The notes under the pieces: model-generated
Database searches by the model: none
The model's input: only the letters and a program-made list of their open reading frames with translations
What the model was told of the DNA's origin: nothing
Shown here: piece after piece, positions 1-64,000 of the stretch
Layout of the letters: each line of letters starts with the position of its first letter
Position numbering within the stretch: the first letter of the stretch is position 1
Made by a program: the position numbers and the translations under genes
Assembly: GCA_947165945.1 (NCBI GenBank)
Contig: CAMVCF010000002.1
Location: 1,057 to 65,056, forward strand
DNA from: an uncultured Clostridia bacterium
GTDB lineage: Bacteria > Bacillota_I > Bacilli_A > RF39 > UBA660
Reading direction: 5' to 3'
Length of the DNA: 64,000 nucleotides

Positions 1-2
1 CA

Positions 3-704
3 AGTGGAACAGGGTATTTTATAAAATTTGATAAGACAAAAAGTGTATCTACAATACTCGATGAGATGCTAACAGAAAGTAATTCTAAAAATAATCCATC
101 AACAATACAAGGAGTAATAAATGATTGGTGGGGAACAGGAGGAGAAAATAGTCTTGAAGCAAAATACTCTGAATATTTAGAAGATACGGAATGGTGTAAT
201 GATAGAAGTATAGCAAGTTTAGGAGGATGGTCACCAACTGGAACTTTATATAGTAGTAGTTGGAAAGATTATTCAATTGTATTTAATGAAAGAGTAAGAT
301 ATGACCAGGAGGCATTTGGAAGTGATGCAAACAATATAAGAAATACAAATACCCCAATATTAACATGTAGTCGTCCTGTTGATAGATTAACTGTTGCAAA
401 TGGGAATTTAACATATCCAATTGGTTTGTTAACATATGATGAAGTTGCACTTGCTGGTGCAAGCTGGTCAAATGGAAATAGTAACTTTTACTTATATACA
501 TACCAATTTTACTGGCTTTTGTCGCCTTCTAATTTCAGCGGCGTCTGTGCTAATGTGGGCGACGTGTACTCGAGCGGCGATTTGAATGGCTATCGCGTGT
601 TCAATACTAACGGCGTTCGTCCGGCTCTTTCACTGAAATCTGGAACACAAATATTAAGAGGAGAAGGAACAAAAACAAAACCATATATCATAACAGAAGA
701 TTAA
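3..704 (+). CDS. Surface/secreted protein, C-terminal part only (5' end is outside the window), with a lectin-like C-terminal module ending in a GVRPALSLK motif
   Basis: The frame of track ORF 66..704 stays open back to nt 3, so M66 is internal. The C-terminal string YWLLSPS..A.V...G....NGVRPALSL resembles the YW.S(S/T)..A..V..G...VR.V signature of C-type-lectin/DUF1566-like folds. Terminator 784..832 follows. Confidence 0.7.
   Translation, partial: SGTGYFIKFDKTKSVSTILDEMLTESNSKNNPSTIQGVINDWWGTGGENSLEAKYSEYLEDTEWCNDRSIASLGGWSPTGTLYSSSWKDYSIVFNERVRYDQEAFGSDANNIRNTNTPILTCSRPVDRLTVANGNLTYPIGLLTYDEVALAGASWSNGNSNFYLYTYQFYWLLSPSNFSGVCANVGDVYSSGDLNGYRVFNTNGVRPALSLKSGTQILRGEGTKTKPYIITED
510..640 (+). 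other. A-depleted, GC-rich patch inside the CDS; candidate DGR variable repeat (VR)
   Basis: Hand count for 512..637 gives about 52% G+C and about 16% A, against AT-rich flanks. No codon ends in A between 512 and 629. All remaining A sit at codon positions 1 or 2 (aat agc gac tac gat tat act aac). The GC-rich 14-mer ggcgttcgtccggc closes the patch. Confidence 0.45.
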
Positions 705-783
705 TAAAAGATAAGGTGTTCCAAGACTTCTTCTAGGTATAAAGGCCAAAACCTATTTAAAAAATTTATAAATGCTAATATAA

Positions 784-832
784 AAACTGATAAATATGTC
801 ATAGTTAATAGTGATAATTTATCAGTTTTTTT
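784..832 (+). terminator. Rho-independent terminator
   Basis: Stem aaactgataaat (784-795) pairs with atttatcagttt (817-828), followed by a T-run. Confidence 0.7.
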
Positions 833-852
833 GATGTTCATATTTACAGTAG

Positions 853-2055
<1,203 letters not shown>

Positions 2056-2064
2056 TTGATAGAC

Positions 2065-2101
2065 AAAATGTAAAATTAGTATTTACGTTTTCTTTTTTTT
2101 T
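2065..2101 (+). terminator. Rho-independent terminator after tgt
   Basis: Stem aaaatgtaaa (2065-2074) pairs with tttacgtttt (2082-2091, one G-U pair), followed by T8-9. Confidence 0.65.
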
Positions 2102-2128
2102 GATATAATTATTCTGGGAAGATTAATT

Positions 2129-2477
2129 ATGAAAAAATATTTACAAAGAATTGTTGATTCTGAGGTAGAAAACAAATTATCTTATATGGGAGCTGGGCTG
2201 TAAATGGTGTGGTAAATCAACTACTGCTAAGCAACATGCCAAGAGTTTAATTGAAATAAAATCGACCGCAATCACATTAACTTTAGATGATGCGTTAAGG
2301 TAGAAAAATTAAAAAAATAAATATTAAAAAAATAAATAAATATTTACAAACTAAGACAAAGTTGATATAAGTATGTGTGGTGAACCAGCATTTTTAATGG
2401 TTCTTACAGGAAGTAATTATTCTTATCGAAGAGATGATGGTGTTTATGTTGTATCTATTGGTAGTTTGAGAAATTAA
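2129..2477 (+). pseudogene. Eroded remnant of an AAA-type ATP-binding protein gene (AAA_14/DUF4143-like family)
   Basis: Three fragments lie in different frames. They are the N-terminus MKKYLQRIVDSEVENKLSYMGAGL*, a Walker A piece CKWCGKSTTAKQHAKSLIE.., and the C-terminal tail MCGEPAFLMVLTGSNYSYRRDDGVYVVSIGSLRN*. About 350 nt is left of a gene expected to exceed 1 kb. The centre is a 43-nt A/T-only filler (2304-2346). Confidence 0.5.
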
Positions 2478-2500
2478 TTTAAAATACAAGGGGGATTTAT

Positions 2501-3508
2501 ATGGAAGTAATAAGTAATATAGATGATTATAAAGAAATTATAAAAAGAGAAATAAAAAGTGATAATTTAATAATATTTCCAACGGAAACAGTTTATGGAA
2601 TAGGTGCTAATGCTTTAAAAAGTGAGGCAGTTAACAAAATATTTGAAGTGAAAACAAGGGCTCGTAATAATCCCTTAATAGTTCATTTAAAAAGTAAAGA
2701 TGAAATAGAAAAGTATGCAATAATAGAAAATGAAATAGAAAAAAAATTAATTGATACTTTTATGCCTGGACCAATTACAGTTATATTAAAAAAGAAAGAA
2801 TGTATTCCAGAGTGTGTTACAGCAGGACTTGAAACAGTTGGAATAAGAGTTCCAATTAATGAAATAGCTCATAAGTTTTTAACTTTAGTAGATGTTCCAA
2901 TAGCTGCTCCAAGTGCCAATATTTCTACTCGTCCATCAGGAACTAGGGTTTCAGATATTAAAGAAGAATTTGATGATACTATAAATTATATAATTGATGG
3001 AGGAGAATCTCAAATAGGTCTTGAATCAACTGTTGTTAAAGTTATAGATAATGTACCAACAATACTTAGACCTGGTTTTGTAACTTTGGAAATGATCAAA
3101 GATGTAATAGGTATTTGTAATGTATCAGAACATGTTTTAAAAGAAGTTAATATTAATTCTCACGTAGAAAGTCCAGGAATGATGTATAAACATTATTCTC
3201 CTAAAACAAAATGTATATTAGTTTATAGTAAAGATATAAATACATTAAAAAGATTAGTTAAAGAAAATATAACAAATAAAACAGTTATTTTAGGAAGTAA
3301 TAAATTAAAAGATATAGATTGTTTTAAATTTATTAATTATGGAGAAACTCTTAATGATATTTCTCATAATATATTTTCTCTTTTAAGACAAAGTGATACT
3401 TATAATGCTAATTTAATAATAATAGAAGGAGTAGAAAAAGTTGGACTTGGTCTTGCAATCATGAATAGATTAATTAGAACAGCTAACTTTAATTATATAG
3501 AAAAATGA
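2501..3508 (+). CDS. tsaC: L-threonylcarbamoyladenylate synthase (Sua5/YwlC long form)
   Basis: 335 aa with the PTETVYGIGANA motif, the SANISTRPS motif and a Sua5 C-terminal domain. RBS GGGGGA. Confidence 0.9.
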   Translation: MEVISNIDDYKEIIKREIKSDNLIIFPTETVYGIGANALKSEAVNKIFEVKTRARNNPLIVHLKSKDEIEKYAIIENEIEKKLIDTFMPGPITVILKKKECIPECVTAGLETVGIRVPINEIAHKFLTLVDVPIAAPSANISTRPSGTRVSDIKEEFDDTINYIIDGGESQIGLESTVVKVIDNVPTILRPGFVTLEMIKDVIGICNVSEHVLKEVNINSHVESPGMMYKHYSPKTKCILVYSKDINTLKRLVKENITNKTVILGSNKLKDIDCFKFINYGETLNDISHNIFSLLRQSDTYNANLIIIEGVEKVGLGLAIMNRLIRTANFNYIEK

Positions 3509-4233
3509 AGATAATTAAATATATTAAAACAGGTAAAAATAAATATAAAGTTGAGCTTATAAATGGGGATGTATTAGTATTATATGAAGATATTATTTTA
3601 AAATATGAATTATTATTAAAAAAAGAAATAGATGATATAGAATTAATAGTTAAAGAAAATGAAAAATATAAATTATATGATAAAGTATTAAATTTATTAA
3701 GTAAAAGAATTAGATGTGAAAGTGAAATAAGAACTTATTTAAAAAAATATACAAGTGATCAAGAATATATTAATAATATAATATCTAAATTATATGAAAA
3801 CAAATTGTTAGATAATAAACTTTATATTAAAAGCTTTATTCATGATAAAATTAATTTTACAAATGATGGTCCTATTAAAATTAAAAAGAATTTAGAAGAC
3901 ACTGGCATAGATAGTTTTGAAATAGATGATTTATTAGATATATTTAACAATAAACTCCAAATAGAAAAGATTAGTAATTATGTTAATAAGAATTTAAAGG
4001 TAAATAAAAAAAGTTTATATGCTTTTAAACAAAAAATGCTAATTAATTTAATAAATTTAGGTTATTATAAAGATGATATTGTAAGTGTTCTTGATAAGAT
4101 TAAATTAAATGAAGAATCTTTAAGAGAAAAAGAAAAAGAAAAAATAAGAAAAAAGTATTCTAAAAAATATGATGGAGTAGAACTTGAAAGAGTTATTAAA
4201 AGAAAACTGTATGAAAAGGGGTTTAAAGAATAA
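3505..4233 (+). CDS. recX: RecX-family regulatory protein
   Basis: 242 aa with a repeated three-helix pattern (LLSKRIRCESEIRTYLKK.., IISKLYENKLLDNKLY.., IKIKKNLEDTGI). The ATGA overlap couples it to tsaC. Confidence 0.6.
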   Translation: MKIIKYIKTGKNKYKVELINGDVLVLYEDIILKYELLLKKEIDDIELIVKENEKYKLYDKVLNLLSKRIRCESEIRTYLKKYTSDQEYINNIISKLYENKLLDNKLYIKSFIHDKINFTNDGPIKIKKNLEDTGIDSFEIDDLLDIFNNKLQIEKISNYVNKNLKVNKKSLYAFKQKMLINLINLGYYKDDIVSVLDKIKLNEESLREKEKEKIRKKYSKKYDGVELERVIKRKLYEKGFKE

Positions 4234-4239
4234 TATTAC

Positions 4240-4268
4240 TTGTAAATATTCCTTTTTTGTGATATAAT
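4240..4268 (+). promoter_or_regulatory. Sigma-A type promoter (TTGTAA-17-TGaTATAAT)
   Basis: -35 ttgtaa at 4240-4245, a 17-nt spacer, and an extended -10 tgatataat ending at 4268. Confidence 0.5.
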
Positions 4269-4296
4269 ATGTACGAAAAAAAAGGGGGTAATTGTT

Positions 4297-4812
4297 ATGG
4301 ATTTGGACGTAAATTTAAAACAACTAATAAGTGAAATTAAATTAGCTAAGCAATTTATGGTCATAGAAAATGATCATTATTATAGTCCAATGGCAAATAA
4401 TTACATAAATAAAATGGAAAAGTATTCATCATTTTGTTCTTTAAAAAGACAAAAAGAATGGAATACTCGTATTAAAAGATTTATTAACTTAATAGGACTA
4501 TTTGATGACTATCAAATTTATTCTTATCTTCTTTGTTTTATTTATGCTGGACTTCTTATGGAAAAAGAAAAAGAAGGTTATAGTTTAGATGATTTAAAAG
4601 AATTAGTAAAATTACAAAATCATACCAGTGATACTATATTTATTTTAGCTCAAATTCTTTATCGTTTCTCAGAAAATGAAAAATTCTTTATTGAAAATGT
4701 TTTAGAAATGAATTTAGAAGAATTTTTACAAAAAGTAAAAAGTGAATATGAGAAAGAAAAAAAATATAAATTAGTAAGAATAGTTAAATATGTAAATTCT
4801 AAAAAGATCTAG
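4297..4812 (+). CDS. Hypothetical protein
   Basis: 171-aa ORF with RBS AAGGGGG. No motif recognised. Confidence 0.5.
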   Translation: MDLDVNLKQLISEIKLAKQFMVIENDHYYSPMANNYINKMEKYSSFCSLKRQKEWNTRIKRFINLIGLFDDYQIYSYLLCFIYAGLLMEKEKEGYSLDDLKELVKLQNHTSDTIFILAQILYRFSENEKFFIENVLEMNLEEFLQKVKSEYEKEKKYKLVRIVKYVNSKKI

Positions 4813-4833
4813 TAATAGATCTTTTATTTTTTT
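4802..4833. terminator. Bidirectional hairpin terminator between convergent genes
   Basis: Perfect stem aaaagatcta (4802-4811), loop gtaa, tagatctttt (4816-4825). It is flanked by A- and T-runs and overlaps both stop codons. Confidence 0.6.
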
Positions 4834-5177
4834 TCTTTAAGAATTCCTACCATAGAACCAATTGTTGTAGTAATTAAAATAATTAAGTAATAAATAAGTT
4901 GTTGAAGTCTAAAACCTTTAGTAAATAGACTTATTAAAAAGAATAAAATAAGAATTATACTACCTAAAGTAAGTCCTTTTAAATATCCTTTATCTTTGGC
5001 TTGTTTGCCTATTTTAAATCCTGATAGGAAGCAAGATAAAATAATAGTTATAATTTTAAAATATTTAATTCCATTATTACTTAAGATATCAAAGTAGTAA
5101 AAAATGGTAATTATAAATAACAAAGAAAAAAATATAATTAAAAAGTAAAATAATGATTTTATATAATTAATTAACAT
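4824..5177 (-). CDS. Small integral membrane protein (about 4 TM)
   Basis: 117 aa, almost entirely hydrophobic helices. Confidence 0.5.
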   Translation of the reverse strand: MLINYIKSLFYFLIIFFSLLFIITIFYYFDILSNNGIKYFKIITIILSCFLSGFKIGKQAKDKGYLKGLTLGSIILILFFLISLFTKGFRLQQLIYYLIILITTTIGSMVGILKEKK

Positions 5178-5198
5178 AAGTCACCTAATTAACTTTAT

Positions 5199-5226
5199 GA
5201 TAATAATAAAAAAAAATGCTAATGCA
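5199..5226 (-). terminator. Rho-independent terminator (minus strand) after ORF 5228..5947
   Basis: On the minus strand the hairpin AAATGC-atta-GCATTT is followed by a T9 run. Confidence 0.5.
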
Positions 5227-5227
5227 T

Positions 5228-5947
5228 TTATGATATTTTTTTTTCTTTTGAATGTAGGTTTTTCTTTATTGCTTCTTGAATAAACATATCAATTAAATTA
5301 TTATGAATAGTTTCTTCTAATTTTTTTTCAACATATTTAAGAAGTCTTTGCAAAGTACTAGAACTTAAATTAGAAATAGAATGTTGAATAAAACGAATAT
5401 CATTTAAATCAATTAAAGCGTTATAAAGAGCAAAATCATCCATTTTTTCTAAGTTTTCAATAAAACCATTAGCATCATTCATATAAGCAACTTGTCCTTC
5501 TAAGATTTTTTTTCTTAAGCGAGCGATAGTTTCAGCTTCATCAGTATCTTCTTTTGACTTTAAGTTTACGCTTTCTTTTTCTATAAATGGTTGATAAACT
5601 TTTTTAATATTATTAAATTTAGGGGTATTAACATTAATTGCTCTTGAACTAATAAGTGTTAAATTATTTTCTTTAATTGGTAAAAGAAGATAACTAGGAC
5701 TTTCATGTACTTTTTCTAAGTAAGACATTGGGATAGTATTATTTTTAACAAGATTGGTAATTATTTGTATCATTTCTTTAGAATAAGAAAGATCTTTATA
5801 ATATTTATTTAAAAAGTCTTTTAAACTATCAAATCTATTGTTTATTAAATCATTAGTAATTATATTTATTTCATCTGGATACATAGATCTAAGAGGAGAT
5901 AATAAACTTATTATTTCATCTATAATTTTTTCTTTTAAAGAGTTCAT
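5228..5947 (-). CDS. Hypothetical protein
   Basis: 239-aa ORF with no motif recognised. It is translationally coupled to an upstream 37-aa ORF. Confidence 0.5.
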   Translation of the reverse strand: MNSLKEKIIDEIISLLSPLRSMYPDEINIITNDLINNRFDSLKDFLNKYYKDLSYSKEMIQIITNLVKNNTIPMSYLEKVHESPSYLLLPIKENNLTLISSRAINVNTPKFNNIKKVYQPFIEKESVNLKSKEDTDEAETIARLRKKILEGQVAYMNDANGFIENLEKMDDFALYNALIDLNDIRFIQHSISNLSSSTLQRLLKYVEKKLEETIHNNLIDMFIQEAIKKNLHSKEKKIS

Positions 5948-6060
5948 CAGATCACCTCAATTTCTTCATTTGTTACTTCATTTAATATTTCAAGAAGTAG
6001 TTCTAAATCTTTAATATTTAATTTTTTTAAATTTATATCTTTTATTACATCATCATTCAT
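5947..6060 (-). CDS. Small acidic ORF (37 aa, MNDDVIKDINLKKLNIKDLELLLEILNEVTNEEIEVI), not in the ORF track
   Basis: Strong RBS GGAGGT lies 5 nt upstream of the ATG at 6060. Its TGA stop overlaps the ATG of the downstream gene (TGATG). Confidence 0.4.
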   Translation of the reverse strand: MNDDVIKDINLKKLNIKDLELLLEILNEVTNEEIEVI

Positions 6061-6140
6061 TATATACCTCCAAGTTTACTATAAAATAAGTATAGCAAAA
6101 AAAACATAATTTGTAAATTAATTTATATAATTTTATAGAG

Positions 6141-6794
6141 ATGAAAACAAAATTTTTTAAATTATTTTTAGTATTTTTATTTATTTTAGTAATATCACTA
6201 GTATTTATTATTATATTAAATAATAAAGTTATGCCACTTTATTTGTCTTATTCTGAGGGAAGAATGGAAAGTGTAGTTACAACAGTAATAAATAAAGCTG
6301 TTAGTGAATGTTATTTTGATGATGAATTATTTATTATGAAAAAAGATAGTAGTGGAACGATGATGGTTGATTATGATCCATTAGTTTTAAATAGAATTAT
6401 TTCTAATATATCAAGTAATGTATATGATAATATGAAAAAAATATTTGAATTAGATGAAAAAACTATAAATAAGTATAATCTTGATCCAAGTATTTTTTAT
6501 ATTCCGTCAGGTATAATTTTTAATTCGGTTTTATTAAATAATATTGGTCCAAAGATACCTGTTAAATTAGAACTTATTAGTAGTATTAATCCAAATATTG
6601 AAACAAAGGTAACTGAATATGGAATTAATAATTCTTTAATAGAAGTAAATATAAGAGTAAGTGTAATGGTAAAAATGATTTTACCAACTAGTAGTAAAGA
6701 TATAAGAGTAACAGTTATTGTTCCTTTAACTGTTAAAATAATACAGGGAAATATTCCTGAATACTATTTTGGATCATTCAAAAAAAGCAACTAA
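6141..6794 (+). CDS. yunB: Sporulation protein YunB-like
   Basis: 217 aa. An N-terminal TM is followed by the YunB-like pattern (..P.L..Y.E......V...INKAV.E ... N.I.S......). Confidence 0.55.
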   Translation: MKTKFFKLFLVFLFILVISLVFIIILNNKVMPLYLSYSEGRMESVVTTVINKAVSECYFDDELFIMKKDSSGTMMVDYDPLVLNRIISNISSNVYDNMKKIFELDEKTINKYNLDPSIFYIPSGIIFNSVLLNNIGPKIPVKLELISSINPNIETKVTEYGINNSLIEVNIRVSVMVKMILPTSSKDIRVTVIVPLTVKIIQGNIPEYYFGSFKKSN

Positions 6795-8077
6795 ATAATA
6801 TCAGTTGCATCTTCTTGACTAAGAGATGAAAGAAGACTTGTTTCTTCTTTAGGGGTATTCTCTAATGAATATTTTTCATCAAGTACTGTATCAATTGCTA
6901 CATTTTTATAAATTTCTTCAAATGTTGTAATTCCATCTAATACTTTTTGAAGTCCATCTTGAAGAAGAGTAGTTACATCACTTGTATAAACAAGTTCTCT
7001 AAGTTGTTCTCTTGGAATATTATTGTTATTAATTGCTTCTCTTATTTCATCATTTAAAAGTAGTACTTCTTGAATTGCAATTCGACCAAAATAGCCATTT
7101 CGACAATTATCACAATGTTTAGTTTCATCAACATCATTTATTTCTAAGATATCAAGTCCTAAATTTTCTTTAAATACAGCTTTTTCATAATCAGTTGTTG
7201 GTCTTACTTTGCGACAATTTTTGCAAAGTCTTCTTGCAAGTTTCTGAGATACTATTCCAGTTAAGGCACTTGATAAAAGGTATCTTTCAACATTCATATC
7301 TAAAAGTCTTTCAATAGTAGATAAAGAATTATTAGTATGAACAGTAGAAAAAACTAAGTGACCTGTTATAGATGCACGAACAGCAATTTGAGCTGTTTCA
7401 GAGTCACGTATTTCTCCTATTAGAATAATATTTGGATCTTGTCTTAAGATACTACGAAGAACTCTTCCAAATGTTAGACCAATTTCACTATTTACTTGAA
7501 CTTGATTTATTCCTTCAATATTCATTTCTATTGGATCTTCAACTGTTATAATATTAGTTTGTTCATTATTTAAATATTGAAGCATTGTATAGCATGTTGT
7601 ACTTTTACCTGTTCCAGTTGCACCTGTTATTAAAATAATTCCATTAGGAACTTCAATCATTCTTTTAATCTTTTTTAAATTTTTAGGTGTAAATCCTAAA
7701 GATTCAAGTCCATCACGGCTTTTTGAATAATCTAAAATACGAATAACAATTTTTTCTCCTAAATTAGTTGTAAGAGATGAAACACGCATATCAAGATCAA
7801 TTCCATTAATAGTATCTTTGATTGCTCCATCTTGAGGAAGACGAGATTCAGTTATATTCATATTAGAAATAAGTTTAAGTCTTGTTGTTAAGTTTTTTTG
7901 ATATTCTAAAGGAACCAGAGTATGATCTTGTAAAACACCATCAACTCTTATTCTTACTAATAATCCATTTTCATGAGGATCAAAATGAATATCACTTGCA
8001 CGACGACTAACAGCATAAATAATCATATTATTACATATATTGGATATTTCTTCATTTTTAAAATCATATTCTATCAT
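6791..8077 (-). CDS. GspE/PilB/ComGA-family secretion ATPase (short form, no N-terminal domains)
   Basis: 428 aa with Walker A GATGTGKST, Asp and His boxes (LRQDPNIILIGEIRD, TGHLVFSTVHTN) and the tetracysteine motif CKNC..CDNC. No pilin, platform or prepilin peptidase gene is adjacent. Confidence 0.85.
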   Translation of the reverse strand: MIEYDFKNEEISNICNNMIIYAVSRRASDIHFDPHENGLLVRIRVDGVLQDHTLVPLEYQKNLTTRLKLISNMNITESRLPQDGAIKDTINGIDLDMRVSSLTTNLGEKIVIRILDYSKSRDGLESLGFTPKNLKKIKRMIEVPNGIILITGATGTGKSTTCYTMLQYLNNEQTNIITVEDPIEMNIEGINQVQVNSEIGLTFGRVLRSILRQDPNIILIGEIRDSETAQIAVRASITGHLVFSTVHTNNSLSTIERLLDMNVERYLLSSALTGIVSQKLARRLCKNCRKVRPTTDYEKAVFKENLGLDILEINDVDETKHCDNCRNGYFGRIAIQEVLLLNDEIREAINNNNIPREQLRELVYTSDVTTLLQDGLQKVLDGITTFEEIYKNVAIDTVLDEKYSLENTPKEETSLLSSLSQEDATDII

Positions 8078-8179
8078 TATTTCCTCCTATTTTATAAAAA
8101 TATTATATCCTAAATTGATGTCAAATGTCTAGCTTTTTTTAAATTAATTTATTATAATGAGATAAAGGAGTAAATAATT

Positions 8180-9400
8180 ATGGATAATGAATTAAAAAAA
8201 GCTTTACAAAAAGAAAAAAGAAGACAAAATCAAAATATTGAATTAATTGCATCAGAAAACTATACTTCAAAATATGTAAGAGAGTTACAAGGAAGTATTT
8301 TAACTAATAAGTATGCTGAAGGATATCCAAAGAAGAGATATTATGGTGGATGTGAATATATTGATATATTTGAAGAAAAAGCTATTGAATATGCTTGTAA
8401 GTTATTTGATGTAGAGTATGCTAATGTTCAACCTCATAGTGGATCAAGTGCTAATATGGCTGTATATCGTGCACTTTTAAATCCTAAAGATAAAGTTTTA
8501 GGGATGAATTTATCTGATGGAGGACATTTAACTCATGGATATAAACTTAATTTTAGTGGAATGGACTATGAAATTGTAAGTTATGGATTAAATAAAGATA
8601 CAGAAGTTCTTGATTATGATGAAATAGAAAAAATTGCTTTAAAGGAAAAACCAAAAATGATTATTGCTGGTGCTAGTGCATATCCGAGAAAAATTGATTT
8701 CAAAAGATTCAAAGAAATTGCAGATAAAGTTGGAGCATATTTAATGGTTGATATGGCTCATATTGCAGGACTTGTTGCTGCAGGACTTCATGAAAATCCT
8801 TGTAAATATGCAGATGTAGTTACTAGTACAACTCATAAAACTTTGAGAGGTCCAAGAGGAGGAATTATTTTAACAAATGATAGTGAAATTATTAAAAAAA
8901 TAAATAAAGTAATATTTCCTGGTATTCAAGGTGGCCCTTTAATGCATGTTATTGCTGGTAAAGCAGAATGTTTTTATGAAGCATTACAAGATGATTTTAA
9001 AAAATATCAAAAACAAGTTATCAAAAATATAAAAGCAATGGCTGATAGATTTCAAAAAAATGGAGTAAAACTTATATCTGGAGGAACTGATAATCATTTA
9101 ATTTTAGTAGATGTTTATAGTAGTTTTAATATTACTGGGTGTGATGCTGAGGCACTTCTTGATAAAGTTCATATTACAGTAAATAAAAATACTATTCCAA
9201 ATGAGACATTAAGTCCTATGAAAGCATCAGGTATTAGAATAGGATCTCCAGCTATGACAACAAGAGGGTTAGTTGAAAGTGATTTTGAACTTATTGCTGA
9301 TATTATCTCGAAAGTACTTACAAATCCTAATGATAAAAAAATCTTAAAGGAAGAAGCTAAAAAAGTACTTGAATTAACTAAAAAATATCCAATTAATTAA
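8180..9400 (+). CDS. glyA: Serine hydroxymethyltransferase
   Basis: 406 aa with [11 protein letters not shown], the PLP site [14 protein letters not shown], and RBS AAGGAG. Confidence 0.95.
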
Positions 9401-9404
9401 AAAT

Positions 9405-9434
9405 GCAAAGAGAGTAAAATTTCTTTGCTTTTTT
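9405..9434 (+). terminator. Rho-independent terminator after glyA
   Basis: Stem gcaaaga (9405-9411) pairs with tctttgc (9422-9428), followed by T6. Confidence 0.7.
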
Positions 9435-9530
9435 GTATTTAAAAAAAATATTTGACTCTCCCCTTAACTGGAGTGATAAAATGAAGTTGATGCAAGAAGT
9501 ATAATCCAAAACTTGATTTGTTTTACATTT

Positions 9531-9635
9531 TATATTTACTTTTAAAAAGAAAATAGATATAATAAGACGGTAAAAAAAGCAAATGGTATATTTACTTTAT
9601 TTTAAATATTTGATATACTTTACTATATAGTAGTG
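9531..9635 (+). repeat. Direct repeats TATATTTACTTT (x2 exact, plus one imperfect copy) and the palindrome TACTATATAGTA upstream of the T4SS operon
   Basis: Exact copies at 9531-9542 and 9587-9598, a variant atatactttac at 9613-9623, and the 12-bp perfect palindrome at 9621-9632. Confidence 0.4.
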
Positions 9636-9648
9636 TTTGGAGGTAACA

Positions 9649-11952
9649 ATGATAGGATTAATTAGAATGCTTAATGTAGTATCAATAATAAAAACTGCTC
9701 AAAACGTATTTAGAAGTTTATTTCTTTGGATAGATATAGCAATTTATTGGGTTGTTGAAAATATTTTTCAATTAATTATGGATTTAGCTCATTTTCAATT
9801 ATTTACAACAGGACAACTTAGAAGTTTTGCTAACCGTATTTATATTATTTTAGGACTTGTAATGATCTTTAAATTAATGATCTCATTCTTTCAAATATTT
9901 ATTAATCCAGATAACTTTGATAATAAAGAAAATGGAATTGGAAATATCTTAAAAAGAGTTGTTATAAGTTTAGTATTAATAGTTTTAGTTCCATCTATTT
10001 TTGATCTAGCAAGAAGAGCTCAAGATGAAATTGTTAAAGTAATACCTAAAGTAATACTAGCAGTTGATGCAGACATTTCTAATGATGATGAATTAGTACA
10101 AAGTACAGGAAGAACAATGGCTTGGTATTCTTTCTTACCATTTTTCTACTATAATAATGATGAATGTGCTGCATCAAGTGGATATAGATTATATGGTACT
10201 ATAGAACCACCTCCAGAAAATACCATTTATTATGTTGGACAACTAAATGCAGGAGATGCAACAGAAGCATGTAGTTTTTCATCAGATGGTTATGCATATC
10301 GATATAATTTTATTTGGGCAACAGTTGTTGGAGCATATTTAGTATATGTTTTAGTAACAATTGCTGTAAAAATAGCAATTCGTGCAATTAAATTTAGTTT
10401 ATGTGAAATTATTGCTCCAATTCCTATTTCTAGTTATATTGATCCAAAACAATCTAAACAATCTTTTGATAAATGGGTAAGTACATCAATTAAAGTTTAT
10501 TTAGATTTATTTATAAGAATAATGGTTGTTTACTTTGTTATTTATATTTTCCAAATGCTATTTGTTGGAAATAACGGAATGGGAAGTAAATTAAATGAAA
10601 CATTAGGTCAATATGATAATAACTGGGTAAGAGGCTTATTAGTAATTCTATTTATCATTGTAGGACTTCTTCAATTTGCAAAAGATATGCCTAAATTTGT
10701 TTCTGAATTAATTGGAGTACCAGATGGATTCAGTGATATTAAAGATATGTTTACAGGGGCTGGATGGAAAGCTCTTGGAGGTACAGCTGGAATGGCGGCC
10801 GCACCATTTACTACAGCAGTTGGTAATTATAGGTATGCTCGTAAAAATGGAGAAAACCGTGGAATTGCTTTAAAAAGAGCTTTAAATGGTGGTATTGCTT
10901 CTCTTGGGAGAGGGGCTGCAGCAATGGCAAATGGTAAAGGTTTTAATGATACCTTTTGGAATAATGTTGCTACAACAACTGGAAATTCACATAGACACAC
11001 TAATAAGAGGGCTATTAATAAATCATTAAAAAATAATAGAAGACGTGCTTTAGAGCATCAAGCATCTTTAATAAGTGATCTAGATGCAAAAGAAAGTAAC
11101 TTAGTAGCCACAAGAACAGGTATTGCAGATAGAATGGTGGAATTACGAAATAGAGATTCATATTTGCAAACAAGGTTAGCGAATGCTCGTATGTTTGGTA
11201 ATTCTGATGATATAGATGCAGCAGAAGAGGATATAAGACAAAATAATGCACAATTACAAAGTTTGTATAATTCATATGAAAATATAGAAGGAAAAATAAA
11301 CGAGATACAAGAACAAAGAAAGAGTGTTGAAAAGATGTACATTCCTAAACAGCCAACTCCAATAAAGGATTCTGTTATTAATTCTCTTAATCGTGCTCAA
11401 GGATTATCATCTGTGTCATCTCAAACACTTTTGGATGCTTCACAAAAATTATCTTCTATTCGAAGCGCATATTATACAGGCGAAGCAATGAAAAAGCTTA
11501 AAGAAGAGGGAACAAAACTTGACGATAAAAAATTTGATCTAGTTGATGGAAAAGGCAATATGATTTCTGCAACATACTCTGAAGTGGCTTCAGCATTAAA
11601 AACGTTAGATACAAAAGATAGTGTTACAATTGGTGGAAGAGTGTATACTAAGGATGACTATCAAGTTGTGCAACAATTGTTTTCTAATGCCGAAAAAGAT
11701 GCCGCACAGGAATATATTAGAAGAGTTGAGAGTGGAGATATTATAAATACGACAATTGAAGAAGGAATAAAACAAACAGAGGCGCTTCTTGCTGGATTAC
11801 AAATTGATAGAGTTACTATGAATGAGTTAAATGATTTATGGAAGAAAGATAAAGGTGCATTTTATAAGAAAATATCAGATATTTCAAAACGTCTAGAAAC
11901 TGAAGGTAATAATTTACAAGCATATGAACGTGCTAAAAAAGGTGATAGCTAA
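9649..11952 (+). CDS. VirB6/TrbL/PrgH/TcpH-like polytopic T4SS membrane protein with a long coiled-coil C-terminal domain
   Basis: Multiple TM helices fill the first ~430 aa, followed by a Q/N/E/K-rich coiled-coil tail. The start was moved from the track TTG at 9637 to the ATG at 9649 because RBS GGAGG at 9639-9643 fits it better. Confidence 0.6.
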   Translation: MIGLIRMLNVVSIIKTAQNVFRSLFLWIDIAIYWVVENIFQLIMDLAHFQLFTTGQLRSFANRIYIILGLVMIFKLMISFFQIFINPDNFDNKENGIGNILKRVVISLVLIVLVPSIFDLARRAQDEIVKVIPKVILAVDADISNDDELVQSTGRTMAWYSFLPFFYYNNDECAASSGYRLYGTIEPPPENTIYYVGQLNAGDATEACSFSSDGYAYRYNFIWATVVGAYLVYVLVTIAVKIAIRAIKFSLCEIIAPIPISSYIDPKQSKQSFDKWVSTSIKVYLDLFIRIMVVYFVIYIFQMLFVGNNGMGSKLNETLGQYDNNWVRGLLVILFIIVGLLQFAKDMPKFVSELIGVPDGFSDIKDMFTGAGWKALGGTAGMAAAPFTTAVGNYRYARKNGENRGIALKRALNGGIASLGRGAAAMANGKGFNDTFWNNVATTTGNSHRHTNKRAINKSLKNNRRRALEHQASLISDLDAKESNLVATRTGIADRMVELRNRDSYLQTRLANARMFGNSDDIDAAEEDIRQNNAQLQSLYNSYENIEGKINEIQEQRKSVEKMYIPKQPTPIKDSVINSLNRAQGLSSVSSQTLLDASQKLSSIRSAYYTGEAMKKLKEEGTKLDDKKFDLVDGKGNMISATYSEVASALKTLDTKDSVTIGGRVYTKDDYQVVQQLFSNAEKDAAQEYIRRVESGDIINTTIEEGIKQTEALLAGLQIDRVTMNELNDLWKKDKGAFYKKISDISKRLETEGNNLQAYERAKKGDS

Positions 11953-11977
11953 GATGAATATAAGGAGTGTGATATAG

Positions 11978-12307
11978 GTGCAAAACAATCAATATTTGAT
12001 ACCTGCAAATACAAAAAAGGGGAGTTTGATATTTGGAATTTTTCATAGGGTTGATCTTATTATTTTTGGAGTAGGAGTAGGAACAACGCTTTTGGCTTTG
12101 ATAATTGCTTCAACGTTTAATATTTTAGATAATTATTCATCTTTGTTAACGCTTGTTCCTGCACTTGTTGCAGTATTCTTGGTTTTTCCATTTCCAAATT
12201 ATCATAATATAAGAACTGCAATAGGAGAGCTTTTGGCTTTTTATACGAATAGACAAAAATATGTTTGGAGAGGTTGGTGTTCTAGTTATGAATTCAAAAA
12301 TAAATAA
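11978..12307 (+). CDS. PrgI/TcpE/VirB3-like small T4SS membrane protein
   Basis: 109 aa with two adjacent TM helices, positioned between the VirB6-like and VirB4 genes. GTG start with RBS AAGGAG. Confidence 0.5.
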   Translation: MQNNQYLIPANTKKGSLIFGIFHRVDLIIFGVGVGTTLLALIIASTFNILDNYSSLLTLVPALVAVFLVFPFPNYHNIRTAIGELLAFYTNRQKYVWRGWCSSYEFKNK

Positions 12308-12875
12308 TACACAAATAAAAAATAGTAATCAAAAAAATACTTCTAAATATACTGAAGATTGGATTGATGTAAAAGGAATTCAAAATGGAATGATTTTACT
12401 TTCGGGTAATGAAAAAGTTACAGGAGTAAAGATTTTTCCAAGAAATATCTTTATTCTTGATCCAGTTGGTCAAGAAGGAATATTAAATGCAATGCGAAAT
12501 TTTTATAATTTATTAAATTTTGAGTTTTGGATGATTGCAGCTGATAGACCTGTTGATATATCTGTATATCTTTCTCAACTTCAAATAATGCTTCAAAATG
12601 CTCAAACACCAGGACAGGCAAAGATAATTGCTCAAGATATTGATAAAGCAAATATGTTTGTTAATAACCAAGTAGTTGATACAGAGTATTACATTTTATT
12701 TAAAGAAAAGAGTCAAGATGAAATTGCTAGAAAAATTCGTTTATTGATCAATGGTCTTGGTAATGCTGGACTTAATGCTAGTCAAACGACAAATGATGAT
12801 TTAAGAACAATTCTTGATAATTTCTTAAATGGTGGGGTTAGAACTGATTTTGGAACGGTGGTGTTAAATAGATGA
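12288..12875 (+). CDS. T4SS protein resembling the N-terminal region of long-form Gram-positive VirB4 ATPases
   Basis: The pattern ..DWIDVKGIQNGMILLSGNEKVTGVKIFPRNIFILDP..QEGILNAMRNFYNLLNFEFWMI resembles the N-termini of VirB4/PrgJ/Orf16-type proteins. An ATGA overlap couples it to the ATPase ORF. ATG 12288 is preferred over 12261. Confidence 0.45.
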   Translation: MNSKINNTQIKNSNQKNTSKYTEDWIDVKGIQNGMILLSGNEKVTGVKIFPRNIFILDPVGQEGILNAMRNFYNLLNFEFWMIAADRPVDISVYLSQLQIMLQNAQTPGQAKIIAQDIDKANMFVNNQVVDTEYYILFKEKSQDEIARKIRLLINGLGNAGLNASQTTNDDLRTILDNFLNGGVRTDFGTVVLNR

Positions 12876-14659
12876 GTATTTTTAAAAGTGAAATAGCTCC
12901 TAAGGGATTACATTTTAATCCAAGTGATTTTAATATAAGTGATAAGTATGCAACTATTTTAACTGTTATTTCTTATCCAAGATTTATAACTCCTGGTTAT
13001 CTTGCAGATCTTACTAATATTGCAGGAATTAAAGTAGTTATTAAACATATTCCAGTTCCATTTTCAATGATTCAGAAAATGATCAATAAGCAAATTGCTG
13101 ATTATCGTCAACGTTATCAAGAAGAACGTGATAGAACAATGCAAGAGAGAATTCGTCAAGAATCAGAAACTTTAGAGTACTTTGTTCAAATGCTTGCTGC
13201 AAATCAATCAACAATCTTTGATTTTCAAATGCATATTATGATTACAGCAGATTCTAAAGAAGAATTAGAATTAAAGAAAGCAAATGTAAAAAATTATTTA
13301 GATTCTATGGAACTTCGTGCAGTTACTTTAAGATTTGAACAAGAAACTTTATTTAAATCAATGTTACCAATTTTTCCTAAACAAAAGATAGAAGAAAGAA
13401 TTGGAACGATTATTCCATCTGTTACAGTTGCTGGGATGTATCCTTATGTATTTGATAGTATTAAGGATCCAGGTCTTTCTAATTTAATTGGAGTAGATTT
13501 TTCTGGAGGAGTTATCTTATTTAATCAATTTTTATATAAAATGCGTAAAGAAACTAATCGAAATGATGCTAATATGATAATTCTTGGAAGTTCAGGGTCA
13601 GGTAAATCTACAGCAGCTAAATTACTTCTACGTGGTCATATTAGAAATGGATGTCAAATTGTTGCAATTGATCCAGAAAATGAACTAGAAGAAATGACAG
13701 CCCTTTTTGGTGGAGAAACAATTGATCTTGGAAAAGGTGGAAATTTTGGTATGATTAATCCGCTTGAAGTAATTTTAGATGTAGATGAAGAGGAAATTGC
13801 ATCAGGACTTGGTCATACAGTTTTAACAAGAACTTTACAGTTTTTAAAAGCTTTTATGAGATATTATTATCCAGATATTGAAGATGACGTGCAAACTTTA
13901 TTAAGTGAAATTGTACAAGATACATATAGAAGATTTGATATTAATTTTGATACTAATTTTATGAATAAAACTAGTAGGGATTTTCCAATATTTTCTGATG
14001 TTTATGAAACAATTAGAGGAAGACTTATTTCAATGACTGAAAAAACTCATGAACGTGATGTAATGGAACGTTTGGAACTTAAAATAAGACCTTTTGTTAG
14101 AGAATTAAGTTATTATTTTAATGGTCATACAACAATTAGACGTGATAGTAATTATATGGTATTTAATATTAAAGAATTAATGAATCAAGATACTAATATT
14201 AAAAATGCTTTATTCTTTAATATTCTAAAGTTTGCTTGGGGATTATGTTTAGATAAAAAACGTGATACTATTCTAATGGTTGATGAAGCCCATGTTCTTC
14301 TTGAGGGAAAAAATGTGCTTGGAGCTGATTTCCTTGCTCAAGTACAAAGACGTAGTCGAAAATATAATACAGGAACAATAATTATTACTCAACAACCAAC
14401 TGATTTTTCTGATCCTAGTGTTATAACTCAAGGAAGAGCTATTTTTGGTAATGCATCATATTATATGATCATGCAACTTAGAAAACAAGCAGTAGAAGAT
14501 TTAAGTCATTTAGTAGATTTAAATGAAAATGAAATAGAGAGTATAAAACGATATAATCAAGGACAAGCATTATTTGTATGTGGATCTAGAAGAATGCAAA
14601 TTGATATTGTTGTAACTCAAGATGAGTTAGATTCCTTTGGATCAGGTGGAGGATTATAA
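12872..14659 (+). CDS. VirB4/PrgJ/TraE-type T4SS ATPase
   Basis: 595 aa with Walker A GSSGSGKST, Walker B ILMVDEAH, and the conserved N-terminal IAP..L.F....F.I.DKY...L.V..YP pattern. Confidence 0.85.
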   Translation: MSIFKSEIAPKGLHFNPSDFNISDKYATILTVISYPRFITPGYLADLTNIAGIKVVIKHIPVPFSMIQKMINKQIADYRQRYQEERDRTMQERIRQESETLEYFVQMLAANQSTIFDFQMHIMITADSKEELELKKANVKNYLDSMELRAVTLRFEQETLFKSMLPIFPKQKIEERIGTIIPSVTVAGMYPYVFDSIKDPGLSNLIGVDFSGGVILFNQFLYKMRKETNRNDANMIILGSSGSGKSTAAKLLLRGHIRNGCQIVAIDPENELEEMTALFGGETIDLGKGGNFGMINPLEVILDVDEEEIASGLGHTVLTRTLQFLKAFMRYYYPDIEDDVQTLLSEIVQDTYRRFDINFDTNFMNKTSRDFPIFSDVYETIRGRLISMTEKTHERDVMERLELKIRPFVRELSYYFNGHTTIRRDSNYMVFNIKELMNQDTNIKNALFFNILKFAWGLCLDKKRDTILMVDEAHVLLEGKNVLGADFLAQVQRRSRKYNTGTIIITQQPTDFSDPSVITQGRAIFGNASYYMIMQLRKQAVEDLSHLVDLNENEIESIKRYNQGQALFVCGSRRMQIDIVVTQDELDSFGSGGGL

Positions 14660-14673
14660 AATAAGGAGTAAAG

Positions 14674-17241
14674 GTGGTGAGTCGTATGAATGAACAACAA
14701 AGAATTATAGAAGAGGAAAATCAAAGGCAGATTATCTCTGATATGAATCGAAATAATGAACAAATGCATAGTCAAATGAATCAACAAAATTATGCGACTC
14801 AACCTAATCATAATTTGTCATCAGGAAATGCACAAATGAATAGAAAGGTCCAAGAAAAAGAAGCTGTAAAAAAAGTTGGTGCGACAGCATCTCGTGCTGG
14901 ACTTGATTACGTAACTGGTGGTAAATATGAAAATTTAAGGAATAAACCAATTATAGGTGGAATGGCTAAAAAAGCAGAAAATAGAGTTGGAAATACACTT
15001 TCAAAGTTACCTGGCTCTAAAAAGTTAGGAGGTTTAGCCAAAAAAGCTGATGATGTTGGACTTGTAGATGGTGCAAATAAAGCTATGGATGCTGTTGGAG
15101 GAAAAAAGCTATCTCGAGATAATGTAAAAAGTGCCGTTCCTAGTGCACTTTTAAATAAGAATAAAAATAGGATGTTTCAAAATAAAAAAAGTATAGAAAG
15201 TGCCAAAGAAGAAACTGAAGATAAAAATTTAGATGAAACTGAAAGTAATGATGAAAATGTTGTTGAAAAAGCAGTTAAAATTAAAAAATTATTACCAATT
15301 TTATCTATAATAGCAGGATTTGTAGCTGTGGTATTTATTTTATTGATTCCTATTATAGTTATATTAAATATTATTCCATCTATTTCTAATTTTGGAAGTA
15401 TATTTAATAGTGCTGAAGCAGAAGATTATTATATTTATTCAGATGATGATCCAATGCATCAAAGTGAGGTTAATTATAATAATGCTATTGTTGGATCTAG
15501 TGATGGTAGTGTAAAGGGAATTATTCAAGAATATAAAGAAAAATATAATGTTTCTTTAGATCCGGCTTTATTAAATGCAATTATAGTTTATAGGTATATA
15601 ATTACTAATGAAGAAGGACTTTTTACAAGTCATGGAAGTGAAGATTTAATTGATTCTGAAAGTAGTGATGAAATTACTTCTACAAACTATACAGATGCTA
15701 AAAAAAAGATTGATACTGTTGCTAAGCTTATGTTAATAAATAAAGGCGGTTATTATACAACTGATAGTGAAATTGGTGGAGAAGTGTATAATAAATTAAT
15801 TAACGATCGTTTTTTGACAAGTTATTATAAAGATGTTTTAACTGGTACAGGATATGACGCAAGAAAAGAATTAGTAGATAATATTTTTGAATATGCAAGT
15901 AATGCTAAAGAAATATTTATAGATCAAGAAGATGTAACTGTAAATGGTGGAGTTGTATCAGATTATTCGCTTATTCATTTGCAAACATGTAAACAACCTT
16001 ATACTTATCAAACAGTAAATGGATTACAAATTTATAATAATCCAGCATGGAATGAAAACACAACTTATCCAGATTATTTGAATATTAAAGATTATTTAAA
16101 AGGGGTATTATATTCTGAAATTGGAATTTCAAGTGATTATAAAGAGGCAATGAAAGCTCAAGCAATTGCTGCTTTAACGTATTTAATTCATGACTCGCAT
16201 AGTGGATTTAATTTAAAAAGTGGTGAGATGTATTTTCCATCTGGTACATGTAGACAAGCAACTTGTTCTCCAACAGATGGTTGTACTTCAAAAGTTGAAG
16301 AAACATCAACCTCTCCAGTATTACATACTTTTTATGCTGGAACAGGAAGATTTACTGATTTAGATCCTAGTAAACATGAAGGAGAAAAAAGAGCTTTAAA
16401 TGAATCTGAAAATGAAGTTTTAGATGAAGTATTAAATGATATATTCGGAAAAATAATGGTTAAAAGTGGTATAACTAGTGCTAGTTTTTCTGGAAATAAA
16501 GATGTTATTTCTTCAAGTTATTTAGATAGCTGTAGTGCTGGTTCCTGTTTTTCTCAACAAGATGCAATAAAAGATGCAAGAAATGGAATGAATTATACAG
16601 ATATTTTAAAAAAATATTATTCAAATTATGATTTTGATATTATTGATATTAGAGAAGGACTTTATTATCAATCAACTGGACTTAATTATAATGGAACAAT
16701 TAATTTAAAAGAGGCTTTTCATTATCATCAAGGTGATGGTGAATGGGCTAGTGTTAATTTGTGTGATAGTGGGCCAATTCGTAGGAACGGATGTAATATA
16801 ACATCAGCTGCAATTGCTATTTCTTTGTTAACTAATCAAAGAATTACTCCTAAAGTTTTGAATGATCGGCAAAATGAAATTGCAACTTGTCTTGATTCAT
16901 CTCGTTATTTAATGATAATGGATTTTGCAAAATTATATGGATTAAATCCAGTAAGAATTGATAAATATAATACAAGTGAAGTAAGTGATATGCTTCAAAA
17001 ACTTGCAACTGGATCTTATGTTGCTGTTGCGCGTCTTGCAAGTAATAGTGGACGTTACTCAACTGGCTCTGGACACTATATTGCGTTAGTTGGTTCTAAA
17101 AATGAAAATGGTGTAGATAGGGTATTAGTATGGGATCCTGGTACTAGTAATTCCTCTCGAGATAATTATTGGGCAGATTTAAACGTTGATCTATTACCAC
17201 ATTTACAACCTAATTATTCATTTATATTAATAGGGAGATAA
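14674..17241 (+). CDS. T4SS-associated cell-wall hydrolase (VirB1 analogue, PrgK/CwlT/TcpG class) with a SpoIID-like domain and a C-terminal papain-like cysteine peptidase
   Basis: 855 aa. A Q/N/K-rich cytoplasmic N-terminus is followed by one TM. The SpoIID-like motif is YLKGVLYSEIG..YKEAMKAQAIAALTY. The C-terminal Cys/His pair is NGCNITSAAIAIS ... SGHYIALVG ... VWDPG. Confidence 0.7.
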   Translation: MVSRMNEQQRIIEEENQRQIISDMNRNNEQMHSQMNQQNYATQPNHNLSSGNAQMNRKVQEKEAVKKVGATASRAGLDYVTGGKYENLRNKPIIGGMAKKAENRVGNTLSKLPGSKKLGGLAKKADDVGLVDGANKAMDAVGGKKLSRDNVKSAVPSALLNKNKNRMFQNKKSIESAKEETEDKNLDETESNDENVVEKAVKIKKLLPILSIIAGFVAVVFILLIPIIVILNIIPSISNFGSIFNSAEAEDYYIYSDDDPMHQSEVNYNNAIVGSSDGSVKGIIQEYKEKYNVSLDPALLNAIIVYRYIITNEEGLFTSHGSEDLIDSESSDEITSTNYTDAKKKIDTVAKLMLINKGGYYTTDSEIGGEVYNKLINDRFLTSYYKDVLTGTGYDARKELVDNIFEYASNAKEIFIDQEDVTVNGGVVSDYSLIHLQTCKQPYTYQTVNGLQIYNNPAWNENTTYPDYLNIKDYLKGVLYSEIGISSDYKEAMKAQAIAALTYLIHDSHSGFNLKSGEMYFPSGTCRQATCSPTDGCTSKVEETSTSPVLHTFYAGTGRFTDLDPSKHEGEKRALNESENEVLDEVLNDIFGKIMVKSGITSASFSGNKDVISSSYLDSCSAGSCFSQQDAIKDARNGMNYTDILKKYYSNYDFDIIDIREGLYYQSTGLNYNGTINLKEAFHYHQGDGEWASVNLCDSGPIRRNGCNITSAAIAISLLTNQRITPKVLNDRQNEIATCLDSSRYLMIMDFAKLYGLNPVRIDKYNTSEVSDMLQKLATGSYVAVARLASNSGRYSTGSGHYIALVGSKNENGVDRVLVWDPGTSNSSRDNYWADLNVDLLPHLQPNYSFILIGR

Positions 17242-17243
17242 AT

Positions 17244-17954
17244 ATGAAAAAAATTATTGTTTTGCTTATTCCATTTCTATTAACAGGGTGTGCAAGTGTT
17301 ACTTATAATTTAGATATAGAAAAAAATTTAACTGTTACTGAAAAAGTAAATATAACAGGAACTAAAGATTATTTTGATGGGTATTATATGAATTTACCAA
17401 TTACAGTGGTAACTCAAAACTATGAATCAAAATTTATGGATCCTATAAAGAATAATAATTATCGTTATGAATTAAGAAAAAACAATATGCCATATCCTAG
17501 TGTCTTTGTTTCAAAGCATTATAATTCATTAAAAAATTATTCACAAGAGACAGTTTTTAAAGGCCAATCATTTGAAGATATTGTAATAGACGAGAATGAT
17601 AATTTAATTACAATTAAAACTTTAGGATTTTATCCATATGCACCGGATGATAGTGATGGAAGTTTAACTAGATTTCCAATAAGTGATTTATTAGTTCATA
17701 TAAAACTTCCTTTTATTGTTACTTCAAATAATGCTGATAGTGTAGATAAAAAAACTAATACATATACTTGGCTTATTACTAGTGAAACTAAAGAAAAAGA
17801 AATTAATATAACATTTGATAAAACAAGAATATATATATATAATTTAGCTATGTATATTTCAATTGGAATTATTTCTTTATTAGTTATTATTTTAATAATT
17901 TATTTACTTAAAATTAGAAGAAAAAATAAAGATAATAATAGAATAGGAGCTTGA
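17244..17954 (+). CDS. Lipoprotein with a C-terminal TM anchor (T4SS accessory or exclusion candidate)
   Basis: The signal peptide and lipobox are MKKIIVLLIPFLLTGC. A C-terminal hydrophobic helix is followed by RRKNK. Confidence 0.6.
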   Translation: MKKIIVLLIPFLLTGCASVTYNLDIEKNLTVTEKVNITGTKDYFDGYYMNLPITVVTQNYESKFMDPIKNNNYRYELRKNNMPYPSVFVSKHYNSLKNYSQETVFKGQSFEDIVIDENDNLITIKTLGFYPYAPDDSDGSLTRFPISDLLVHIKLPFIVTSNNADSVDKKTNTYTWLITSETKEKEINITFDKTRIYIYNLAMYISIGIISLLVIILIIYLLKIRRKNKDNNRIGA

Positions 17955-17955
17955 T

Positions 17956-20184
17956 ATGAATTTTAAATTTAAATTTGATGAAAAAGATGTAAAAAGATTT
18001 TTACTTGTTTGCATACTTCTTTTATATGTTGTTGCGATTGCTGTTTCTAATTTATCTAGTGTAACTTCAACTGGAAATTTTACTTGGTTTGATCCATTTC
18101 CTGCATTTTCCAAAGAATTATTTTCATCAACGATTTTATTTTATCTTATAACACTTTTATCTTTAATGATAAGTACTAAGAATAATATTTTTGACTTTTT
18201 TAAAAAAAGTGAAAAATTAGATGGATACAGTAAATGGTGCGATGCTAAAGATATGAAAGCAGAGCTTAAGATGATAAGACCAACTGATGCTAAAACTGAT
18301 GCAGCGGGAATTGCTCTTATTAATGATGGAAAAAAGATTTGGGTAGATAATGGTGATTATCATAATTTGATTATTGGATCAACTGGATCTGGAAAGACCC
18401 AAGATATTATATTTCCAATGATAGAAATTCTTGCTAAACATGGTGAATCAATGATTATAACTGATCCGAAGGGTGAGTTATATGAAAAGAAAAGCAATAT
18501 GTTAAGATCCAAAGGATATAATATAGTTGTTTTAAATTTTAGAGATCCAGGTCGAGGAAATGCTTGGAATCCAATGAGTTTACCATATAATTTATATAAA
18601 AGTGGTAATCGTGATAAAGCCATGGAACTTTTAGATGATCTAGCTTTAAATATTTTGTATGATGAAGGAAATAAAAATGCAGATCCATTCTGGGAAAAAA
18701 CAAGTGCTGATTATTTTTCAGGTCTTAGTTTAGGATTATTTGAAGATGCAAAAGAATCTGAAATTAACTTAAATAGTATTAGTTTAATGACAACTGTTGG
18801 AGAAGAAAAAATAGGTGGTAGTACTTATATAAAAGAGTATTTTAATTTAAAAGATCCAAGTAGTTCTGCATATATAAATGCATCAAGTACTATTCTTGCA
18901 CCAAGTGATACTAAGATGAGTATTCTGGCTGTTTTTAAACAAAAAATTAAATTATTTGCTTCTCGTGAAAATTTATCAGAAATGTTATCTTATAGTGATT
19001 TTGATATTTCCGAAATAGGTAAAAAGAAAACGGCTGTTTTTATTATAGTTCAAGATGAAAAGAAAACATATCATAGTTTGGTAACTATATTTATTAAGCA
19101 AGTTTATGAGACTTTAATTGATGTTGCTCAATCGTCCCCTCATAATAAACTTCCTATTAGAACAAATTTCTTGCTTGATGAGTTTGCTAATATGCCACCT
19201 CTTAAAGATGTAACAACCATGATTACAGCAGCTAGAAGTCGTGCAATGCGTTTTACTATGATTATTCAAAACTTTGCTCAGTTAAATGAAGTGTATGGAG
19301 AACAAAATGCTGAGACTATTAAAGGTAACTGTGGTAATACAATTTACTTGATATCAACTGAACTTAAAGCTTTAAAAGAAATAAGTGAAATGTGTGGAGA
19401 TGTTAAAGTTAAAACTGGTAAAAAAGATGCTGAAGGAAAAGATATAGAAGAAACAAGACCATTAATTACCGTAAGTGATTTACAGAAAATGAAAATGAAT
19501 GAAGTTATTGTAAGAAGAATTCGTCTTGCACCATTTAAAACTAAATTAACTCCTGAATATAAAATGGAATGGGAACATAAGTATAAAGAAACAAGTGTTA
19601 ATAATATTAAACAAAGAGATAGAAAAAATGTTGAAATGTTTGATGTTCGTGAATTTGTAAAAAAAGAAAAACAAGACTCAAATCCATTCGGAAGTATGCC
19701 AACATTTCCAGGAATGCCATTTGGAGGTGGAATGGATTCGCCTTTTTCTGGAATGTTTGATTCTAAACCAAGAAATGATGTTAATAGCAAAATAGATGTT
19801 GATAAGATTCTTGCAAACTTAGATGCAAAGATTGCAGAAATTGAAGCCGAAGAAAAGAAAATTGCCGAAGAAGAAAAAGAAGATGAAGAAAATACTCATG
19901 CAACTATTGAAAAAGAAAATAATACTGCTAGTGATAATATAGATCCTTCTACTCCAATTAAAGATGTAATTGATTCAATTGATGAAGATTTTAATCCTAT
20001 TTCAAAAGATAATGATTATAAAAAAGAAGATAATTTAGAAAATGTTGATTTACTTGTTGATAAAATAAAATCTGTAAACAAGGATTCTAAAGATTCTATA
20101 GTTAATAAGGTAAATGAAGTAGAAAATAATAAATATCGTGAAGTAAGTGATGATGAATTCTTTGATGATTTCTTTGATTCTTAG
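17956..20184 (+). CDS. VirD4/TraG/PcfC-type type IV coupling protein
   Basis: 742 aa with N-terminal TM helices, Walker A GSTGSGKTQ, Walker B FLLDEFANMP, and an acidic C-terminal tail ending DDEFFDDFFDS. Confidence 0.85.
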   Translation: MNFKFKFDEKDVKRFLLVCILLLYVVAIAVSNLSSVTSTGNFTWFDPFPAFSKELFSSTILFYLITLLSLMISTKNNIFDFFKKSEKLDGYSKWCDAKDMKAELKMIRPTDAKTDAAGIALINDGKKIWVDNGDYHNLIIGSTGSGKTQDIIFPMIEILAKHGESMIITDPKGELYEKKSNMLRSKGYNIVVLNFRDPGRGNAWNPMSLPYNLYKSGNRDKAMELLDDLALNILYDEGNKNADPFWEKTSADYFSGLSLGLFEDAKESEINLNSISLMTTVGEEKIGGSTYIKEYFNLKDPSSSAYINASSTILAPSDTKMSILAVFKQKIKLFASRENLSEMLSYSDFDISEIGKKKTAVFIIVQDEKKTYHSLVTIFIKQVYETLIDVAQSSPHNKLPIRTNFLLDEFANMPPLKDVTTMITAARSRAMRFTMIIQNFAQLNEVYGEQNAETIKGNCGNTIYLISTELKALKEISEMCGDVKVKTGKKDAEGKDIEETRPLITVSDLQKMKMNEVIVRRIRLAPFKTKLTPEYKMEWEHKYKETSVNNIKQRDRKNVEMFDVREFVKKEKQDSNPFGSMPTFPGMPFGGGMDSPFSGMFDSKPRNDVNSKIDVDKILANLDAKIAEIEAEEKKIAEEEKEDEENTHATIEKENNTASDNIDPSTPIKDVIDSIDEDFNPISKDNDYKKEDNLENVDLLVDKIKSVNKDSKDSIVNKVNEVENNKYREVSDDEFFDDFFDS

Positions 20185-20260
20185 AATTTGATTAAATTAA
20201 CTTGTTAAATAACTTGATTATTTGATAAGTTTTTTTTTATAATGTATTAGAGGAGATTTT

Positions 20261-22399
20261 ATGAATAAAGATATTATTGAATTATTAGAAATAAATTTAA
20301 AAATTAGTAAAAAGAAAATAGAAAGTGTAGTTAAATTATTAGAAGAAGGAAATACAATTCCTTTTATTGCAAGATATCGAAAAGAAGCAACTGGAGCACT
20401 GGATGAGAATGTTATAAGAAATATAGAGGAAATGTATCGTTATCAAGAAAATTTATATAATAAAAAAATGGATGTTATTAGATTAATTCAAGAAAAAGAT
20501 CTTTTAACAGATGATTTAAAAAAAGAAATTCTTGCTTGTACAAAATTAGTTGAAGTAGAAGATTTGTATTTACCATATAAAGAGAAAAAGAAAACAAAAG
20601 CAAGTGAAGCAATCAAAAATGGACTAACACCACTTGCTGATTTTATCATGATGCAAGAAGGTAATTTAGAAGTAGAAGCTAAAAAATACTTAAATGAAAA
20701 TGTTAAAACAATTGAAGATGCATTAAATGGTGCAAAATATATTATTGCTGAAAGAATTAGTGATAATGCAAAATATAGAAAATATATAAGAGAATCTATT
20801 AAAAATTATGGAAGTATAAAAACTAAAGTAAAAAAGTCTAATCCAGATACCAATAAAGTATATGAATTATATTATGATTATAATGAAAAAATAAAATATT
20901 TAAAACCCCATAAGATCATGGCAATCAATCGAGCCGAAAAAGAAAAAGTTATTACAGTATCAATTGATTTTGATAGAAAATTCATTGAATCATATTTAGA
21001 AAAAAATTTAATTAAAAATAAAGAGTCTTTAGCATACTCATTAATTATTGATAGTTTAAATGATGGTTTAGATAGGTTAATTCTTCCTAGTGTTGAAAGA
21101 GAAATTAGAAAAGAATTAACAGATAAGGCAAATATTAGTGCAATTGAAAATTTTAGTAAGAATTTAGAGCATCTTCTTCTAACTCCACCTATTAAAGATA
21201 AAGTAGTTCTTGCACTTGATCCAGGTTATAGAACCGGAACTAAAGTTGCAGTTGTTGACTCAGATGGAAACCTTTTAGATATTACAGTTATTTATCCAGC
21301 TCCACCTCATAATAAAATACTTGAAAGTGAAAAAATAATTCTTGATTTAATTGATAAGTATAAAGTTGATATAATTGCAATAGGAAACGGAACAGCATCA
21401 AGGGAAAATGAGGAATTTACTGCTAATTTAATAAAAAAAGCAAATAGGAAAGTTGAATATATTATTGTAAATGAAGCAGGAGCAAGTGTTTATTCAGCAA
21501 GCAAACTTGCATCAATAGAATTTCCTAATTTAACGGTTGAAAAAAGAAGTGCTATAAGCCTTGCCAGACGTCTTCAAGATTCTTTATCAGAACTTGTTAA
21601 AATTGATCCTAAAAGTATTGGAGTAGGTCTTTATCAACATGATGTTCCATCACGTGAATTATCTGAAAGTCTTCACTTTACTGTTTCGAAAATAGTAAAT
21701 CAAGTAGGAGTTAATTTGAATAATGCATCCACATCAATTCTTGAATATGTATCAGGTCTTAAGAAAAATGTTATTGAAAATATTATGAAATATAAAGAAT
21801 CAGTTGGTAGAATAAAATCTCGTGAAGAATTAAAAAATATTAAAGGCATGACGGATAAAATATATGAACAAAGTATAGGATTTTTAAGAATCATAGATGG
21901 AGTTAACCCTTTAGATAAAACAGATATTCATCCAGATAATTATCAAGATGCTTTAAAAATATTAGAATCTATTAATTTAAGTGTTGATGATTTAGGAAGT
22001 TACCGATTAAGAGAAAAATTAAAAGGTATTCCTAGAGATTTTTATAAAGAAATAGATATTGATAATTATACTTTTGAAGATATTTTATCATCCCTTGAAA
22101 AACCTAATCGTGATCCAAGAGATAATCTTGAAAAACCTATTTTAAGATCGGATATTTTAACAATTGATAATTTAAAAATTCATGATAAACTTCAAGGTGT
22201 TGTTCGTAATGTAATAGACTTTGGAGCATTTGTTGATATTGGTCTTCATAATGATGGACTAGTTCATATTTCAAAAATTAGTAAAAATTATATTAAACAT
22301 CCAAGTGAAGTTTTAAGTGTTGGAGATATTGTTGATGTTTATGTCATTGACATTAATAAAGAAAAAGAAAAAGTTTCTTTAAGTTTATTTTTAGAATAG
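20261..22399 (+). CDS. tex: Tex transcription accessory protein (S1 RNA-binding domain)
   Basis: 712 aa with the N-terminus ..LLEEGNTIPFIARYRKE, a YqgF-like region LALDPGYRTGTKVAVVD, and a C-terminal S1 domain. Confidence 0.9.
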   Translation: MNKDIIELLEINLKISKKKIESVVKLLEEGNTIPFIARYRKEATGALDENVIRNIEEMYRYQENLYNKKMDVIRLIQEKDLLTDDLKKEILACTKLVEVEDLYLPYKEKKKTKASEAIKNGLTPLADFIMMQEGNLEVEAKKYLNENVKTIEDALNGAKYIIAERISDNAKYRKYIRESIKNYGSIKTKVKKSNPDTNKVYELYYDYNEKIKYLKPHKIMAINRAEKEKVITVSIDFDRKFIESYLEKNLIKNKESLAYSLIIDSLNDGLDRLILPSVEREIRKELTDKANISAIENFSKNLEHLLLTPPIKDKVVLALDPGYRTGTKVAVVDSDGNLLDITVIYPAPPHNKILESEKIILDLIDKYKVDIIAIGNGTASRENEEFTANLIKKANRKVEYIIVNEAGASVYSASKLASIEFPNLTVEKRSAISLARRLQDSLSELVKIDPKSIGVGLYQHDVPSRELSESLHFTVSKIVNQVGVNLNNASTSILEYVSGLKKNVIENIMKYKESVGRIKSREELKNIKGMTDKIYEQSIGFLRIIDGVNPLDKTDIHPDNYQDALKILESINLSVDDLGSYRLREKLKGIPRDFYKEIDIDNYTFEDILSSLEKPNRDPRDNLEKPILRSDILTIDNLKIHDKLQGVVRNVIDFGAFVDIGLHNDGLVHISKISKNYIKHPSEVLSVGDIVDVYVIDINKEKEKVSLSLFLE

Positions 22400-22410
22400 G
22401 ATGTGGTTAT

Positions 22411-25400
22411 ATGCCTAGTTGGACAAAAGATCAAGAACTAGCAATTGATAAAAGTGGAACAAATATTATAGTATCAGCAGGAGCTGGATCTGGAAAAACG
22501 GCTGTTCTTACTGAAAGAGTTATTAGAAAATTAAAACGTGGAGAAGATATTTCTAATCTTTTAATTTTAACATTTACAAATGCAGCTGCTAAAGAGATGA
22601 AAGAAAGAATTAGAAGTGCTATAAAAAAAGAAAATTTAAAAGATCAATTAGATAGGATTGATTCTAGTTTTATAACAACATTTGATTCGTTTGCTTTAGC
22701 AGTTGTTAAAAAATATCATTATCTACTTAATATAGATAGTGATGTTGAAATAGCAAATGACTTAATTTTAAAATTTAAAAAAATAGATATGCTTGATAAA
22801 ATATTTGATGAATTATATCAAAAAGAGGATCCTAAGTTTTTAAAACTTATAAAAGATTTTACAGTAAGAGATGATTCTAAAATAAAAGAAGTTATTTTAG
22901 AAATCTATAATAAACTTAATTTAAAATATGATAAAGATTTATATTTAGATAATTATATTGAAACGTTTTATCAAGATTCTTATATAGATTCTAGAATAGA
23001 AGAATATCTATCTATTTTAAGAAAAAAGATAGATAGTATTAATGATAATTTAAAAGACTTAGAATTAATCATGGATTACGAGTTTTATTCATTATTTTAT
23101 GATAGTTTAAAAAATTTATTAGATAAAAATACTTATGATGAAATAAAAAATAATTTAGAAATAACTCTTCCAAGATTAAAAAAAGGAATGGATGATTGTA
23201 AAATTTATAAAGATAAAATTAATAAAAGTTTATCTGATTTAAAAAAAATGTGTTTATATGATGATGAAATTGAATTAAAAGAATCAATTAAAGATACAAA
23301 AGAGTATGTTGAAGCAATTATTTTAATTTTAAAGAAATTAATTAAAGAGTTTGAAAAATATAAGAAAGATAATAATTTATATGACTTTTTAGATATTTCT
23401 AAGTTATCAATTAAGATTGTTTTAGAACATGATGAAGCAAGAGAAGAATTAAAAAATTCTTTTAAAGAAATCTTAGTAGATGAGTATCAAGATACATCAG
23501 ATTTACAAGAATTATTTATTCAAGCAATTAGTAATTCTAATGTTTATATGGTTGGAGATATTAAACAATCTATTTATAGATTTCGTAATGCAAACCCTAA
23601 TTTATTTAAAGAAAAATATCAAAATTATGAAAAAGGACTAGGTGGATTTAAGATAGATTTAGTTAAAAACTTTCGCTCAAGAAGTGAAGTGTTAGAAAAT
23701 ATTAATTATATTTTTGATGTAATTATGGATCTAGATCTTGGTGGAGCAAATTATAAAGAAAGTCATCGAATGGTATTTGGTAATACATTATATGATAAGT
23801 ATCGAGGAAAAAACCAAAACTATAATTTTGAGTTTTATAATTATAACTTGGATTCAAATGATTATAGTCGTGATGAAATAGAAGCTTTTATTTGTGCTCA
23901 TGATATTTTAGAAAAAGTAAATAATCATTTTCAAGTATTTGATAAAAATATAAATAATTTACGGGATATTACTTTTGATGATTTTGTTATTTTAATAGAT
24001 AAATCAACTAATTTTTCTTTGTATAAACAAATATTTGAGTATCATGGAATAACTCTTACTATTGTAAAAGATGAAAATATAAGTGGTAGTTATGATTTAT
24101 TAATTTTAAAAAACATTTTAATTCTTTTAGATAAAATAAAACAAAAAAAATATGATAAAGAGTTTTGGTATTCTTATTTATCAATTGGCAGAAGTTATTT
24201 ATTTAGTATACCAGATGATGATTTATATAAAAAAATAACTAATAAAGAACTTACAAATGATCCTATTATTTTAATACTAAATTCATTTATGGATATTATA
24301 GATAATATTTCTGTTAATGAATTAATTAATCAAATTGTTAAGAAGTTTTCTTTTTATGAAAAGTTAATTAATGTTGGAAATATAGAAGAATCTATTATTA
24401 GACTTGATTATTTAGAAAACTTAGCTAATAGTTTAGGTAAACTTGGATATTCTTATAAAGATGTAATTTAAAAAATAGATAATAATTTAAAAAAAATAAA
24501 TATAAAAACAAAAAAAAATTATTAATTTAAATGGATATTGTTCCAACACAAATATCATATCAAATTTATCCTTGCTTAGACATATTAAAAGATGAAAAAA
24601 TTACTTATTCATTAAATAAAGAAACTAAAAATAGTGTTAAGATAATGACCATTCATAAAAGTAAAGGACTTGAATATCCTATTTGTTATTTTACAGGTTT
24701 ATCTTCAAAGTTTAATAGTTTAGATACTAAAAAAAGATTTTTATTTGATGATAAATATGGAATAATAACACCATACATTAAAGATGGAATTAGAAATACT
24801 ATCATTCATTCTCTTTATAAAAATTCTTATATTAGAGAAGATTTAAGTGAAAGAATTAGACTTTTATATGTTGCTTTAACAAGAGCCAAAGAAAAAATGA
24901 TCTTTATAACTTCTTTAAAAGAAGAAGAAAATGATGAGGTTGATTTAGATTCAAGACTAAGACATACATCATTTTCAAGTATTTTAAGTTCTATTTCAGA
25001 TATACTAATTCCTTATAAAAAAGAGATTAGTTTAAATAATATTAAACTTACAAAAGATTATACAATAATTCAAAGTAAAAATATTTTACAAGAAAAAGAT
25101 TCTAATGAAAAAATTGAAGTTAAAGAATTTTTAGAAAAAAATGAAATTATTTCTCAAAAACATTTTTCTAAGGTTAATAATTCTTTAATGACAAAAGAAA
25201 TTAAAAAAAATATGGAATTTGGATTAGAACTGCATTCTATTTTAGAATATTTTGATTTTTTAAAAAAAGATTATTCATGCCTTGATATTAAATATCGAAA
25301 GTATATAGAAAAGTTTTTAGAAAGTCCTTTACTAAAAAAAATAGATGATGCTATTCATATATATAAAGAATATGAATTTGTTTATCAAAAAGAGAGTTAT

Positions 25401-25601
25401 CTATTTCATGGAATAATTGATTTAATGATTGAATATCAAGATAGTATTGATATCATTGATTATAAAACTCATAATATAAAAGAAAAAGATTATGAAAAAC
25501 AATTAATTGGATATAAAGACTATATTTCTTTAAAAAGTCAAAAAGATATACATATTTATTTATATTCTATTATGGACTCTGTTTATTATGAAATAAAATG
25601 A
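22411..25601 (+). pseudogene. addA: AddA/PcrA-type helicase-nuclease, interrupted (ORFs 22411..24471 and 24531..25601 in different frames)
   Basis: The N-terminal half has WTKDQELAI and Walker A AGAGSGKTAVL, plus VDEYQDTS. The C-terminal half has IMTIHKSKGLEYP, YVALTRAKEKM and a RecB-type nuclease motif GIIDLMIE..IDIIDYKT. The halves are separated by a stop, a frame change and a 62-nt filler with only two non-A/T bases. No RBS precedes 24531. Confidence 0.7.
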
Positions 25602-26363
25602 TTATTCTTTTAATAGTGTATCTAAAGATACAACTTCATAGCCTAAATTTTTAATAGCTAAATATATTTTATATATTTCATCTATATTATGTTCATTTAT
25701 TAAGTATGAAAATATTTTTCCATTATCAAGTAATTGATAGGTATTATAATAATAATCATGAGTTATAAAGATAGGTTTAATTGTATATAATTGATAGTTT
25801 TTACAATAGGATGAGAAACTATTTTCAATATAACAATAATCAATATTTGATAAATTAGAAATATTTGGCTGTTCTAAAACAATTATATTGTTATTTATTT
25901 GTTTTAAATAATCTTGATTAGATTCTATAAAATTAATATCTAAAATAAAGTTAAGAGAGTTATCTTTTAACTTTTTCAATATTTTTAAATCATTTACTTT
26001 TAATAAAATACTAATTGATTTAGAAGTTTTGTTTCCATTTATAATAACTTTATCATAATTATTTTTTAAAGAAATATCAGGAGGAGTTTCTTTAAATACG
26101 ATTAAAGATTCTAAAAACTTATTTATTTTTTTCATTTTTCGATAACTTTTATCTAGATCAATTATTTTCCCATTTCTACCAGGAATTATTGTATTATTAT
26201 CAATAATAGCATTTATAGGATCAGTTTCAAAAGTTTTTTGAGATTTTTTTAAAGCTAGCATAATAGGATCTTTTTCTTTAATATAGTTTGATACTATATT
26301 TGTATAGTAAAAACTAAATATAAAAAGAATTATTGTAAATAAATAATTAGCTATTTTTTTCAT
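25602..26363 (-). CDS. Membrane-anchored protein, possibly a degenerate polysaccharide-deacetylase (NodB-fold) homologue
   Basis: 253 aa with an N-terminal TM. The overall pattern (NA.I...IPG.NG..IDLDKSY ... GYEVVSLDTLL) is like sporulation-type deacetylases, but the TFDDG and H..H motifs are not evident. Confidence 0.3.
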   Translation of the reverse strand: MKKIANYLFTIILFIFSFYYTNIVSNYIKEKDPIMLALKKSQKTFETDPINAIIDNNTIIPGRNGKIIDLDKSYRKMKKINKFLESLIVFKETPPDISLKNNYDKVIINGNKTSKSISILLKVNDLKILKKLKDNSLNFILDINFIESNQDYLKQINNNIIVLEQPNISNLSNIDYCYIENSFSSYCKNYQLYTIKPIFITHDYYYNTYQLLDNGKIFSYLINEHNIDEIYKIYLAIKNLGYEVVSLDTLLKE

Positions 26364-26413
26364 ATTAAATTATATGAAGATAATAAAAAAAGAAGACTAA
26401 TTAAATTTAGCTT

Positions 26414-26593
26414 CTATTTTGTTTTAATATCTTTTCTAAACTTTTTTGCTTCCCTAGTAGTCAATTTAATTTTAGTTCCATCTTCAAGAGTTACATTTTG
26501 AAGATTTAACTTTTGAGTATGTTTTGTTGCATTTAATGCATGACTTCTACGGTTTCCAAATAATGGTTTTTTACTAGTTGCTTTAATAGCCAT
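26414..26593 (-). CDS. rpmB: Ribosomal protein L28 (not in the ORF track)
   Basis: 59 aa: MAIKATSKKPLFGNRRSHALNATKHTQKLNLQNVTLEDGTKIKLTTREAKKFRKDIKTK. The GN.RSHA.N.TK...NLQ signature is present, with RBS AGGAG. Confidence 0.9.
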   Translation of the reverse strand: MAIKATSKKPLFGNRRSHALNATKHTQKLNLQNVTLEDGTKIKLTTREAKKFRKDIKTK

Positions 26594-26710
26594 AATATCA
26601 CTCCTTTTAAAAATTTAATAAACCTCGCTTATTAACTTTAACATAATATTTGTTTAAAGTCAAATAAAATAAGGATTTTCTTAAAAAAAATAAATAAAAA
26701 GATAAAAACA

Positions 26711-26738
26711 TTGTAAATTATTTAAAAAGTATTATAAT
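26711..26738 (+). promoter_or_regulatory. Promoter for rsmE (TTGTAA-16-TATAAT)
   Basis: ttgtaa at 26711-26716 and tataat at 26733-26738. Confidence 0.4.
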
Positions 26739-26754
26739 GAAATTAGGTGTTGAT

Positions 26755-27468
26755 ATGCAAAGATATTTTATAAAAGAAAAAGAAAATAATAAATTTAAAT
26801 TAAGTTTTGAAGACTCTTATCATATTACTAAAGTAATGAGAATGAATTTAAATAATGAAATAGAAATTGTTTATGATAAAGAAGTTTATATTGGAAAAAT
26901 TATTGAATTTAATCCAGTAGTTGTTGAAATAATAAAAAAATTAGATAATAACAATGAATTAAAAAGAAAAATTACCATTTGCCAGAGTCTAGTAAAAGAG
27001 CAAAAAATGGATTTAATTCTTCAAAAATGTACAGAACTTGGAGCTTATAGTTTTATCCCTTTTATGGCTTCTAATAGTATTATTAAAAAAGATCAAAAGA
27101 TGTTTTCAAAAAAAATTGAAAGATGGCAAAGAATTGTTAAAGAGGCAAGTGAACAATCAAAAAGAAATGTTATTCCAAAAGTTTTAGATATTGTTGATAT
27201 AAATAGTTTATGTAAGATGAATTATGATTTAAAAATATTTTGTACTGTAAATGAATTGTCAAGGAGTTTAAAAAATATTTTGCAAAATCAGTCAAAATAT
27301 GATACTATGATTATAGTAATAGGTCCTGAAGGTGGTTTTACTCAAATGGAAGAAAAACTATTAACTGAAAATGGTTTTTTAAGTGCTTCGCTTGGTAATT
27401 TAGTTCTTAGGACAGAAACAGCATCCATTTGTGCACTTAGCATGATAAATTACGAATATGAGAGGTGA
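26755..27468 (+). CDS. rsmE: 16S rRNA (uracil1498-N3)-methyltransferase RsmE
   Basis: The MQRYFI start is typical of RsmE, and the C-terminus has IVIGPEGGF...E......GF....LG..VLRTETA. RBS AGGTG. The track ATG at 26737 lies inside the -10 box. Confidence 0.85.
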   Translation: MQRYFIKEKENNKFKLSFEDSYHITKVMRMNLNNEIEIVYDKEVYIGKIIEFNPVVVEIIKKLDNNNELKRKITICQSLVKEQKMDLILQKCTELGAYSFIPFMASNSIIKKDQKMFSKKIERWQRIVKEASEQSKRNVIPKVLDIVDINSLCKMNYDLKIFCTVNELSRSLKNILQNQSKYDTMIIVIGPEGGFTQMEEKLLTENGFLSASLGNLVLRTETASICALSMINYEYER

Positions 27469-27473
27469 TTAAT

Positions 27474-28310
27474 ATGAACTTATTATTAAGTTTATTTACA
27501 CAAAAAGAGATTATGATTATTTTAACTGTTATAGGAAGTTTAATAGCTTTAGTTATTATTCTAACTATTTGGGATTTATTTTCAAAGAAAAAGAAAGATG
27601 ACGAAGATTTAGAAATTAATTTGAATGATCAAGAAATTACATTATCTAAAAATGTTCTTGAGGATAAAAAAGTAGAAACTGTAAAGGAAGAATTAGAGCC
27701 TACTTATTTGAAAGAAGAATTAAATCATCAAGAATTAGAACCCATCAATTTAAAAAATATTTCTGAAGAAGTTCAAAGTATAGAAGTAAATGAAGTTAAT
27801 TTTAAAACTCAGGAAGTAAAAGATCCACTTATTATGGAAATAGGGGAATTAGAAATAGATAATTTGGACAAAGAAGAAAAAGCAAAACAAAAACTTTTGA
27901 GAATTGAAGAAGAATTAGAAAATCCAAAATCTTTAGAAGATACTATTACATCTCTTGAAAAAATTGAAGAAGAAAATGCAATTATAAGTTATCAGGAATT
28001 ACTTGAAAATACAAGGGAAATGTCTTTAGTTGATGCTGATAGTGGAGATGAGCCAATATCTATTAAAGAAGTGTTTTCATTATATGAAGATGATAAAGAA
28101 TTAGAATCACCTGTAACTGATAATGCATATAAAGCTGACTTTACTAGTTCTCCATATATATCTCCTGTAATGGGATTTGAAAATGGAGAAATACCACTTG
28201 CTGAAATTCAACTAGAAAATACTGCTAATTTAGAAAAACTTGAAAAAGAAATTAGAAAAACAAATGAATTCTTAACAATTTTAAATGAATTAAAGAAGAA
28301 TCTTGATTGA
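27474..28310 (+). CDS. Hypothetical N-terminally anchored, glutamate-rich protein
   Basis: One TM helix is followed by about 230 aa of acidic, low-complexity sequence. Confidence 0.5.
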   Translation: MNLLLSLFTQKEIMIILTVIGSLIALVIILTIWDLFSKKKKDDEDLEINLNDQEITLSKNVLEDKKVETVKEELEPTYLKEELNHQELEPINLKNISEEVQSIEVNEVNFKTQEVKDPLIMEIGELEIDNLDKEEKAKQKLLRIEEELENPKSLEDTITSLEKIEEENAIISYQELLENTREMSLVDADSGDEPISIKEVFSLYEDDKELESPVTDNAYKADFTSSPYISPVMGFENGEIPLAEIQLENTANLEKLEKEIRKTNEFLTILNELKKNLD

Positions 28311-28350
28311 TTTTTCTTTTTGTTTTATAATATATTTTTATGGAGGAGTT

Positions 28351-28689
28351 ATGAATATATACGATCAAATATTAGCAAGTGCATATTATGTTTTTGAAAA
28401 AGAATTATCATCTCAGATAATAAAAAGTTTTATATCTTTATTAAAAAAATCTGGAGAATGTTTAAATAGAAATGAAAATAAAACTTTGACAGAAATAGGT
28501 TTACTATCTTTATGTGATAATCATAAATATAGATTAAAGGCTGAATATACAATAAATGATATTGCCGATTTTATTGATTTTGATATGGTAACTATTTTTC
28601 ATAATTTAAAGAAAACTCGTGATGATTATTATAGTAATAATCCAAGAAAAAACGAGTATCAAGTAAAGAGATTGGGTAAAAAGAGATAA
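28351..28689 (+). CDS. Hypothetical small protein (weak resemblance to a DnaA domain IV-like HTH)
   Basis: RBS GGAGGAG lies before ATG 28351. The segment TINDIADFIDFDMVTIFHNLKKTR loosely recalls IG..FG.RDHTTV.HA..KI. Confidence 0.35.
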   Translation: MNIYDQILASAYYVFEKELSSQIIKSFISLLKKSGECLNRNENKTLTEIGLLSLCDNHKYRLKAEYTINDIADFIDFDMVTIFHNLKKTRDDYYSNNPRKNEYQVKRLGKKR

Positions 28690-28691
28690 TT

Positions 28692-29960
28692 ATGAAAGTA
28701 CGAGCAATTACACTTGGGTGTAAGGTAAATAGTTATGAATCAGAATTTATTTTATCTAAATTTCGAGAAAAGGGCTATTTAATAAGCAATGATAAAAGTG
28801 ATATTTATATTATTAATACTTGTAGTGTTACAAATACGAGTGATGCTAAATCAAGAAAAGTAATTAATAAAATTACAAGAGAAAATCCAGATAGTATCAT
28901 AGTGGTTATGGGATGTATGATTGAAGCTCATAAAGATTATGAAAATAATTTAGTTAGTATAATTATTGGAAATAAAGATAAATCAAAAGTTGTAGAATTA
29001 GTTGAAGAATATATTGACAAGAAAAATAAGAAAAAATTACTTTATAAAGACTTTGATTCGACTTTTGAAGATATGTTTATTGAATCAATGAATGAACATA
29101 CAAGAGCTTACGTTAAAATACAAGATGGTTGTGAAAACTTTTGTTCTTATTGTATTATTCCATATACAAGGGGAAGACAAAGAAGTAAAGATCCAAATAA
29201 AGCAATTAATGAAATAACATCGTTAGTAAAAAATGGTTATAAAGAAATTGTTTTAACAGGAATTCATACAGGACATTATGGAAGTGATCTAAATACAACT
29301 TTCCCAGAATTATTGAAAAGAATTTGTAAAATAGAAGGTCTTAAAAGACTTAGAATTTCGTCAATTGAAATAACTGAATTAAATGATGAATTTCTAGATG
29401 TTTTAAATAAGGAAACAATTATTGTTGATCATTTACATATTCCTTTGCAATCAGGAAGTGATCCAATTCTTTTAAGTATGAATCGTAAATACTTAACTGA
29501 TTATTATTATAAGAAAATAGAGCATATTCGCTCTATCAGACCAAATATTTCAATTACAACTGATATTATTGTAGGTTTTCCTGGTGAAACAGAAGAGTTA
29601 TTTCAAGAGACTTTAGATTTTGTTAAAAAAATAAAATTTAGTAAAATACACGTTTTTCCTTTTTCTGTAAGACAAAAAACTAAAGCTCAGTCTATGGAAA
29701 ATCAAGTATTAGAATCTATAAAAAAAGATAGAGTTAAAAGATTAATGGAACTTAGTAAGACACTTGAAAGAGAATATTTAGAAAAACATATAGGAAGTAT
29801 TGTTGATGTTTTAATTGAAACAAATGAAGGATGTTCGGTTGGATACACAAGTAATTATTTAAAGGTTCAAATAGAAGATATAATTGAACCTAATACGATT
29901 GTCAAAGTAAAAATAGAAAAATTAGATAATTTAGTATTGAAAGGAAGTTTATATGAGTAA
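28692..29960 (+). CDS. mtaB: tRNA t6A37 methylthiotransferase MtaB (radical SAM, MiaB family)
   Basis: 422 aa with an N-terminal UPF0004 cysteine pattern (GCKVN..., NTCSVT, GC), the radical-SAM motif CENFCSYCIIP, a TRAM-like C-terminus, and the rsmE-mtaB neighbourhood seen in Bacillus (yqeU-yqeV). Confidence 0.8.
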   Translation: MKVRAITLGCKVNSYESEFILSKFREKGYLISNDKSDIYIINTCSVTNTSDAKSRKVINKITRENPDSIIVVMGCMIEAHKDYENNLVSIIIGNKDKSKVVELVEEYIDKKNKKKLLYKDFDSTFEDMFIESMNEHTRAYVKIQDGCENFCSYCIIPYTRGRQRSKDPNKAINEITSLVKNGYKEIVLTGIHTGHYGSDLNTTFPELLKRICKIEGLKRLRISSIEITELNDEFLDVLNKETIIVDHLHIPLQSGSDPILLSMNRKYLTDYYYKKIEHIRSIRPNISITTDIIVGFPGETEELFQETLDFVKKIKFSKIHVFPFSVRQKTKAQSMENQVLESIKKDRVKRLMELSKTLEREYLEKHIGSIVDVLIETNEGCSVGYTSNYLKVQIEDIIEPNTIVKVKIEKLDNLVLKGSLYE

Positions 29961-30468
29961 AAAAAGATTAGATTATTTAAGTTGGGATGAATACTTTATG
30001 GCTATTGCTAAACTATCTTCAATGAGAAGTAAAGATCCGTCTACCCAAGTAGGAGCATGTATAGTAGGACTTGATAATAGAATTTTATCAATTGGATATA
30101 ATGGAGCTCCTAATGGATTTGATGATAATAATTTTCCATGGGAAAGAAATGGTAGTATGTTAAAAACCAAATATGCTTTTGTTTGTCATGCTGAAATGAA
30201 TGCTATATTAAATTATAGAGGTTCAAGAAAAGAACTTGAAAATGCCAAAATATATGTTGATTTATTTCCATGTAATGAATGTGCTAAGTTAATTATTCAG
30301 GCTGGCATTAAAGAAGTTTTATACTTATCGGATAAATTTAAAGATAAAGATGGAACACTAAAAGAAACTGATGCTGTGAAAGCAAGTAAAATGATGTTTT
30401 CTGAATGTGGCGTTACTTATCGCGAAATTACTATACCGAGAAAAATTGAGATAAATTTGCAAAAATAA
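29953..30468 (+). CDS. comEB: dCMP deaminase (ComEB)
   Basis: Zinc motifs HAEMNAI and PCNECAKLIIQAGIKEV. Confidence 0.9.
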   Translation: MSKKRLDYLSWDEYFMAIAKLSSMRSKDPSTQVGACIVGLDNRILSIGYNGAPNGFDDNNFPWERNGSMLKTKYAFVCHAEMNAILNYRGSRKELENAKIYVDLFPCNECAKLIIQAGIKEVLYLSDKFKDKDGTLKETDAVKASKMMFSECGVTYREITIPRKIEINLQK

Positions 30469-30501
30469 TCAAAATGTGCTATAATATACACTAACTAAGG
30501 G

Positions 30502-30951
30502 GTGGTTAGGTTGAATTTAAGAGCATATTTAATATGTCGTATTTTATTCACATTAATATTTGTGATTACATCAACAACAATTTGGTTTCAAAAAGATTGG
30601 AGCCTATATCGTTATGTAAATTCTAATGTTGTAAGTAATGAAATTGTTTTTTCAAATTTAAAACATGAAAGCGAACAAAATGATTCATACAAATTAAAAA
30701 TTATAAATGAAGAAGACTTTATTCAAAACTTTAAAGTTATGGTTGTTCCAACCGTTTTAAAAAATAATGTAAGTAATAATTATATTAAATACCAAATTAA
30801 TGATGGAATTGTTAGATCATTAAATATGGATGGGATAATTATGGTAGATACCATTGATATTCATGAAGAAAAAGAACTTTCTTTAAGACTTTGGATAAGT
30901 GATACCTATTTTGGAGATTTAAATTATGATGGAAGAGTTGTTGTTAGTTAA
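30502..30951 (+). CDS. Hypothetical N-terminally anchored protein
   Basis: 149-aa ORF with a GTG or TTG start after AAGGGG and one N-terminal TM. Confidence 0.4.
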   Translation: MVRLNLRAYLICRILFTLIFVITSTTIWFQKDWSLYRYVNSNVVSNEIVFSNLKHESEQNDSYKLKIINEEDFIQNFKVMVVPTVLKNNVSNNYIKYQINDGIVRSLNMDGIIMVDTIDIHEEKELSLRLWISDTYFGDLNYDGRVVVS

Positions 30952-30966
30952 TAACTCTTTTTTTAT
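30933..30966 (+). terminator. Rho-independent terminator
   Basis: Stem aagagtt (30933-30939) pairs with aactctt (30953-30959), followed by a T-run. Confidence 0.55.
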
Positions 30967-30984
30967 TATTTTTTTTGATTAGAT

Positions 30985-31013
30985 TTTACAATATTTTTAA
31001 TAAATGATATAAT
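30985..31013 (+). promoter_or_regulatory. Promoter of the first glycopolymer operon (TTTACA-17-TATAAT)
   Basis: tttaca at 30985-30990, a 17-nt spacer, and tataat at 31008-31013. Confidence 0.5.
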
Positions 31014-31039
31014 ACTTTTATAAAAAAGAGGATGATAAA

Positions 31040-32572
31040 ATGAGAACAGAAAATTCTTTAAAAAATATATTTTCAAGTTTTTTAAGTAATTTTATTTTAA
31101 ATATTATAAAATTTGTATGTCGAATTATATTTGTTAAAATAATTGGAGAAGTTTATTTAGGAGTAAATGGGTTACTTTCTAATGTTTTGGGACTTTTATC
31201 TTTAGCAGAACTTGGGATAGGAACAGCCATTAATTATAGTTTATATAAACCTTTAGTTGATAATGATAAAGAAAAAATTAAATCTTTAATGAATTTTTAT
31301 AAAAAGTCTTATCATATAATAGCCCTTATTGTTTTAATATTGGGACTTATTATCTTACCATTTTTACCATATTTTATAAAAGATACAACTGGAATAGAAA
31401 ATTTAAACGTAATTTATTTAATATTTTTATTAAATCAAGTAATTGGATATTTATTTTCTTATAAAAGAACTTTAATTATTGCTGATCAAAAAGAGTATAA
31501 ATTAGTTCCATTTACAGTTGGCTTTAATTTTTTAGTAAATGTTTTTCAAATAATATTTTTGTTTTTAACTAAAAACTATTTAGTGTATTTAATTATTCAA
31601 ACCATTTTTATAGTAATTGAAAATATTGTTATAAATAATTATATAAATAAAAAATATTCTTATATGGAAGATAAAGAATCAATTAAATCGATTTCTAAAG
31701 ATGAATTAAATAAAATCAAAAAAAATGTTAAAGCTTTGTTATTTCATAAAGTAGGAAGTTATGCTGTTAATTCTACTGATAATTTAATTATTTCAACAAT
31801 TATAGGTATAACAGCAGTTGGATATTATTCAAATTATTCTTCTTTAATTGTTATTATTTCAGGATTTATTTATACATTTATTAGTAATATTACAGCAAGT
31901 TTTGGAAATTTAATTGTCAAAGAAAATACAAAGAAAAGATTGGAAGTATTTCGTGAAGTGAATTTTATTTATTATATTATGTATGGAATATCAACAGTTT
32001 GTTTTATTAATTTATTTAATCCATTTATTGGATTTGTATATGGAGAACATTTTGTTTTATCAATTACTTGTGTATATTTGATTACTTTTAATTATTATTT
32101 ACTTGGCATGACTAATATTGTTGAAATAGTAAAATCAGCAGCTGGTTTATATGATAATGATAAATATGTACCATTATTTCAAGCAGTAATTAATTTAGTA
32201 ATAAGTATTGTCTTAGGATTAAAAATAGGATTAATTGGAATTTTTATAGGAACTCTTATTAGTACACTTCTTCCTTTAACTATAAAACCAATTATTATTT
32301 ATAAACATGTATTTGAAACTAGTCCTATATTATATTTAAAAGATTTTTTAAAGCAGTTTATAGTATTAATAATTTCAATTATTTTCTCTGTTTTAGGATT
32401 ACATTTTTTAAGTTTTTCAAATATCATTTTAAAATTAATTATCTCTTTATTAATAAGTATTACTTGTCCAAGTATATTTATTTATATAACATATAAAAAT
32501 AGTGATGTATATAAAGCTTCATTATCAAGAATAAAATTTTTGATCGAAAAAAGAAAGTTAGGTTCAAAATGA
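31040..32572 (+). CDS. Wzx-type oligosaccharide flippase (MOP superfamily polysaccharide biosynthesis protein)
   Basis: 510 aa with about 12-14 TM helices and the typical N-terminus K N..S.....F......F..R..F....G..YLG..GL. Confidence 0.7.
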   Translation: MRTENSLKNIFSSFLSNFILNIIKFVCRIIFVKIIGEVYLGVNGLLSNVLGLLSLAELGIGTAINYSLYKPLVDNDKEKIKSLMNFYKKSYHIIALIVLILGLIILPFLPYFIKDTTGIENLNVIYLIFLLNQVIGYLFSYKRTLIIADQKEYKLVPFTVGFNFLVNVFQIIFLFLTKNYLVYLIIQTIFIVIENIVINNYINKKYSYMEDKESIKSISKDELNKIKKNVKALLFHKVGSYAVNSTDNLIISTIIGITAVGYYSNYSSLIVIISGFIYTFISNITASFGNLIVKENTKKRLEVFREVNFIYYIMYGISTVCFINLFNPFIGFVYGEHFVLSITCVYLITFNYYLLGMTNIVEIVKSAAGLYDNDKYVPLFQAVINLVISIVLGLKIGLIGIFIGTLISTLLPLTIKPIIIYKHVFETSPILYLKDFLKQFIVLIISIIFSVLGLHFLSFSNIILKLIISLLISITCPSIFIYITYKNSDVYKASLSRIKFLIEKRKLGSK

Positions 32573-33426
32573 AACATGCATATTTAATTATGATTCATGA
32601 TGATTTTTATGTCTTTGAAAAATTAATTCAGTTACTTGATTATGAAGAAAATGATTTATATATTCATGTTTGTAAAAAGGTTAAAAAATTTGATTTTAAA
32701 AAGTATAAAGAATTAGTTAAAAAAGCAGGTATTTATTTTACTAAAAGAATTAATGTTAAATGGGGAGACTATAGTCAAATAAAGTGTGAATTATTACTTC
32801 TTGAAAGTGCTACTAAGAATAATACTTATCAATATTACCACTTATTATCAGGAGTTGATTTACCTTTAAAAAGTCAAAAGGAAATTCATGAATTTTTTAA
32901 TAAATCAGATTATGAATATGTTGCTTTTAATAAACAATTTGATTTAGATCGAGTTTTATATTATCACTTTTTTACAAGTAATTTAAAAATTAATTGTCTT
33001 AGAACAAAAATTCATTACAAATTAGTTTTTTATCAAAAAAAATTTAATATTAAAAGAAACGAAAATATTAAGTTTCAAAAAGGAGCTAATTGGTTTAGTA
33101 TAACAGATACTTTAGCAAGATATATTTTATCTAAAAAGGAATTTATAAAAAAAGTGTTTAAATATACATATTGTGCAGATGAAATGTTTTTACAAACCAT
33201 TATTTATAATAGTCCATTTATTAATAAAGTATATAATTTAAATGATGAATATGATTCTATTAAAAGATGTATTGACTGGAATAGAGGAAGTCCATATATA
33301 TTTCGAATGGATGATTTTGATATGTTAATCAATAGTAATTGTTTTTTTGCTAGAAAGTTTTCATCTTTAGTTGATAAAAAGATAATTGATAAAATATATG
33401 AAGAATTGAGGTTTAAAAATGATTAA
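32569..33426 (+). CDS. Glycosyltransferase family 14 (core-2/I-branching beta-1,6-GlcNAc-transferase-like)
   Basis: AYLIMIHDD..F.KL.QLLDYEENDLYIHV.KK and WGDYSQI match the bacterial Branch-domain pattern. Confidence 0.6.
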   Translation: MKHAYLIMIHDDFYVFEKLIQLLDYEENDLYIHVCKKVKKFDFKKYKELVKKAGIYFTKRINVKWGDYSQIKCELLLLESATKNNTYQYYHLLSGVDLPLKSQKEIHEFFNKSDYEYVAFNKQFDLDRVLYYHFFTSNLKINCLRTKIHYKLVFYQKKFNIKRNENIKFQKGANWFSITDTLARYILSKKEFIKKVFKYTYCADEMFLQTIIYNSPFINKVYNLNDEYDSIKRCIDWNRGSPYIFRMDDFDMLINSNCFFARKFSSLVDKKIIDKIYEELRFKND

Positions 33427-34390
33427 ATATAGTGTAATAATACCAGTTTATAATGTAGAAAACTATATAAGCAAATGTTTAGATAGTTTAGTTAATCAAA
33501 CATATAAAGATTTAGAAATAATTATTGTAAATGATGGAAGTACTGATAAAAGCTTGGATATTGTTTTAAATTATCAAAAAAAATATTCAAATATTAAATT
33601 ATTTAATATTGATAATCATGGGCAATCCTATGCTAGAAATTATGGACTTAAATATGCAAGGGGCATTTATATTTCTTTTATTGATAGTGATGATTATGTG
33701 GATACTAATTTATTTTTAGAAATAGATAATTTTTTAAAAAATAAAAATTATGATATTGTTATGTTTAGTTATAAAGCTATATCAAAAGAGGGTAAAGTTT
33801 TATTTCAAAAGGATTTTGATGTTGATGATAATTACAATGTTTCAAGTATAGAATACTTATTTTCTGATCCATCGGTTTGGAATAAAATATATAAAAAAGA
33901 ATTTTTAGATAAAATTTCATTTCATTTACCTGAAGGAATGATCTACGAAGATTATTGCTATATCCCAACTCTTATAAAATATAGTCCTAAAATAGGTTAT
34001 ATTAAAAAGTCATTATATTATTATGTTTATAGTGATGCATCAACAACTAGAAATATAGAATATAAAGAAAAATATGAAGATTTAATAAAAGCAAGTAATA
34101 TTTTATATAATGAATTTAAAGATAGTACTTATTTGAATGAAATCGCTTTTATTATTTATTATCATTTTTTATATTTAGGATCTTTAAACTTTTATAAATT
34201 TAAAAAATATGATAAAATTGATAAGATTTCTGATTTTATGATGGAAAAATTTCCTAATTGGAGAAAAAATAAATATGTTTTAAAAAGAGATAAAAAAGAA
34301 AAATTATTAGCATATCTTTTTTATAAAAAAAGATATAAATTAATAAAATTTATGCAGACTATAAAGGGACTGATAGTATATGAAAAATAG
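33419..34390 (+). CDS. Glycosyltransferase family 2
   Basis: SVIIPVYNVENYISKCLDSLVNQTYKDLEIIIVNDGSTD and a DSDDY motif. Confidence 0.85.
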   Translation: MIKYSVIIPVYNVENYISKCLDSLVNQTYKDLEIIIVNDGSTDKSLDIVLNYQKKYSNIKLFNIDNHGQSYARNYGLKYARGIYISFIDSDDYVDTNLFLEIDNFLKNKNYDIVMFSYKAISKEGKVLFQKDFDVDDNYNVSSIEYLFSDPSVWNKIYKKEFLDKISFHLPEGMIYEDYCYIPTLIKYSPKIGYIKKSLYYYVYSDASTTRNIEYKEKYEDLIKASNILYNEFKDSTYLNEIAFIIYYHFLYLGSLNFYKFKKYDKIDKISDFMMEKFPNWRKNKYVLKRDKKEKLLAYLFYKKRYKLIKFMQTIKGLIVYEK

Positions 34391-35861
34391 AGTTTTAAAA
34401 AAATTAATTACCACATTGTTTTTAATATTACCATTTCTTGATATGTTAAGAACAACTGAAATAAGACATTTTGAAATATTTGGTATTAGTTGTATAGAAC
34501 TAATTAACATATTATTAATTGGAATGTCACTTTTTATTACTATTATAAAAATTTTTAAAGATCGAAAAAAACATTTATTATATTTATTTTTATTTATAAT
34601 AATTTCTGGTATTTATATGATATTTCATTATCAAAATTTAATGAAATTTAATACAAATTTATTAAATTTTATAGACTTTAATTTTATAAGAGAATCTTTT
34701 TATATTTTTAGAGTTTATATGTTACCTATTTTCTTATTATTTATCTTACTTGAAAATAAAGATATTTTTGATGGTAAATATTATCTTAATATATCAAAAT
34801 TAATTATATTTATAATAAGTTTTAGTATTATAATTTTAGATATTTTTAAGTTATCATATATATCTTATAGTGCTACTAATAATTTTGTAGAAAGAAATCT
34901 ATTTGATTATTTTTTATATCAAGGAGATTGGAAATTATTATCTGCTCGTGGGTGGTTTGATTCAGCTAATGAATTAAGTGCTATTTTACTGATGTTATTT
35001 CCTGTTAATATTTATTTACTTTATAAAGAAAAGAAAAAAACAAATTATTGCTTATATATTATGCAATTTTTGGCAATGATTTTACTTGGTACTAGAACTA
35101 GTGCTTATGGTGCACTTTTGGTTAGTATTGTATTATTAATTGGATATATAGTATATACTTCTATTAGAAAAGAAAAATATAATTCTAAATTTTTAAAAGA
35201 TTATGTTATTATGACCCTAACCCTTACTATCTATTTAGTCATTTCTCCATTTATGCTTGGTCAAATTAATGATAGCAATTATGATTTTTCTATTCAAAAT
35301 ATGGATGCTTATAAAAAACTTCAAGATACTAATGAAGAACTTGATCAATTAATAAAACAATATGCAAGCGAATATTTAATTAATCCAGTTTATTTTGATT
35401 ATTATCCTATTCAAAACGACACTGAATTTTGGCTTAAAATTGCAAATAGAGATCGTGTTTTAAATAGTAATGATCGAAATTTAAAAATAGAAATTCTAAA
35501 TAGAGTAAAAGAAAGAAATAATAATAAAATGGATAAATATTTAGGAATGGGATATACTCTTGGTTTTATTGATTTTGAAAGAGATTATATCTATCAATAC
35601 TATATATTAGGTTTATTTGGTATTTTATTATTTATTGTTCCGTATTTTATTGTATTAATTTATAATATTATAAAAGTCTTATTTAATTTAAAGAAAAATT
35701 TTAAGTATATAACTTTAATATCAATTATGTCTCCTTGTTTAATTCTTTTAGCAGCTTATTTTTCTGGTCATGTTTTTGGATGGGTAAGTCCTATGATGAA
35801 TCTCGTATTATCTCTGGGTTTACTAAACGTTATTGTAGATGAAAATTATAAAAAAGTTTAA
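34380..35861 (+). CDS. O-antigen ligase/Wzy-like polytopic membrane protein (repeat-unit polymerase candidate)
   Basis: 493 aa with more than 10 TM helices, a Wzy_C-like segment ILLGTRTSAYGALLVS, and a large extracytoplasmic loop. Confidence 0.5.
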   Translation: MKNRVLKKLITTLFLILPFLDMLRTTEIRHFEIFGISCIELINILLIGMSLFITIIKIFKDRKKHLLYLFLFIIISGIYMIFHYQNLMKFNTNLLNFIDFNFIRESFYIFRVYMLPIFLLFILLENKDIFDGKYYLNISKLIIFIISFSIIILDIFKLSYISYSATNNFVERNLFDYFLYQGDWKLLSARGWFDSANELSAILLMLFPVNIYLLYKEKKKTNYCLYIMQFLAMILLGTRTSAYGALLVSIVLLIGYIVYTSIRKEKYNSKFLKDYVIMTLTLTIYLVISPFMLGQINDSNYDFSIQNMDAYKKLQDTNEELDQLIKQYASEYLINPVYFDYYPIQNDTEFWLKIANRDRVLNSNDRNLKIEILNRVKERNNNKMDKYLGMGYTLGFIDFERDYIYQYYILGLFGILLFIVPYFIVLIYNIIKVLFNLKKNFKYITLISIMSPCLILLAAYFSGHVFGWVSPMMNLVLSLGLLNVIVDENYKKV

Positions 35862-35934
35862 TTAAAATATTATATTTTAAATTTAATGTTTTTATTTTTC
35901 AATTTAATGATATAATTTTATTAGGAGATTAGTT

Positions 35935-36864
35935 ATGAAGATAAGTGTAATAGTACCTGTTTATAATGTAGAAAAATATCTTAAAAAATGTTTAGATAGT
36001 TTAATAAATCAAACTTTAAAGGAAATAGAAATAATTGTTGTAAATGATGGAAGTCCTGATGAAAGCGAGAAAATAATTTTAGAATATCTTAAAAAATATC
36101 AGAATATTAAATATTATAAAAAAGAAAATGCTGGATTAAGTTCTGCTAGAAATTATGGACTAGATAAAGCGGAAGGGGAATATATATCATTTGTTGATAG
36201 TGATGATTATATAGATTCAACTATGCTTCAAAAAATGTATGAAAAAGCCAAGAATGAAGATTTAGATATCGTAGTATGTGATAGTATAGAAGTATATGAA
36301 AATAAAAATGTTTTAAAGAAATCAAATTTTGGCTATAGTAGTTGTGATGTAAAAAATTATATTTTATCTCCTCCAATGGCATGTACTAGAATTTATAAAA
36401 AATATTTGTTTAATAAAGTAAGGTTTACAGAAAACATCTTTTATGAAGATTTATATTTAACACCAAGTTTAGTTAATTATACTAAAAAAATAGGATTTTT
36501 AAATGAAGGATTATATTATTATGTTCAAAGAAATGGTTCAATTATGAAACAACTTGAATATAATGAAAAATTAATGGATATATTTAAAGTTTTAAAACAT
36601 AATCAAGATGTTTTAACAGATTTTCCTTGTGAAGTTGAATTTTTATATATTAGTCATTTATTAAGAAGTGCATCACTCAGGTTTATAGATTATAAAAATA
36701 GTCGAGAATTAATAGATAAAATTGTTTTAGAAATAAAAACAAATTATCCAAATTATAAAAAAAATAAGTATTATAAAAAATCAAGTTATAAATTAAAAAT
36801 AATATGTAATTTAGCATATAATAAACAAATTATTTTGTTAAAATTATTAAAAAAAGTATGGTGA
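35935..36864 (+). CDS. Glycosyltransferase family 2 (paralogue A)
   Basis: MKISVIVPVYNVEKYLKKCLDSLINQT..VVNDGSPDES, DSDDY. Confidence 0.85.
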   Translation: MKISVIVPVYNVEKYLKKCLDSLINQTLKEIEIIVVNDGSPDESEKIILEYLKKYQNIKYYKKENAGLSSARNYGLDKAEGEYISFVDSDDYIDSTMLQKMYEKAKNEDLDIVVCDSIEVYENKNVLKKSNFGYSSCDVKNYILSPPMACTRIYKKYLFNKVRFTENIFYEDLYLTPSLVNYTKKIGFLNEGLYYYVQRNGSIMKQLEYNEKLMDIFKVLKHNQDVLTDFPCEVEFLYISHLLRSASLRFIDYKNSRELIDKIVLEIKTNYPNYKKNKYYKKSSYKLKIICNLAYNKQIILLKLLKKVW

Positions 36865-37206
36865 ATTTAAATGAAAATAAGTGTAATTGTACCAGTTTAT
36901 AATGTAGAAAAATACCTAAAAAGGTGTTTAGATAGTTTAGTTAATCAAACCTTAAAAGAAATAGAAATAATTGTTGTAAATGATGGAAGTCCTGATGAAA
37001 GTGAAAAAATAATTTTAGAATATCTTGAAAAATATAGGAATATTAAGTATTATAAAAAAGAAAATGCTGGATTAAGTGTTGCTAGAAATTATGGAATAAG
37101 TAAGTCAAGTGGCGAGTATATTGCATTTGTTGATAGTGATGATTATGTAGATACTTCGATGCTTCAAAAAATGTATGAAAAAGCTAAAGAGAAAGATTAT
37201 GATGTA
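35935..37206 (+). repeat. Tandem duplication: the 5' ~335 nt of the two adjacent GT2 genes are nearly identical
   Basis: 35935-36270 versus 36871-37206 share exact runs of 44 nt (gaaatagaaataattgttgtaaatgatggaagtcctgatgaaag), 30 nt and 26 nt. Identity is roughly 85-90% by eye. Confidence 0.75.
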
Positions 37207-37827
37207 GTTGCATGTTCTGTTAGTATGGTTTTAGATGATGGAAAATATATTTCTACGGTTAAAACTGGTTTAAAAAATGATAATTCTGATATTAAAGAGA
37301 ATATGATAACAATTTATCCATCAGCATGGAATAAAATTTATAAAAAAGAATTGTTTGATAAAGTTTTATTTAAAAAAAATGTTTGGTTTGAAGATGTTGA
37401 ATTTTTGTATAGATTATTTCCATATATTAATAATATAGGAATTGTTAATGAAAGTTTATACTATTATGTTCAAAGGGATGGTGCAATTACTAAAACATAT
37501 GATAAAAGATTATATGATTATATTAAAAATTGGAACTCTATTTTGGAGTTTTATAAAAATAATAATTTTTATGATGAATATAAAAAAGAACTTGAATATT
37601 GTTATGTTAGATATTTATATGCAACATTTATTAAACGATCAATTAACTTATCAAAAAAAGAATTTGATAGTGCTGTTTTAGAAGCTAGATCCAATGTCGA
37701 AAAGAATTTTAAAAATTATAGAAAAAATAAATATTTTTATAAAAGTTTAAAAGGAATCTATTTAATACTTTTTAATAAATATTTAGCAAATATATATTAT
37801 AAAATTTCCAATATAAAAAAGAAATAA
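36871..37827 (+). CDS. Glycosyltransferase family 2 (paralogue B)
   Basis: The N-terminal ~110 aa are nearly identical to paralogue A, and the C-terminal half has diverged. Confidence 0.85.
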   Translation: MKISVIVPVYNVEKYLKRCLDSLVNQTLKEIEIIVVNDGSPDESEKIILEYLEKYRNIKYYKKENAGLSVARNYGISKSSGEYIAFVDSDDYVDTSMLQKMYEKAKEKDYDVVACSVSMVLDDGKYISTVKTGLKNDNSDIKENMITIYPSAWNKIYKKELFDKVLFKKNVWFEDVEFLYRLFPYINNIGIVNESLYYYVQRDGAITKTYDKRLYDYIKNWNSILEFYKNNNFYDEYKKELEYCYVRYLYATFIKRSINLSKKEFDSAVLEARSNVEKNFKNYRKNKYFYKSLKGIYLILFNKYLANIYYKISNIKKK

Positions 37828-37844
37828 ATTAAATGGGTGATAAT

Positions 37845-38987
37845 ATGAAAAAAGTTTTATTTTTACAAGTGGAAGGTAATTCTTGTGGAGGAGTGTGGTT
37901 TGTTAATAAAACTATTGGAGAAGAATTAATAAAACATGGATACTCTGTTTTGATAATGTCTGTAAGAGACTCTGGAGGTAAAAAATTAGAACATAATAAA
38001 AAATTAAATGTTTCTATTGTAAATTCACTTGATCCTTGGCAAATTACTCATTTTGAAGATATAAAAAAAGAGTTAAGAAAATTTCATATTTTATCATCAT
38101 TTAATCTAATTTTAAAAAAAATAAAAGAAGAAATTAAATTAAAAAAAGATTTTAATTATATAAGAAAATATATTATAAAAGAGAACTTTGATTATATTAT
38201 TACAAGTCACTATCAATTGTTAGATTGCATCCCTAAAAAATATTTAAAAAGAACAATTCATGAACAACATACATCTTTTGAAACATCTTATTCTCACGCA
38301 GCAACAAGAAAAACATTAGATAAATATAATGGGTTGGTTAAATATTTGTGGTTATCTAAAAGTTCGTCTCATCTTGCTAAAGAAAAAGGTTATAAAAATA
38401 GCACCTATATTTATAATCCTGTAAGGTTTAAAAGTTTAAACACCTCATCTCTTGAGAATAAAAAATTAATTACTATTGCAAGAATAAGTGAAGAAAAAAG
38501 AATTGATTTAATGATAAATATTGTTAATGATCTTTTAAAAGATCCTCTCTTAAAAGAGTGGTCTTTAGATATTTATGGTGATGGTCCATTAAAAGATAAG
38601 TTAATGACGATAAATTATGATAAAAATAAAATTAGATGGATGGGATCTGTAAACCTTGTTTCAGATGTTTTATTAAAAGCGTCTATTAATTTAAATACAT
38701 CACTTTTTGAAGGATTTGCAATGGGAATATTAGAAGCTAATGAATGTGGTGTTCCAACTATATCTTTTCGTTTTGGAGAAAGTATAGATGAGGAAATAAT
38801 TAATAATAAAACAGGTATTATTGTTGAACAAAATGACATATTATCATATAAAGAAAAATTAAAAGAGTTAATGCTTGATAATGATAAATTAAAAGAATTA
38901 TCAAATAATTCGAAAGAATTTTCAAAGAATTTTCAAGTAGAAAATATAATAAAAGACTGGCTTGATTTATTTAAAAGTTTAGACTAG
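37845..38987 (+). CDS. Glycosyltransferase family 4 (GT-B)
   Basis: The C-terminal motif is S.FEGF....LEA...G.P.I......G..E.I....G. ATG 37845 (MKKVLFLQ) is preferred over the track start 37833. Confidence 0.75.
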   Translation: MKKVLFLQVEGNSCGGVWFVNKTIGEELIKHGYSVLIMSVRDSGGKKLEHNKKLNVSIVNSLDPWQITHFEDIKKELRKFHILSSFNLILKKIKEEIKLKKDFNYIRKYIIKENFDYIITSHYQLLDCIPKKYLKRTIHEQHTSFETSYSHAATRKTLDKYNGLVKYLWLSKSSSHLAKEKGYKNSTYIYNPVRFKSLNTSSLENKKLITIARISEEKRIDLMINIVNDLLKDPLLKEWSLDIYGDGPLKDKLMTINYDKNKIRWMGSVNLVSDVLLKASINLNTSLFEGFAMGILEANECGVPTISFRFGESIDEEIINNKTGIIVEQNDILSYKEKLKELMLDNDKLKELSNNSKEFSKNFQVENIIKDWLDLFKSLD

Positions 38988-38998
38988 AAAGGATTGTT

Positions 38999-39466
38999 AT
39001 GAAAAAAGTTATGTTTATATCATCTACTGGAGGACATTTATCGGAAATGTTACAACTTGAACCACTATTTAAGTATTATGATGTTTCAATTGTAACAGAA
39101 AAAACTAAGTCAAATTTGTATTTAAAAGATAAATATAAGAATGTAAATTATTTAGTTTATGGTACTAAGTCTCATCTGTTTCCATATTTATTTAAATTTA
39201 CTTATAATTGTTTTAAGTCTATATATATTTTTTTAAAAATAAAACCAGATGTTGTTGTTACAACAGGAACTCATACAGCAGTTTGTATGTGTTATATTGC
39301 CCATTTTTTTAAAAAAAAGGTTATATTTATTGAAACTCTCGCCAATAGAACAAGTAGAACTAAGTCTGGTAAGATGGTGTATCCAATTGCTGATTATTTT
39401 ATTGTTCAATGGAAAAGTATGTTAAAATTATATCCAAAGGCAATATATGGAGGATGGATTTATTAA
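38999..39466 (+). CDS. Alg14-like membrane-anchoring subunit of a split glycosyltransferase (PssD/Cps14F-like)
   Basis: 155 aa with FISSTGGHLSEMLQL and a size typical of the Alg14 family. An Alg13-like gene follows. Confidence 0.7.
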   Translation: MKKVMFISSTGGHLSEMLQLEPLFKYYDVSIVTEKTKSNLYLKDKYKNVNYLVYGTKSHLFPYLFKFTYNCFKSIYIFLKIKPDVVVTTGTHTAVCMCYIAHFFKKKVIFIETLANRTSRTKSGKMVYPIADYFIVQWKSMLKLYPKAIYGGWIY

Positions 39467-39479
39467 ATAAGGAGGAGTT

Positions 39480-39959
39480 ATGATATTAGTAATTCTTGGT
39501 ACAAATGATAAACAATTTACAAGATTGTTAGAAGAAGTTGATCGATTAATTGATAAAAAAATGATAAAAGAAGAAGTTGTAGTTCAAGCAGGTTTTTCTA
39601 AAAATTATGTTTCTTCTAACATGAAAATATTTGATTTAATTAGTTCCGATAAATTTGAAAAACTAATTTCTGATGCTAATTTTATTATTACTCATGGTGG
39701 AGTTGGAACTATTTTAACAGGACTTCGATATTCTAAAAAAATGATCGCTGTTCCAAGACTTAAAAAATATAAGGAACATGTTAATGATCATCAATTACAA
39801 ATAATTGATAATTTTAAAGAAGAAGGATATGTTATAGGTATACATGATGTATCAGAACTTGAAAGCGCTTTAAGAAAAGTTAAAAGTTTTAAGCCTAAAA
39901 AATATAATAGCAATAAAGAATATATGTTGAATATAGTTAAAGAATGTATAGATAAATAA
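39480..39959 (+). CDS. Alg13-like catalytic subunit (Glyco_tran_28_C; PssE/Cps14G-like)
   Basis: 159 aa with the ITHGGVGTI motif and RBS AAGGAGGAG. Confidence 0.7.
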   Translation: MILVILGTNDKQFTRLLEEVDRLIDKKMIKEEVVVQAGFSKNYVSSNMKIFDLISSDKFEKLISDANFIITHGGVGTILTGLRYSKKMIAVPRLKKYKEHVNDHQLQIIDNFKEEGYVIGIHDVSELESALRKVKSFKPKKYNSNKEYMLNIVKECIDK

Positions 39960-40003
39960 TAAATTTAATTGTAATATATTTTTGAAATGAGGATATTATA
40001 GAT

Positions 40004-41245
40004 ATGAAAATTAATAAGAAAGTAATTTGGTTATTAATTATTATAGTACTTTGTATTATTTTAGGATATTTTTTATTCCATAATAAAGAAATTAATTTAG
40101 ACATAAAACAAATACCTAAAAAAATTAATTATAGTGATTATTATCATGATACTGTTAAAACGTTAAATGAAAAGATTTTATATAAATTTGATAATGAAAC
40201 TTTTACTGAAGTTGGTAAGATATCAAGTGATGTTTTAGTAAATCTAAGTCAAGATGAATTTCTTAAAGATGGGTACTTTAAAATTAAAGATATGGATTAT
40301 TACATTACTTATCAAGAATTAGAAGAAGCTCAAGCACTTATAATAGATAATCATTGGAAAAATTATATTCCATATAATGAGAGTGTAAAAACAATTGATA
40401 AAACAAATTTATATTTAAACGATAAGTTAATTTATGCTATTGATTATGAAATGAATTTACCAATTATTATTAAAGAAAGTAATTATTATGGAGTTATTTA
40501 TAATGATCAATTATTTTATGTGAAAAAGGATGAAGTTGATGTAAATGATTCTAATAATACTAATTTAACACATACAAATGGATTTGCAACTTTAGTTTAT
40601 CATTTTACTTATGATTCAAGTAATAATGAGGAAAAACGTGATTGTCTCGCTGCTAATTCAACAATTTGTTTAAGTGATAAAGTATTTGATGAACAAATGG
40701 AATATTTAAAAGATAGTAATTTTTATACACCAACTATGAATGATGTTGAAATGTTTATTGATGGAAAAATACAATTACCTGAAAAAACTGTTTTAATTAC
40801 AATTGATGATGGTTATTTTGTAAATGCCAGTATTAAAGTTCTTGAAAAATATGATTTACATGCAACCTTATTTTTAATAGGAGAATATTTAAACCCTGAT
40901 GATTATAAATCTGATAGTTTAGAGATTCATTCACATACATATGCTTTACATTATGCTGGTGCGTGTCCTGGAGGACAAGGAAGTCCGATTAAGTGTCTTG
41001 ATAGAGAAATTATTCTTGCTGATTTAAAGAAAAGTCGTGATCAGTTAAATGGATCAAATGTATTTTGTTATCCATTCTTTGAATATAATGACTATGCTAT
41101 TAGTTTATTAAAAGAAGCAGGATTTACAATGGCATTTGCAGGCGGAAGACAAAAAATAAAGGTTGGTAGCAATAAAATGAAACTTTCAAGATATGGTATT
41201 ATAAATACCACTACTTTATCTGATTTTAAAAAAATTGTAAATTAA
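40004..41245 (+). CDS. Polysaccharide deacetylase (NodB homology domain) with an N-terminal TM
   Basis: The motifs VLITIDDGY, ATLFLIG and HSHTYALH are present. Confidence 0.75.
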   Translation: MKINKKVIWLLIIIVLCIILGYFLFHNKEINLDIKQIPKKINYSDYYHDTVKTLNEKILYKFDNETFTEVGKISSDVLVNLSQDEFLKDGYFKIKDMDYYITYQELEEAQALIIDNHWKNYIPYNESVKTIDKTNLYLNDKLIYAIDYEMNLPIIIKESNYYGVIYNDQLFYVKKDEVDVNDSNNTNLTHTNGFATLVYHFTYDSSNNEEKRDCLAANSTICLSDKVFDEQMEYLKDSNFYTPTMNDVEMFIDGKIQLPEKTVLITIDDGYFVNASIKVLEKYDLHATLFLIGEYLNPDDYKSDSLEIHSHTYALHYAGACPGGQGSPIKCLDREIILADLKKSRDQLNGSNVFCYPFFEYNDYAISLLKEAGFTMAFAGGRQKIKVGSNKMKLSRYGIINTTTLSDFKKIVN

Positions 41246-41262
41246 TAAGCTTTATATCAATT

Positions 41263-41299
41263 AAAAAAATATGTCTAGATAATTAGAACATATTTTTTT
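41263..41299 (+). terminator. Rho-independent terminator separating the two glycopolymer loci
   Basis: Stem aaatatgt(cta) (41267-) pairs with (taga)acatattt (-41295), followed by T-run 41293-41299. Confidence 0.65.
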
Positions 41300-41348
41300 A
41301 TAATAGTTTTTTTTTAATTCTTTAATTTATGAAAAAAAACGGGTAAAT

Positions 41349-41390
41349 TTGACAAATTTGATTGCTTTACATAATAATATTTGCTATAAT
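41349..41390 (+). promoter_or_regulatory. Promoter region of the second glycopolymer locus (TTGACA-17-TAATAA and/or TTGCTT-17-TATAAT with TGc)
   Basis: ttgaca at 41349-41354, ttgctt at 41362-41367 and tgctataat at 41382-41390. Confidence 0.45.
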
Positions 41391-41420
41391 TTTCTTTGTA
41401 AAGGTAATTGAGGTGTTGCA

Positions 41421-42866
41421 ATGGCTAAAAAAAAGACAAGTAAAAAAATAAAAATAGTATATATTATAGTAAGTATAATACTAGCTATCTTAATGGCTAT
41501 TAATTCTTTTTTAATATTTAAGTATGATGTTTTACCAGTTAAGTATTTAACAGCATTTATATTTATTGTTGATATTCTTCCAATTTTTTTCATATTCTTT
41601 ATTATTAAAAAGAATATTATTAAGCCTGTTAAAATATTTTCACTTATTGTATCTATTATATATATAATTATATTAAGTTTTTCATTTTTCTACTTAAATA
41701 AAACATTTAATTTTATTGATTCTTTAAATGATAATTTACATCAAAAAGAAGATTATTATATAAAAGTCTTGGAAAACTCTGATATAAAAGATATTGCTTC
41801 TTTAAAAGGTAAAAAAATTGGAATTTATAAGAATTCTAGTTATGATGATTTAGTAAAATTATTAGATAAAAAAGTTTCGGTTGAAGCTATTTCTTATGAT
41901 GATCCAATTAAATTATTTGAAGATTTACAAGAAAATAAAATAGATGCTATTTTATTAAATGACACGATTTTAGGCCTTCTTGAAACAGAGTTATCTTACA
42001 TGAAGTTAAAATTAAAAAATGTTGATATAATTTCAGTTTCTTTAAAAAATAATAGTAACGATATTGTTAAAATAGTTGATGTTACAAATACACCTTTTAA
42101 TATTTATATAGCTGGTGGAGATGCATTTGGTTCAATTGATAAAGTTATGAATACCGATGTTAATATGATAGTATCAATTAATCCTAATACGCATCAAATT
42201 CTTTTAACATCTATTCCAAGAGACTATTATGTATTACTTCCTGGCCAAGGAGAAAATGCATATGATAAATTAACACATGCAGGATACTATGGTGTTGAAG
42301 AAAGTGTTCTTGCTATAGAAAATCTTTTAGACATAGATATTAACTACTATGCTAAGATTAATTTTTCAACAATTGAAAAAGTTGTTGATGCAATTGGTGG
42401 AGTTGATGTTAATAGTGACTTTAAGTTTTGTCAAGATGGAAGCACTACAATGTGCTATAAAAAAGGAATAAATCATTTAACAAAAGATACTGTTTTGCCT
42501 TTTGCAAGAGAAAGACATGCATTTAAAGATGGCGATGTCCAAAGAGTAAAAAATCAACAAAAAGTATTAGAAGCAATTGTTGATAAGATATCTTCGTCAA
42601 AGACATTAATTTTAAGCTATACAGATATTTTAGATGCGATTAGTTCTAGTTTTTTAACTAATATTGATACTAAAAGTATAAGTAGGCTTGTAAAATTACA
42701 ACTTAATGATATGCCTAAGTGGGAATTTGAAACTCAAAACTTAACGGGATATGACGGAAGTGCTAGATGTTATTCTATTCCAAGTATGGAATTATATGTA
42801 ATGAAACAAGATAGTGAATCTGTTAAAAATTCAAAGGAAAAAATAGAACAGTTTTTTAAAAAATGA
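41421..42866 (+). CDS. LytR-CpsA-Psr (LCP) family glycopolymer-peptidoglycan ligase with an extra N-terminal extracellular domain
   Basis: 481 aa with three N-terminal TM helices. The LCP core is NIYIAGGD..D.NMIVSINPNTHQILLTSIPRDYYV...KL.HAGYYG...INYYAKINFSTIEKVVDAIGGVDV. Confidence 0.8.
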   Translation: MAKKKTSKKIKIVYIIVSIILAILMAINSFLIFKYDVLPVKYLTAFIFIVDILPIFFIFFIIKKNIIKPVKIFSLIVSIIYIIILSFSFFYLNKTFNFIDSLNDNLHQKEDYYIKVLENSDIKDIASLKGKKIGIYKNSSYDDLVKLLDKKVSVEAISYDDPIKLFEDLQENKIDAILLNDTILGLLETELSYMKLKLKNVDIISVSLKNNSNDIVKIVDVTNTPFNIYIAGGDAFGSIDKVMNTDVNMIVSINPNTHQILLTSIPRDYYVLLPGQGENAYDKLTHAGYYGVEESVLAIENLLDIDINYYAKINFSTIEKVVDAIGGVDVNSDFKFCQDGSTTMCYKKGINHLTKDTVLPFARERHAFKDGDVQRVKNQQKVLEAIVDKISSSKTLILSYTDILDAISSSFLTNIDTKSISRLVKLQLNDMPKWEFETQNLTGYDGSARCYSIPSMELYVMKQDSESVKNSKEKIEQFFKK

Positions 42867-42889
42867 TGTAATGTAGTGTGGTGATTTTT

Positions 42890-44098
42890 ATGAGAATATT
42901 ATTTATAACTTCAGATTATCAAACTCCTGATGCGGGAAGTAATATTTATACAGATTTAGCAGAAGCACTAAATAATGCTAATCACAGTGTAAAAGTGGTA
43001 GTTGCGGAAGAAAGAAAAAAAATTAATGAAACCAAATTAAATGAAGAAAATGGAATTTCGGTTTTAAGAGTTAAAACAGGGAATTTATATGAAGTAGGCT
43101 TTGTAGAAAAAACAATAACTTTTTTAAAAATTTCTAGAGATTTAATAAAAGGAATAAAAAAGTATTATAACAATGAACAATATGATTTAATACTATTTCA
43201 GTCTCCTCCTGTTACTTTTCATACAGTTGTTAAGTGGGCTATGAAAAAATATAAAGCCAAGTCTTACTTGATGATGAAAGATATTTTTCCTCAAAATGGC
43301 GTTGATATTGGTTTATATAAAAAGAATAGTTTAGTGTATTACTTTTTTAGATATCATGAGAGAAAATTATATAAAGTTAGTAGTAAAATAGGTTGTATGT
43401 CACAAAAAAATATTGATTATTTAATTGAACATAACCCATATTTAGATAAAAGTAAGTTTGAGTTATTTCCAAATACTGTAAAGGTTTCATCAAGATATAA
43501 AATATCCGAAGAAGAAAAAAATAAAATAAGAAAGAAATATGGTTTAAAGGATAATGATATTGTTGCAATATTTGGTGGCAATTTTGGAAAACCTCAAGGA
43601 CTTGATTTTTTAGTTGATGTTATTGATTTATATAAAAATAATGAAAATTTGAAGTTTGTTTTAATAGGACGAGGAACAGAAAAAAAACGTATTTTTAAAA
43701 TAGTTAAAGAAAGAAACTATCAAAATGTTTTAATGTATGATTATATTCCAAGAAATGATTATGAAATACTTAGTTCTGCATGTGATATTGGACTTATATT
43801 TTTGGATAGGAGATTTACAGTTCCTAATTTTCCTTCAAAAACGCTTTCGTATTTTGAATGTCAATTGCCTATTATGGCTGCGATAGATGTAAATACTGAT
43901 TATGGTGAAATGTTAGAAAAAACTAAATGTGGTTATTGGGTTGAGAATGGGAATTTAAAAGCCTATAAAAATAAATTTGATAAATTATTAAATAATGAAA
44001 AGTTACGTCATGAATTTGGTAGAAATGGAAGACGATATTTTGAAAAGGAATGTAATGTTTTAAAATCAGTAAAGATCTTAGAAAAGGAGATGCTATAA
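42890..44098 (+). CDS. Glycosyltransferase family 4 (WbuB-like, next to the fnl genes)
   Basis: It starts MRILFITSDY, has a GT-B C-terminal pattern, and sits directly upstream of fnlA. Confidence 0.7.
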   Translation: MRILFITSDYQTPDAGSNIYTDLAEALNNANHSVKVVVAEERKKINETKLNEENGISVLRVKTGNLYEVGFVEKTITFLKISRDLIKGIKKYYNNEQYDLILFQSPPVTFHTVVKWAMKKYKAKSYLMMKDIFPQNGVDIGLYKKNSLVYYFFRYHERKLYKVSSKIGCMSQKNIDYLIEHNPYLDKSKFELFPNTVKVSSRYKISEEEKNKIRKKYGLKDNDIVAIFGGNFGKPQGLDFLVDVIDLYKNNENLKFVLIGRGTEKKRIFKIVKERNYQNVLMYDYIPRNDYEILSSACDIGLIFLDRRFTVPNFPSKTLSYFECQLPIMAAIDVNTDYGEMLEKTKCGYWVENGNLKAYKNKFDKLLNNEKLRHEFGRNGRRYFEKECNVLKSVKILEKEML

Positions 44099-45093
44099 TG
44101 TTTAAAGATAAAGTATTATTAATAACTGGTGGAACAGGTTCATTTGGAAATGCAGTTTTAAATAGATTTCTAAATACAGATTTAAAAGAAATTAGAATTT
44201 TTTCAAGAGATGAAAAAAAACAAGAAGATATGCGCATTAAATACAAGAATGATAAAATTAAATTTTATATAGGGGATGTTAGAGATTTTGGAAGTATTGA
44301 CGATGCAATGGATGGAGTTGATTATGTATTTCATGCAGCAGCATTAAAACAAGTTCCATCGTGTGAATTCTTTCCAATTCAAGCTGTTAAAACGAATATT
44401 TTAGGAACAGATAATGTGCTTGAAGCAGCAATTAATCATAATGTAAAAAAAGTAATTGTATTAAGTACTGATAAAGCAGCATATCCAATCAATGCTATGG
44501 GAATGAGTAAAGCTATGATGGAAAAAGTTGCGATTGCTAAGGGACGTGATTTAAAACCTGGCCAAACAGTAATTTGTAGAACCAGATACGGAAATGTAAT
44601 GGCATCTAGGGGATCAGTAATTCCACTTTTTGTTGATCAAATTAAAGAAGGCAAACCATTAACAATTACAAATCCTAAAATGACAAGGTTTATGATGACC
44701 TTAGAAGATGCTGTTGACTTGGTTTTATACGCATTTAAAAATGGAGAACAAGGTGATTTATTTGTTCAAAAAGCTCCAGCTGCAACCATTGAAACGTTAG
44801 CTAAAGCTGTTAAGAATTTAAAAAATAGTGATGTTCCAATTAATTGTATTGGAACTCGTCATGGTGAAAAATTATATGAAGTTTTAGTCACTAAGGAAGA
44901 GATGGTAAATGCTATTGATATGGGTAATTATTATAGAATACCAGCTGATAATCGTAATTTAAATTATCAAAAATATGAAAATGCAGGCAATGCTGATTTA
45001 GATACTATTGAAGAATATAATTCCCATAATACTGAAAGATTAAATGTTAAAGAAATGGAAGAACTTCTAAAAAAAATAGATTTATTTAAGTAG
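44098..45093 (+). CDS. fnlA: UDP-GlcNAc 4,6-dehydratase/5-epimerase (FnlA/CapE/WbjB)
   Basis: 331 aa starting MFKDKVLLITGGTGSFGNAVLNRFL, with LSTDKAAYPINAMGMSKAMMEK and TRYGNVM.SRGSVIPLF. Confidence 0.9.
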   Translation: MFKDKVLLITGGTGSFGNAVLNRFLNTDLKEIRIFSRDEKKQEDMRIKYKNDKIKFYIGDVRDFGSIDDAMDGVDYVFHAAALKQVPSCEFFPIQAVKTNILGTDNVLEAAINHNVKKVIVLSTDKAAYPINAMGMSKAMMEKVAIAKGRDLKPGQTVICRTRYGNVMASRGSVIPLFVDQIKEGKPLTITNPKMTRFMMTLEDAVDLVLYAFKNGEQGDLFVQKAPAATIETLAKAVKNLKNSDVPINCIGTRHGEKLYEVLVTKEEMVNAIDMGNYYRIPADNRNLNYQKYENAGNADLDTIEEYNSHNTERLNVKEMEELLKKIDLFK

Positions 45094-45099
45094 GTGAAT

Positions 45100-46203
45100 A
45101 TGAAAGTATTAGTAACAGGTAGTAATGGATTTATTGGAAAAAATTTAATTTCACATTTACAGGAAATAGCTGATATTGAAATCATTAGTTATGATATTAA
45201 TGATTCGTTCAATAAAATTGAAAAGAATATCGATGATATCTCTTTTGTTTTTCATTTAGCAGGAGTAAACAGACCACAATCAGTTAAAGAGTTTTATGAA
45301 GGAAATAGTGACTTAACAAAAAAAATAGTTGACTTAATTAAAGATAAGAATATTCCTTTACTAATAACATCTAGTATACAAGCTGTTCTTGATAATGATT
45401 ATGGTAAAAGTAAAAAAATAGCTGAAGAGTATATTAAAGACAATTTGAATAATTATTATATATTTAGATTACATAACGTTTTTGGTAAGTGGTCAAGACC
45501 AAACTATAATTCGGTTGTTGCAACTTTTTGTTATAATATTGCAAATGATTTAGAAATAACAGTAAACGATGAAAAAAAAGAGCTAGAATTAATTTATATT
45601 GATGATATTATTGAAGAATTTATTAGAGTATTAAAAGGAAATAAACCAGATGAAAAAATTGATGGATACTGCTATATTAATCCAAAATATAAGGTAACAC
45701 TTGGATATCTTGCAAGTAAAATTTATGAATTTCGTGATAGTATGAGTTCAATATATGTTCCAAATACAGGAAATGATTTTATAAAAAAATTATATTCAAC
45801 GTTTGTTAGTTATTTACCTCTTGATAAAACTTATGTAAGTGCTAAAAAGAATGTTGATGAAAGAGGATCATTTACAGAACTTGTAAGAACAAACGAAAGT
45901 GGTCAGTTTTCTGTATCATTTTCTAAACCTGGTATTGTGAGAGGCAATCATTATCACCACACAAAATTAGAAAGATTTATTGTCATTAAAGGAAAAGCTA
46001 AGATAAGTTTTAGTAGTGTTATAGATAATTCAAAATATTCTTTTTATGTTGATGATAGTGATATAAAAATAGTAACTATTCCAGTAGGATATACACATAA
46101 TATTGAAAATATTGGTGATTCAGAAATGATTCTAGCTATTTGGTGTAATGAATTATTTGATGAGAATCATCCGGATACATTTTATAGGAAGGTTGTGGAA
46201 TAA
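45100..46203 (+). CDS. fnlB: UDP-2-acetamido-2,6-dideoxy-L-talose 4-reductase-type enzyme (FnlB/CapF; SDR plus C-terminal cupin)
   Basis: MKVLVTGSNGFIGKNL Rossmann fold with a C-terminal cupin segment DERGSF.E....GQ.SVS.S.PG..RGNHYHHTK.E.F. Located between fnlA and (after an insertion) fnlC. Confidence 0.8.
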   Translation: MKVLVTGSNGFIGKNLISHLQEIADIEIISYDINDSFNKIEKNIDDISFVFHLAGVNRPQSVKEFYEGNSDLTKKIVDLIKDKNIPLLITSSIQAVLDNDYGKSKKIAEEYIKDNLNNYYIFRLHNVFGKWSRPNYNSVVATFCYNIANDLEITVNDEKKELELIYIDDIIEEFIRVLKGNKPDEKIDGYCYINPKYKVTLGYLASKIYEFRDSMSSIYVPNTGNDFIKKLYSTFVSYLPLDKTYVSAKKNVDERGSFTELVRTNESGQFSVSFSKPGIVRGNHYHHTKLERFIVIKGKAKISFSSVIDNSKYSFYVDDSDIKIVTIPVGYTHNIENIGDSEMILAIWCNELFDENHPDTFYRKVVE

Positions 46204-46532
46204 TGTCTGGTTTTATATGTTTGTTTTTTCCGTCTTTTATTACCCTTAACATAATTAAAAATAGAAACCATTTATCATATAAAGATTTAATAATTAAATA
46301 TCCTTTATATAATCTTATTATTAATTTAATAGTATTTGTAATAATAGTTCTTTTCAAAAATGAGGATTATGTTGTTATATCTGAAAATTTTAATATGATG
46401 ATGTTTAATATTAGATATATTTTATTAGCATCTATTATTGCTATAATTATTCCCTATATAAAAGAATTTTTATTTAAAAACATTAAAGTAAAACTATTGT
46501 TTTTAAAAGGAAAAGAAAATAATGAAAAATAA
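46203..46532 (+). CDS. Small polytopic membrane protein (possibly a detached N-terminal TM segment of the downstream LtaS-like gene)
   Basis: 109 aa with about 3 TM helices. It overlaps the next ORF by 11 nt within an A-rich tract. Confidence 0.4.
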   Translation: MSGFICLFFPSFITLNIIKNRNHLSYKDLIIKYPLYNLIINLIVFVIIVLFKNEDYVVISENFNMMMFNIRYILLASIIAIIIPYIKEFLFKNIKVKLLFLKGKENNEK

Positions 46533-48024
46533 AATATTTACTATTTTATCATGGATAATTTTAGTAGTTTCTATTTTATTATTGTATAGTTCATTTTGGG
46601 TAAAAGGAACTTTTGGATTATTAAATTTTGATTCTTTATTATATCACTTAAATACAAATTTTTCAGGTACATCTTCGGATATGATCTTTAGTTTTATTTA
46701 TAATCCATTATTAAAAACAATTATTACTATTATTATAATTGTAATAATTGTTAATCATAAGTATGATTATAAACCATATTTAGTTTTTAAAATTTTTAAA
46801 TTTAAAGAGAAAAAAGTAGATTTATTTCATTTAATTAAAAAGATTAGATTAATGCTTTCTATTTTTCTATTTATAGTTGTTATTATTTTTATAATTTTTT
46901 ATTTTAATGTCTTAGAATACTATAAAAATACAATTACATATTCAACTTTTATTGAAGAAAACTATGTAAATCCAGAAAATACTAATATTAAATTTAATAA
47001 AAAGAAAAATTTAGTTCATATTTATGTAGAATCTTTTGAAAACACTTTTTTTTCTAAGGAATATGGTGGGGCATATGATGATAATTTGCTTCCAAATTTA
47101 ACAGGTTATCTAAATAATGAAATAATGTTTTTAAATCCAAATGGAGGAGGATTTTATAATTCAAGAGCAACAGGATGGACGATAGCTGCTATGGTTGCCC
47201 AAACAGCTGGTGTTGGATTAATTGTTCCAGTTAATGGTAATGAATATGGTATTAATTCTTCTTTTCTTCCTGGTGTATATGCAATGGGAGATATTTTAAA
47301 CAAAGAAGGTTATAATCAAACTTTATTAATTGGATCTGATGCAAACTTTGCAGGGCGAAAGAGTTATTTTCAACAGCATGGTAATTATCAAATAAAAGAT
47401 TATTTATATGCTAAAGAAAATAATTTGATTCCAAAAGACTATTATGTTTGGTGGGGATATGAAGATAGTAAATTATTTTCATTTGCTAAAGATGAACTGC
47501 TTGATTTATCAAGTAAGAATGAACCATTCAATTTAACTTTATTAACCACTAATACCCATCATATAGGAGGATATCTTGAAGAGGATTGTGAAGTTAAATA
47601 TAATGAACAATTAAAAAATGCCATTCTTTGCACGGATTTACAGTTGTATGAATTTGTTGAATGGATAAAACAACAAGATTTTTATAATAATACTACTATT
47701 GTTATAACAGGTGATCATTTGAGTATGGAACCATCTTTCTTTAATGATCTTGGAACCTATGAAAGAACTAATTTTAATATGTTTATAAATGCAAATTATA
47801 AAACAGTTAAGAATACAAATAGATTATTTTCAACACTTGATTTGTTTCCAACTATTTTGAGTAGTATAGGCGCAGAATTTGATGGAAATAAATTAGGACT
47901 TGGAACTAATTTATTTTCAAATGAAAAAACTCTATATGAAATATATGGAAGAGATTATGTAGAAAGTGAATTAAGTAAATCATCAAGATTTTATCAATAT
48001 GAAATTTTAGAAAAAAAGAAGTAG
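46522..48024 (+). CDS. LTA-synthase-family (sulfatase/alkaline-phosphatase superfamily) phospho-substituent transferase
   Basis: 500 aa. N-terminal TM helices are followed by an extracellular sulfatase-like domain (HIYVESFEN, GWTIAAMVAQTAG, WWGYEDSKLF, TNTHH, ITGDHLSM). Confidence 0.7.
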   Translation: MKNKIFTILSWIILVVSILLLYSSFWVKGTFGLLNFDSLLYHLNTNFSGTSSDMIFSFIYNPLLKTIITIIIIVIIVNHKYDYKPYLVFKIFKFKEKKVDLFHLIKKIRLMLSIFLFIVVIIFIIFYFNVLEYYKNTITYSTFIEENYVNPENTNIKFNKKKNLVHIYVESFENTFFSKEYGGAYDDNLLPNLTGYLNNEIMFLNPNGGGFYNSRATGWTIAAMVAQTAGVGLIVPVNGNEYGINSSFLPGVYAMGDILNKEGYNQTLLIGSDANFAGRKSYFQQHGNYQIKDYLYAKENNLIPKDYYVWWGYEDSKLFSFAKDELLDLSSKNEPFNLTLLTTNTHHIGGYLEEDCEVKYNEQLKNAILCTDLQLYEFVEWIKQQDFYNNTTIVITGDHLSMEPSFFNDLGTYERTNFNMFINANYKTVKNTNRLFSTLDLFPTILSSIGAEFDGNKLGLGTNLFSNEKTLYEIYGRDYVESELSKSSRFYQYEILEKKK

Positions 48025-48057
48025 TAATATGTTATAATATAGATATAAGGAGTAAAT

Positions 48058-49179
48058 ATGAAAAAATTAAAAGTAATGGTTGTCGTTGGAACAAGACCAG
48101 AGATAATTAGATTATCAGAAGTTATCAAAGCAATAGATAAATATTTTGAACTTGTTTTAGTTCATACAGGACAAAACTATGATTATACATTAAATCAAGT
48201 TTTCTTTGATGAATTTAAACTAAGAAAGCCAGATTATTATTTAGATGCCCCAGGTGCTCATTTAGGAGAAACGATAGGCAATATAATTTCTAAAAGTTAT
48301 GAAGTAATTAATAAAGAAAAACCAGATGCATTGCTTGTATTAGGTGATACAAATAGTTGTCTTGCTGCATATTCTGCTAAAAGACTAAAAGTACCAATTT
48401 TTCATATGGAAGCAGGAAATCGTTGTTTTGACTTTAATGTTCCAGAAGAAATAAATAGAAGAGTAGTTGATCATGTAAGTGATGTTAATTTAGCTTATAC
48501 TGAAAATGCAAGACGTTATTTAATAAATGAAGGAATTAAAAATGACTTTTTATATGTAACAGGTTCTCCGATGACAGAAGTATTATTAAAAAATATGGAT
48601 TCAATTGATGAATCAGACATTTTACAAAAATTAAACTTAAAAGAAAGAGACTATTTTGTTGTTTCAGCTCATCGTGAAGAAAATATTGATATCGAAAAGA
48701 ATTTTCTTGAACTTGTAAATAGTTTAAATAAAGTAGCGGATGTTTATAAAAAGAAAATAATCTTTTCAACTCATCCAAGAACTGCTAAAAAAATAAAAGA
48801 AAAAAATATTAAATTTAATGATTTAATCATTAATATGGAACCTATGGGATTTTTTGATTATGTTAAATTACAAAAACATGCTTATTGTGTTTTATCAGAT
48901 AGTGGAACTATTCCAGAAGAATCAGCTGTTTTAAATTTTCCTGGTGTTTCAATGAGAAATTCTACAGAACGTCCAGAAGCACTTGATGCAGGAAGTATTG
49001 TTCTTGGAAGTGTTCGTGAACGTGATCTCTTAAATGCAATTGATATTATAGTTAATTCTCATAAAGAAAATAGGGATAATCCAGTAAAAGATTATAGAGA
49101 TACTGATGTATCATTAAAGGTTGTAAATATTATTCAAAGTTATTACAATATAGTTAATGAAAGAGTTTGGAAAAAGTAA
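48058..49179 (+). CDS. fnlC: UDP-N-acetylglucosamine 2-epimerase, non-hydrolysing (FnlC/CapG type)
   Basis: 373 aa with VVGTRPEIIRL, GDTNS, HMEAGNRCFD...PEEINRR..DH and SDSGT..EE. Confidence 0.9.
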   Translation: MKKLKVMVVVGTRPEIIRLSEVIKAIDKYFELVLVHTGQNYDYTLNQVFFDEFKLRKPDYYLDAPGAHLGETIGNIISKSYEVINKEKPDALLVLGDTNSCLAAYSAKRLKVPIFHMEAGNRCFDFNVPEEINRRVVDHVSDVNLAYTENARRYLINEGIKNDFLYVTGSPMTEVLLKNMDSIDESDILQKLNLKERDYFVVSAHREENIDIEKNFLELVNSLNKVADVYKKKIIFSTHPRTAKKIKEKNIKFNDLIINMEPMGFFDYVKLQKHAYCVLSDSGTIPEESAVLNFPGVSMRNSTERPEALDAGSIVLGSVRERDLLNAIDIIVNSHKENRDNPVKDYRDTDVSLKVVNIIQSYYNIVNERVWKK

Positions 49180-49180
49180 T

Positions 49181-50350
49181 ATGAAAAAATTAGTGCAAAT
49201 AAATGTTGTGTGTAATGGTTCAACTGGAAAAATAATGTGTGATATTGCAAAAGAAGCAGATAAGAAAGACTATGACACATATTGTTTTTTTGGAAGAGGA
49301 AAAAAAAATGAGAATCTTAAATGTGAAAAAATAGAGTCTTCTCTTTCAGTATACTTTCACTTATTGTTAGCACGTCTTGGTTTTAATGGCCATGGTTCTT
49401 TTTTTGCGACTAAAAGATTAGTTAGAAGATTAAAAAAAATAAAACCTGATGTCATTCATTTACATAATATACATGGTTATTACATTAATTTAAAAATTCT
49501 ATTTAACTATTTAAAAAATGATTATAAAGGTAAAATAATTTTGACTTTACATGATTGCTGGGCTTTTACAGGGCATTGTTCATATTTTACTATGAATTGT
49601 TGTAATAAATGGCATGATGGTTGTAGTAATTGCCCCCAACTAAAATCTTATCCTAAAGAGTTTTTTGATACAACTAAAAGAGAGTATAAATTAAAAAAAG
49701 AATTATTTACAGGATTAAATAACCTTACTATTATAACACCATCTATTTGGTTAAAAAAACTTGTTAAAAAATCTTTCTTAAAAGAATATAAAATAGAAGT
49801 TATTAATAACGGAATTAACATAGATATCTTTAAACCTACATATGATGAAACCATTTATGAAAAATATTCGATTTCAAAGGATAAAAAAATTATTTTAGGT
49901 GTTGCTAATATTTGGGAAGAGAGAAAGGGATTAAAAGATTTTATAGAACTTAATAAGTATTTAGATTTATCGAAATATCAGATGGTAATAGTTGGCATAA
50001 AAAAATATAACAAGTTAAATATTCCTGATAATATAATTTTAATTGAAAAAACTGATAATCAATATGATTTAGCTTGTCTTTACACTATTTCTACTGTTTT
50101 ATTTAATCCAACATATGAAGATAATTATCCAACTGTTAATTTAGAAAGTATGGCATGTAATACAAAAGTAATAACTTACGATACTGGGGGATGCAAAGAG
50201 CAGATTGAGTTATTTAAATTTGGATATATTATAGAAAAAAAAGATTATCAGAAATTAATTAAGATTATAGAAGATATTACAAAAGATGAGTTTAATAATA
50301 TAATTTTTAGTACTCAAAAAATGATTGATAATTATATAGATATATATTAG
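49181..50350 (+). CDS. Glycosyltransferase family 4
   Basis: It starts MKKLVQINVVCNGSTGKIM, has a HDCWAFTGHC cysteine-rich insert and a GT-B C-terminus ..NPTYEDNYPTVNLESMACNT. ATG 49181 is preferred over 49157, which lies inside fnlC. Confidence 0.7.
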   Translation: MKKLVQINVVCNGSTGKIMCDIAKEADKKDYDTYCFFGRGKKNENLKCEKIESSLSVYFHLLLARLGFNGHGSFFATKRLVRRLKKIKPDVIHLHNIHGYYINLKILFNYLKNDYKGKIILTLHDCWAFTGHCSYFTMNCCNKWHDGCSNCPQLKSYPKEFFDTTKREYKLKKELFTGLNNLTIITPSIWLKKLVKKSFLKEYKIEVINNGINIDIFKPTYDETIYEKYSISKDKKIILGVANIWEERKGLKDFIELNKYLDLSKYQMVIVGIKKYNKLNIPDNIILIEKTDNQYDLACLYTISTVLFNPTYEDNYPTVNLESMACNTKVITYDTGGCKEQIELFKFGYIIEKKDYQKLIKIIEDITKDEFNNIIFSTQKMIDNYIDIY

Positions 50351-50363
50351 AAAGAGGTTTTTT

Positions 50364-53054
50364 ATGAAAATATTGTATATTTCGTCTGGGCCATCCAAAA
50401 AAGAATATAAATATATTCAAAGTATGGTTAAAGATGACGATTTGAATAGTAGTTACGGAATGCCAGAAGCTAGTTATAAATTTCATAAATTAATTAGAGA
50501 AGGATTAATAGAAAATGATTGTATAATCGAATCTTTAGTTGGTAGATCTGTATCTTATAAAACTCATTCTGGTTTAATTTGGAAAAAACATAAAAGTTTA
50601 GAAAATAAAATTTTATATAGGCATTTGTTTTTTATAAATTTACCAATTATTAAACAATTATGTATATGCATAGAAATGTTTTTTTCAATACTTTTTTGGT
50701 TGCTTAAAAATAGAAAAGAGAAAAAAGCAATTATTATAGATGGTTCATATGTAACAGTTTTACCAGTATTGAATTTAGTAACTTTGTTTTCGAATACTAA
50801 TAAAATAGCAATTATATGTGATGTATATAATTATATGGCAGATGTTAAAGATGCTAATGTAAAAACAAATCTTCGCAATATGATTATGAATAAAATAATG
50901 AAATATCAGTATCGACAAATAGATGGTTTTGTTTTTTTAACAAAGGAAATGAGCAAAATACCTGCGTTTAAAGATAAACCATTTGTTGTAGTAGAAGGAA
51001 TTGTAGACAAGGAAATTAGTGAAAAAACAAAGTTTGATAATTATATAATGTATGCTGGTGCCTTGAGAAGTGAATATGGAGTAGAGAGATTAATCAAAGC
51101 ATTTACATCGTTAGAAAATAATGATTTTGAATTGCTATTATTTGGAAACGGCAATTATGTATCAGAGATAAAAAAAATAGCATCATTAAACAAAAAAATT
51201 AAATACATGGGAAAAAAATCTCTAGAAGAAGTATATGAATATGAAAAAAATGCAACTTTGTTAGTAAATCCACGTTTTGTAAAAGATGAATATACTAAAT
51301 ATTCATTTCCATCTAAAAATTTAGAATATATGCTATCAGGTACTCCTCTTTTAACTGGTTCATTACCAGGAATGCCTGAAGAATACTATGATTACGTTTA
51401 TTTAATTGAAGATGATTCTGTTGATTCATTAAAATCTGCATTAAAAAATATTTTAAAAAAACCACTTCAAGAGTTAAAGAAAAATGGACGGAAAGCTCAA
51501 AAATTTATTTCTACTTGTAAAAATAAATATGTGCAAACAAAAAAAATAATCGAATTAGATAAAAATATATCACACATGAAAAATACTAAAAAAAATGTAC
51601 ACACAATATTCAATTTTAATGGAATCAATAAGTATATTCCAATAATTCTAAGTGGTGGGTTCTTTTTATGTACCATTCTATTATTTATTTTTGGTCCATA
51701 TGATTGGCATATTAATAATGCTAATGAAGTGTATTCTTTTTTAATAGCATCATTTGTTTTTTTGATTTTTGGCTATTGCCTTGCAATTAAATTTTCAAAA
51801 ATTTATTCAGTAAGCAAATATTATGATATAAATAAAATATTATCAGTATGTATTGTTATATATATACTTATATATATTCCAACAGTTTATATAAGAACTG
51901 GTAAATTGTATCCAGATATTATAACAGGTATATTTAATAGTGGATATGCTTATAGTATTGCGCATAGTTCCAATAGTACATTAATTGAATATCTAAGAAT
52001 TATCTTTTCTCCGTTTATTGTAATAGTAACCCCTTTGTGTTTTTTATATTTTAAAAATTTAAGCAAAGTTAATAAAATACTTGGAATTATTTGTACACTT
52101 TTAACATTGTTTTTAGGAATATCATGTGGTATAAGTAAACAATTTGCTGATTTTGTTATTCAAGTATTTATCTTTTCAAGTTTATTATTTTTTTCTAATA
52201 ATTTTAAATCAGCAAAGAAAAAATTATTTTTAGTATTGTTTTTAATCTTGGTATCTGTTTCTTTTATATTATATTATAAAACTATAATGACTAATAGAAT
52301 AAGTACCGATATTGATGCGAACAATAAAATTAATAATTCAGAAATTGTTTTAAGTGAAGAACAAAAAAATAATCATATAAATGATAACAATATAAATAAT
52401 AGTAGTTTAGAAATTATAGACAACAAAAAATCTTTAGCAGTAGAAGAAAATTTAAATTCAGAAAAAATTGAGAATACAATGAAATCATATTCGACATTTG
52501 GATATGCAAATTTACGAAAAAATAATTTTATCATAGATTTATTGCCATCAAAATTAAAAACAGCAACTTTATACTTAATAAGTTATATCACTCATGGATA
52601 CAAGGGATTATCATTTGCAATGAGTAAAGATTTTACTTCGGCATATGGTTTAGGTTTTTCAGAATTTGCAAGACACAATGTTTCTAGGTTATTTGGAAAA
52701 GATTTTGAAGAAAAAATATATAAAAGAACTTATATGAGTAAAATTGAGGAAAATGGATGGTATACATTAGATGTTTGGTCGTCATTTTTCGTTTATCCTG
52801 CTTCTGATATTGGGTTTATTTTAACAGTTGTTTTGATGCTATTTATAGGTTTTGCATTCGGATACTCATGGAAAGACACTTTAATTACTGGAAACATGTA
52901 TTCTGCTATTTGTTCTTATAACTTTATTATAATGGTATTTTATTTATCTGCTAATAACCAATTATTTCAGACAGGAGAATCTTTTGTTTCTAGTTTCATA
53001 TTTTTTGTAATATATATATTTCAAATTTTAAATAGGAGGTTGAGTTTAAAATGA
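50364..53054 (+). CDS. Fusion protein: N-terminal GT4-type glycosyltransferase (~400 aa) plus a C-terminal ~490-aa polytopic membrane domain (polymerase/Wzy-like candidate)
   Basis: The GT-B motif is YAGALRSEYGV..LLVNPR....YTKYSFPSKNLEYMLSGTPLL. At least 10 predicted TM helices follow, interrupted by an Asn-rich loop (NNKINNSEIV..NNHINDNNINNSS). Confidence 0.6.
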   Translation: MKILYISSGPSKKEYKYIQSMVKDDDLNSSYGMPEASYKFHKLIREGLIENDCIIESLVGRSVSYKTHSGLIWKKHKSLENKILYRHLFFINLPIIKQLCICIEMFFSILFWLLKNRKEKKAIIIDGSYVTVLPVLNLVTLFSNTNKIAIICDVYNYMADVKDANVKTNLRNMIMNKIMKYQYRQIDGFVFLTKEMSKIPAFKDKPFVVVEGIVDKEISEKTKFDNYIMYAGALRSEYGVERLIKAFTSLENNDFELLLFGNGNYVSEIKKIASLNKKIKYMGKKSLEEVYEYEKNATLLVNPRFVKDEYTKYSFPSKNLEYMLSGTPLLTGSLPGMPEEYYDYVYLIEDDSVDSLKSALKNILKKPLQELKKNGRKAQKFISTCKNKYVQTKKIIELDKNISHMKNTKKNVHTIFNFNGINKYIPIILSGGFFLCTILLFIFGPYDWHINNANEVYSFLIASFVFLIFGYCLAIKFSKIYSVSKYYDINKILSVCIVIYILIYIPTVYIRTGKLYPDIITGIFNSGYAYSIAHSSNSTLIEYLRIIFSPFIVIVTPLCFLYFKNLSKVNKILGIICTLLTLFLGISCGISKQFADFVIQVFIFSSLLFFSNNFKSAKKKLFLVLFLILVSVSFILYYKTIMTNRISTDIDANNKINNSEIVLSEEQKNNHINDNNINNSSLEIIDNKKSLAVEENLNSEKIENTMKSYSTFGYANLRKNNFIIDLLPSKLKTATLYLISYITHGYKGLSFAMSKDFTSAYGLGFSEFARHNVSRLFGKDFEEKIYKRTYMSKIEENGWYTLDVWSSFFVYPASDIGFILTVVLMLFIGFAFGYSWKDTLITGNMYSAICSYNFIIMVFYLSANNQLFQTGESFVSSFIFFVIYIFQILNRRLSLK

Positions 53055-54562
53055 TAAAAACCTCAATATTATTAATGATATGTGTATTATTTAGTAAAAT
53101 ATTTGGTTTTTTAAGGGAAATTATCATTGCTTCTTATTATGGAACGTCTTTAAAAACTGATGCCTTTTTTGTAGCTCAAAATATCCCAACTATTGCATTT
53201 GCAGCGGTTGGGGCTGCTATATCTGTTGCAGTTATCCCAATATATACTAAATTACTTAAAAAGGATAAAAAAGAAGCTTCTTATTTTATTAATAATTTAA
53301 TAACAATATCATTTTTAATAACAACTCTTTTAATGATAATATGCGTAATTTATGCGAAAAATATTGTGTTATTAGTAGCTCCATCACTTTCAAATGATGG
53401 TATAAAACTAGCATCTAAGATGTTAGTAATATTATCGGTTACAATTTATTTTACTATGTTTAGTTACGTATTAGGTGGAATGTTAAATTCTCATAACAAA
53501 TTCTATATTCCTCAACTCGCAGCTATACCATATAATATCATTTCAGTTTTGTCAGTAATACTTTTTTCTAAAAAAATTGATATATGGGCGCTTGTCATTG
53601 GAACAATAGTAGGAATGTTTGTGCAAACAATTGTTCATATACTATCTGTACATAAATTTAATAAATATAAATTTATAATTGATTTCAAAGAAAAAAATTT
53701 AAAAAAATTATTGGTTCTTTCTTGGCCAATGGTTATAACTGTTTTATTTCAACAATTGAATTTAGTTGTTGATAAAAACTTAGCTTCATCATTTTCGGTT
53801 GGATCAATTTCAGCCATTAATTATTCAAATAGAATTATTGGCATTATATATGGTATTTTTAGTGTTTCTTTAATGACTGTTTTATATGCTAGATTTAATG
53901 AATTAATTATTGAGAAAAAGAAAGAGGTAGTTTTAAATTTATTAGTAAAAAGTTTAAATATAGTTTTGTTAGTTATTTTACCATTTATTATGTTATCTAC
54001 TGTATTTGACTCTGAAATAATTAATGCTATTTTTGGAAGAGGTGAATTTGATGCAAATTCGGTTGCTATAACAAGTAATGTATATTTATACTATTCATTT
54101 TCAATGTTTTCTATGGCTGCAAATGATATAATACTTAGATGTTATTATTCATTGGATGATTCAAAAACTCCCATGTTTATAACGGTTCTATGTGTAATAG
54201 TTAATATTATTTTGAGTGTTGTTTTATCTAAAAAATTAGGATTAAAAGGTATAGCAATAGGTACATCAATTGCGATGATTATTCAAACAATTTTGTTGTT
54301 TGTTATATTAAAGAAAAAAGAAAAATATAAATTTGAAAAAGTTTTTTATGTAGATTTTCTAAAAATTTTATTATCAAATATAATAATTTTAATTATATTA
54401 AAGTTATTATATTCATACTTAAATATTGATATTATTATTTTAAAGTTATTATTAGCAATATTTATTTGTATACCTATTTATCTTTTAATTCTATTTATAT
54501 TTAATATATCAATAAAAGAAGAATTAACAAAATTTATAAATAATAAGGAATTCTTTTCGTAA
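53051..54562 (+). CDS. murJ: MurJ/MviN-family lipid-linked oligosaccharide (lipid II) flippase
   Basis: 503 aa with the N-terminal signature FSKIFGFLREIIIASYYGTSLKTDAFFVAQNIP and 14 TM-like segments. RBS AGGAGG. Confidence 0.8.
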   Translation: MIKTSILLMICVLFSKIFGFLREIIIASYYGTSLKTDAFFVAQNIPTIAFAAVGAAISVAVIPIYTKLLKKDKKEASYFINNLITISFLITTLLMIICVIYAKNIVLLVAPSLSNDGIKLASKMLVILSVTIYFTMFSYVLGGMLNSHNKFYIPQLAAIPYNIISVLSVILFSKKIDIWALVIGTIVGMFVQTIVHILSVHKFNKYKFIIDFKEKNLKKLLVLSWPMVITVLFQQLNLVVDKNLASSFSVGSISAINYSNRIIGIIYGIFSVSLMTVLYARFNELIIEKKKEVVLNLLVKSLNIVLLVILPFIMLSTVFDSEIINAIFGRGEFDANSVAITSNVYLYYSFSMFSMAANDIILRCYYSLDDSKTPMFITVLCVIVNIILSVVLSKKLGLKGIAIGTSIAMIIQTILLFVILKKKEKYKFEKVFYVDFLKILLSNIIILIILKLLYSYLNIDIIILKLLLAIFICIPIYLLILFIFNISIKEELTKFINNKEFFS

Positions 54563-54646
54563 ATAGTATTTTTTGAAAAAAATAAAAAAATATAACTTGA
54601 GAATTTTTAAGAATTTGTTTATAATATTATTAAGGTAGGAGTAGTT

Positions 54647-55840
54647 ATGAATAATATGTATAATGATTATAAAGATTTAAATGAAAATAAAGAATTAAAA
54701 AGCAATATTGGTAACTTTAAGCCAATAAAAGCTAAAAAGAATAATGAAAAAAATGGCGATTTAAAAAAAATTAGTTTTCAAAATAATAAAAATTTGATTT
54801 TATCCATTATAATGATAGTTGTTTTAGTATTAATAATTGCAGGTTATTTTCTATTTTTTAATAACAAAAATAATGATACTGAGAGTAACATTGAAAAAAA
54901 TAATTCTTCTAGTCAAATAGAATCTAACACAACAGAAAATACTAAAAATGTCCAAATAATAAATGTTGAAAGTAAAACAAGACCATATGCTATTATGATA
55001 AATTGTCATAATGCAGCTCTTCCTCAATCAGGTGTTAATAATGCTTATATTGTATATGAACTTATGGTTGAAGGTGGAATTACGAGAATGATGGCTTTAT
55101 TTAAAGATAAGGATTTTGATAAGGTAGGATCTGTAAGAAGTGCTAGAACACAGTACTTAGACTATGTTTATGAAAATGATGCCATTTATGTTCATGCAGG
55201 TGGCGCACAAGATGCTTTAAATAGAATAAAAGATGAAAAAATAAATGATATTGATGTTGATGGAGTATATGGTGTTCGTGATAGAACTTTAAATCGTGCT
55301 TGGGAACATACATTATTTACAAATACTTCGTTATTAAGTCAAGGACTATCAGATAAAAAATATCGTACAACAACTGAAATTAAAAATATTTTAACTTATA
55401 GTGCTGATCCAATTAATTTAGATAAATTTACAACCAAATTAAATGCTAATAATATAAGCATAAAATATTCTGATTATAGAACATCAAATTATGTTTATGA
55501 TTCATCTAAACAAATGTATTTAAGATCTATGAATAATACTCCTAATATTGATTTAGTGACTAATGAGCAATATGCTGTTAAAAATATTATAGTTTATGGA
55601 GTAAAATATTCAAATTATACATATAGTGGTTATAGTGCCTATCAAAAAATAGATAATATTGGTCAGGGTGATGGTTATTATATAACAAATGGATATGCTA
55701 TTCCAATTACTTGGGAAAAATCTAGTAAGAATGGCCAAACAATTTATAAATATAAGGAAAGTGGCGAAGGACTTGTTGTAAATGATGGTAATACTTATAT
55801 ACAAATTTATCCAACAAGTGGTAATTTATCAATTAATTAA
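54647..55840 (+). CDS. DUF3048 (YerB-like) secreted or anchored protein
   Basis: An N-terminal TM is followed by the core RPYAIMINCHNAALPQSGVNNAYIVYELMVEGGITRMMALF, typical of DUF3048. Confidence 0.6.
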   Translation: MNNMYNDYKDLNENKELKSNIGNFKPIKAKKNNEKNGDLKKISFQNNKNLILSIIMIVVLVLIIAGYFLFFNNKNNDTESNIEKNNSSSQIESNTTENTKNVQIINVESKTRPYAIMINCHNAALPQSGVNNAYIVYELMVEGGITRMMALFKDKDFDKVGSVRSARTQYLDYVYENDAIYVHAGGAQDALNRIKDEKINDIDVDGVYGVRDRTLNRAWEHTLFTNTSLLSQGLSDKKYRTTTEIKNILTYSADPINLDKFTTKLNANNISIKYSDYRTSNYVYDSSKQMYLRSMNNTPNIDLVTNEQYAVKNIIVYGVKYSNYTYSGYSAYQKIDNIGQGDGYYITNGYAIPITWEKSSKNGQTIYKYKESGEGLVVNDGNTYIQIYPTSGNLSIN

Positions 55841-55862
55841 TGATAACGATAGTTTTAAATTA

Positions 55863-55895
55863 AACAAGAAGTTTTGAACATCTTGTTTTTTTTTT
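55863..55895 (+). terminator. Rho-independent terminator
   Basis: Stem aacaaga (55863-55869) pairs with tcttgtt (55881-55887), followed by T9. Confidence 0.7.
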
Positions 55896-55943
55896 ATATG
55901 TATGATAATATTTGTTTGTATACAAATTAATAAAGGAGGAAAA

Positions 55944-56483
55944 ATGAGTATATATGATTTAAAAGTTGAAAAAAGAGATGGAAGCAGTTTTTCTTTAGAT
56001 AATTACAAAGGAAAAATAATCTTAATTGTAAATACAGCAACAGGATGTGGATTTACTCCACAATATGAAGGACTTGAGTATCTTTATAAAAAGTATCATG
56101 ATAAAGGATTTGAAATACTAGATTTTCCATGTGATCAATTTGGACATCAAGCTCCAGGAAGTGATGATGAAATACATGAGTTTTGTCAAGCTAAATATAA
56201 AACAAGTTTTGATCAATTTAAAAAAATTAATGTAAATGGTGATTTAGAAGATCCATTATTTACATATATAAAAAAAGAACAACCTAATGAAGAAGTGCAT
56301 GGATTTAAAAATAAGATGTCTATGAAAGCTATTAAAAAAATTAGTTCAACATGTAAAAAAGATTCAGATATATCTTGGAACTTTACCAAGTTTTTAGTTG
56401 ATCGAAATGGTATTGTTGTTAAACGATATGATCCAACCTTCGAGCCAAAAAATATAGAAGAAGATATAAAAAAATATTTATAG
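55944..56483 (+). CDS. gpx: Glutathione peroxidase-family thiol peroxidase (Cys type)
   Basis: LIVNTATGCGFTPQY, FPCDQFGHQ and WNFTKFLVDR. RBS AAGGAGGA lies before ATG 55944. Confidence 0.9.
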   Translation: MSIYDLKVEKRDGSSFSLDNYKGKIILIVNTATGCGFTPQYEGLEYLYKKYHDKGFEILDFPCDQFGHQAPGSDDEIHEFCQAKYKTSFDQFKKINVNGDLEDPLFTYIKKEQPNEEVHGFKNKMSMKAIKKISSTCKKDSDISWNFTKFLVDRNGIVVKRYDPTFEPKNIEEDIKKYL

Positions 56484-56490
56484 GAATTAT

Positions 56491-56937
56491 ATGAGGTGTG
56501 AAGTATTGAAATTAAAAAATCAACTTTGTTTTCCAATTTATCTTGCATCAAAAGAGATTATAAAGCGATATACACCAATACTTAAAGAGATTAATTTAAC
56601 ATATACTCAGTATATTGTAATGATGTATTTTTGGGAGATAGGAACGTCAAATTTAAAAGAAATATCAAAAGCTTTATTACTAGATTCAAGTACTCTTACT
56701 CCACTTATTAAAAAATTAGAACAAAAAGGATATATTAAAAGAACTAGAAATAAGAACGACGAAAGAAATTTAAATCTTGTTTTAACAAAAACTGGAGAAA
56801 AATTAAGGGATAAAGCTTTAAATGTTCCAAATAAAATGAAAGAATGTATTAATTTAACTGATGATGAATCGATAACTTTATATTCATTAATATATAAAGT
56901 GTTAAAAAATGTAGAGGAGGATATAAAAAATGATTAA
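56491..56937 (+). CDS. ohrR: MarR-family regulator, OhrR-like (conserved N-terminal redox Cys)
   Basis: NQLCFPIYLASKEI...L.E.NLTYTQYIVMMYFWE matches the OhrR pattern. The start is uncertain (ATG 56491 or TTG 56506 after GAGGTG). Confidence 0.65.
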   Translation: MRCEVLKLKNQLCFPIYLASKEIIKRYTPILKEINLTYTQYIVMMYFWEIGTSNLKEISKALLLDSSTLTPLIKKLEQKGYIKRTRNKNDERNLNLVLTKTGEKLRDKALNVPNKMKECINLTDDESITLYSLIYKVLKNVEEDIKND

Positions 56938-57232
56938 AGAAATTACAGAAAATGAATTTGAAAAAGAAGTTTTAAACGGAGAAAGGGTAGTTGTAGATTT
57001 TTATGCAAATTGGTGTGGACCATGTAAAATGTTAAGACCAATTTTAGATGAAATAGCAGCTTTAGAAAAAATTAAAATTGTATCAATTGATGTTGATAGT
57101 GCAGATGAACTTGCATCAAAATACGGAATTATTTCAATTCCCTGTGTTATTCTTTTTGAAAATGGAAAAGAACTTACAAGAAGTGTTGGTCTAAAATCTC
57201 TGGAAGAATTAGAAAGTTTATTTGGGTTATAG
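56930..57232 (+). CDS. trxA: Thioredoxin
   Basis: 100 aa with the WCGPCK active site. Confidence 0.9.
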   Translation: MIKEITENEFEKEVLNGERVVVDFYANWCGPCKMLRPILDEIAALEKIKIVSIDVDSADELASKYGIISIPCVILFENGKELTRSVGLKSLEELESLFGL

Positions 57233-57233
57233 A

Positions 57234-58142
57234 ATGTATGATATTATTATAGTTGGAGCAGGTCCAGCCGGTCTTACAGCTGCAATTTATGCAAGACGTG
57301 CTATGAAAAAAGTTTTAGTTCTTGAAGCATTAAATTATGGTGGCCAAATTATTAATACCTTAGAAATTGAAAATTATCCTGTTACTCCTCATATTTCGGG
57401 TTTTGATTTTGCAACAAAACTTTATAATCAAGTAAAAGAACTTGGTACTGAAATTAAATTTGAAAAAGTAGTAGAATTAAAAGATAATAAAGAAATTAAA
57501 GATGTTGTTACAACAAAAAATATTTATAAGGCACGAAGTGTTATTCTTGCAACCGGATCTGTAAATAGAAAATTAGGCCTTTCTAATGAAGACAAGCTAA
57601 TTGGTCATGGAGTATCATATTGTGCTACATGTGATGGAGCATTTTTTAAATCGCGTGAAGTTGCGGTCGTAGGTGGTGGTAATACTGCTATACAAGATGC
57701 CCTTTATTTAACAAATATTTGCAAAAAGGTTTATTTAATTCATAGAAAAGAAGAATTAACCGGTGAAGAAATTAATATATCATTATTAAAAGAAAAGAGT
57801 AATTTTGAATTTATTAATAATAGTAATGTTACAAAACTAAATGGTACAGATAAACTTGAAAGTATTGAAGTAACAAGTAATAATAACAAAAGAACAATAC
57901 CTGTTGAAGGAATATTTGTTGCTATTGGGCGAATTCCTGCAACTGAAAACTTTAAAAACTTAATAAATGTAGATTCAAATGGATATATTGATTCCGATGA
58001 AATGTGCAACACCAATGTAGATGGAATATTTGTTGCAGGTGATAATCGAAAAAAGTCGTTAAGACAATTAGTAACTGCAACAAGTGATGGAGCAATTAGC
58101 GCAAGTGAAGCTATTAAATATATTAATTCTTTAAAAAAATAA
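57234..58142 (+). CDS. trxB: Thioredoxin-disulfide reductase
   Basis: YDIIIVGAGPAGLTAAIYA, the redox centre CATCDG and GGGNTA. The alternative TTG start is at 57222. Confidence 0.9.
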   Translation: MYDIIIVGAGPAGLTAAIYARRAMKKVLVLEALNYGGQIINTLEIENYPVTPHISGFDFATKLYNQVKELGTEIKFEKVVELKDNKEIKDVVTTKNIYKARSVILATGSVNRKLGLSNEDKLIGHGVSYCATCDGAFFKSREVAVVGGGNTAIQDALYLTNICKKVYLIHRKEELTGEEINISLLKEKSNFEFINNSNVTKLNGTDKLESIEVTSNNNKRTIPVEGIFVAIGRIPATENFKNLINVDSNGYIDSDEMCNTNVDGIFVAGDNRKKSLRQLVTATSDGAISASEAIKYINSLKK

Positions 58143-58146
58143 CTAG

Positions 58147-58704
58147 TTAAATATTTTTGCGAATTAAAGAAACGACTTTACCTAAAATACAATTAGTATT
58201 TTCTAAAATAATTAGATCTTTATCGTTTATAAGATGGTTAAATCCATCTTTTTTTACATATTTATAAATTCCATATGAATTACAATAATTGACTAAGACA
58301 AATTTGTTATTTAAATAAGAGTTATCTTTATCAATAATTAATATGTCTTTATAAAAAATACCACTATTTTTTAAATAATTATTTTTAATTTGAAAAGCTA
58401 CATATTTTTTTTCTTGATTAAGGTAGTTTTCTATCTTTAAGACTTTTTTTTCATCTATAAATGGAATTGATAGTATGTCTTTTATTAAAGTAGAGTCTTT
58501 TAAAAATGTAATTTTTTTATCATCTTTTGAAAATATTAAATATCCTTTTTCTTCTAATTTGGTTAAATATTGATAAATTGTATTATAAGATTTAGCCATG
58601 GTTTGTTTTTTTATTTCATTTAGAGTAGGTAAATGATTATTATTCTTTGTTAATTCAAATAATAAATTATAAAAGTATTCTTGCTTTTGACTTAGTTTAT
58701 TCAT
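58147..58704 (-). CDS. LexA-like repressor paralogue (winged-helix N-terminus plus an S24-like C-terminal domain lacking the catalytic Ser)
   Basis: N-terminus LSQKQEYFYNLL....NNHLPTLNEIKKQT..KSYNTIYQYLTKLEEKGYL (LexA_DNA_bind-like). The C-terminal alignment to LexA puts NNYL where GDSM is expected. The Lys is kept (IYKYV versus TVKRF). No Ala-Gly cleavage site is seen. RBS AGGAG lies before ATG 58704. Confidence 0.55.
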   Translation of the reverse strand: MNKLSQKQEYFYNLLFELTKNNNHLPTLNEIKKQTMAKSYNTIYQYLTKLEEKGYLIFSKDDKKITFLKDSTLIKDILSIPFIDEKKVLKIENYLNQEKKYVAFQIKNNYLKNSGIFYKDILIIDKDNSYLNNKFVLVNYCNSYGIYKYVKKDGFNHLINDKDLIILENTNCILGKVVSLIRKNI

Positions 58705-58743
58705 AAGATCTCCTTTTTTTAGTATTGTATCACAAAAAAGTGG

Positions 58744-58764
58744 AATATGAAGATATTTCATATT
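58744..58764. promoter_or_regulatory. Perfect 8-bp inverted repeat AATATGAA-N5-TTCATATT in the divergent promoter region (candidate operator)
   Basis: Arms at 58744-58751 and 58757-58764, 40 nt upstream of the LexA-like start and about 100 nt upstream of the ABC exporter gene. Confidence 0.4.
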
Positions 58765-58865
58765 TCATTGTTTGCAAAATCTTTTAAAATATATGAAAAA
58801 ATATTTTTTAATTTTTTGTTTTATACCAAAAAAATCTTTTATATTATAATTGGAGGTTTTAGTTG

Positions 58866-60911
58866 ATGAAAGTTTTGTATGTTAAGCAAACAGATGCAAA
58901 AGATTGTGGTGTATCTTGTTTAATTTCAATAGTTAGATTTTATGGTGGTTATGTAAGAAGAGAATATCTTAGAGAGCTTACAAATACAGGTATAAATGGT
59001 GTATCTTGCTATTCTTTAATTGAAGTTGCTCCTGTTTTAGGAATGGAAGCAAAAGCAGTAAAAGGAAATATTAATAATTTAAAATTACATTTACCTTGCA
59101 TTGCTCATATCATTACCAAAAACAATATGGGTCACTTTGTAGTTATTTCTAAAATTGATTCCAAATATATTACAGTTATGGATCCTAGCTGTGGTTTTTG
59201 CAAATATAATTATCAAGAATGGGAAAAAACTACTACAAATGTTTATCTTTTATATAAGCCAAAAACAACTATTTTAAAACAAGAAAAAGAAACTAGTTTT
59301 TTTAAATTAATTATACCAATTTTAAAAAAATACAAAAAAACATTTTTAATTATAATATTCTTTTCTTTTGTTTATTCTGTTTCAAATATTGTTTTATCTT
59401 ATGGATTTGAATTCTTTATGAAAAGTGATTATTCAAAAATAAAAGTTATTTTTATCTTTTTAAGTATAATTCTTTTATTAAAAGAAATAACAAATTTATT
59501 TCGAAATTATCTTATTAATTATATGAATCATATAATAGATAAAACATTAATACAAGAAATATATAATCATATTATTAGACTTCCATATTTATATTTTAAA
59601 AATCATATGAAAGGAGATATTATAACAAGAATAGAAGATTCTTTTAAAATTCGAGATGTTATTAGTAGCTGTTTTACAACATTCATTATTGATTTTATTT
59701 TTATAATAATAATATTAATAGCTATGATGCGAATTAATTTTAAACTTAGTATCTATATTTTAGGAATAACTATTTTATTAATTATAGTAATTTTTCTTTA
59801 TAACTTTATTATTAGGAAGAATTTAAAGAAAATGAAAGAACAACAAATTCTTTTAAATAACCATATTATAGAATCATTAAGTTCAGCTGATACAATTAAA
59901 AGTATGCAAATAGAAGATTTTTTAAAAGAAAAATTAGAATATAAATATAGTTTGTTACAAGAAAAAAGCTATCTTGTAAATAAAAATTTTATTAAATCTA
60001 ATTTCTTTAAAGAAATAACATATGGATTTGGACTTTTAGTTGTATTATATCTTGGAGTTTTAGATAAATTTACATTTAGTAATTTAGTTGTTTTTTATAC
60101 CCTTACAGTATATTATTTTAATCCTATAATTAATATTTGTGATTTAAACTTGCAAATAGAAGATGCTAAAATTTCATTTTTGAGAATTAAAGAATTATTA
60201 AATGTTGATGAAGAAAAACTTCTTCCAGATAAAAAAACTTTATCAAGTAAATTAAGAGGAGAAATTGATATAAAAGAATTAAAGTTTTCTTATAATGGAT
60301 TAGATTTCCCATTAATTTGTAAGAAACTGCATATTAAAGGAGGAGAAAAAGTTTTGTTATATGGTGTAAGTGGATCAGGAAAAAGCACATTAATGAAACT
60401 AATTGTTCGTTATATTGAAAGTCAAAAAGGTTATATTTTACTTGATAATAGAGCTTTAAGTGATTATAACTTATTGGATATTAGGAATAAAATAACTTAT
60501 CTTTCTCAAGATGAAACTTTATATACGGATACCGTTTATAATAATATTGTATTAAAAAACAATATTTCTTATGAAAAATATCTAGAAATTATAAAGTTAA
60601 CAGGTGTTTCTAAAATAATTGATCGAAGTATTTTAAAAAGTGATATGATGCTAGACAATAATGCAAGTAATTTATCAGGGGGAGAAAAACAAAGAATTTT
60701 ACTTGCAAGAACTCTTGCAAAGAATAGTAACATTTATATATTTGATGAATCGTTTTCAGCAATTGATATTAAAGAGGAACGAATTTTATTAAAAGAAATA
60801 TTTTCTTATCTAAAAAATAAAACAGTAATTGTAATAAGTCATCGTTTTAATAATCGGGATTTATATCAACAGTTTATTTTAGTTGAGAAAGGAGTGGTTT
60901 ATGAGTATTGA
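58866..60911 (+). CDS. Bacteriocin-processing ABC exporter with an N-terminal C39 peptidase domain (LagD/ComA/SunT class)
   Basis: C39 Cys (QTDAKDCGVSCL) and His (NMGHFVVI), six TM helices, Walker A GVSGSGKST, signature LSGGEKQR and Walker B IYIFDE. Confidence 0.9.
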   Translation: MKVLYVKQTDAKDCGVSCLISIVRFYGGYVRREYLRELTNTGINGVSCYSLIEVAPVLGMEAKAVKGNINNLKLHLPCIAHIITKNNMGHFVVISKIDSKYITVMDPSCGFCKYNYQEWEKTTTNVYLLYKPKTTILKQEKETSFFKLIIPILKKYKKTFLIIIFFSFVYSVSNIVLSYGFEFFMKSDYSKIKVIFIFLSIILLLKEITNLFRNYLINYMNHIIDKTLIQEIYNHIIRLPYLYFKNHMKGDIITRIEDSFKIRDVISSCFTTFIIDFIFIIIILIAMMRINFKLSIYILGITILLIIVIFLYNFIIRKNLKKMKEQQILLNNHIIESLSSADTIKSMQIEDFLKEKLEYKYSLLQEKSYLVNKNFIKSNFFKEITYGFGLLVVLYLGVLDKFTFSNLVVFYTLTVYYFNPIINICDLNLQIEDAKISFLRIKELLNVDEEKLLPDKKTLSSKLRGEIDIKELKFSYNGLDFPLICKKLHIKGGEKVLLYGVSGSGKSTLMKLIVRYIESQKGYILLDNRALSDYNLLDIRNKITYLSQDETLYTDTVYNNIVLKNNISYEKYLEIIKLTGVSKIIDRSILKSDMMLDNNASNLSGGEKQRILLARTLAKNSNIYIFDESFSAIDIKEERILLKEIFSYLKNKTVIVISHRFNNRDLYQQFILVEKGVVYEY

Positions 60912-61020
60912 TCCCTTTTATAAATTTGAATGTAATATTTCAAAATATCAACTTTTATATGTACTTGTAGTATTAGGTCTAGGAGTTATTCTTTTCTTTT
61001 ACCTAATTCTAGTATTTTAA
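60901..61020 (+). CDS. Small membrane ORF (39 aa, MSIDPFYKFECNISKYQLLYVLVVLGLGVILFFYLILVF), not in the ORF track
   Basis: The ATG overlaps the 3' end of the ABC gene, and there is a single C-terminal TM helix. It is an accessory or immunity candidate. Confidence 0.35.
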   Translation: MSIDPFYKFECNISKYQLLYVLVVLGLGVILFFYLILVF

Positions 61021-61036
61021 TTAGAAAGGAGAATTT

Positions 61037-61174
61037 ATGATCAATTTAAAAGAAGATGAGTTAAAAAAGATAAATGGCGGAGGAGTAGGCTGGGGAATTG
61101 TTGGTATTGGCGCTTTATTGACATTTTTAGCAGGGCTAATTGACGGCTATGCAAGACCATTTAAATGTAATTAG
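61037..61174 (+). CDS. Double-glycine-leader bacteriocin precursor 1 (45 aa)
   Basis: MINLKEDELKKINGG | GVGWGIVGIGALLTFLAGLIDGYARPFKCN. RBS AAGGAG lies 6 nt upstream. The leader fits the (L/I)..EL..I.GG consensus, and the core is Gly-rich with GxxxG motifs. Confidence 0.8.
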   Translation: MINLKEDELKKINGGGVGWGIVGIGALLTFLAGLIDGYARPFKCN

Positions 61175-61185
61175 AAAGGAGTTTT

Positions 61186-61353
61186 ATGAAAAGGTTAACT
61201 AAATTAGAAAGTCAAAAAATTATAGGTGGTGCTAGTATAACTGGAGCAATTTTAAGTTCTATTAAAGGTTGTATTAGCGTAGTTTTTGAAATAGGTCAAG
61301 CAGTAGGTGGGGCTATTAGAAGAATTTCAACAGGTAATCTATGCAAATTTTAG
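61186..61353 (+). CDS. Double-glycine-leader bacteriocin precursor 2 (55 aa)
   Basis: MKRLTKLESQKIIGG | ASITGAILSSIKGCISVVFEIGQAVGGAIRRISTGNLCKF. The same AATTAGAAAGGAG RBS cassette precedes it as for peptide 1. The core has two Cys. Confidence 0.8.
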   Translation: MKRLTKLESQKIIGGASITGAILSSIKGCISVVFEIGQAVGGAIRRISTGNLCKF

Positions 61354-61511
61354 AAAATAAAATCATTAAAAATTATATTTTACCAATTGTTTTTATTCCA
61401 ATTCTTTGCTTAATTTCTATGATAATAATTAATTTTATTTTTTCAAGTGGAAAATATTTTGGGACATTTTTAAGAGCCTTATATGAGTTAGTTTTAAAAA
61501 ATGTGAAATAA
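61341..61511 (+). CDS. Small membrane ORF (56 aa), immunity protein candidate
   Basis: MQILENKIIKNYILPIVFIPILCLISMIIINFIFSSGKYFGTFLRALYELVLKNVK. It overlaps the end of peptide 2 and has one or two TM helices. Confidence 0.4.
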   Translation: MQILENKIIKNYILPIVFIPILCLISMIIINFIFSSGKYFGTFLRALYELVLKNVK

Positions 61512-61632
61512 AAAACACCAAAAAAATAGAAAAACATATAATATTTTAGAAAAAAATGCTGATTTTTGTTGAATTTTTCGTTTTAGTTTGATATAATCTA
61601 TTTGATTTCAGAACGAAGGGAGGGAGTAATGA

Positions 61633-61827
61633 ATGACACATGTTGCTGTTAGAAATGGTAATCTAGATGGGGCTTTAAGGAAGTTTAAACAAAAAGTTGC
61701 AAGAGATGGAATCCCTTCAGAGTTCAAAAAAAGAGAAGCTTATGATAAACCAGGCGTTAAAAGACGTGAAGCAAAAAAAGCTGGTATTAAGAATGCACGT
61801 AAACGTGAAAGAAATAATAGAGACTAA
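61633..61827 (+). CDS. rpsU: Ribosomal protein S21
   Basis: 64 aa: ..V.VRNGNLDGALRKFKQKVARDGI..E.KKREAYDKPGVKRREAKKA. RBS GGGAGGGAG. Confidence 0.9.
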   Translation: MTHVAVRNGNLDGALRKFKQKVARDGIPSEFKKREAYDKPGVKRREAKKAGIKNARKRERNNRD

Positions 61828-61849
61828 TAAAATATAATTCTTTGAGAAG

Positions 61850-61878
61850 ACTTTATCTTAGATAAGGTTTTCTTTATT
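61850..61878 (+). terminator. Rho-independent terminator after rpsU
   Basis: Stem actttatc (61850-61857) pairs with gataaggt (61861-61868, one G-U pair), followed by a T-rich tract. Confidence 0.5.
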
Positions 61879-61954
61879 AATAAGCAAAAAATACTTGATA
61901 AACGTTGATTTATTTGCTATAATGTGAAAGGAATGCACGAAGGAGGAGAGAGAA

Positions 61955-62119
61955 ATGGCTAAACTTGGAAATAGACAAAGAAAGACTTTAGTATGTACTG
62001 AATGCAATGAAGAAAATTATCGTACAGAAAAAAATGTAAAAAATACAACAGATCGTTTGGAAATAAGTAAGTTCTGCAAACGTTGTGGAAAGCATACTAC
62101 TCATAAAGAGAAAAAATAA
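61955..62119 (+). CDS. rpmG: Ribosomal protein L33 (not in the ORF track)
   Basis: 54 aa: [54 protein letters not shown]. It has the CxxC...CxxC zinc ribbon and RBS AGGAGGAG. Confidence 0.9.
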
Positions 62120-62142
62120 GAATAAATTAGGAGAGAAAGATT

Positions 62143-62700
62143 ATGGTAAACGTAAATGATTTTAAAGTAGGAATGACAATCGAATATGATGGAAACATTT
62201 ACAGTGTTTTAGATTTTCAACATGTAAAGCCAGGAAAAGGTGCAGCAATAGTCAAAGCAAAGTTAAAAAATTTAAGAACCGGATCAATTGCTGAATATAC
62301 TTTTAATGCTGGAACAAAAGTTGAAACTGCACGTATTGAAAAGAAACCAATGCAATTTTTATATTCTATGAATGATATTTATTATTTTATGAATATGAAC
62401 GATTATGAGCAAATTGAGCTTGCAAAAAGTGTTATAGGTGATGATGCTAAATTATTAAAAGAAAATTTAGATGTTGACATTATATTTTTTGAAGGCGAAA
62501 TGTTGGGTATGAATTTACCAGATAAGATTGCTATGAAGGTTGTTCATACAGAACCTGGTGTTAAAGGAAATACTACTTCAACTGCTATGAAAGATGCAGA
62601 ACTTGAAAGTGGTTTAGTAATAAAAGTTCCTATGTTTATTGATCAAGATGAAATGGTTTTAATTTCAAGTAAAGATGGAAAGTATGTATCACGTGCATAG
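62143..62700 (+). CDS. efp: Elongation factor P
   Basis: 185 aa with ..NDFK.GMTIEYDGNIYSVLDFQHVKPGKGAAIVKAKLKNLRTG. Confidence 0.95.
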   Translation: MVNVNDFKVGMTIEYDGNIYSVLDFQHVKPGKGAAIVKAKLKNLRTGSIAEYTFNAGTKVETARIEKKPMQFLYSMNDIYYFMNMNDYEQIELAKSVIGDDAKLLKENLDVDIIFFEGEMLGMNLPDKIAMKVVHTEPGVKGNTTSTAMKDAELESGLVIKVPMFIDQDEMVLISSKDGKYVSRA

Positions 62701-62795
62701 TTTCTTTTTTTTAAAATTTTAAAATTATTTATAAAATTTATAGAATTCGACAAAATGAGACTTACTTATTCGCTAAACTTAAAATGGTGATTTAA

Positions 62796-63224
62796 ATGAG
62801 AAGATTTTATATTTTTAGTATTCGAGAAGAACTTTTAAGTTTATATTCAGAAAATCCAGGTAATTTATATAAAATATTAGATAGTATTTATAAAATGGAT
62901 GAAGAAGAATTAACATATGCATTTAATTTATTTAAACAGATTTGTATTTCAATAGATAGTTTAGACCTCAATAATCAAATCTATTTAAAAATGCATAATG
63001 ATCTCATTTATACAAAACTTGGAAATGAGCATATTATAAATAATTTATACAAAGATGAGGTAAGTATTCTTAAAATTAAAAAAAGTCATTTAGTACTTGA
63101 TTGTAATTCATCATATTCTTCTTTTTTTAAATTTTTAAATAAACTTAATAAAAATTATTTTATTTGTGATTTTAAAAGTGGAGATTATTTCTTTTTAAAA
63201 GATATTGAATTAGTTGTAAATTAA
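62796..63224 (+). CDS. Hypothetical protein, possibly SirA-like (sporulation inhibitor of replication, DUF2522)
   Basis: 142 aa. The MRRFYIFSIREEL..LY start and the ..CDFKSGDYFFLKDIE end resemble the SirA family pattern. The assignment is weak. Confidence 0.35.
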   Translation: MRRFYIFSIREELLSLYSENPGNLYKILDSIYKMDEEELTYAFNLFKQICISIDSLDLNNQIYLKMHNDLIYTKLGNEHIINNLYKDEVSILKIKKSHLVLDCNSSYSSFFKFLNKLNKNYFICDFKSGDYFFLKDIELVVN

Positions 63225-63259
63225 TTTTGTGTAAACTTAGATTGAATTATCCAAATATC

Positions 63260-63286
63260 TAGTATATAATATACTATATAGTAGTG
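63260..63286. promoter_or_regulatory. Overlapping palindromes across the -10 region and leader of the small-ORF/Fic operon (candidate operator)
   Basis: TAGTATAT-a-ATATACTA (63260-63276) contains TATAAT (63265-63270). The 12-bp perfect palindrome TACTATATAGTA is at 63272-63283. The 15-mer TACTATATAGTAGTG also occurs at 9621-9635. Confidence 0.45.
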
Positions 63287-63293
63287 AGGATGT

Positions 63294-63470
63294 ATGGATG
63301 AATTAGAAAAAAAGAAAAGGATGTTAGAAGCAATTAAACAAGCTATTGCAATTATGAATTTAGAAATTGAATTTAATATATCTTATGACTTAAAAACAAT
63401 TGATGATGTTAAAAATAAAGTATTAAAATTAGGTGGTAAAGATGAAGAATTGGGAAGATTATGTAGATAG
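63294..63470 (+). CDS. Small ORF (58 aa) overlapping the Fic gene start; antitoxin or regulator candidate
   Basis: MDELEKKKRMLEAIKQAIAIMNLEIEFNISYDLKTIDDVKNKVLKLGGKDEELGRLCR. It overlaps the Fic ORF by 29 nt. Not in the ORF track. Confidence 0.35.
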   Translation: MDELEKKKRMLEAIKQAIAIMNLEIEFNISYDLKTIDDVKNKVLKLGGKDEELGRLCR

Positions 63471-64000
63471 TAATGGTGTTTTAAAAAACAAACTTGGTAT
63501 TACAAATGTTAAAGAGTTAGTAGAAAAAGAAACAGAAATTGTTACAGCAAAACTTAGTTTATTAATTTTAAATGGTATAGAAGGTAATTTTGATCTCAAA
63601 CATTTATGTGATATTCATAAATATTTGTTTGAAGAATTATACGATTTTGCTGGTGAATTAAGAGAGGTTGATATTTATAAAAAATATACTGCTTTTTTAA
63701 GTCATGAAAAACTAAAAGAAACTTTAGATAAAGTTATGAAAGAGGCAATTGATCAAGAAGTAAATCAAAATAATTCATTTGAAATTGCAAAGTTTTTAGG
63801 TGATTATTACTATAATCTAATTTTAATTCATCCATTTAGAGAAGGAAATGGAAGATGTATTAGAGAGTTTTTAAGAGAATTTACAAATTATAAGTTTCCA
63901 AATTATCATCTTGATTATACTAAGATAAACAAAGAAAATTTTCTTTTGGGAATAACTGAAAAAGATACATATCCATTGCTTCTTGCTTATGAAATAAATA
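63442..64000 (+). CDS. Fic-domain protein (AMPylase/Fic-Doc family), 3' end outside the window
   Basis: The canonical motif HPFREGNGRCIREF (HxFx[DE]GNGRxxR) is present, with the N-terminus ..VLKNKLGIT....L...E and RBS AGGTGG. The ORF runs to the window edge. Confidence 0.85.
   Translation, partial: MKNWEDYVDSNGVLKNKLGITNVKELVEKETEIVTAKLSLLILNGIEGNFDLKHLCDIHKYLFEELYDFAGELREVDIYKKYTAFLSHEKLKETLDKVMKEAIDQEVNQNNSFEIAKFLGDYYYNLILIHPFREGNGRCIREFLREFTNYKFPNYHLDYTKINKENFLLGITEKDTYPLLLAYEIN

Follow-up and report, generated by a model that had tools for sequence, protein, structure and literature searches.

Known diversity-generating retroelement (DGR) systems encode their template next to the reverse transcriptase (RT). 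The DGR of Bordetella phage BPP-1, arranged as mtd-avd-TR-brt, has a template repeat (TR) and a variable repeat (VR) that differ specifically at adenines, makes use of AAY codons, and carries its VR at the 3' end of a lectin-fold gene, where a GC-rich element is followed by the IMH in the VR and by a divergent IMH* in the TR (PMC5758913). According to the same DGR survey, TRs usually adjoin the RT directly, 26% of DGRs are without avd, non-adjacent targets occur in 45 of 372 DGRs, and in 10 DGRs the targets are more than 100 kb away (PMC5758913). The Treponema denticola DGR (TvpA) diversifies a cellular surface protein with a C-terminal lectin-fold VR and serves scattered targets in trans; in this system, as in DGRs with remote targets, a single TR adjoins the RT.

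Phage DGRs offer a further point of comparison. The domain DUF6273 is a C-type-lectin-like DGR target (PMC10743442, PMC11792537), its lectin fold being taken here from PMC10743442. It is found in the targets of Faecalibacterium prophage DGRs (Lelie, CP11, Roos, and Pioen) and in the 'tentaclin' targets of gut phages nd4 and nd12; one paper places the variable region at the C-terminal end of the domain, as for the prophages, and in the models of the other, as for the tentaclins, this region forms a beta-hairpin on the surface (PMC11792537, PMC10743442). These proteins are phage tail or receptor-binding proteins, and they are encoded in compact cassettes with an RT.

Here, we describe a segment at the 5' end of a 64-kb stretch of DNA (hereafter, the window) that is very probably the VR of such a system. 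It shares with BPP-1 the A-specific TR-VR differences, the AAY codons, the 3' position in a gene (here one with a putative lectin fold), and the order of GC-rich element, putative IMH and putative IMH*. Unlike BPP-1, however, there is no adjacent avd or RT, the TR found in relatives passes into a diverged remnant of the target's tail, and no GC-rich hairpin comes right after the putative IMH, the only inverted repeat there having arms of 8 bp and a loop of 67 nt. As in the Faecalibacterium prophages, the segment lies at the C-terminal end of a DUF6273 domain, here a putative one, and strands cover it in our model, as the hairpin does in the tentaclins. Unlike the phage DUF6273 targets, the one in the window is chromosomal, anchored at its N terminus and about 620 to 645 aa long, with no RT found nearby. 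It resembles TvpA as a cellular surface protein with a C-terminal VR in a putative lectin fold, but unlike in TvpA-type DGRs, full and deleted TR units adjoin individual targets in its relatives, with no RT within about 10 kb.

RESULTS

A G+C island without A-ending codons

The initial annotation had drawn attention to an adenine-depleted, G+C-rich patch, and its counts proved exact on recount. Nucleotides 512 to 637 contain 20 A, 31 C, 35 G and 40 T, which is 66/126 G+C (52.4%) and 20/126 A (15.9%); the whole 64-kb window has 24.5% G+C and 39.9% A. When all 126-nt segments of the 64 kb were compared, G+C peaked (0.524) in the segment starting at nt 510. Segments with a G+C of at least 0.48 formed a single cluster (496-670), as did those with an A content of at most 0.17 (501-643), making the patch the sole such outlier. 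No T-depleted cluster was found among these segments, and the depletion is thus specific to A on the coding strand.

The patch is also distinct at the codon level. In the frame of the open reading frame that stops at 702-704, the 38 codons in 513-626 include no A-ending one and have a GC3 of 0.61; the remaining 195 codons of the gene fragment have an A3 of 0.49 and a GC3 of 0.14. The chance of 0/38 is 0.51^38, or about 8e-12. Every A in 513-629 occupies codon position 1 or 2, as had been claimed from the sequence alone, and the first A-ending codon is TCA at 630. Features of the region are collected in Table 1.

Table 1. Features of the 5' end of the window, with coordinates counted from its first nucleotide
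Feature	Position (nt)	Strand	Basis
Target gene, 3' 233 codons and stop	3..704	+	Frame open from nt 3, stop at 702-704; 5' part upstream of the window
Match to the C-terminal end of Pfam DUF6273 (PF19789), profile positions 125-172 of 172	495..641	+	E = 3.1e-4, 21.1 bits
Probable VR, 111 nt / 37 codons, gapless and collinear with the TR of L031	513..623	+	90/110 positions identical
A-free 5' anchor GGCTTTTGTCGCCTTCT, common to VR and TR	514..530	+	Identical in the window, TR_L031 and TR_L032
Mutagenised core, 34 TR-A positions in 18 codons (531-2, 537-8, 540-1, 543-4, 546-7, 552-3, 561-2, 567-8, 573, 579-80, 585-6, 588-9, 591-2, 594-5, 600-1, 603-4, 606, 609-10)	531..611	+	33/34 columns vary among five VRs
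GC-rich element and IMH-like sequence, GGCGTTCGTCCG followed by GCTCTTTCACT	612..634	+	TR homology stops after 623
8-bp inverted repeat TGGAACAC / GTGTTCCA bracketing the gene end, 67-nt loop	641..723	+	Inverted-repeat search
Remnant of the target-to-TR spacer	705..762	+	Homology to L031 and L037 stops near 762, inside their terminator hairpin
Terminator-like hairpin in place of the TR module	782..836	+	14-bp perfect inverted repeat 782-795 / 817-830, then T run

The target is probably a divergent DUF6273 surface protein

Full-length homologues of the truncated gene encode proteins of 617 to 645 aa with an N-terminal membrane anchor. The window fragment is 83% identical in amino acid sequence to residues 401-637 of the 637-aa protein of contig L031 (an alignment of the C-terminal 238 residues), and the N terminus of that protein, MDKKKTSLIGLIISILLFIIGVGVTFAAY, is hydrophobic. 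The DUF6273 match of the fragment scores 21.1 bits against a gathering cut-off of 23.5 and covers only the C-terminal third of the profile. Within the family, 17 of 31 homologues match DUF6273 at E <= 1e-3 (best, 1.6e-6); the full-length L031 protein returned nothing from Pfam at E <= 0.01.

An AF2 model of the fragment (pLDDT 81) lays the patch, amino acids 171-207, on strands 170-179, 182-188 and 194-198. The best Foldseek matches to this model, although weak (TM-score 0.26), were to DUF6273, both in phage proteins and in the IgA peptidase of Thomasclavelia ramosa. The protein probably has a divergent form of DUF6273, which is documented as a scaffold targeted by DGRs. The gene is chromosomal and sits among housekeeping genes.

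Related contigs carry an adenine-rich template

If the patch is a VR, as the initial annotation proposed, a near-copy that differs from it almost only at the adenines of the copy should exist, and such a copy of 111 nt was found 3' of close homologues of the gene in the rumen metagenome contigs L031 and L032. The end of contig L025, from Logan, is an A-rich copy of the patch start, about 195 nt past the stop of a 49%-identical homologue, and a metagenome scan with the common 5' anchor returned three informative contigs. One of them, the rumen metagenome contig L031 (JGI Ga0247611), carries an adenine-rich TR of 111 nt about 240 nt past the stop of the homologous gene, in the order terminator hairpin, AT-rich spacer, invariant leader, and TR. 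Its sequence is CGG CTT TTG TCG CCT TCT AAT TTC AAC AAC AAC AAT GCT AAT GTG GGC AAC GTG AAT TCG AGC GGC AAT TTG AAC AAC AAT AAC GTG AAT AAT ACT AAC GGC GTT CGT CCG, with 34 A distributed over 16 AAY codons, one AGC and one ACT. When all substitutions at these adenines were enumerated, no stop codon could be reached and about 1.05e20 protein variants were possible.

Compared with this TR, which comes from a related metagenome contig (as do all TRs considered here) and not from the window's own genome, the window VR has 20 mismatches, and all but 3 of them (17) lie at TR adenines (Fisher p = 4e-8). The three exceptions, at nt 569, 587 and 602, are all third-position C/T differences of the synonymous AAC/AAT type. 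Four other VRs behave in the same way, with mismatches at TR adenines and elsewhere numbering 20 and 2 in L031, 20 and 2 in L035, 16 and 2 in L037, and 17 and 0 in L025, and the Fisher p value is at most 4e-8 for all five. Across these same-length VRs, variation is found in 33 of the 34 TR-A columns versus 9 of the 77 non-A columns. At TR-A sites, 80 of the bases are A, 43 are G, 35 are T and 12 are C, a spectrum of A-to-N change and not of deamination. The composition of the patch follows from this relationship, since its invariant residues need A-free codons and half of the template adenines have been replaced.

All five TR units, and the VRs of L001, L025, L031, L035 and L037 too, have the first 14 nt of the 5' anchor (GGCTTTTGTCGCCT) without change; codon 6 is variable in some of them. 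It is typical of DGRs that TR and VR share GC-rich flanks (PMC5758913). Each TR unit opens with a leader of about 30 nt, AGGGTTAAATCGTAAAAGGGAWCGCCTTCGG, that is invariant across five contigs. At the other end, TR_L031 runs on into a diverged remnant of the target's C-terminal tail, and in two lineages a gene for an Rpn-family nuclease lies 3' of the TR.

When ten VR-like patches were compared with all loci examined in an ungapped, A-tolerant scan, the only pair to emerge was the window with the L031 TR. Several other candidates were rejected. The apparent TR in L011 is a paralogous gene on the opposite strand, and the TR of L033, which runs into an SNF2-like helicase fragment, was set aside as a probable assembly chimera or mobile-element junction. 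The VR of the LRR protein in L045 has 21 to 23 non-A mismatches to TR_L031 and TR_L032, so it has another template or is decaying.

The probable VR has an IMH-like boundary and no TR module behind it

A GC-rich 14-mer, ggcgttcgtccggc, had been singled out at 612-625 as occupying the place of an IMH, and VR-TR homology does stop inside it, after nt 623. Past the common GGCGTTCGTCCG, all VRs read GCTCTTTCACT, and the TRs differ from one another (ATAGTAACACT in L031, GTAGTAACACT in L032, and TCTATCAATCT in L037). In known DGRs, a GC-rich element precedes the IMH in the VR and the IMH* of the TR is divergent (PMC5758913). The boundary with divergent tails seen in the aligned sequences fits this canonical layout of a putative IMH and IMH*. 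Both arms of the inverted repeat that brackets the gene end were also found in L031 and L035.

Downstream of the gene, a blastn search with window positions 1-753 matched L037 and L031, and where these relatives have a TR module behind the homologous gene, the window has none. The best reading of this alignment is that the window has lost, or never had, a TR module. In its place stands a terminator-like hairpin, as anticipated by the initial annotation; a consensus terminator scan left it unflagged because its stem is AT-rich. The gene beyond it (904-2055) we take from its translation to be tgt. There was no second copy of the patch in the window, by blastn down to word size 7 with relaxed scoring or by TR and leader patterns with three mismatches.

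In the relatives, the TR is downstream of the target and not upstream. Contigs L037 (target-TR-Rpn-rnj-dnaG...) and L001 (dnaG...ftsK-target) have the dnaG-rpoD-trmK synteny in common, and this gene order hints at a possible paralogue with a TR some 13 kb 5' of nt 1.

Relatives show recent rewriting of their VRs

An A3-depleted, GC3-rich patch occupies the same place in nine or ten of the 24 GTDB loci, which come from uncultured rumen and gut Bacilli (MAGs labelled 'Mollicutes', 'Tenericutes' or 'Clostridiales'); the rest have ordinary codons there. Clear carriers are L001, L002, L003, L006, L007, L011, L012, L018 and L046, and L014 is a probable one. The closest GTDB match is L001 (79% amino acid identity), and its DNA is about 95 to 100% identical to the window to either side of the patch, with identity falling to about 50% within 528-611. 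Most assemblies have their patch-bearing genes at contig ends, as expected of a repeated, polymorphic segment.

Two comparisons bear on how the VRs came about. The flanks of the L025 gene have only 64% nucleotide identity to the window, yet the L025 VR equals TR_L031 at all 76 non-A sites compared (positions 2-111), which argues that this VR was overwritten from a template and not inherited with the gene. The second involves L031 and contig L035 (ENA ERZ27256846), which have the same sequence over about 1,560 nt of the gene and once more past the VR. They differ almost only in the VR, together with one substitution and a 15-nt tandem indel upstream, and the first codon of the L035 VR is the template's CGG instead of TGG. 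As a control, a paralogue contig present in both data sets is identical at 5,169 of 5,170 nt, including its decayed patch with six A-ending codons. Two assemblies of essentially one strain thus differ almost only in the VR, which points to a system that was recently active in these relatives.

The adjoining TR is not always the one that was used. L025 and L037 each have a TR with a 48-nt internal deletion beside a full-length VR, and at one non-A site the L025 VR sides with TR_L031 against its own neighbouring TR. These observations indicate that at least some VRs were written from a non-adjacent template.

No RT or Avd was found near these loci

A six-frame scan of the window for YxDD gave two matches only, at 45.1-46.2 kb, within a polysaccharide-synthesis gene cluster. 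Pfam searches with the 20 window ORFs of 280 to 510 aa found no RT; 19 had other identities, and the one at 27465-28310 was without a match. The initial annotation had read the window as holding neither TR nor RT, and blastn, the pattern scans, the YxDD scan and these Pfam searches all agree with it.

The surroundings of the related loci gave the same result. RT-like ORFs with YxDD, RVT matches and Avd were all absent from the 24 GTDB loci (L001-L024) and from contigs L031, L032, L033 and L025, and the Pfam tables of L025-L027 and L034-L048 held no RVT, no Avd and no other accessory family (HRDC and others). RT and Avd were absent from up to 10 kb upstream of L001, L035 and L036, from 9 to 13 kb downstream of the L031 and L032 TRs, and from the complete 11-kb L037 contig. 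For the L031 strain, an RT is thus missing from about 10 kb on the upstream side of the TR (via L035) and from 9 kb on its downstream side. A profile match to RT or Avd close to the locus was lacking both in the window and in the up to 10 kb per side of related loci.

Candidate RTs among the neighbouring genes were rejected, the gene 3' of the TR being the Rpn-family nuclease and other unassigned neighbours being assigned by Pfam to cadherin-like, GNAT, IF-2 and similar families. A phage or plasmid origin was likewise rejected, with no match to the VR or TR by blastn against INPHARED and PLSDB. IMG/VR held no relative of the protein, the two-anchor pattern, the 5' anchor, the leader or the VR block of another lineage; two matches to the 5' anchor in that database are in high-GC phages and were considered chance.

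DISCUSSION

We are highly confident that the patch is a DGR variable repeat, and the fuller statement, that nt 513 to 623 are a VR in a membrane-anchored surface protein, within its C-terminal domain of the C-type-lectin-like DUF6273 family, is very probably correct. Against it stand the lack of an RT or Avd in the window and at all related loci examined, a TR that comes from relatives, and the three non-A differences from TR_L031. The best reading of its present state is that of a remote or recently orphaned DGR target. With the TR module missing and no RT in the 63 kb downstream, the VR would be a remote target, written from a TR and an RT elsewhere in the genome and thus serviced in trans. 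Since remote DGR targets are well known, a target without its own TR would be ordinary. Recent writing is favoured by a patch that is free of decay under strong AT pressure. It is also favoured by the three synonymous third-position differences, which are what a slightly diverged TR of the window's own lineage would give. The chances that the VR is still being serviced are about even.

By the established DGR pathway, the TR would be transcribed and copied by the DGR reverse transcriptase, which would misincorporate opposite adenines, and the cDNA would then replace the VR via the putative IMH at 612-634. Each round would re-randomise 18 codons (16 NNY, one NGC and one NCT) on a predicted beta-hairpin of the ligand-binding domain, giving access to about 1e20 variants and never to a stop.

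A VR that was written in the past may, however, have outlived its system. It is quite possible, though we would put it somewhat below an even chance, that the patch is a fossil whose TR module was deleted, whose RT is gone or out of reach, and which is now frozen and slowly decaying. Homology to the spacer of relatives breaks off at about nt 762 and gives way to a different terminator and tgt, and no RT or TR was found in the 64 kb. The family also contains decayed cases, L034 and P0036, which keep the anchors and have A-ending codons, the P0036 patch being identical in two assemblies; the deleted TRs in L025 and L037 show that modules decay. The window patch itself, however, is undecayed, with 0/38 A-ending codons in a genome of 24.5% GC, and targets tens to hundreds of kb from their cassette are well documented (PMC5758913). 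With only three third-position C/T differences from the TR of a relative, any orphaning must have been recent.

It is very improbable that no retroelement is involved and that the segment was acquired through recombination or gene conversion with a homologue or paralogue of higher GC, with hypervariability maintained by diversifying selection. The paralogues do have recombining C-terminal halves, L037, L001 and L031 aligning only over the last 1.25 kb or so, and an RT was found neither in the window nor at related loci. Divergence is uneven, however, and concentrated at TR-A columns (33/34, vs 9/77 of the others); A-rich master copies made of AAY codons adjoin homologous genes; the depletion is of A, with T normal; and the genomes of the would-be donors have only 25 to 28% GC. 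The A-specific pattern effectively refutes this explanation. A constraint on the nucleic acid itself (a structured RNA, a regulatory element or a gene that overlaps on the opposite strand) has a negligible probability. Gene callers did put a minus-strand ORF over the patch in L025-L027, but a GC-rich island in AT-rich DNA is expected to yield such an ORF as an artefact. Rfam and tRNA scans found nothing in the window, the predicted fold of the TR unit does not improve on those of shuffled sequences (z = +1.66), and the A-to-N relation to the TR would be left unexplained.

Returning to the reading of a remote or recently orphaned target, we tentatively consider a wider arrangement, which on present evidence is rather unlikely to hold in full. 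In this scheme, low-GC rumen and gut Bacilli would have a split DGR in which TR units (a leader of about 30 nt, a 111-nt template and a diverged tail remnant) sit on the targets and the RT lies more than 10 kb away or on another replicon, so that VRs such as those of the window and L025 would have a non-neighbouring TR as their source. A single RT acting in trans would then serve dispersed template-target modules.

None of DGRs, DUF6273 targets or remote targets is new in itself. What is new is a family of chromosomal, membrane-anchored surface-protein targets in uncultured low-GC Bacilli, and the TR units placed on targets, the invariant leader, the deleted TR copies and the Rpn gene 3' of the TR may represent a variant architecture. 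If it is true that TR units work far from the RT, they would offer a natural setting in which to ask how the RT of a DGR locates its template RNA.

The case also shows that a DGR VR can be recognised in an AT-rich genome from its codon-position signature alone, that is, from the lack of third-position A together with a local G+C island. DGR finders that begin with the RT miss remote or orphan targets, and this signature is a way to find them. For the organisms themselves, a large family of surface proteins in uncultured low-GC rumen and gut Bacilli is marked as hypervariable ligand binders, with about 1e20 variants, and this hypervariability points to fast-changing interactions with hosts, phages or neighbouring cells.

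Conserved leader and altered template repeats

The adenine-rich template repeat (TR) lying 3' of homologous genes in related contigs is preceded directly by a roughly 30-nt leader, AGGGTTAAATCGTAAAAGGGA(A/T)CGCCTTCGG. This sequence is unchanged across five contigs (the metagenome contigs L031, L032, and L033, the 11-kb contig L037, and the Logan contig L025), and the promoter-side sequence further upstream is lineage-specific. No stable fold was predicted for the leader, a candidate for the element that the missing reverse transcriptase recognizes. On its other side, the TR runs in L031 and L037 into a version of the family's C-terminal tail that has diverged but can still be read in frame. 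The TR unit thus resembles a second copy of a target gene's 3' end.

In both of these lineages, whose TR tails are unlike each other, an Rpn-family gene is located directly 3' of the TR unit, and the two proteins share 49% identity. The gene could be a hitch-hiking mobile gene; alternatively, it could cause the surroundings of the TR to rearrange or serve as an accessory factor.

Shortened TR copies carry an internal deletion that falls between TTC AAC AAC and AAC AAC AAT AAC, and they are real because they were found in independent assemblies. Each adjoins a full-length 111-nt variable repeat (VR), which cannot have been templated by its own neighboring short TR. The TR of L033 breaks off into a helicase reading frame; either the assembly is chimeric at the AAC-rich repeat, or a mobile element has inserted into the TR. 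Beyond the helicase frame of this contig are small ORFs and then the start of a serine-recombinase-like gene at the contig end.

Features of the TR units, the VR surroundings, and the window
Feature	Location	Strand	Detail
Leader, ~30 nt, directly 5' of TR	L031 9196-9233	-	Equivalents in L032, L037, L025, L033
Short TR	L025 11077-11130		Internal 48-nt deletion
Short TR	L037 3056-3118		Internal 48-nt deletion
Diverged C-terminal tail copy, after TR	L031 8987-9094	-	In-frame reading ...GVRPIVTLSADADISEGDGSYDTPYAIG...
Diverged C-terminal tail copy, after TR	L037 3119-3199	+	In-frame reading ...GVRPSINLISEAKILSGTGTELDLYIVGM, then stop
Rpn-family recombination-promoting nuclease/putative transposase gene	L031 7842-8735	-	TIGR01784, E = 4e-13, under cut-off
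Rpn-family recombination-promoting nuclease/putative transposase gene	L037 3413-4276	+	TIGR01784, E = 4e-9, under cut-off
TR broken off after ~70 nt into 5'-truncated SNF2/DEAH-type helicase frame	L033 1-1500	read on -	
Antisense ORF (example)	L025 10707-11129	-	Gene-caller prediction
Perfect 8-bp inverted repeat	window 641-648/716-723		TGGAACAC/GTGTTCCA
Tandem 15-nt unit (NSNFY), just 5' of VR	~window 470-500 equivalent		AATAGTAACTTTTAC; L031 vs L035
Envelope polysaccharide synthesis cluster	window 31040-54562	same-strand	Long
BspA-type leucine-rich-repeat (LRR_5) protein, VR-ending	L045 7507-10260		917 aa

Surroundings of the VR and gene content of the window

The 8-bp inverted repeat encloses the last 20 codons and stop of the gene, and L031 and L035, contigs from two assemblies of essentially one strain, likewise carry both arms; the spacing of the repeat is too wide for the usual hairpin following an IMH. 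The 15-nt unit, present in two copies in L031 and one in L035 and the window, is a second, slippage-type length polymorphism adjoining the VR. Near this site, the closest GTDB locus (L001) has a related extra KFYLY. The antisense ORF of 131 to 140 aa that gene callers predicted across the VR and gene end in L025 to L027 is most likely an artifact of a GC-rich, stop-poor island within AT-rich DNA.

The polysaccharide cluster encodes a Polysacc_synt flippase, several GT2 and GT1 transferases, an O-antigen-ligase-like protein, a polysaccharide deacetylase, LytR-CpsA-Psr, UDP-GlcNAc 2-epimerase, a sulfatase-family protein, and MurJ, indicating that the organism has a cell wall. Related MAGs are labeled "Mollicutes/Tenericutes," which is at odds with this.

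A VR on another protein architecture

The LRR_5 protein of L045, a contig whose source metagenome also yielded L031 and L032, terminates in a VR of the same kind (37 codons, WLLSP...NGARP; 2/37 codons ending in A). When compared with the TRs of L031 and L032, this VR fits neither. Further templates, or VRs in decay, therefore exist, and the presence of this VR on an LRR_5 protein indicates that the VR module is joined to differing N-terminal architectures.

Follow-up and report, generated by a model that had tools for sequence, protein, structure and literature searches.

The 64,000-nucleotide stretch of DNA analysed here (the window) carries, between positions 9649 and 20184, seven genes that lie on the same strand (+), overlap or abut, and encode the parts of a type IV secretion system (T4SS). 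In the window the operon has the glyA terminator upstream and tex downstream. The features are:

9405-9428, + strand: intrinsic terminator of glyA (9-bp stem, 6-nt loop, T-run), the upstream operon boundary
9535-9619, + strand: two sigma-70-like promoter candidates 5' of the first gene, from a consensus scan only
9649-11952, + strand: extended VirB6-like channel protein, 767 aa (NCBIfam, Pfam, transmembrane prediction, AlphaFold2 and Foldseek)
10846-11952, + strand: residues ~400-767 of the VirB6-like protein, its hypervariable C-terminal domain, made up of a coiled-coil hairpin and a small alpha/beta module
11978-12307, + strand: putative VirB3/PrgI-like small membrane protein, 109 aa, two transmembrane (TM) segments (position, size, topology)
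12288-12875, + strand: VirB4 N-terminal domain as a protein of its own, 195 aa from the ATG at 12288 or 204 aa if from 12261
12872-14659, + strand: VirB4 ATPase body, 595 aa, with intact Walker A (GSSGSGKST) and Walker B (MVDEAH)
14674-17241, + strand: predicted VirB1-type cell-wall hydrolase, 855 aa from the GTG at 14674 or 851 aa from the ATG at 14686
17244-17954, + strand: 236-aa lipoprotein, anchored by a C-terminal TM segment, lipobox LLTGC, LppM-like fold
17956-20184, + strand: VirD4 coupling protein, 742 aa, with two TM segments, a nucleotide-binding domain and a variable acidic tail
20158-20175, + strand: invariant FFDDFF motif at the VirD4 C-terminus (residues 735-740)
20214-20243, + strand: promoter-like site of tex (TTGATT-18-TATAAT), the downstream operon boundary
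20261-22399: tex (ORF call)

ORF calls returned the coordinates given in the initial annotation, which had described a tightly packed, co-directional set of seven genes, as is indeed the case, and had bounded it by the glyA terminator and the tex promoter; the scan showed that terminator and a promoter-like site before tex. The two candidate promoters (9535-9563, TTTACT-17-TATAAT; 9591-9619, with a TG extension) are offered as a suggestion only, because promoter-like sites were not enriched over shuffled sequences. When the surroundings of the block were searched for repeats, direct (att-like) or terminal inverted, only short AT-rich chance matches came up. Scans of the whole window for tRNAs and Rfam families found no feature, and therefore neither a tRNA-type integration site nor a known regulatory RNA. 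The G+C content of the block (0.28-0.32) is higher, the excess lying at codon positions 1 and 2, as it does in glyA, tgt and pilB. Foreign origin was rejected as the cause because the excess is confined to these positions and GC3 is host-like (0.125 in the block, against 0.113±0.028 across the remaining window).

The first gene, whose ATG is preceded by GGAGG, encodes a polytopic VirB6-like channel subunit. Its N-terminal domain (~1-360) includes a VirB2/T4SS_pilin-like hairpin (residues 56-119); at least five TM segments are predicted, followed by ~420 hydrophilic residues that make up a helical C-terminal domain. The protein matched NCBIfam MMCAP2_0566 (E 6e-8) and PF18895 (E 3e-4). Among 39 homologues, matches that were sub-threshold but recurrent were obtained to MMCAP2_0566 (18/39), pLS20_p028 (10/39, best 9e-14) and ICE_Mbov_0396_TM (10/39). 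An AlphaFold2 model (pLDDT 80.6) gave TrwI/VirB6 as its top PDB matches in Foldseek, although weakly (prob 0.85-0.90, E 0.36-0.57); single-sequence and profile searches of PDB with this protein yielded nothing useful, and hhalign of the family against the TrbL protein of plasmid pBMB68 was not significant (prob 2.4%). The C-terminal domain retains only 7-25% amino acid identity across genomes that are otherwise ~97% identical, with a dS of 0.97 against 0.14-0.25 in the adjoining genes, and, taken over its whole length, the protein has no database homologue closer than 52% identity. The C-terminal half had been singled out initially as a place where a relaxase might lie; Pfam, NCBIfam, profile-versus-PDB searches and AlphaFold2 with Foldseek detected no relaxase fold in it.

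The second gene product had no match in a Pfam scan. It aligned with the "PrgI family" protein of pBMB68 (hhalign E 6.8e-5, prob only 63%), with which it has the motif NxYLIPxNxK in common, and with the equivalent ORF of plasmid CP074574 (blastp 3e-5); its gene shows a dN/dS of 0.06-0.31. The two ORFs that follow, originally read as a VirB4 N-terminus-like ORF plus the VirB4 ATPase, bear out that reading, since both matched NCBIfam VirB4_plasma: the first at positions 92-276 (E 1.4e-13), the second at positions 296-891 (E 8e-105). The second also matched CD1110 (1e-49) and the Pfam domains AAA_10, P-loop_TraG and CagE_TrbE_VirB. The N-domain is homologous to the 227-aa ORF that precedes the DUF87 ATPase of pBMB68 (blastp 8e-18). 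Wherever both halves are present (85 loci), it has a gene of its own, joined to the ATPase gene by an ATGA overlap here and by a 4-nt overlap in 81 of the 85. A frameshift lesion was rejected as the origin of the divided VirB4, which is a conserved gene pair found also on pBMB68. The ATPase is 595-599 aa long wherever a contig end does not truncate the locus, and dN/dS is 0.02-0.11 for its gene and 0.04-0.18 for that of the N-domain.

The VirB1-type protein is predicted to be a peptidoglycan hydrolase, with a cytoplasmic N-region, one TM segment (212-230) and extracellular SpoIID-like and papain-like C39_2 domains. Both parts of the proposed "SpoIID-like plus cysteine-peptidase" architecture scored above their Pfam cut-offs (SpoIID 30.4 bits, cut-off 23; Peptidase_C39_2 30.6, cut-off 24), and NCBIfam TIGR02669 was matched as well; sequence searches of PDB gave nothing useful except SpoIID. 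Among close genomes the catalytic part is conserved, whereas residues ~100-300 vary. A role in a sporulation channel was considered on account of the SpoIID-like domain and of yunB, sigma-factor and FtsW-family genes lying nearby in some species; it was dropped, there being no consistent linkage. The next gene product carries a lipobox, in which G15-C16 is invariant. PDB sequence searches with it gave nothing useful, and Foldseek matched its AlphaFold2 model (pLDDT 87.5) best to Mycobacterium tuberculosis LppM (2nc8; E 6e-7, prob 1.0, TMt 0.63), with no match to VirB8/NTF2, TcpC, TraM or PrgL. This protein was the only candidate for a VirB8-like (NTF2-fold) subunit, and the idea that it is PrgL/VirB8-like was rejected on its modelled fold, which is LppM-like.

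VirD4, the last gene product, exceeded the cut-off of NF045973 (conju_CD1115; 310 bits, cut-off 250), contains the Walker A sequence GSTGSGKT, and matched T4SS-DNA_transf (PF02534, 7.5e-54), TraG-D_C and TrwB_AAD_bind in Pfam. It is thus the coupling protein with an acidic tail that had been proposed, the tail being variable; an exact database look-up of its sequence gave no record. The dN/dS of virD4 is 0.09-0.20. FFDDFF closes the protein in all 74 distinct tails listed (the window and 73 loci), preceded by a hypervariable stretch. So invariant an end implies a conserved docking partner, and the motif is probably its docking site.

That the island holds no relaxase, integrase or recombinase and no replication or partition genes, as the initial annotation maintained, was upheld by Pfam and NCBIfam: profiles of relaxases, recombinases, Rep and Par found nothing in the island ORFs. 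Neither integrase, recombinase nor DDE transposase was detected in the island and the 20 other window genes scanned; neither relaxase nor recombinase in the scanned window genes or, at 85 homologous loci, in those genes up to 10 kb away that were conserved or sampled; and no oriT in the island or in these same sets of genes. A tblastn search of the window and the 85 loci with MobP3 relaxase returned nothing (best E 0.7). With a coupling protein and no neighbouring relaxase, the locus answers to the description of a MOBless T4SS (Guglielmini et al. 2014), a class defined by the lack of a neighbouring relaxase, in which a retained coupling protein suggests protein secretion (PMC4027160).

Comparison of related genomes found the block conserved and under purifying selection. 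Relatives are encoded in 464 stretches of GTDB species-representative genomes, a count that covers the genomes carrying the block. Homologues number more than 7000, the top 120 all measuring 587-595 aa at 87-100% identity. Gene order is identical in every complete locus among 80 fetched, every operon gene is intact with catalytic motifs kept, and the dN/dS of the core operon genes is 0.02-0.2 (glyA, for comparison, 0.13-0.17). The divergence of VirB4 follows that of flanking housekeeping genes: its identity correlates with that of RmuC, a neighbour (r = 0.75), and exceeds it (87% versus 78%). The flanks are housekeeping genes that differ from species to species. To speak of an island wedged in at this one site is therefore misleading, since it is the surroundings that vary (glyA and tex here), the block itself being present throughout the lineage.

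The carriers are all uncultured metagenome-assembled genomes of gut "Bacilli/Tenericutes", some labelled "Tenericutes" or "Mycoplasma" in their records, and occur widely in the guts of humans, ruminants, rabbits, chickens and mice. They are walled, apparently spore-forming and use genetic code 11. In literature on Onthousia (which we take to belong to the order RFN20), RFN20 and RF39 with T4SSs, no description of the system was found.

[quoted passage not shown] The pBMB68 module has the same order of VirB6 (TrbL), PrgI/VirB3, a separate VirB4 N-domain, a ~600-aa DUF87 VirB4 and a wall hydrolase, along with a VirD4 of the CD1115 family and, starting further downstream, a CpaB-like SAF-domain gene. 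In blastp its 227-aa hypothetical protein matched the VirB4 N-domain (8e-18, as above), DUF87 the ATPase (6e-90) and VirD4 its counterpart (8e-76). Split VirB4 and CD1115-family VirD4 thus place the operon alongside the pBMB68 type, whereas the adjacent MobP3 relaxase and the plasmid location of pBMB68 are missing from this chromosomal locus. Furthermore, VirD4 heads the pBMB68 module but ends this operon, the pBMB68 hydrolase is NlpC/P60 and not SpoIID plus C39_2, and the plasmid has a 285-aa VirB6 without a hypervariable C-terminal domain and a VirD4 without the FFDDFF tail.

Mycoplasma ICEs reside in wall-less hosts that use genetic code 4. Their module comprises CDS5 (VirD4), CDS17 (VirB4), CDS16 (VirB6-like) and CDS13/15 (VirB3-like), and the likeness to it is that the top NCBIfam models come from these elements: the Mbov_0397 family for VirB4, and MMCAP2_0566 and Mbov_0396 for the VirB6-like protein. 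Even the best of these, NF045975 (Mbov_0397), fell short of its cut-off of 590 (351.5 bits for the ATPase plus 49.5 for the N-domain). These elements have no clearly identified relaxase, and their chromosomal transfer is not tied to an oriT (PMC6030558, PMC12857230); they are mobile, carry a DDE transposase (CDS22) and lack VirB1- and VirB8-like parts (PMC12857230). The present operon, by contrast, includes a wall hydrolase, has its VirB4 split and carries no transposase.

The Enterococcus Prg/Pcf system, model of the MPF-FATA class, resides on a plasmid, pCF10. The VirB4-family ATPase, VirD4, polytopic VirB6-like protein and VirB1-type hydrolase that mark an MPF-FATA-like system are all present in the operon. 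The functional order VirB6, candidate VirB3, VirB4, VirB1-type hydrolase, small anchored protein, VirD4 is the same (PMC12857230), as is the hydrolase topology of a cytoplasmic N-region and one TM segment. Hence the prgH-I-J-K-L/pcfC-like set first proposed holds good for gene order but not for the lipoprotein at the prgL position, which is LppM-like and not of the PrgL/VirB8 fold; the split VirB4 and the lack of adhesin, relaxase and regulatory genes are further differences from pCF10. The initial comparison with streptococcal VirB1/B4/B6/D4 sets (type IVC, as in Streptococcus suis 89K) fared likewise. The same four functions are clustered in one direction here, as a minimal chromosomal set (PMC3464263), so that the parts content agrees; but type IVC sets lie on genomic islands with abnormal GC, move with transposon factors and are present in 14 of 50 Streptococcus strains surveyed (~28%; PMC3464263), whereas here GC3 is host-like, mobility genes are lacking and conservation is lineage-wide. 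The mobile island of anomalous GC was thus not matched.

The T4SS of Rickettsia has no relaxase and possesses extended, divergent VirB6 proteins. This rvh system is likewise lineage-wide, being conserved in all 13 Rickettsia genomes analysed and not carried by a mobile element (PMC2653234). It is otherwise of the Gram-negative VirB/D type, with an outer-membrane core, duplicated components and obligate intracellular hosts, and its sequence relationship to the operon is limited to VirB4 and VirD4.

Given the strong selection, the presence in hundreds of species and the lack of a relaxase nearby, the hosts themselves appear to use this conjugation-type machine. The "domesticated minimal T4SS", one of the options first listed, gains support from the intact genes, low dN/dS and lineage-wide conservation. 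Conjugative ancestry is indicated by the best NCBIfam models (mycoplasma ICE VirB4 and TM proteins, pLS20_p028, and CD1110/CD1115 of Clostridioides difficile), by the pBMB68 module with its MobP3 relaxase, and by the pairing of the T4SS with a Tad-like pilus operon on the Mycoplasmatota plasmid CP074574 and in the more distant chromosomal clade. Our leading interpretation, a tentative one built on sequence comparison, is that of a functional, vertically inherited, chromosome-fixed Gram-positive T4SS of conjugation descent that would pass DNA by cell contact. The set of parts, their intactness and conservation, the purifying selection and the lack of a local relaxase are shown by the data; as regards substrate and direction of transfer, we infer DNA exchange in preference to protein export.

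On this reading the ancestor was a conjugation module of the pBMB68 or mycoplasma-ICE type from which the linked relaxase and recombinase were lost. Judging by homology only, the wall would be breached by the SpoIID/C39-like hydrolase, a membrane channel would be built from the VirB3-like and the extended VirB6-like protein and powered by the two-piece VirB4 (N-domain and ATPase), and VirD4 would recruit the substrate, probably via an FFDDFF-binding partner, and feed it to the channel. The cargo might be chromosomal DNA, or mobilisable elements with relaxases of their own, moving from cell to cell within the lineage. Processing would fall to a relaxase encoded elsewhere or, in the manner proposed for chromosomal transfer in mycoplasmas, to a route without a relaxase; relaxase-unlinked chromosomal transfer is documented in the mycoplasma ICE system (PMC12857230). 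The hypervariable VirB6 C-terminal domain may act as a determinant of partner specificity or exclusion. Mosaic allele replacement was seen within the locus between ~97%-identical genomes, showing that these populations take in divergent DNA and recombine it, although transformation or phage could equally be the source.

The lack of a relaxase or oriT near the locus counts against DNA as the cargo, and the MOBless rule points to protein secretion (PMC4027160). The operon might accordingly translocate effectors or toxins into neighbouring bacteria or host cells, the VirD4 FFDDFF recognising effectors or an adaptor and the variable domains reflecting an arms race. This is possible, though we consider it unlikely. 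The coupling protein is kept with no relaxase near the locus in 85 species, the very MOBless signature of protein secretion (PMC4027160), and lineage-wide fixation recalls the conserved T4SS of Rickettsia (PMC2653234). A candidate substrate could be the hypervariable K/E-rich protein of 500-750 aa encoded upstream of the operon in the window's clade, immediately so in most loci; yet it is absent from the window, no substrate candidate lies between glyA and tex, and no effector/immunity-like pair is conserved beside the operon. Moreover, every characterised relative of the subclass (mycoplasma ICE, pLS20, pBMB68, C. difficile elements) transfers DNA.

Alternatively, the operon could be a trans-acting helper used mainly by mobilisable elements (IMEs, small plasmids) that bring their own relaxase and oriT. 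A complete mating-pair-formation set and coupling protein with no cognate relaxase would suit such a role, and a second, truncated coupling-protein gene just downstream of one locus (L012) hints at element traffic. We nevertheless hold it improbable: no relaxase-bearing element was found in the flanking genes examined, and benefit to a parasite alone leaves unexplained a purifying selection stronger than that on glyA across 464 species-level genomes.

Even less probable is a competence-like machine for DNA uptake, by analogy with the Helicobacter ComB T4SS and possibly working with a Tad-like pilus. Uptake needs no relaxase; in the more distant chromosomal clade (72-75%), most loci are immediately preceded by a Tad-like pilus operon; and in mycoplasmas chromosomal DNA reportedly flows inward, into the ICE-carrying partner. 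We know, however, of no VirD4 coupling protein in uptake systems such as ComB, whereas here VirD4, with its conserved docking tail, is among the most conserved genes, and the window's own clade has no adjoining Tad operon.

The "decayed ICE" of the initial annotation, a remnant stripped of relaxase and integrase and heading for loss, was rejected as scarcely credible. In its favour, no relaxase, integrase, oriT or replication/partition genes were found and the VirB4 reading frame is in two pieces; but the genes are intact and conserved with VirB4 under the low dN/dS given above, the split is common to a functional conjugative-plasmid family, and no att repeats were found. Relatives in 464 species-level genomes, co-divergence with the flanking genes and host-like GC3 likewise speak against the patchy distribution and foreign composition of an ICE.

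Returning to the reading of a host-owned DNA-transfer machine, a bolder version, which we regard as doubtful, would have an order-level lineage of gut Bacilli own the machine as a core trait for relaxase-independent, distributive chromosomal exchange, with the VirB6 C-terminal domain as a mating-type or exclusion determinant and FFDDFF docking a DNA-processing partner. If true, the mycoplasma ICE T4SS would have in this operon its equivalent on the chromosome of walled cells, and perhaps its evolutionary origin. Almost all Gram-positive T4SSs known so far are carried by plasmids or ICEs, and a complete, chromosome-fixed set that co-diverges with its hosts across hundreds of gut species and is more conserved than glyA would constitute a clear instance of a conjugation machine appropriated by its host. 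It bears on the possible mechanism and the origin of mycoplasma-type chromosomal transfer without a relaxase, and may shape gene flow or interactions in gut communities. Natural variants in their hundreds, an invariant VirD4 tail and hypervariable channel domains make it a tractable comparative system for the cargo of relaxase-less T4SSs.

Seven + strand ORFs fill the interval between glyA (8180-9400) and tex (20261-22399) in the strongly AT-rich window (G+C 0.19-0.32), which is read with the standard bacterial genetic code. ORF calls and domain matches reproduced the coordinates that the initial annotation had assigned to these type IV secretion system (T4SS) genes. The proposed borders, a glyA terminator and a tex promoter, were also recovered; the promoter-like sites preceding tex and the first ORF are consensus matches only. 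The features are as follows.

9405-9428, + strand, glyA terminator, upstream of the operon
9649-11952, + strand, VirB6-like protein of 767 aa with at least five transmembrane (TM) segments, a Cys-containing loop and a hydrophilic C-terminal domain of ~420 residues
11978-12307, + strand, VirB3-like protein of 109 aa with two TM segments
12288/12261-12875, + strand, VirB4 N-terminal domain (NF045975 positions 92-276, E 1e-13)
12872-14659, + strand, VirB4 ATPase (NF045975 positions 296-891, E 8e-105)
14674-17241, + strand, wall hydrolase: cytoplasmic N-region, one TM segment, then SpoIID-like and Peptidase_C39_2 domains, both above Pfam cut-offs
17244-17954, + strand, lipoprotein with a C-terminal TM segment
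17956-20184, + strand, VirD4, NCBIfam CD1115 family (310 bits against a cut-off of 250)

Intergenic gaps within the operon do not exceed 26 nt and several neighboring ORFs overlap, the two VirB4 genes doing so through the sequence ATGA. Walker motifs are legible in the translated VirB4 and VirD4 ATPases. The first ORF matches the mycoplasma conjugal-transfer family MMCAP2_0566 in NCBIfam (E 6e-8), and its residues 56-119 match a T4SS_pilin hairpin (Pfam, E 3e-4). The T4SS machine is complete, intact and under selection: it has a wall hydrolase, VirB6- and VirB3-like membrane-channel proteins, a VirB4 motor in two pieces, and VirD4 as substrate receptor.

When the ATPase was searched against 72,556 plasmids, only relatives with at most 30% identity were found, the best being those of the Mycoplasmatota plasmid CP074574 and of conjugative Bacillus thuringiensis plasmids such as pBMB68. 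Genes in pBMB68 follow the order MobP3 relaxase, VirD4 (CD1115 family), small ORF, TrbL/VirB6, PrgI/VirB3, 227-aa ORF, DUF87 VirB4 (632 aa) and NlpC/P60 hydrolase. The 227-aa ORF is homologous to the VirB4 N-domain protein of the window (8e-18); therefore, a VirB4 made from two genes is the ancestral state of this T4SS subclass, and it functions in a plasmid that has been classed as conjugative. The VirB3-like identity is tentative, with moderate support from the PrgI-family protein of pBMB68 (hhalign E 7e-5, probability 63%), with which the ORF shares an NxYLIPxNxK motif. Among 39 homologues of the first ORF, 18 match MMCAP2_0566, 10 match pLS20_p028 (best 9e-14) and 10 match the TM family of the mycoplasma ICE protein Mbov_0396. 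The order and the parts of a prgH-I-J-K-L/pcfC-like set, as originally proposed, are present, but the lipoprotein in the prgL position is not VirB8-like. Its predicted model (pLDDT 87.5) resembles Mycobacterium tuberculosis LppM (Foldseek E 6e-7, probability 1.0), a fold that rules out a VirB8-like protein; LppM carries a C-terminal TM anchor as well.

The claim that the locus lacks relaxase, integrase/recombinase and replication/partition genes was borne out: Pfam and NCBIfam scans found no relaxase, Rep, recombinase, transposase or partition domain in any of its ORFs. The C-terminal half of the first ORF, singled out at the start as a place where a relaxase might hide, was searched as a 39-sequence profile against the PDB and gave only coiled-coil noise. 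An AlphaFold2 model of the protein (pLDDT 80.6) consists of helices throughout, two of them forming a long coiled-coil hairpin; R388 TrwI/VirB6 gave the best Foldseek matches to its N-terminal part, and no HUH-type fold was among the matches of the model. The MobP3 relaxase of pBMB68 found no match in the window or in 85 homologous loci (best E 0.7). No att-like repeats were found around the block, and no tRNA genes or Rfam features in the window.

Database searches with the VirB4 ATPase gave more than 7000 homologues, and the 120 highest-ranking are each 587-595 aa long, 87-100% identical and from gut metagenomes or metagenome-assembled genomes (MAGs). A scan of one genome per GTDB species identified relatives encoded in 464 stretches. 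The best 80 are from MAGs of human (Hadza), roe deer, sheep, goat, rabbit, chicken and mouse guts, recorded as Bacilli bacterium, uncultured Tenericutes, Mycoplasma sp., Erysipelotrichaceae or Candidatus Onthousia; all carriers of the operon are MAGs. In all loci uncut by contig ends the order is VirB6-like, VirB3-like, VirB4-N, VirB4-C, hydrolase, small anchored protein, VirD4. VirB4 is split in all 85 loci that contain both halves, with an identical 4-nt overlap in 81. The check for conservation and purifying selection in related genomes gave a positive answer, with gene order kept and dN/dS values of 0.02-0.20 in the VirB4 and VirD4 genes (VirB4 ATPase 0.02-0.11, VirB4-N 0.04-0.18, VirD4 0.09-0.20); over the same pairs of genomes, glyA has 0.13-0.17. 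VirB4 ATPase identity is 90-93% where that of glyA is 85-87%, and VirB4 identity correlates with that of the adjacent housekeeping gene rmuC (r = 0.75), VirB4 being the higher. GC3 in the seven operon genes (0.125) is equal to that in the rest of the window (0.113±0.028), and the raised overall G+C of the block sits in the first and second codon positions, a feature shared with other conserved genes.

The operon is flanked by core genes that vary by species, for example glyA and extra genes upstream, with tig, a Mur-family ligase gene or an RNase R gene downstream; rpsB-tsf upstream and a NUDIX gene downstream; or sepF-sigma factor upstream and an FtsW-family gene downstream. The four closest species-level relatives keep glyA upstream and each have a different downstream neighbor, a pattern that looks like local rearrangement rather than hopping of the block. 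None of the sampled relatives has tex downstream. Because of these distribution, selection, inheritance and flank data, a decaying ICE, one of the origins initially suggested, is excluded: gene order is kept in every complete locus sampled, dN/dS is low, VirB4 diverges along with rmuC, and GC3 is host-like. For the same reasons the label "island" is a misnomer; the operon appears to be a lineage trait of which only the flanks vary among species. One relative (L012) has, shortly after the end of the operon, a second coupling-protein gene, TM-less and truncated, with a gene for an AraC-type regulator next to it (18259-19587); in another (L007), VirD4 occupies two ORFs (15134-17538), which may reflect a frameshift or an assembly error.

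A more distant clade (loci L024-L085), whose VirB4 is 72-75% identical to that of the window, carries a conserved Tad-like pilus operon directly upstream of the T4SS (e.g., L056:1-6955; L026:81-7052). RcpC/CpaB and the T2SSE ATPase were identified by Pfam, and TadB/C-, TadE- and ParA/TadZ-like proteins by reading. Between the two operons lie two VirB2-like two-TM proteins (weak PF18895 matches), of which one also bears a fused extracellular domain that is Cys-rich and variable, and downstream of the T4SS are genes for rhodanese, DedA, RmuC and a class-I (Trp/Tyr-type) tRNA synthetase. The slot between hydrolase and VirD4 holds unrelated small anchored proteins, either a single protein of ~260 aa or two of ~170 aa; several of these alternatives occur together in a few loci (L058, L062, L080). 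On plasmid CP074574, the T4SS is followed by a CpaB/CpaF/TadB-C-like pilus set, and a CpaB-like SAF-domain gene lies at the end of the pBMB68 stretch retrieved. The window's own clade has no adjoining Tad-like operon. The simplest history is that an ancestor of the lineage acquired a conjugation module of this T4SS subclass (T4SS with Tad), that the relaxase was then lost, and that inheritance has been vertical from that time on.

Comparison of two genomes ~97% identical over the locus and its flanks revealed localized divergence. The C-terminal domain of the VirB6-like protein is only 7-25% identical at the amino acid level, with a dS of 0.97 as compared to 0.14-0.25 in neighboring genes; hydrolase residues ~100-300 and the VirD4 tail also diverge. 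Of four genome pairs compared, three show this pattern, and the closest database relative of the window's first-ORF allele is at most 52% identical. These sequence comparisons indicate allele replacement by recombination and diversifying selection on specific domains. A topology reading of the TM prediction puts the C-terminal domain of the VirB6-like protein in the cytoplasm, along with the N-region of the hydrolase; extended VirB6 domains in other systems are thought to be exposed. Each of the 74 distinct VirD4 tails compared (window plus 73 loci), variable elsewhere, finishes with (D/E)n-FFDDFF-(D/E)x; pBMB68 VirD4 lacks the FFDDFF end. Docking through a coupling-protein tail is known for F TraD and TraM. 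Such C-terminal tails also dock relaxosome accessory proteins (R388 TrwB-TrwA) or effector adaptors (DotL-IcmSW) (PMC12857230). Since the VirD4 end is invariant and such tails are docking sites, a conserved partner encoded elsewhere is implied.

Close relatives carry, upstream of the VirB6-like gene (directly so in most loci), a hypervariable, repeat-containing K/E-rich protein of 500-750 aa (L001:4934-6643, L009:4093-5793, L015:4863-6671, L012:5144-6637, L007:3640-5355). Its N-terminal motif (…IFKxVGE…LNYxxY…) is conserved, two TM segments often lie near its center, and Pfam gave no match. The window lacks this protein, glyA and the operon being direct neighbors there. It may serve as a substrate or as an accessory factor.

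With VirB4, VirD4, a VirB6-like protein and a VirB1-type hydrolase present, a candidate VirB3 and no VirB8-like subunit, the operon has most features of the Gram-positive MPF-FATA type and, judged by its sequence, probably works like one. It differs from ICEs in that searches of the locus and its relatives found no relaxase, integrase or att sites and no sign of patchiness or foreign composition, and from mycoplasma ICEs in scoring below the cut-offs of their equivalog families, lacking a DDE transposase and having a hydrolase. The suggested likeness to streptococcal VirB1/B4/B6/D4 sets holds for the parts but not for the island features of type IVC islands. The operon fits the operational class of MOBless T4SSs, those with a coupling protein but no neighboring relaxase. 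A literature search found no published description of it. As a machine it is a familiar one, but it unusually combines apparent chromosomal fixation across a Gram-positive gut clade with a SpoIID-type hydrolase, an LppM-like lipoprotein, a hypervariable extended VirB6 and an invariant VirD4 tail.

Domain scans of its ORFs show that the operon encodes no DNA-processing enzyme in cis. A substrate recruited by VirD4 would be translocated upon cell contact, and DNA is tentatively favored as that substrate. This preference arises because every characterized relative of the T4SS subclass transfers DNA, the best ATPase and VirB6-like family models are mycoplasma ICE families, the populations visibly import and recombine divergent alleles, and the hypervariable VirB6 domain fits a determinant of exclusion or partner specificity, a role played by variable regions of TraG in F and SXT/R391. 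Mycoplasma ICEs support chromosomal transfer with no relaxase or oriT identified in them (PMC6030558; PMC12857230 section 21). Protein secretion, the main rival, is possible if somewhat less probable than DNA transfer: it is the standard reading for a T4SS that has a coupling protein but no relaxase (PMC4027160), and a lineage-fixed Rickettsia system offers a precedent. A role as helper for mobilisable elements appears unlikely, and DNA uptake more so. A decaying remnant, contradicted by the data, is highly improbable.

Twenty of the window genes outside the operon were scanned with Pfam and ~29 more were assigned by reading translations only; this remainder is of housekeeping character. Upstream are tgt, tsaC/sua5, recX, yunB and an orphan PilB/GspE-type ATPase gene (6791-8077, - strand; T2SSE, 392 bits), convergent with the YunB-like sporulation gene (6141-6794) with a 4-nt overlap. 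No pilin, PilC or prepilin-peptidase genes are next to this ATPase gene. L006, the only relative's locus long enough to show it, has the same pilB-glyA arrangement. An ORF truncated by the window start (3-704) is 36% identical over 213 aa, with a weak DUF6273 match, to a TM-anchored extracellular protein that directly follows VirD4 in most distant-clade loci; the window has this ORF ~9 kb ahead of the operon. Downstream, an AddA-like helicase-nuclease is encoded by two ORFs 60 nt apart, 22411-24471 (UvrD N-terminal part) and 24531-25601 (UvrD_C and PD-(D/E)XK nuclease), representing either a split gene or a lesion. A large cluster for cell-surface polysaccharide biosynthesis follows (31040-54562), with glycosyltransferases, polysaccharide deacetylase, LytR-CpsA-Psr and a sulfatase-family protein (Pfam, part of the cluster checked), as well as a MurJ-like flippase and nucleotide-sugar epimerases (by reading translations), and then a C39-peptidase ABC exporter of the bacteriocin-export type (58863-60911). 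Codon bias is extreme across the window (mean GC3 ~0.11 over all genes), GC skew is positive throughout the 64 kb, and almost every gene is on the + strand.

Follow-up and report, generated by a model that had tools for sequence, protein, structure and literature searches.

The window analyzed here, a 64,000-nucleotide stretch of DNA with a GC content of 24.5%, contains a gene for a C39-peptidase ABC exporter (58866-60911) followed by ORFs of 39, 45, 55 and 56 aa in this order, the sequences of which agree exactly with those quoted in a preliminary description of this DNA. The 39-aa ORF (60901..61020, plus strand) overlaps the stop of the exporter gene. The second ORF, hereafter called pepA (61037-61174, plus strand), encodes a 45-aa precursor consisting of the leader MINLKEDELKKINGG (61037-61081) and the core GVGWGIVGIGALLTFLAGLIDGYARPFKCN (61082-61171), and the third, pepB (61186-61353, plus strand), encodes a 55-aa precursor consisting of the leader MKRLTKLESQKIIGG (61186-61230) and the core ASITGAILSSIKGCISVVFEIGQAVGGAIRRISTGNLCKF (61231-61350). 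The last one, orf56 (61341..61511, plus strand), overlaps the pepB stop with its start. Both precursors have a double-glycine leader of 15 residues, and the predicted mature cores have the 30 (pepA) and 40 (pepB) residues described earlier. An identical ribosome-binding cassette, AATTAGAAAGGAG, precedes pepA (61019..61031, plus strand) and pepB (61169..61181, plus strand), and these are its only two exact matches in the 64 kb, where 0.43 matches are expected by chance and two or more were obtained in 4 of 100 shuffles. No Rfam family matched in the window. All four short ORFs lie below a 60-aa cut-off and have already been called, unnamed, by public gene callers in metagenome assemblies.

The shortness of the ORFs and the low GC content of the window are all that would favor regarding them as chance open frames in AT-rich DNA 3' of an orphan ABC transporter, a reading that we consider practically impossible. 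The preliminary description would have been refuted by short ORFs that are not conserved in genomes carrying the same exporter; instead, they are conserved at the protein level in at least 11 lineages, with pN of 0.22-0.36 against a saturated pS of ~0.5. They also have strong, correctly spaced SD sequences, and both peptide families show invariant motifs. Judging from the conservation data, the chance-frame reading is already refuted. The cluster is real and compact and appears to encode a small, secreted, membrane-active peptide pair with its own cleaving exporter, probably a two-peptide bacteriocin.

At least 11 diverged lineages, with ABC proteins 30-63% identical, have the locus in the same gene order, nearly always directly upstream of rpsU. 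In 11 of 11 other lineages examined (12 with the window), pepB comes next after pepA, order and spacing being unchanged. The replacement rates of pepA, pepB and orf56 (pN of 0.22, 0.24 and 0.25, respectively) are near that of the transporter (0.26); pN alone was compared, with no dN/dS, because synonymous sites are saturated. The sample names of the relatives point to cattle and sheep rumen (STEW19, SHIW14, XIEF21, WILK20) and to the Hadza human gut, and one human-gut variant was found in 163 blocks of a public assembly index. The family to which the locus belongs has no name and is conserved widely among uncultured gut bacteria with very AT-rich DNA, from ruminants as well as humans. Because it is anchored at rpsU and kept at 30-63% ABC identity, the locus looks like a core-genome function more than a strain-variable bacteriocin.

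The exporter gene (58863/58866-60911, plus strand; 682/681 aa) encodes a PCAT in which a C39 protease at the N-terminus precedes six transmembrane helices and a nucleotide-binding domain. Its earlier description as a C39-peptidase ABC exporter holds: Pfam Peptidase_C39 (PF03412), ABC_membrane (PF00664) and ABC_tran (PF00005) all score above threshold, and the N-terminal C39 domain, whose catalytic Cys, His and Asp align with those of PCAT1 (DCG, HFVV, DP), is fused to an ABC core showing the Walker A, signature, Walker B and H-loop motifs. Among solved structures, the closest is PCAT1 of Clostridium thermocellum (PDB 4RY2; E = 1e-93, residues 2-676). With PCAT1 and ComA (E = 3e-76) the exporter shares the architecture in full-length alignment, the protease triad being intact and the ATPase motifs canonical, but it stays under the curated cut-off of TIGR01193 (333 vs 524 bits). 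Since it also scores under the cut-off of the Mycoplasma "Mbov_0121 family" model (293 vs 500 bits), we place it in a divergent subfamily. When the genome contigs were scanned with the ABC protein, only remote ABC proteins of 26-33% identity were found. We propose that this exporter cleaves the double-glycine leaders and exports both peptides.

The pepA precursor matches the NCBIfam model TIGR03949 (class IIb, lactobin A/cerein 7B) with 24.7 bits (cut-off, 21.5), and relatives scored 24.5 and 31.0 bits, some 16.3. It resembles the members of that family in its double-glycine leader and Gly-rich hydrophobic core, but the margin is only 3 bits and is partly carried by the leader, and pepB is not a match. 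Similarity to lactococcin G/enterocin 1071 is not significant, pepA reaching 21.3 bits with NF038034 (beta) and 18.4 bits with NF038035 (alpha) against cut-offs of 37. A word-based search with pepA alone returned only itself, and a profile of syntenic homologues was needed to collect the family, which comprises 72 clusters at 90% identity, 54 of them matching TIGR03949 at E <= 0.01. G33xxxG37, D36, R40 and P41 are invariant in the 72 clusters and C44 is present in 71. To our knowledge, the family-specific tail G-(V/L/I)-(I/V/L)-D-G-x-x-R-P-x-x-C is not a feature of lactobin A or cerein 7B. AlphaFold2 predicted a helix at residues 14-43 with a core pLDDT of 93-96, and Foldseek gave no structural match, as expected for a single helix.

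For pepB, no Pfam or NCBIfam family reached its threshold; TIGR03949 did not match, and NF038035 (alpha) gave 12.6 bits against a cut-off of 37. A PDB search with the pepB profile found no relative, and neither did Foldseek with the predicted helix (residues 17-49, pLDDT 85-94), again as expected for a single helix. There are 22 close relatives and about 239 clusters at 50% identity (E <= 1e-3); in a broad alignment of 62 sequences, G15, G37 and C53 are invariant, and G14, G41, R45 and R46 are found in at least 90%. A full-text literature search for six family motifs found no paper, and the supplements of the Hungate1000 bacteriocin paper contain 0 occurrences; the peptides may have been listed earlier in the IIBacFinder supplements. 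By these searches, pepB appears to found a family that has no Pfam, NCBIfam, PDB or literature match.

Class IIb bacteriocins have GxxxG (or AxxxA/SxxxS) in both peptides, GxxxG being a hallmark of all characterised class IIb peptides; their double-glycine leaders of 15-30 residues are cut by a dedicated ABC transporter, the immunity gene lies within the same operon, and an LcnD/HlyD-type accessory protein is usual but not universal (PMC2850506). At our locus, pepA and pepB lie on the same strand, 11 nt apart, with no terminator between them. Their leaders follow the pattern M-x2-L-x3-E-L-x2-I-x-G-G in both families, that is, 15 residues ending in GG with E(-8) and hydrophobic residues at -4/-7/-12, next to an intact C39 gene, and cleavage is predicted. 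Each peptide contains one conserved GxxxG (in pepA, 72 of 72; in pepB, G37 always and G41 in at least 90% of 62), one invariant or near-invariant C-terminal Cys and one long predicted helix (pLDDT 85-96), and both are hydrophobic and cationic by computation. The locus thus resembles lactococcin G and plantaricin EF/JK (PMC2850506) in having two adjacent genes in one operon with 15-residue leaders and a shared C39 transporter, a GxxxG in each peptide, mature peptides of 30-40 residues that are predicted from their sequences to be helical, hydrophobic/amphipathic and cationic, and a small membrane-protein gene 3' of the structural genes.

It differs from them in several respects. Besides the lack of significant similarity to lactococcin G/enterocin 1071 noted above, we found no HlyD-family match in 50-64 kb, and no histidine kinase or response regulator within 50.3-63.2 kb, as had been stated earlier, so that neither an HlyD-type accessory protein nor pheromone/HK/RR regulation belongs to it. 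Each peptide has the conserved C-terminal Cys. The locus is on the chromosome, at a fixed place beside rpsU, and is deeply conserved instead of being plasmid-borne or strain-variable. Against a class IIb assignment speak the core-genome-like retention of the locus, that pepB is in no known bacteriocin family and pepA only 3 bits over TIGR03949, that the ABC protein is under the TIGR01193 cut-off, that a quorum-sensing three-component regulator is missing and that, as described below, orf56 has been lost in two relatives. Nevertheless, the adjacent leader-peptide genes with an intact C39 exporter, the GxxxG in each peptide and the coupled membrane-protein gene support the two-peptide class II locus proposed in the preliminary description. 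With moderate confidence, we regard the locus as an operon of five genes for the production of a class IIb-type two-peptide bacteriocin, which would be processed and exported in a PCAT1-like manner without an HlyD-type partner.

The two peptides might also act independently, as one-peptide (class IId-type) bacteriocins or as a bacteriocin and an enhancer sharing one exporter, rather than as an obligate pair. Many double-glycine leader loci encode several independent peptides, and the pepB-like family is large (239 clusters at 50% identity; the 72 pepA clusters were counted at 90%, a different scale). Because 7 of the 62 pepB-like peptides match TIGR03949, pepA and pepB may be distant paralogues. 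However, A and B stay adjacent, with unchanged order and spacing, in 12 of 12 lineages examined, each has a single conserved GxxxG and a single conserved Cys at the C-terminus, and the two genes evolve at the same rate. We therefore consider independent action unlikely and favor an obligate pair.

The peptide genes are flanked by the 39-aa and 56-aa membrane ORFs, as described earlier, each with a hydrophobic segment. The 39-aa ORF encodes a single-pass membrane protein (18-residue Kyte-Doolittle maximum 3.13) with 37-57% identity in all relatives. It aligns to the N-terminus of 132-140-aa proteins in five lineages (L014, L024, L026, L029 and L030), indicating that it is a truncated form of that protein, and it is a candidate for an accessory or immunity role. 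From its C-terminal "...K-I-Y-L-G-x-E-x-L-F-x-Y-I-I" pattern, the 132-140-aa protein was considered as a minimised HlyD/LcnD accessory; this idea was dropped because profile searches of Pfam, NCBIfam and PDB gave it no support, and neither the 39-aa ORF nor its longer homologues have a relative in these databases. The orf56 product has one transmembrane segment (Kyte-Doolittle maximum 3.04 at residues 13-30) and an amphipathic tail (helical moment 0.52 at residues 36-53) with the motif G-x-Y-x-G-T-F-x-R. No similarity to a known immunity protein emerged in Pfam or NCBIfam. Of 10 other lineages, 8 carry a homologue; the two that lack one, L018 and L028, are the closest relatives and still encode both peptides. 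Translationally coupled to pepB, orf56 is a candidate immunity gene, a role that is uncertain because the gene is missing in these two closest relatives.

Divergent to the exporter gene lies a LexA-like gene (58147..58704, minus strand) encoding 185 aa from MNKLSQ. The preliminary description had named an atypical LexA-like protein as the only regulator nearby; the gene is present, but a MarR-family gene at 56491-56937 shows that it is not the only one. Public gene callers use the 185-aa start, and an alternative start at 58761, giving a 204-aa ORF, is probably spurious. Only Pfam LexA_DNA_bind passes its cut-off (27.1 vs 23.7 bits); Peptidase_S24 stays below with 18.3 bits, TIGR00498 aligns over the full length with 44.4 bits against a cut-off of 110.95, and a PDB sequence search returned nothing meaningful. 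The protein is indeed atypical. At the GDSM segment, placed by eye against what we take to be the B. subtilis LexA sequence, we read KNNYL in the window, HDNKL in L014 and SDNSL in L018, and the Lys position is Gln in L018. The linker contains no Ala-Gly in the window or the aligned relatives. The Ser-Lys dyad is highly conserved and the Ala-Gly site strictly conserved in LexA/S24 repressors, and even the RecA-independent LexA-like IrvR of S. mutans keeps both (PMC7101444). As far as this alignment tells, the protein cannot work by self-cleavage, because the Ser of the dyad and the Ala-Gly site are missing. It otherwise resembles LexA and IrvR in its LexA-type winged-helix domain with a weak full-length TIGR00498 match, and in a gene divergent from its presumed target operon with a candidate palindromic operator overlapping its own predicted promoter.

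This putative operator is a palindrome, AATATGAA-GATAT-TTCATATT (58744..58764), with perfectly matching 8+8 arms and the core TGAA-N5-TTCA; LexA half-sites are spaced as TGAA-N6-TTCA. The core recurs in 9 lineages, always 108-113 bp upstream of the ABC start; two of these have no adjacent LexA-like gene. In L029, a canonical GAAC-N4-GTTC box is found at this distance. The LexA-like gene itself is oriented divergently from the exporter gene in 7 lineages. This gene, or at the minimum its operator, has been conserved together with the locus, and the palindrome is a candidate operator common to the divergent LexA-like and ABC promoters. It overlaps the -35 hexamer of a predicted extended -10 promoter of the LexA-like gene (58751-58724, minus strand). 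The ABC promoter could not be confidently placed because promoter-like matches in this AT-rich DNA are at chance level (30 found vs 25.4 expected). The only further operator copy in the window is inside efp, at chance level, and in the relatives' loci analyzed the palindrome was seen nowhere but upstream of the ABC gene; no regulon can be deduced.

Alternatively, the peptides might be no weapon but serve physiology or signalling in this clade as a conserved module under a former SOS repressor, such as a membrane- or division-associated factor, analogous in position to yneA/sosA, the small membrane proteins encoded beside lexA in other Firmicutes. The LexA-derived regulator or LexA-type box fits such a role, as do the dispensability of orf56 in some lineages and the fixed position upstream of rpsU, kept at ABC identities down to 30-41% in rumen and human-gut lineages. 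A weak similarity of pepA to the divisome peptide Blr (19.4 bits against a cut-off of 27) is probably due to nothing more than hydrophobic composition. The pheromones that C39 transporters export are short and hydrophilic and evolve fast, whereas these peptides are transmembrane-like helices of 30-40 residues with GxxxG, a bacteriocin signature, and no cognate sensor kinase is nearby. We thus regard such a module as quite improbable and return to the two-peptide bacteriocin.

For the bacteriocin, we infer killing activity, peptide synergy, immunity and regulation as follows. The two precursors would be translated from the strong, identical ribosome-binding sites. The C39 domain would recognise the amphipathic leaders and cut after Gly-Gly, and peptide A, very hydrophobic, and peptide B, amphipathic and cationic, would be exported without an HlyD/LcnD-type partner, as for PCAT1. 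Outside the cell, each peptide would form one long helix, and the pair would pack via the single GxxxG motifs, span the membrane and permeabilise related Gram-positive cells, probably via a membrane-protein receptor; the conserved Cys of each would lie just beyond the helix, beside a conserved Arg/Lys. The producer would be protected by the coupled 56-aa protein, the 39-aa membrane ORF or both. Expression would probably be set by the non-self-cleaving LexA-derived repressor acting on the TGAA-N5-TTCA palindrome between the divergent promoters.

A bolder reading links three parts, an ancient rpsU module, a co-opted LexA and disulfide/thiol peptides; taken jointly, it is speculative and has a low probability. 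It supposes that the module is vertically inherited and fixed upstream of rpsU in uncultured gut Bacillota of ~22-27% GC in ruminants and humans, that the clade's own LexA lost self-cleavage and became a dedicated repressor of the peptide-export operon while its box drifted from GAAC-N4-GTTC to TGAA-N5-TTCA, and that the two helices form a disulfide-linked heterodimer or are thiol-dependent peptides. We know of no intermolecular disulfide in any unmodified two-peptide bacteriocin.

The type of system and the public calls of all four genes were already known, and the family is unnamed; the truncation of the 39-aa ORF, the loss of orf56 in the closest relatives and the degenerate LexA-like gene with its conserved palindrome, as read from the comparisons above, go beyond the preliminary description. 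If active, the peptides of the pepA/pepB family would constitute a two-peptide bacteriocin that is widespread among abundant uncultured gut Firmicutes and has had no name so far, and they could influence the make-up of rumen and human gut communities. The locus would also be a class IIb system reduced to the exporter, the two peptides and one or two very small membrane proteins, with neither HlyD nor quorum sensing, and would therefore be suited to heterologous expression. Perhaps more original as a lead is the LexA descendant, which has neither a catalytic serine nor a cleavage site and is tied to a conserved operator, since it bears on the fate of the SOS repressor in reduced, AT-rich genomes.

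The exporter gene of the locus, which encodes an ABC protein with a C39 peptidase, runs on the forward strand from an ATG at 58866 (or a TTG at 58863) to 60911, and four short ORFs follow on the same strand. The first, orf39 (39 aa, 60901–61020), overlaps the ABC stop. Next come the two double-glycine-leader precursor genes, pepA (45 aa, 61037–61174, opening with MINLKEDELKKINGG) and pepB (55 aa, 61186–61353, opening with MKRLTKLESQKIIGG), and the start of orf56 (56 aa, 61341–61511) overlaps the pepB stop. Our re-reading agreed exactly with the ORF layout and sequences of the preliminary description. The short ORFs, described as missing from the ORF track, all fall under a 60-aa cut-off; public gene callers have called all four in metagenome assemblies, without names. 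Within the 64-kb window the 13-mer AATTAGAAAGGAG has exactly two copies, one ahead of each peptide gene (61019 and 61169; 0.43 matches expected by chance). Some public gene calls give pepB as a 70–73-aa protein (P0009, P0011, P0012, P0015, P0021 and P0027) with about 15–17 extra N-terminal residues, M-x-L-Q-D-H-L-N-V-I-K-K-G..., which looks like the result of a start called too far upstream, from which the pepB frame is read across the end of pepA and the ribosome-binding site, rather than like a longer leader. Downstream of the operon lie rpsU (61633–61827) and then rpmG (L33; 61955–62119). No terminator-like hairpin is present between the peptide operon and rpsU in the window, and a strong promoter-like site of its own precedes rpsU at 61569–61597 (TTGAAT-17-TATAAT with an upstream TG).

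A search with pepB returned 22 relatives at 54–79% identity; pepA as a lone query in a word search returned none. The contigs of all these relatives share a cassette consisting of the C39 ABC gene, a small membrane ORF (39–44 aa, or 132–140 aa in some lineages), pepA (45–48 aa), pepB (45–56 aa), usually a further membrane ORF (53–56 aa), and rpsU. The small membrane ORF is absent in L025 (L-numbers denote relatives' lineages from metagenome assemblies), which is also the exception among the 12 lineages, 11 of which have rpsU directly downstream of the cassette. The lineages were sampled in the rumen of cattle and sheep or, in the case of L030–L032, in Hadza human gut; their contigs have a GC content of 22–27%, and their ABC proteins are only 29–63% identical to that of the window, showing that the lineages have diverged. 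A profile of the syntenic pepA sequences found 72 clusters, none of them named, and a full HMMER scan with a pepB profile found 239 clusters at 50% identity (E ≤ 1e-3). Replacement-site divergence (pN) among the lineages is 0.22 for pepA, 0.24 for pepB, 0.25 for orf56, 0.26 for ABC and 0.36 for orf39, with synonymous sites saturated (pS about 0.5). Each of the four short ORFs is therefore a coding gene subject to purifying selection; the explanation that they are chance ORFs is refuted. Related genomes with the same exporter keep the short ORFs, so this check, set in the preliminary description, does not refute the reading as a bacteriocin locus.

As for the host, a homologue of SirA (sporulation inhibitor of replication; 62796–63224) and the MurJ flippase (53051–54562) are encoded in the window, and genes for SpoIIIAH, GerE and YlbD occur in relatives; this gene content marks the host as a walled Bacillota of the spore-former type, not as a Mollicute. 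The GC content of the window is only 24.5%. An 896-aa protein (50364–53054) has a GT1 glycosyltransferase domain (residues 217–377) fused to a polytopic membrane region of ~450 residues, for which no Pfam match was found.

The ABC protein exceeds the Pfam thresholds for Peptidase_C39, ABC_membrane and ABC_tran. Among solved structures, Clostridium thermocellum PCAT1 (4RY2) is the closest (E = 1e-93, residues 2–676), and ComA comes second (E = 3e-76). In the protease, Cys (DAKDCG), His (GHFVV) and Asp (MDP) line up with their PCAT1 counterparts, and on inspection Walker A, the signature, Walker B and the H-loop are canonical. With 333 bits against 524 for TIGR01193 and 293 against 500 for the Mycoplasma 'Mbov_0121' peptidase-ABC family, the protein does not reach the curated cut-offs, so the exporter is a divergent PCAT. 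Sixteen of the 72 pepA-family peptides match the NCBIfam model of the Mycoplasma 'MPN313 family' in its N-terminal part; this and the Mbov_0121 match together hint that related GG-peptide/PCAT pairs may exist in Mycoplasma.

Both leaders fit the double-glycine consensus (position −8 is Glu; −4, −7 and −12 are hydrophobic), and the predicted mature peptides are 30 aa for pepA (GVGWGIVGIGALLTFLAGLIDGYARPFKCN) and 40 aa for pepB (ASITGAILSSIKGCISVVFEIGQAVGGAIRRISTGNLCKF). Against NCBIfam TIGR03949 (class IIb lactobin A/cerein 7B) pepA scores 24.7 bits, past the curated threshold of 21.5, making it a marginal member; 54 of the 72 family members match this model at E ≤ 0.01, and scores with the lactococcin G/enterocin 1071 models are well under threshold. 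Having no Pfam or NCBIfam family and no PDB relative, pepB is a family without model, structure or name. The motifs of the two families had no match in a literature full-text search and are absent from the supplements of the Hungate1000 bacteriocin survey. Mature pepA has a very hydrophobic N-terminus and a family-specific tail, G-(V/L/I)-(I/V/L)-D-G-x-x-R-P-x-x-C; G33, D36, G37, R40 and P41 are invariant, and a single Cys lies one or two residues from the C-terminus in 71 of 72 members. Mature pepB is amphipathic with a net charge of +3. In its family G37 is invariant, G41 and R45-R46 are kept in at least 90% of sequences, and C53 is invariant and the sole Cys in 52 of 62 members; relatives have Tyr, Phe, Ile, Val or Leu in place of C29, the second Cys of the window's pepB. 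AlphaFold2 with family alignments predicted one long helix for each core, residues 14–43 of pepA (pLDDT 93–96) and 17–49 of pepB (pLDDT 85–94), and Foldseek gave no matches with either model, as expected for single helices. Each peptide has one conserved GxxxG motif, which is found in all characterised two-peptide bacteriocins and has been proposed to mediate helix-helix pairing (PMC2850506). The reading of pepA and pepB as two independent one-peptide bacteriocins with a common exporter seems improbable to us.

Orf39 has one strongly hydrophobic segment and aligns to the N-terminus of 132–140-aa proteins in the same slot of L014 (5439–5837), L024 (6579–7001), L026 (6603–7004), L029 (4592–4999) and L030 (5441–5842), which consist of an N-terminal transmembrane segment and a ~100-aa C-terminal domain ending in ...F-I-V-R-x-(I/M)-K-G-E. 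The window's orf39 is therefore a truncated, still conserved form of the longer protein. No Pfam, NCBIfam or PDB relatives of the 39-aa or the 132–140-aa form were found, which leaves unsupported the idea that the family is a minimised HlyD/LcnD accessory protein. Orf56 has one transmembrane segment and an amphipathic tail that bears the motif G-x-Y-x-G-T-F-x-R; of the 10 other lineages checked, 8 have a homologue, and by position orf56 is an immunity candidate. The assignment is weakened because orf56 is missing in the window's closest relatives, L018 (5140–5410) and L028 (5321–5490), both of which retain the two peptides; this is awkward if orf56 is the sole immunity gene.

The LexA-like gene lies on the reverse strand (58147–58704); its start, MNKLSQ, is preceded by AAAGGAGAT, and public callers agree with it. 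The product exceeds the Pfam cut-off for the LexA DNA-binding domain and gives a weak full-length LexA match (44 bits against a cut-off of 111). In an alignment of four lineages, KNNYL, HDNKL or SDNSL stands at what we take, from an alignment by eye, to be the GDSM segment of B. subtilis LexA. In the same four lineages the dyad Lys position is Gln in L018, and the linker has no Ala-Gly site. In LexA-like proteins, including the RecA-independent IrvR, the Ser-Lys dyad is highly conserved and the Ala-Gly site strictly conserved (PMC7101444), and their loss here means that this protein cannot self-cleave. The gene is divergent to ABC in 7 lineages, and the genes beyond it vary (trxB, an aminoacyl-tRNA synthetase, trmK or prsA). 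In 9 lineages a palindrome with the core TGAA-N5-TTCA precedes the ABC start by 108–113 bp, as ATATGAA-N5-TTCATAT in the window (58744–58764) and L027, GGTGAA-N5-TTCACC in L014-17, L018, L022 and L028, and TGTGAA-N5-TTCACA in L030; in L029 its place is taken, at an equal distance, by the canonical GAAC-N4-GTTC box TTGAACATTTGTTCAA. L022 and L030, which have no adjacent LexA-like gene, keep the palindrome, and in L030 a terminator-like hairpin-plus-T-run was seen by eye upstream of it. In the window it overlaps the −35 hexamer of the extended −10 promoter predicted for the LexA-like gene. We infer that a non-self-cleaving LexA descendant represses itself and the peptide operon from the palindrome. 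The ABC promoter could not be placed, promoter-like matches being at chance level in this DNA. A 9-nt box, TATATTATA (58840–58848), 3 nt upstream of the ABC Shine-Dalgarno sequence TGGAGG (58851–58856), is invariant in all 6 aligned lineages, the remaining intergenic DNA having diverged; it may serve as a −10 element, as a second operator or as a signal in translation.

In line with the preliminary description, neither a histidine kinase nor a response regulator was present within ~8 kb upstream or 2 kb downstream of the locus. The LexA-like protein is not the sole regulator nearby, as had been thought, since a MarR gene lies at 56491–56937. This gene is part of a GPx-MarR-TrxA-TrxB cluster beside the LexA-like gene (55944–58142; glutathione peroxidase, MarR/SarA-type regulator, thioredoxin and thioredoxin reductase), which is tightly packed, in places with stop and start overlapping. 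L028 has this neighbourhood too, and thioredoxin is also adjacent in L018.

By its sequence-level features the locus would be classed as a class IIb two-peptide bacteriocin. Unlike textbook class IIb systems, it has no accessory protein and no quorum-sensing circuit, has a single conserved Cys per peptide, is accompanied by a degenerate LexA with its operator, and is fixed beside rpsU across a broad uncultured clade. Such a core-genome-like position and deep conservation would suit a conserved exported peptide module that is not antagonistic, an explanation to which we give little credence. We consider a class IIb-type mechanism reasonably probable. The observed part comprises the conserved genes, the leaders, an exporter whose protease and ATPase motifs are intact, the conserved GxxxG and Cys of each peptide, the helix predictions and the conserved palindrome. 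The PCAT would cleave after Gly-Gly and export the 30-mer and the 40-mer without an HlyD-type partner, like PCAT1; in the target membrane the two helices would pair via GxxxG and make it permeable; the producer would be protected by orf56, by orf39 or by the two together; and the LexA-like protein would set the expression level. A further, rather unlikely prospect is that a LexA which can no longer be cleaved has been co-opted as the dedicated regulator of an ancient module for peptide export, in which the two peptides may act as a disulfide-linked pair.
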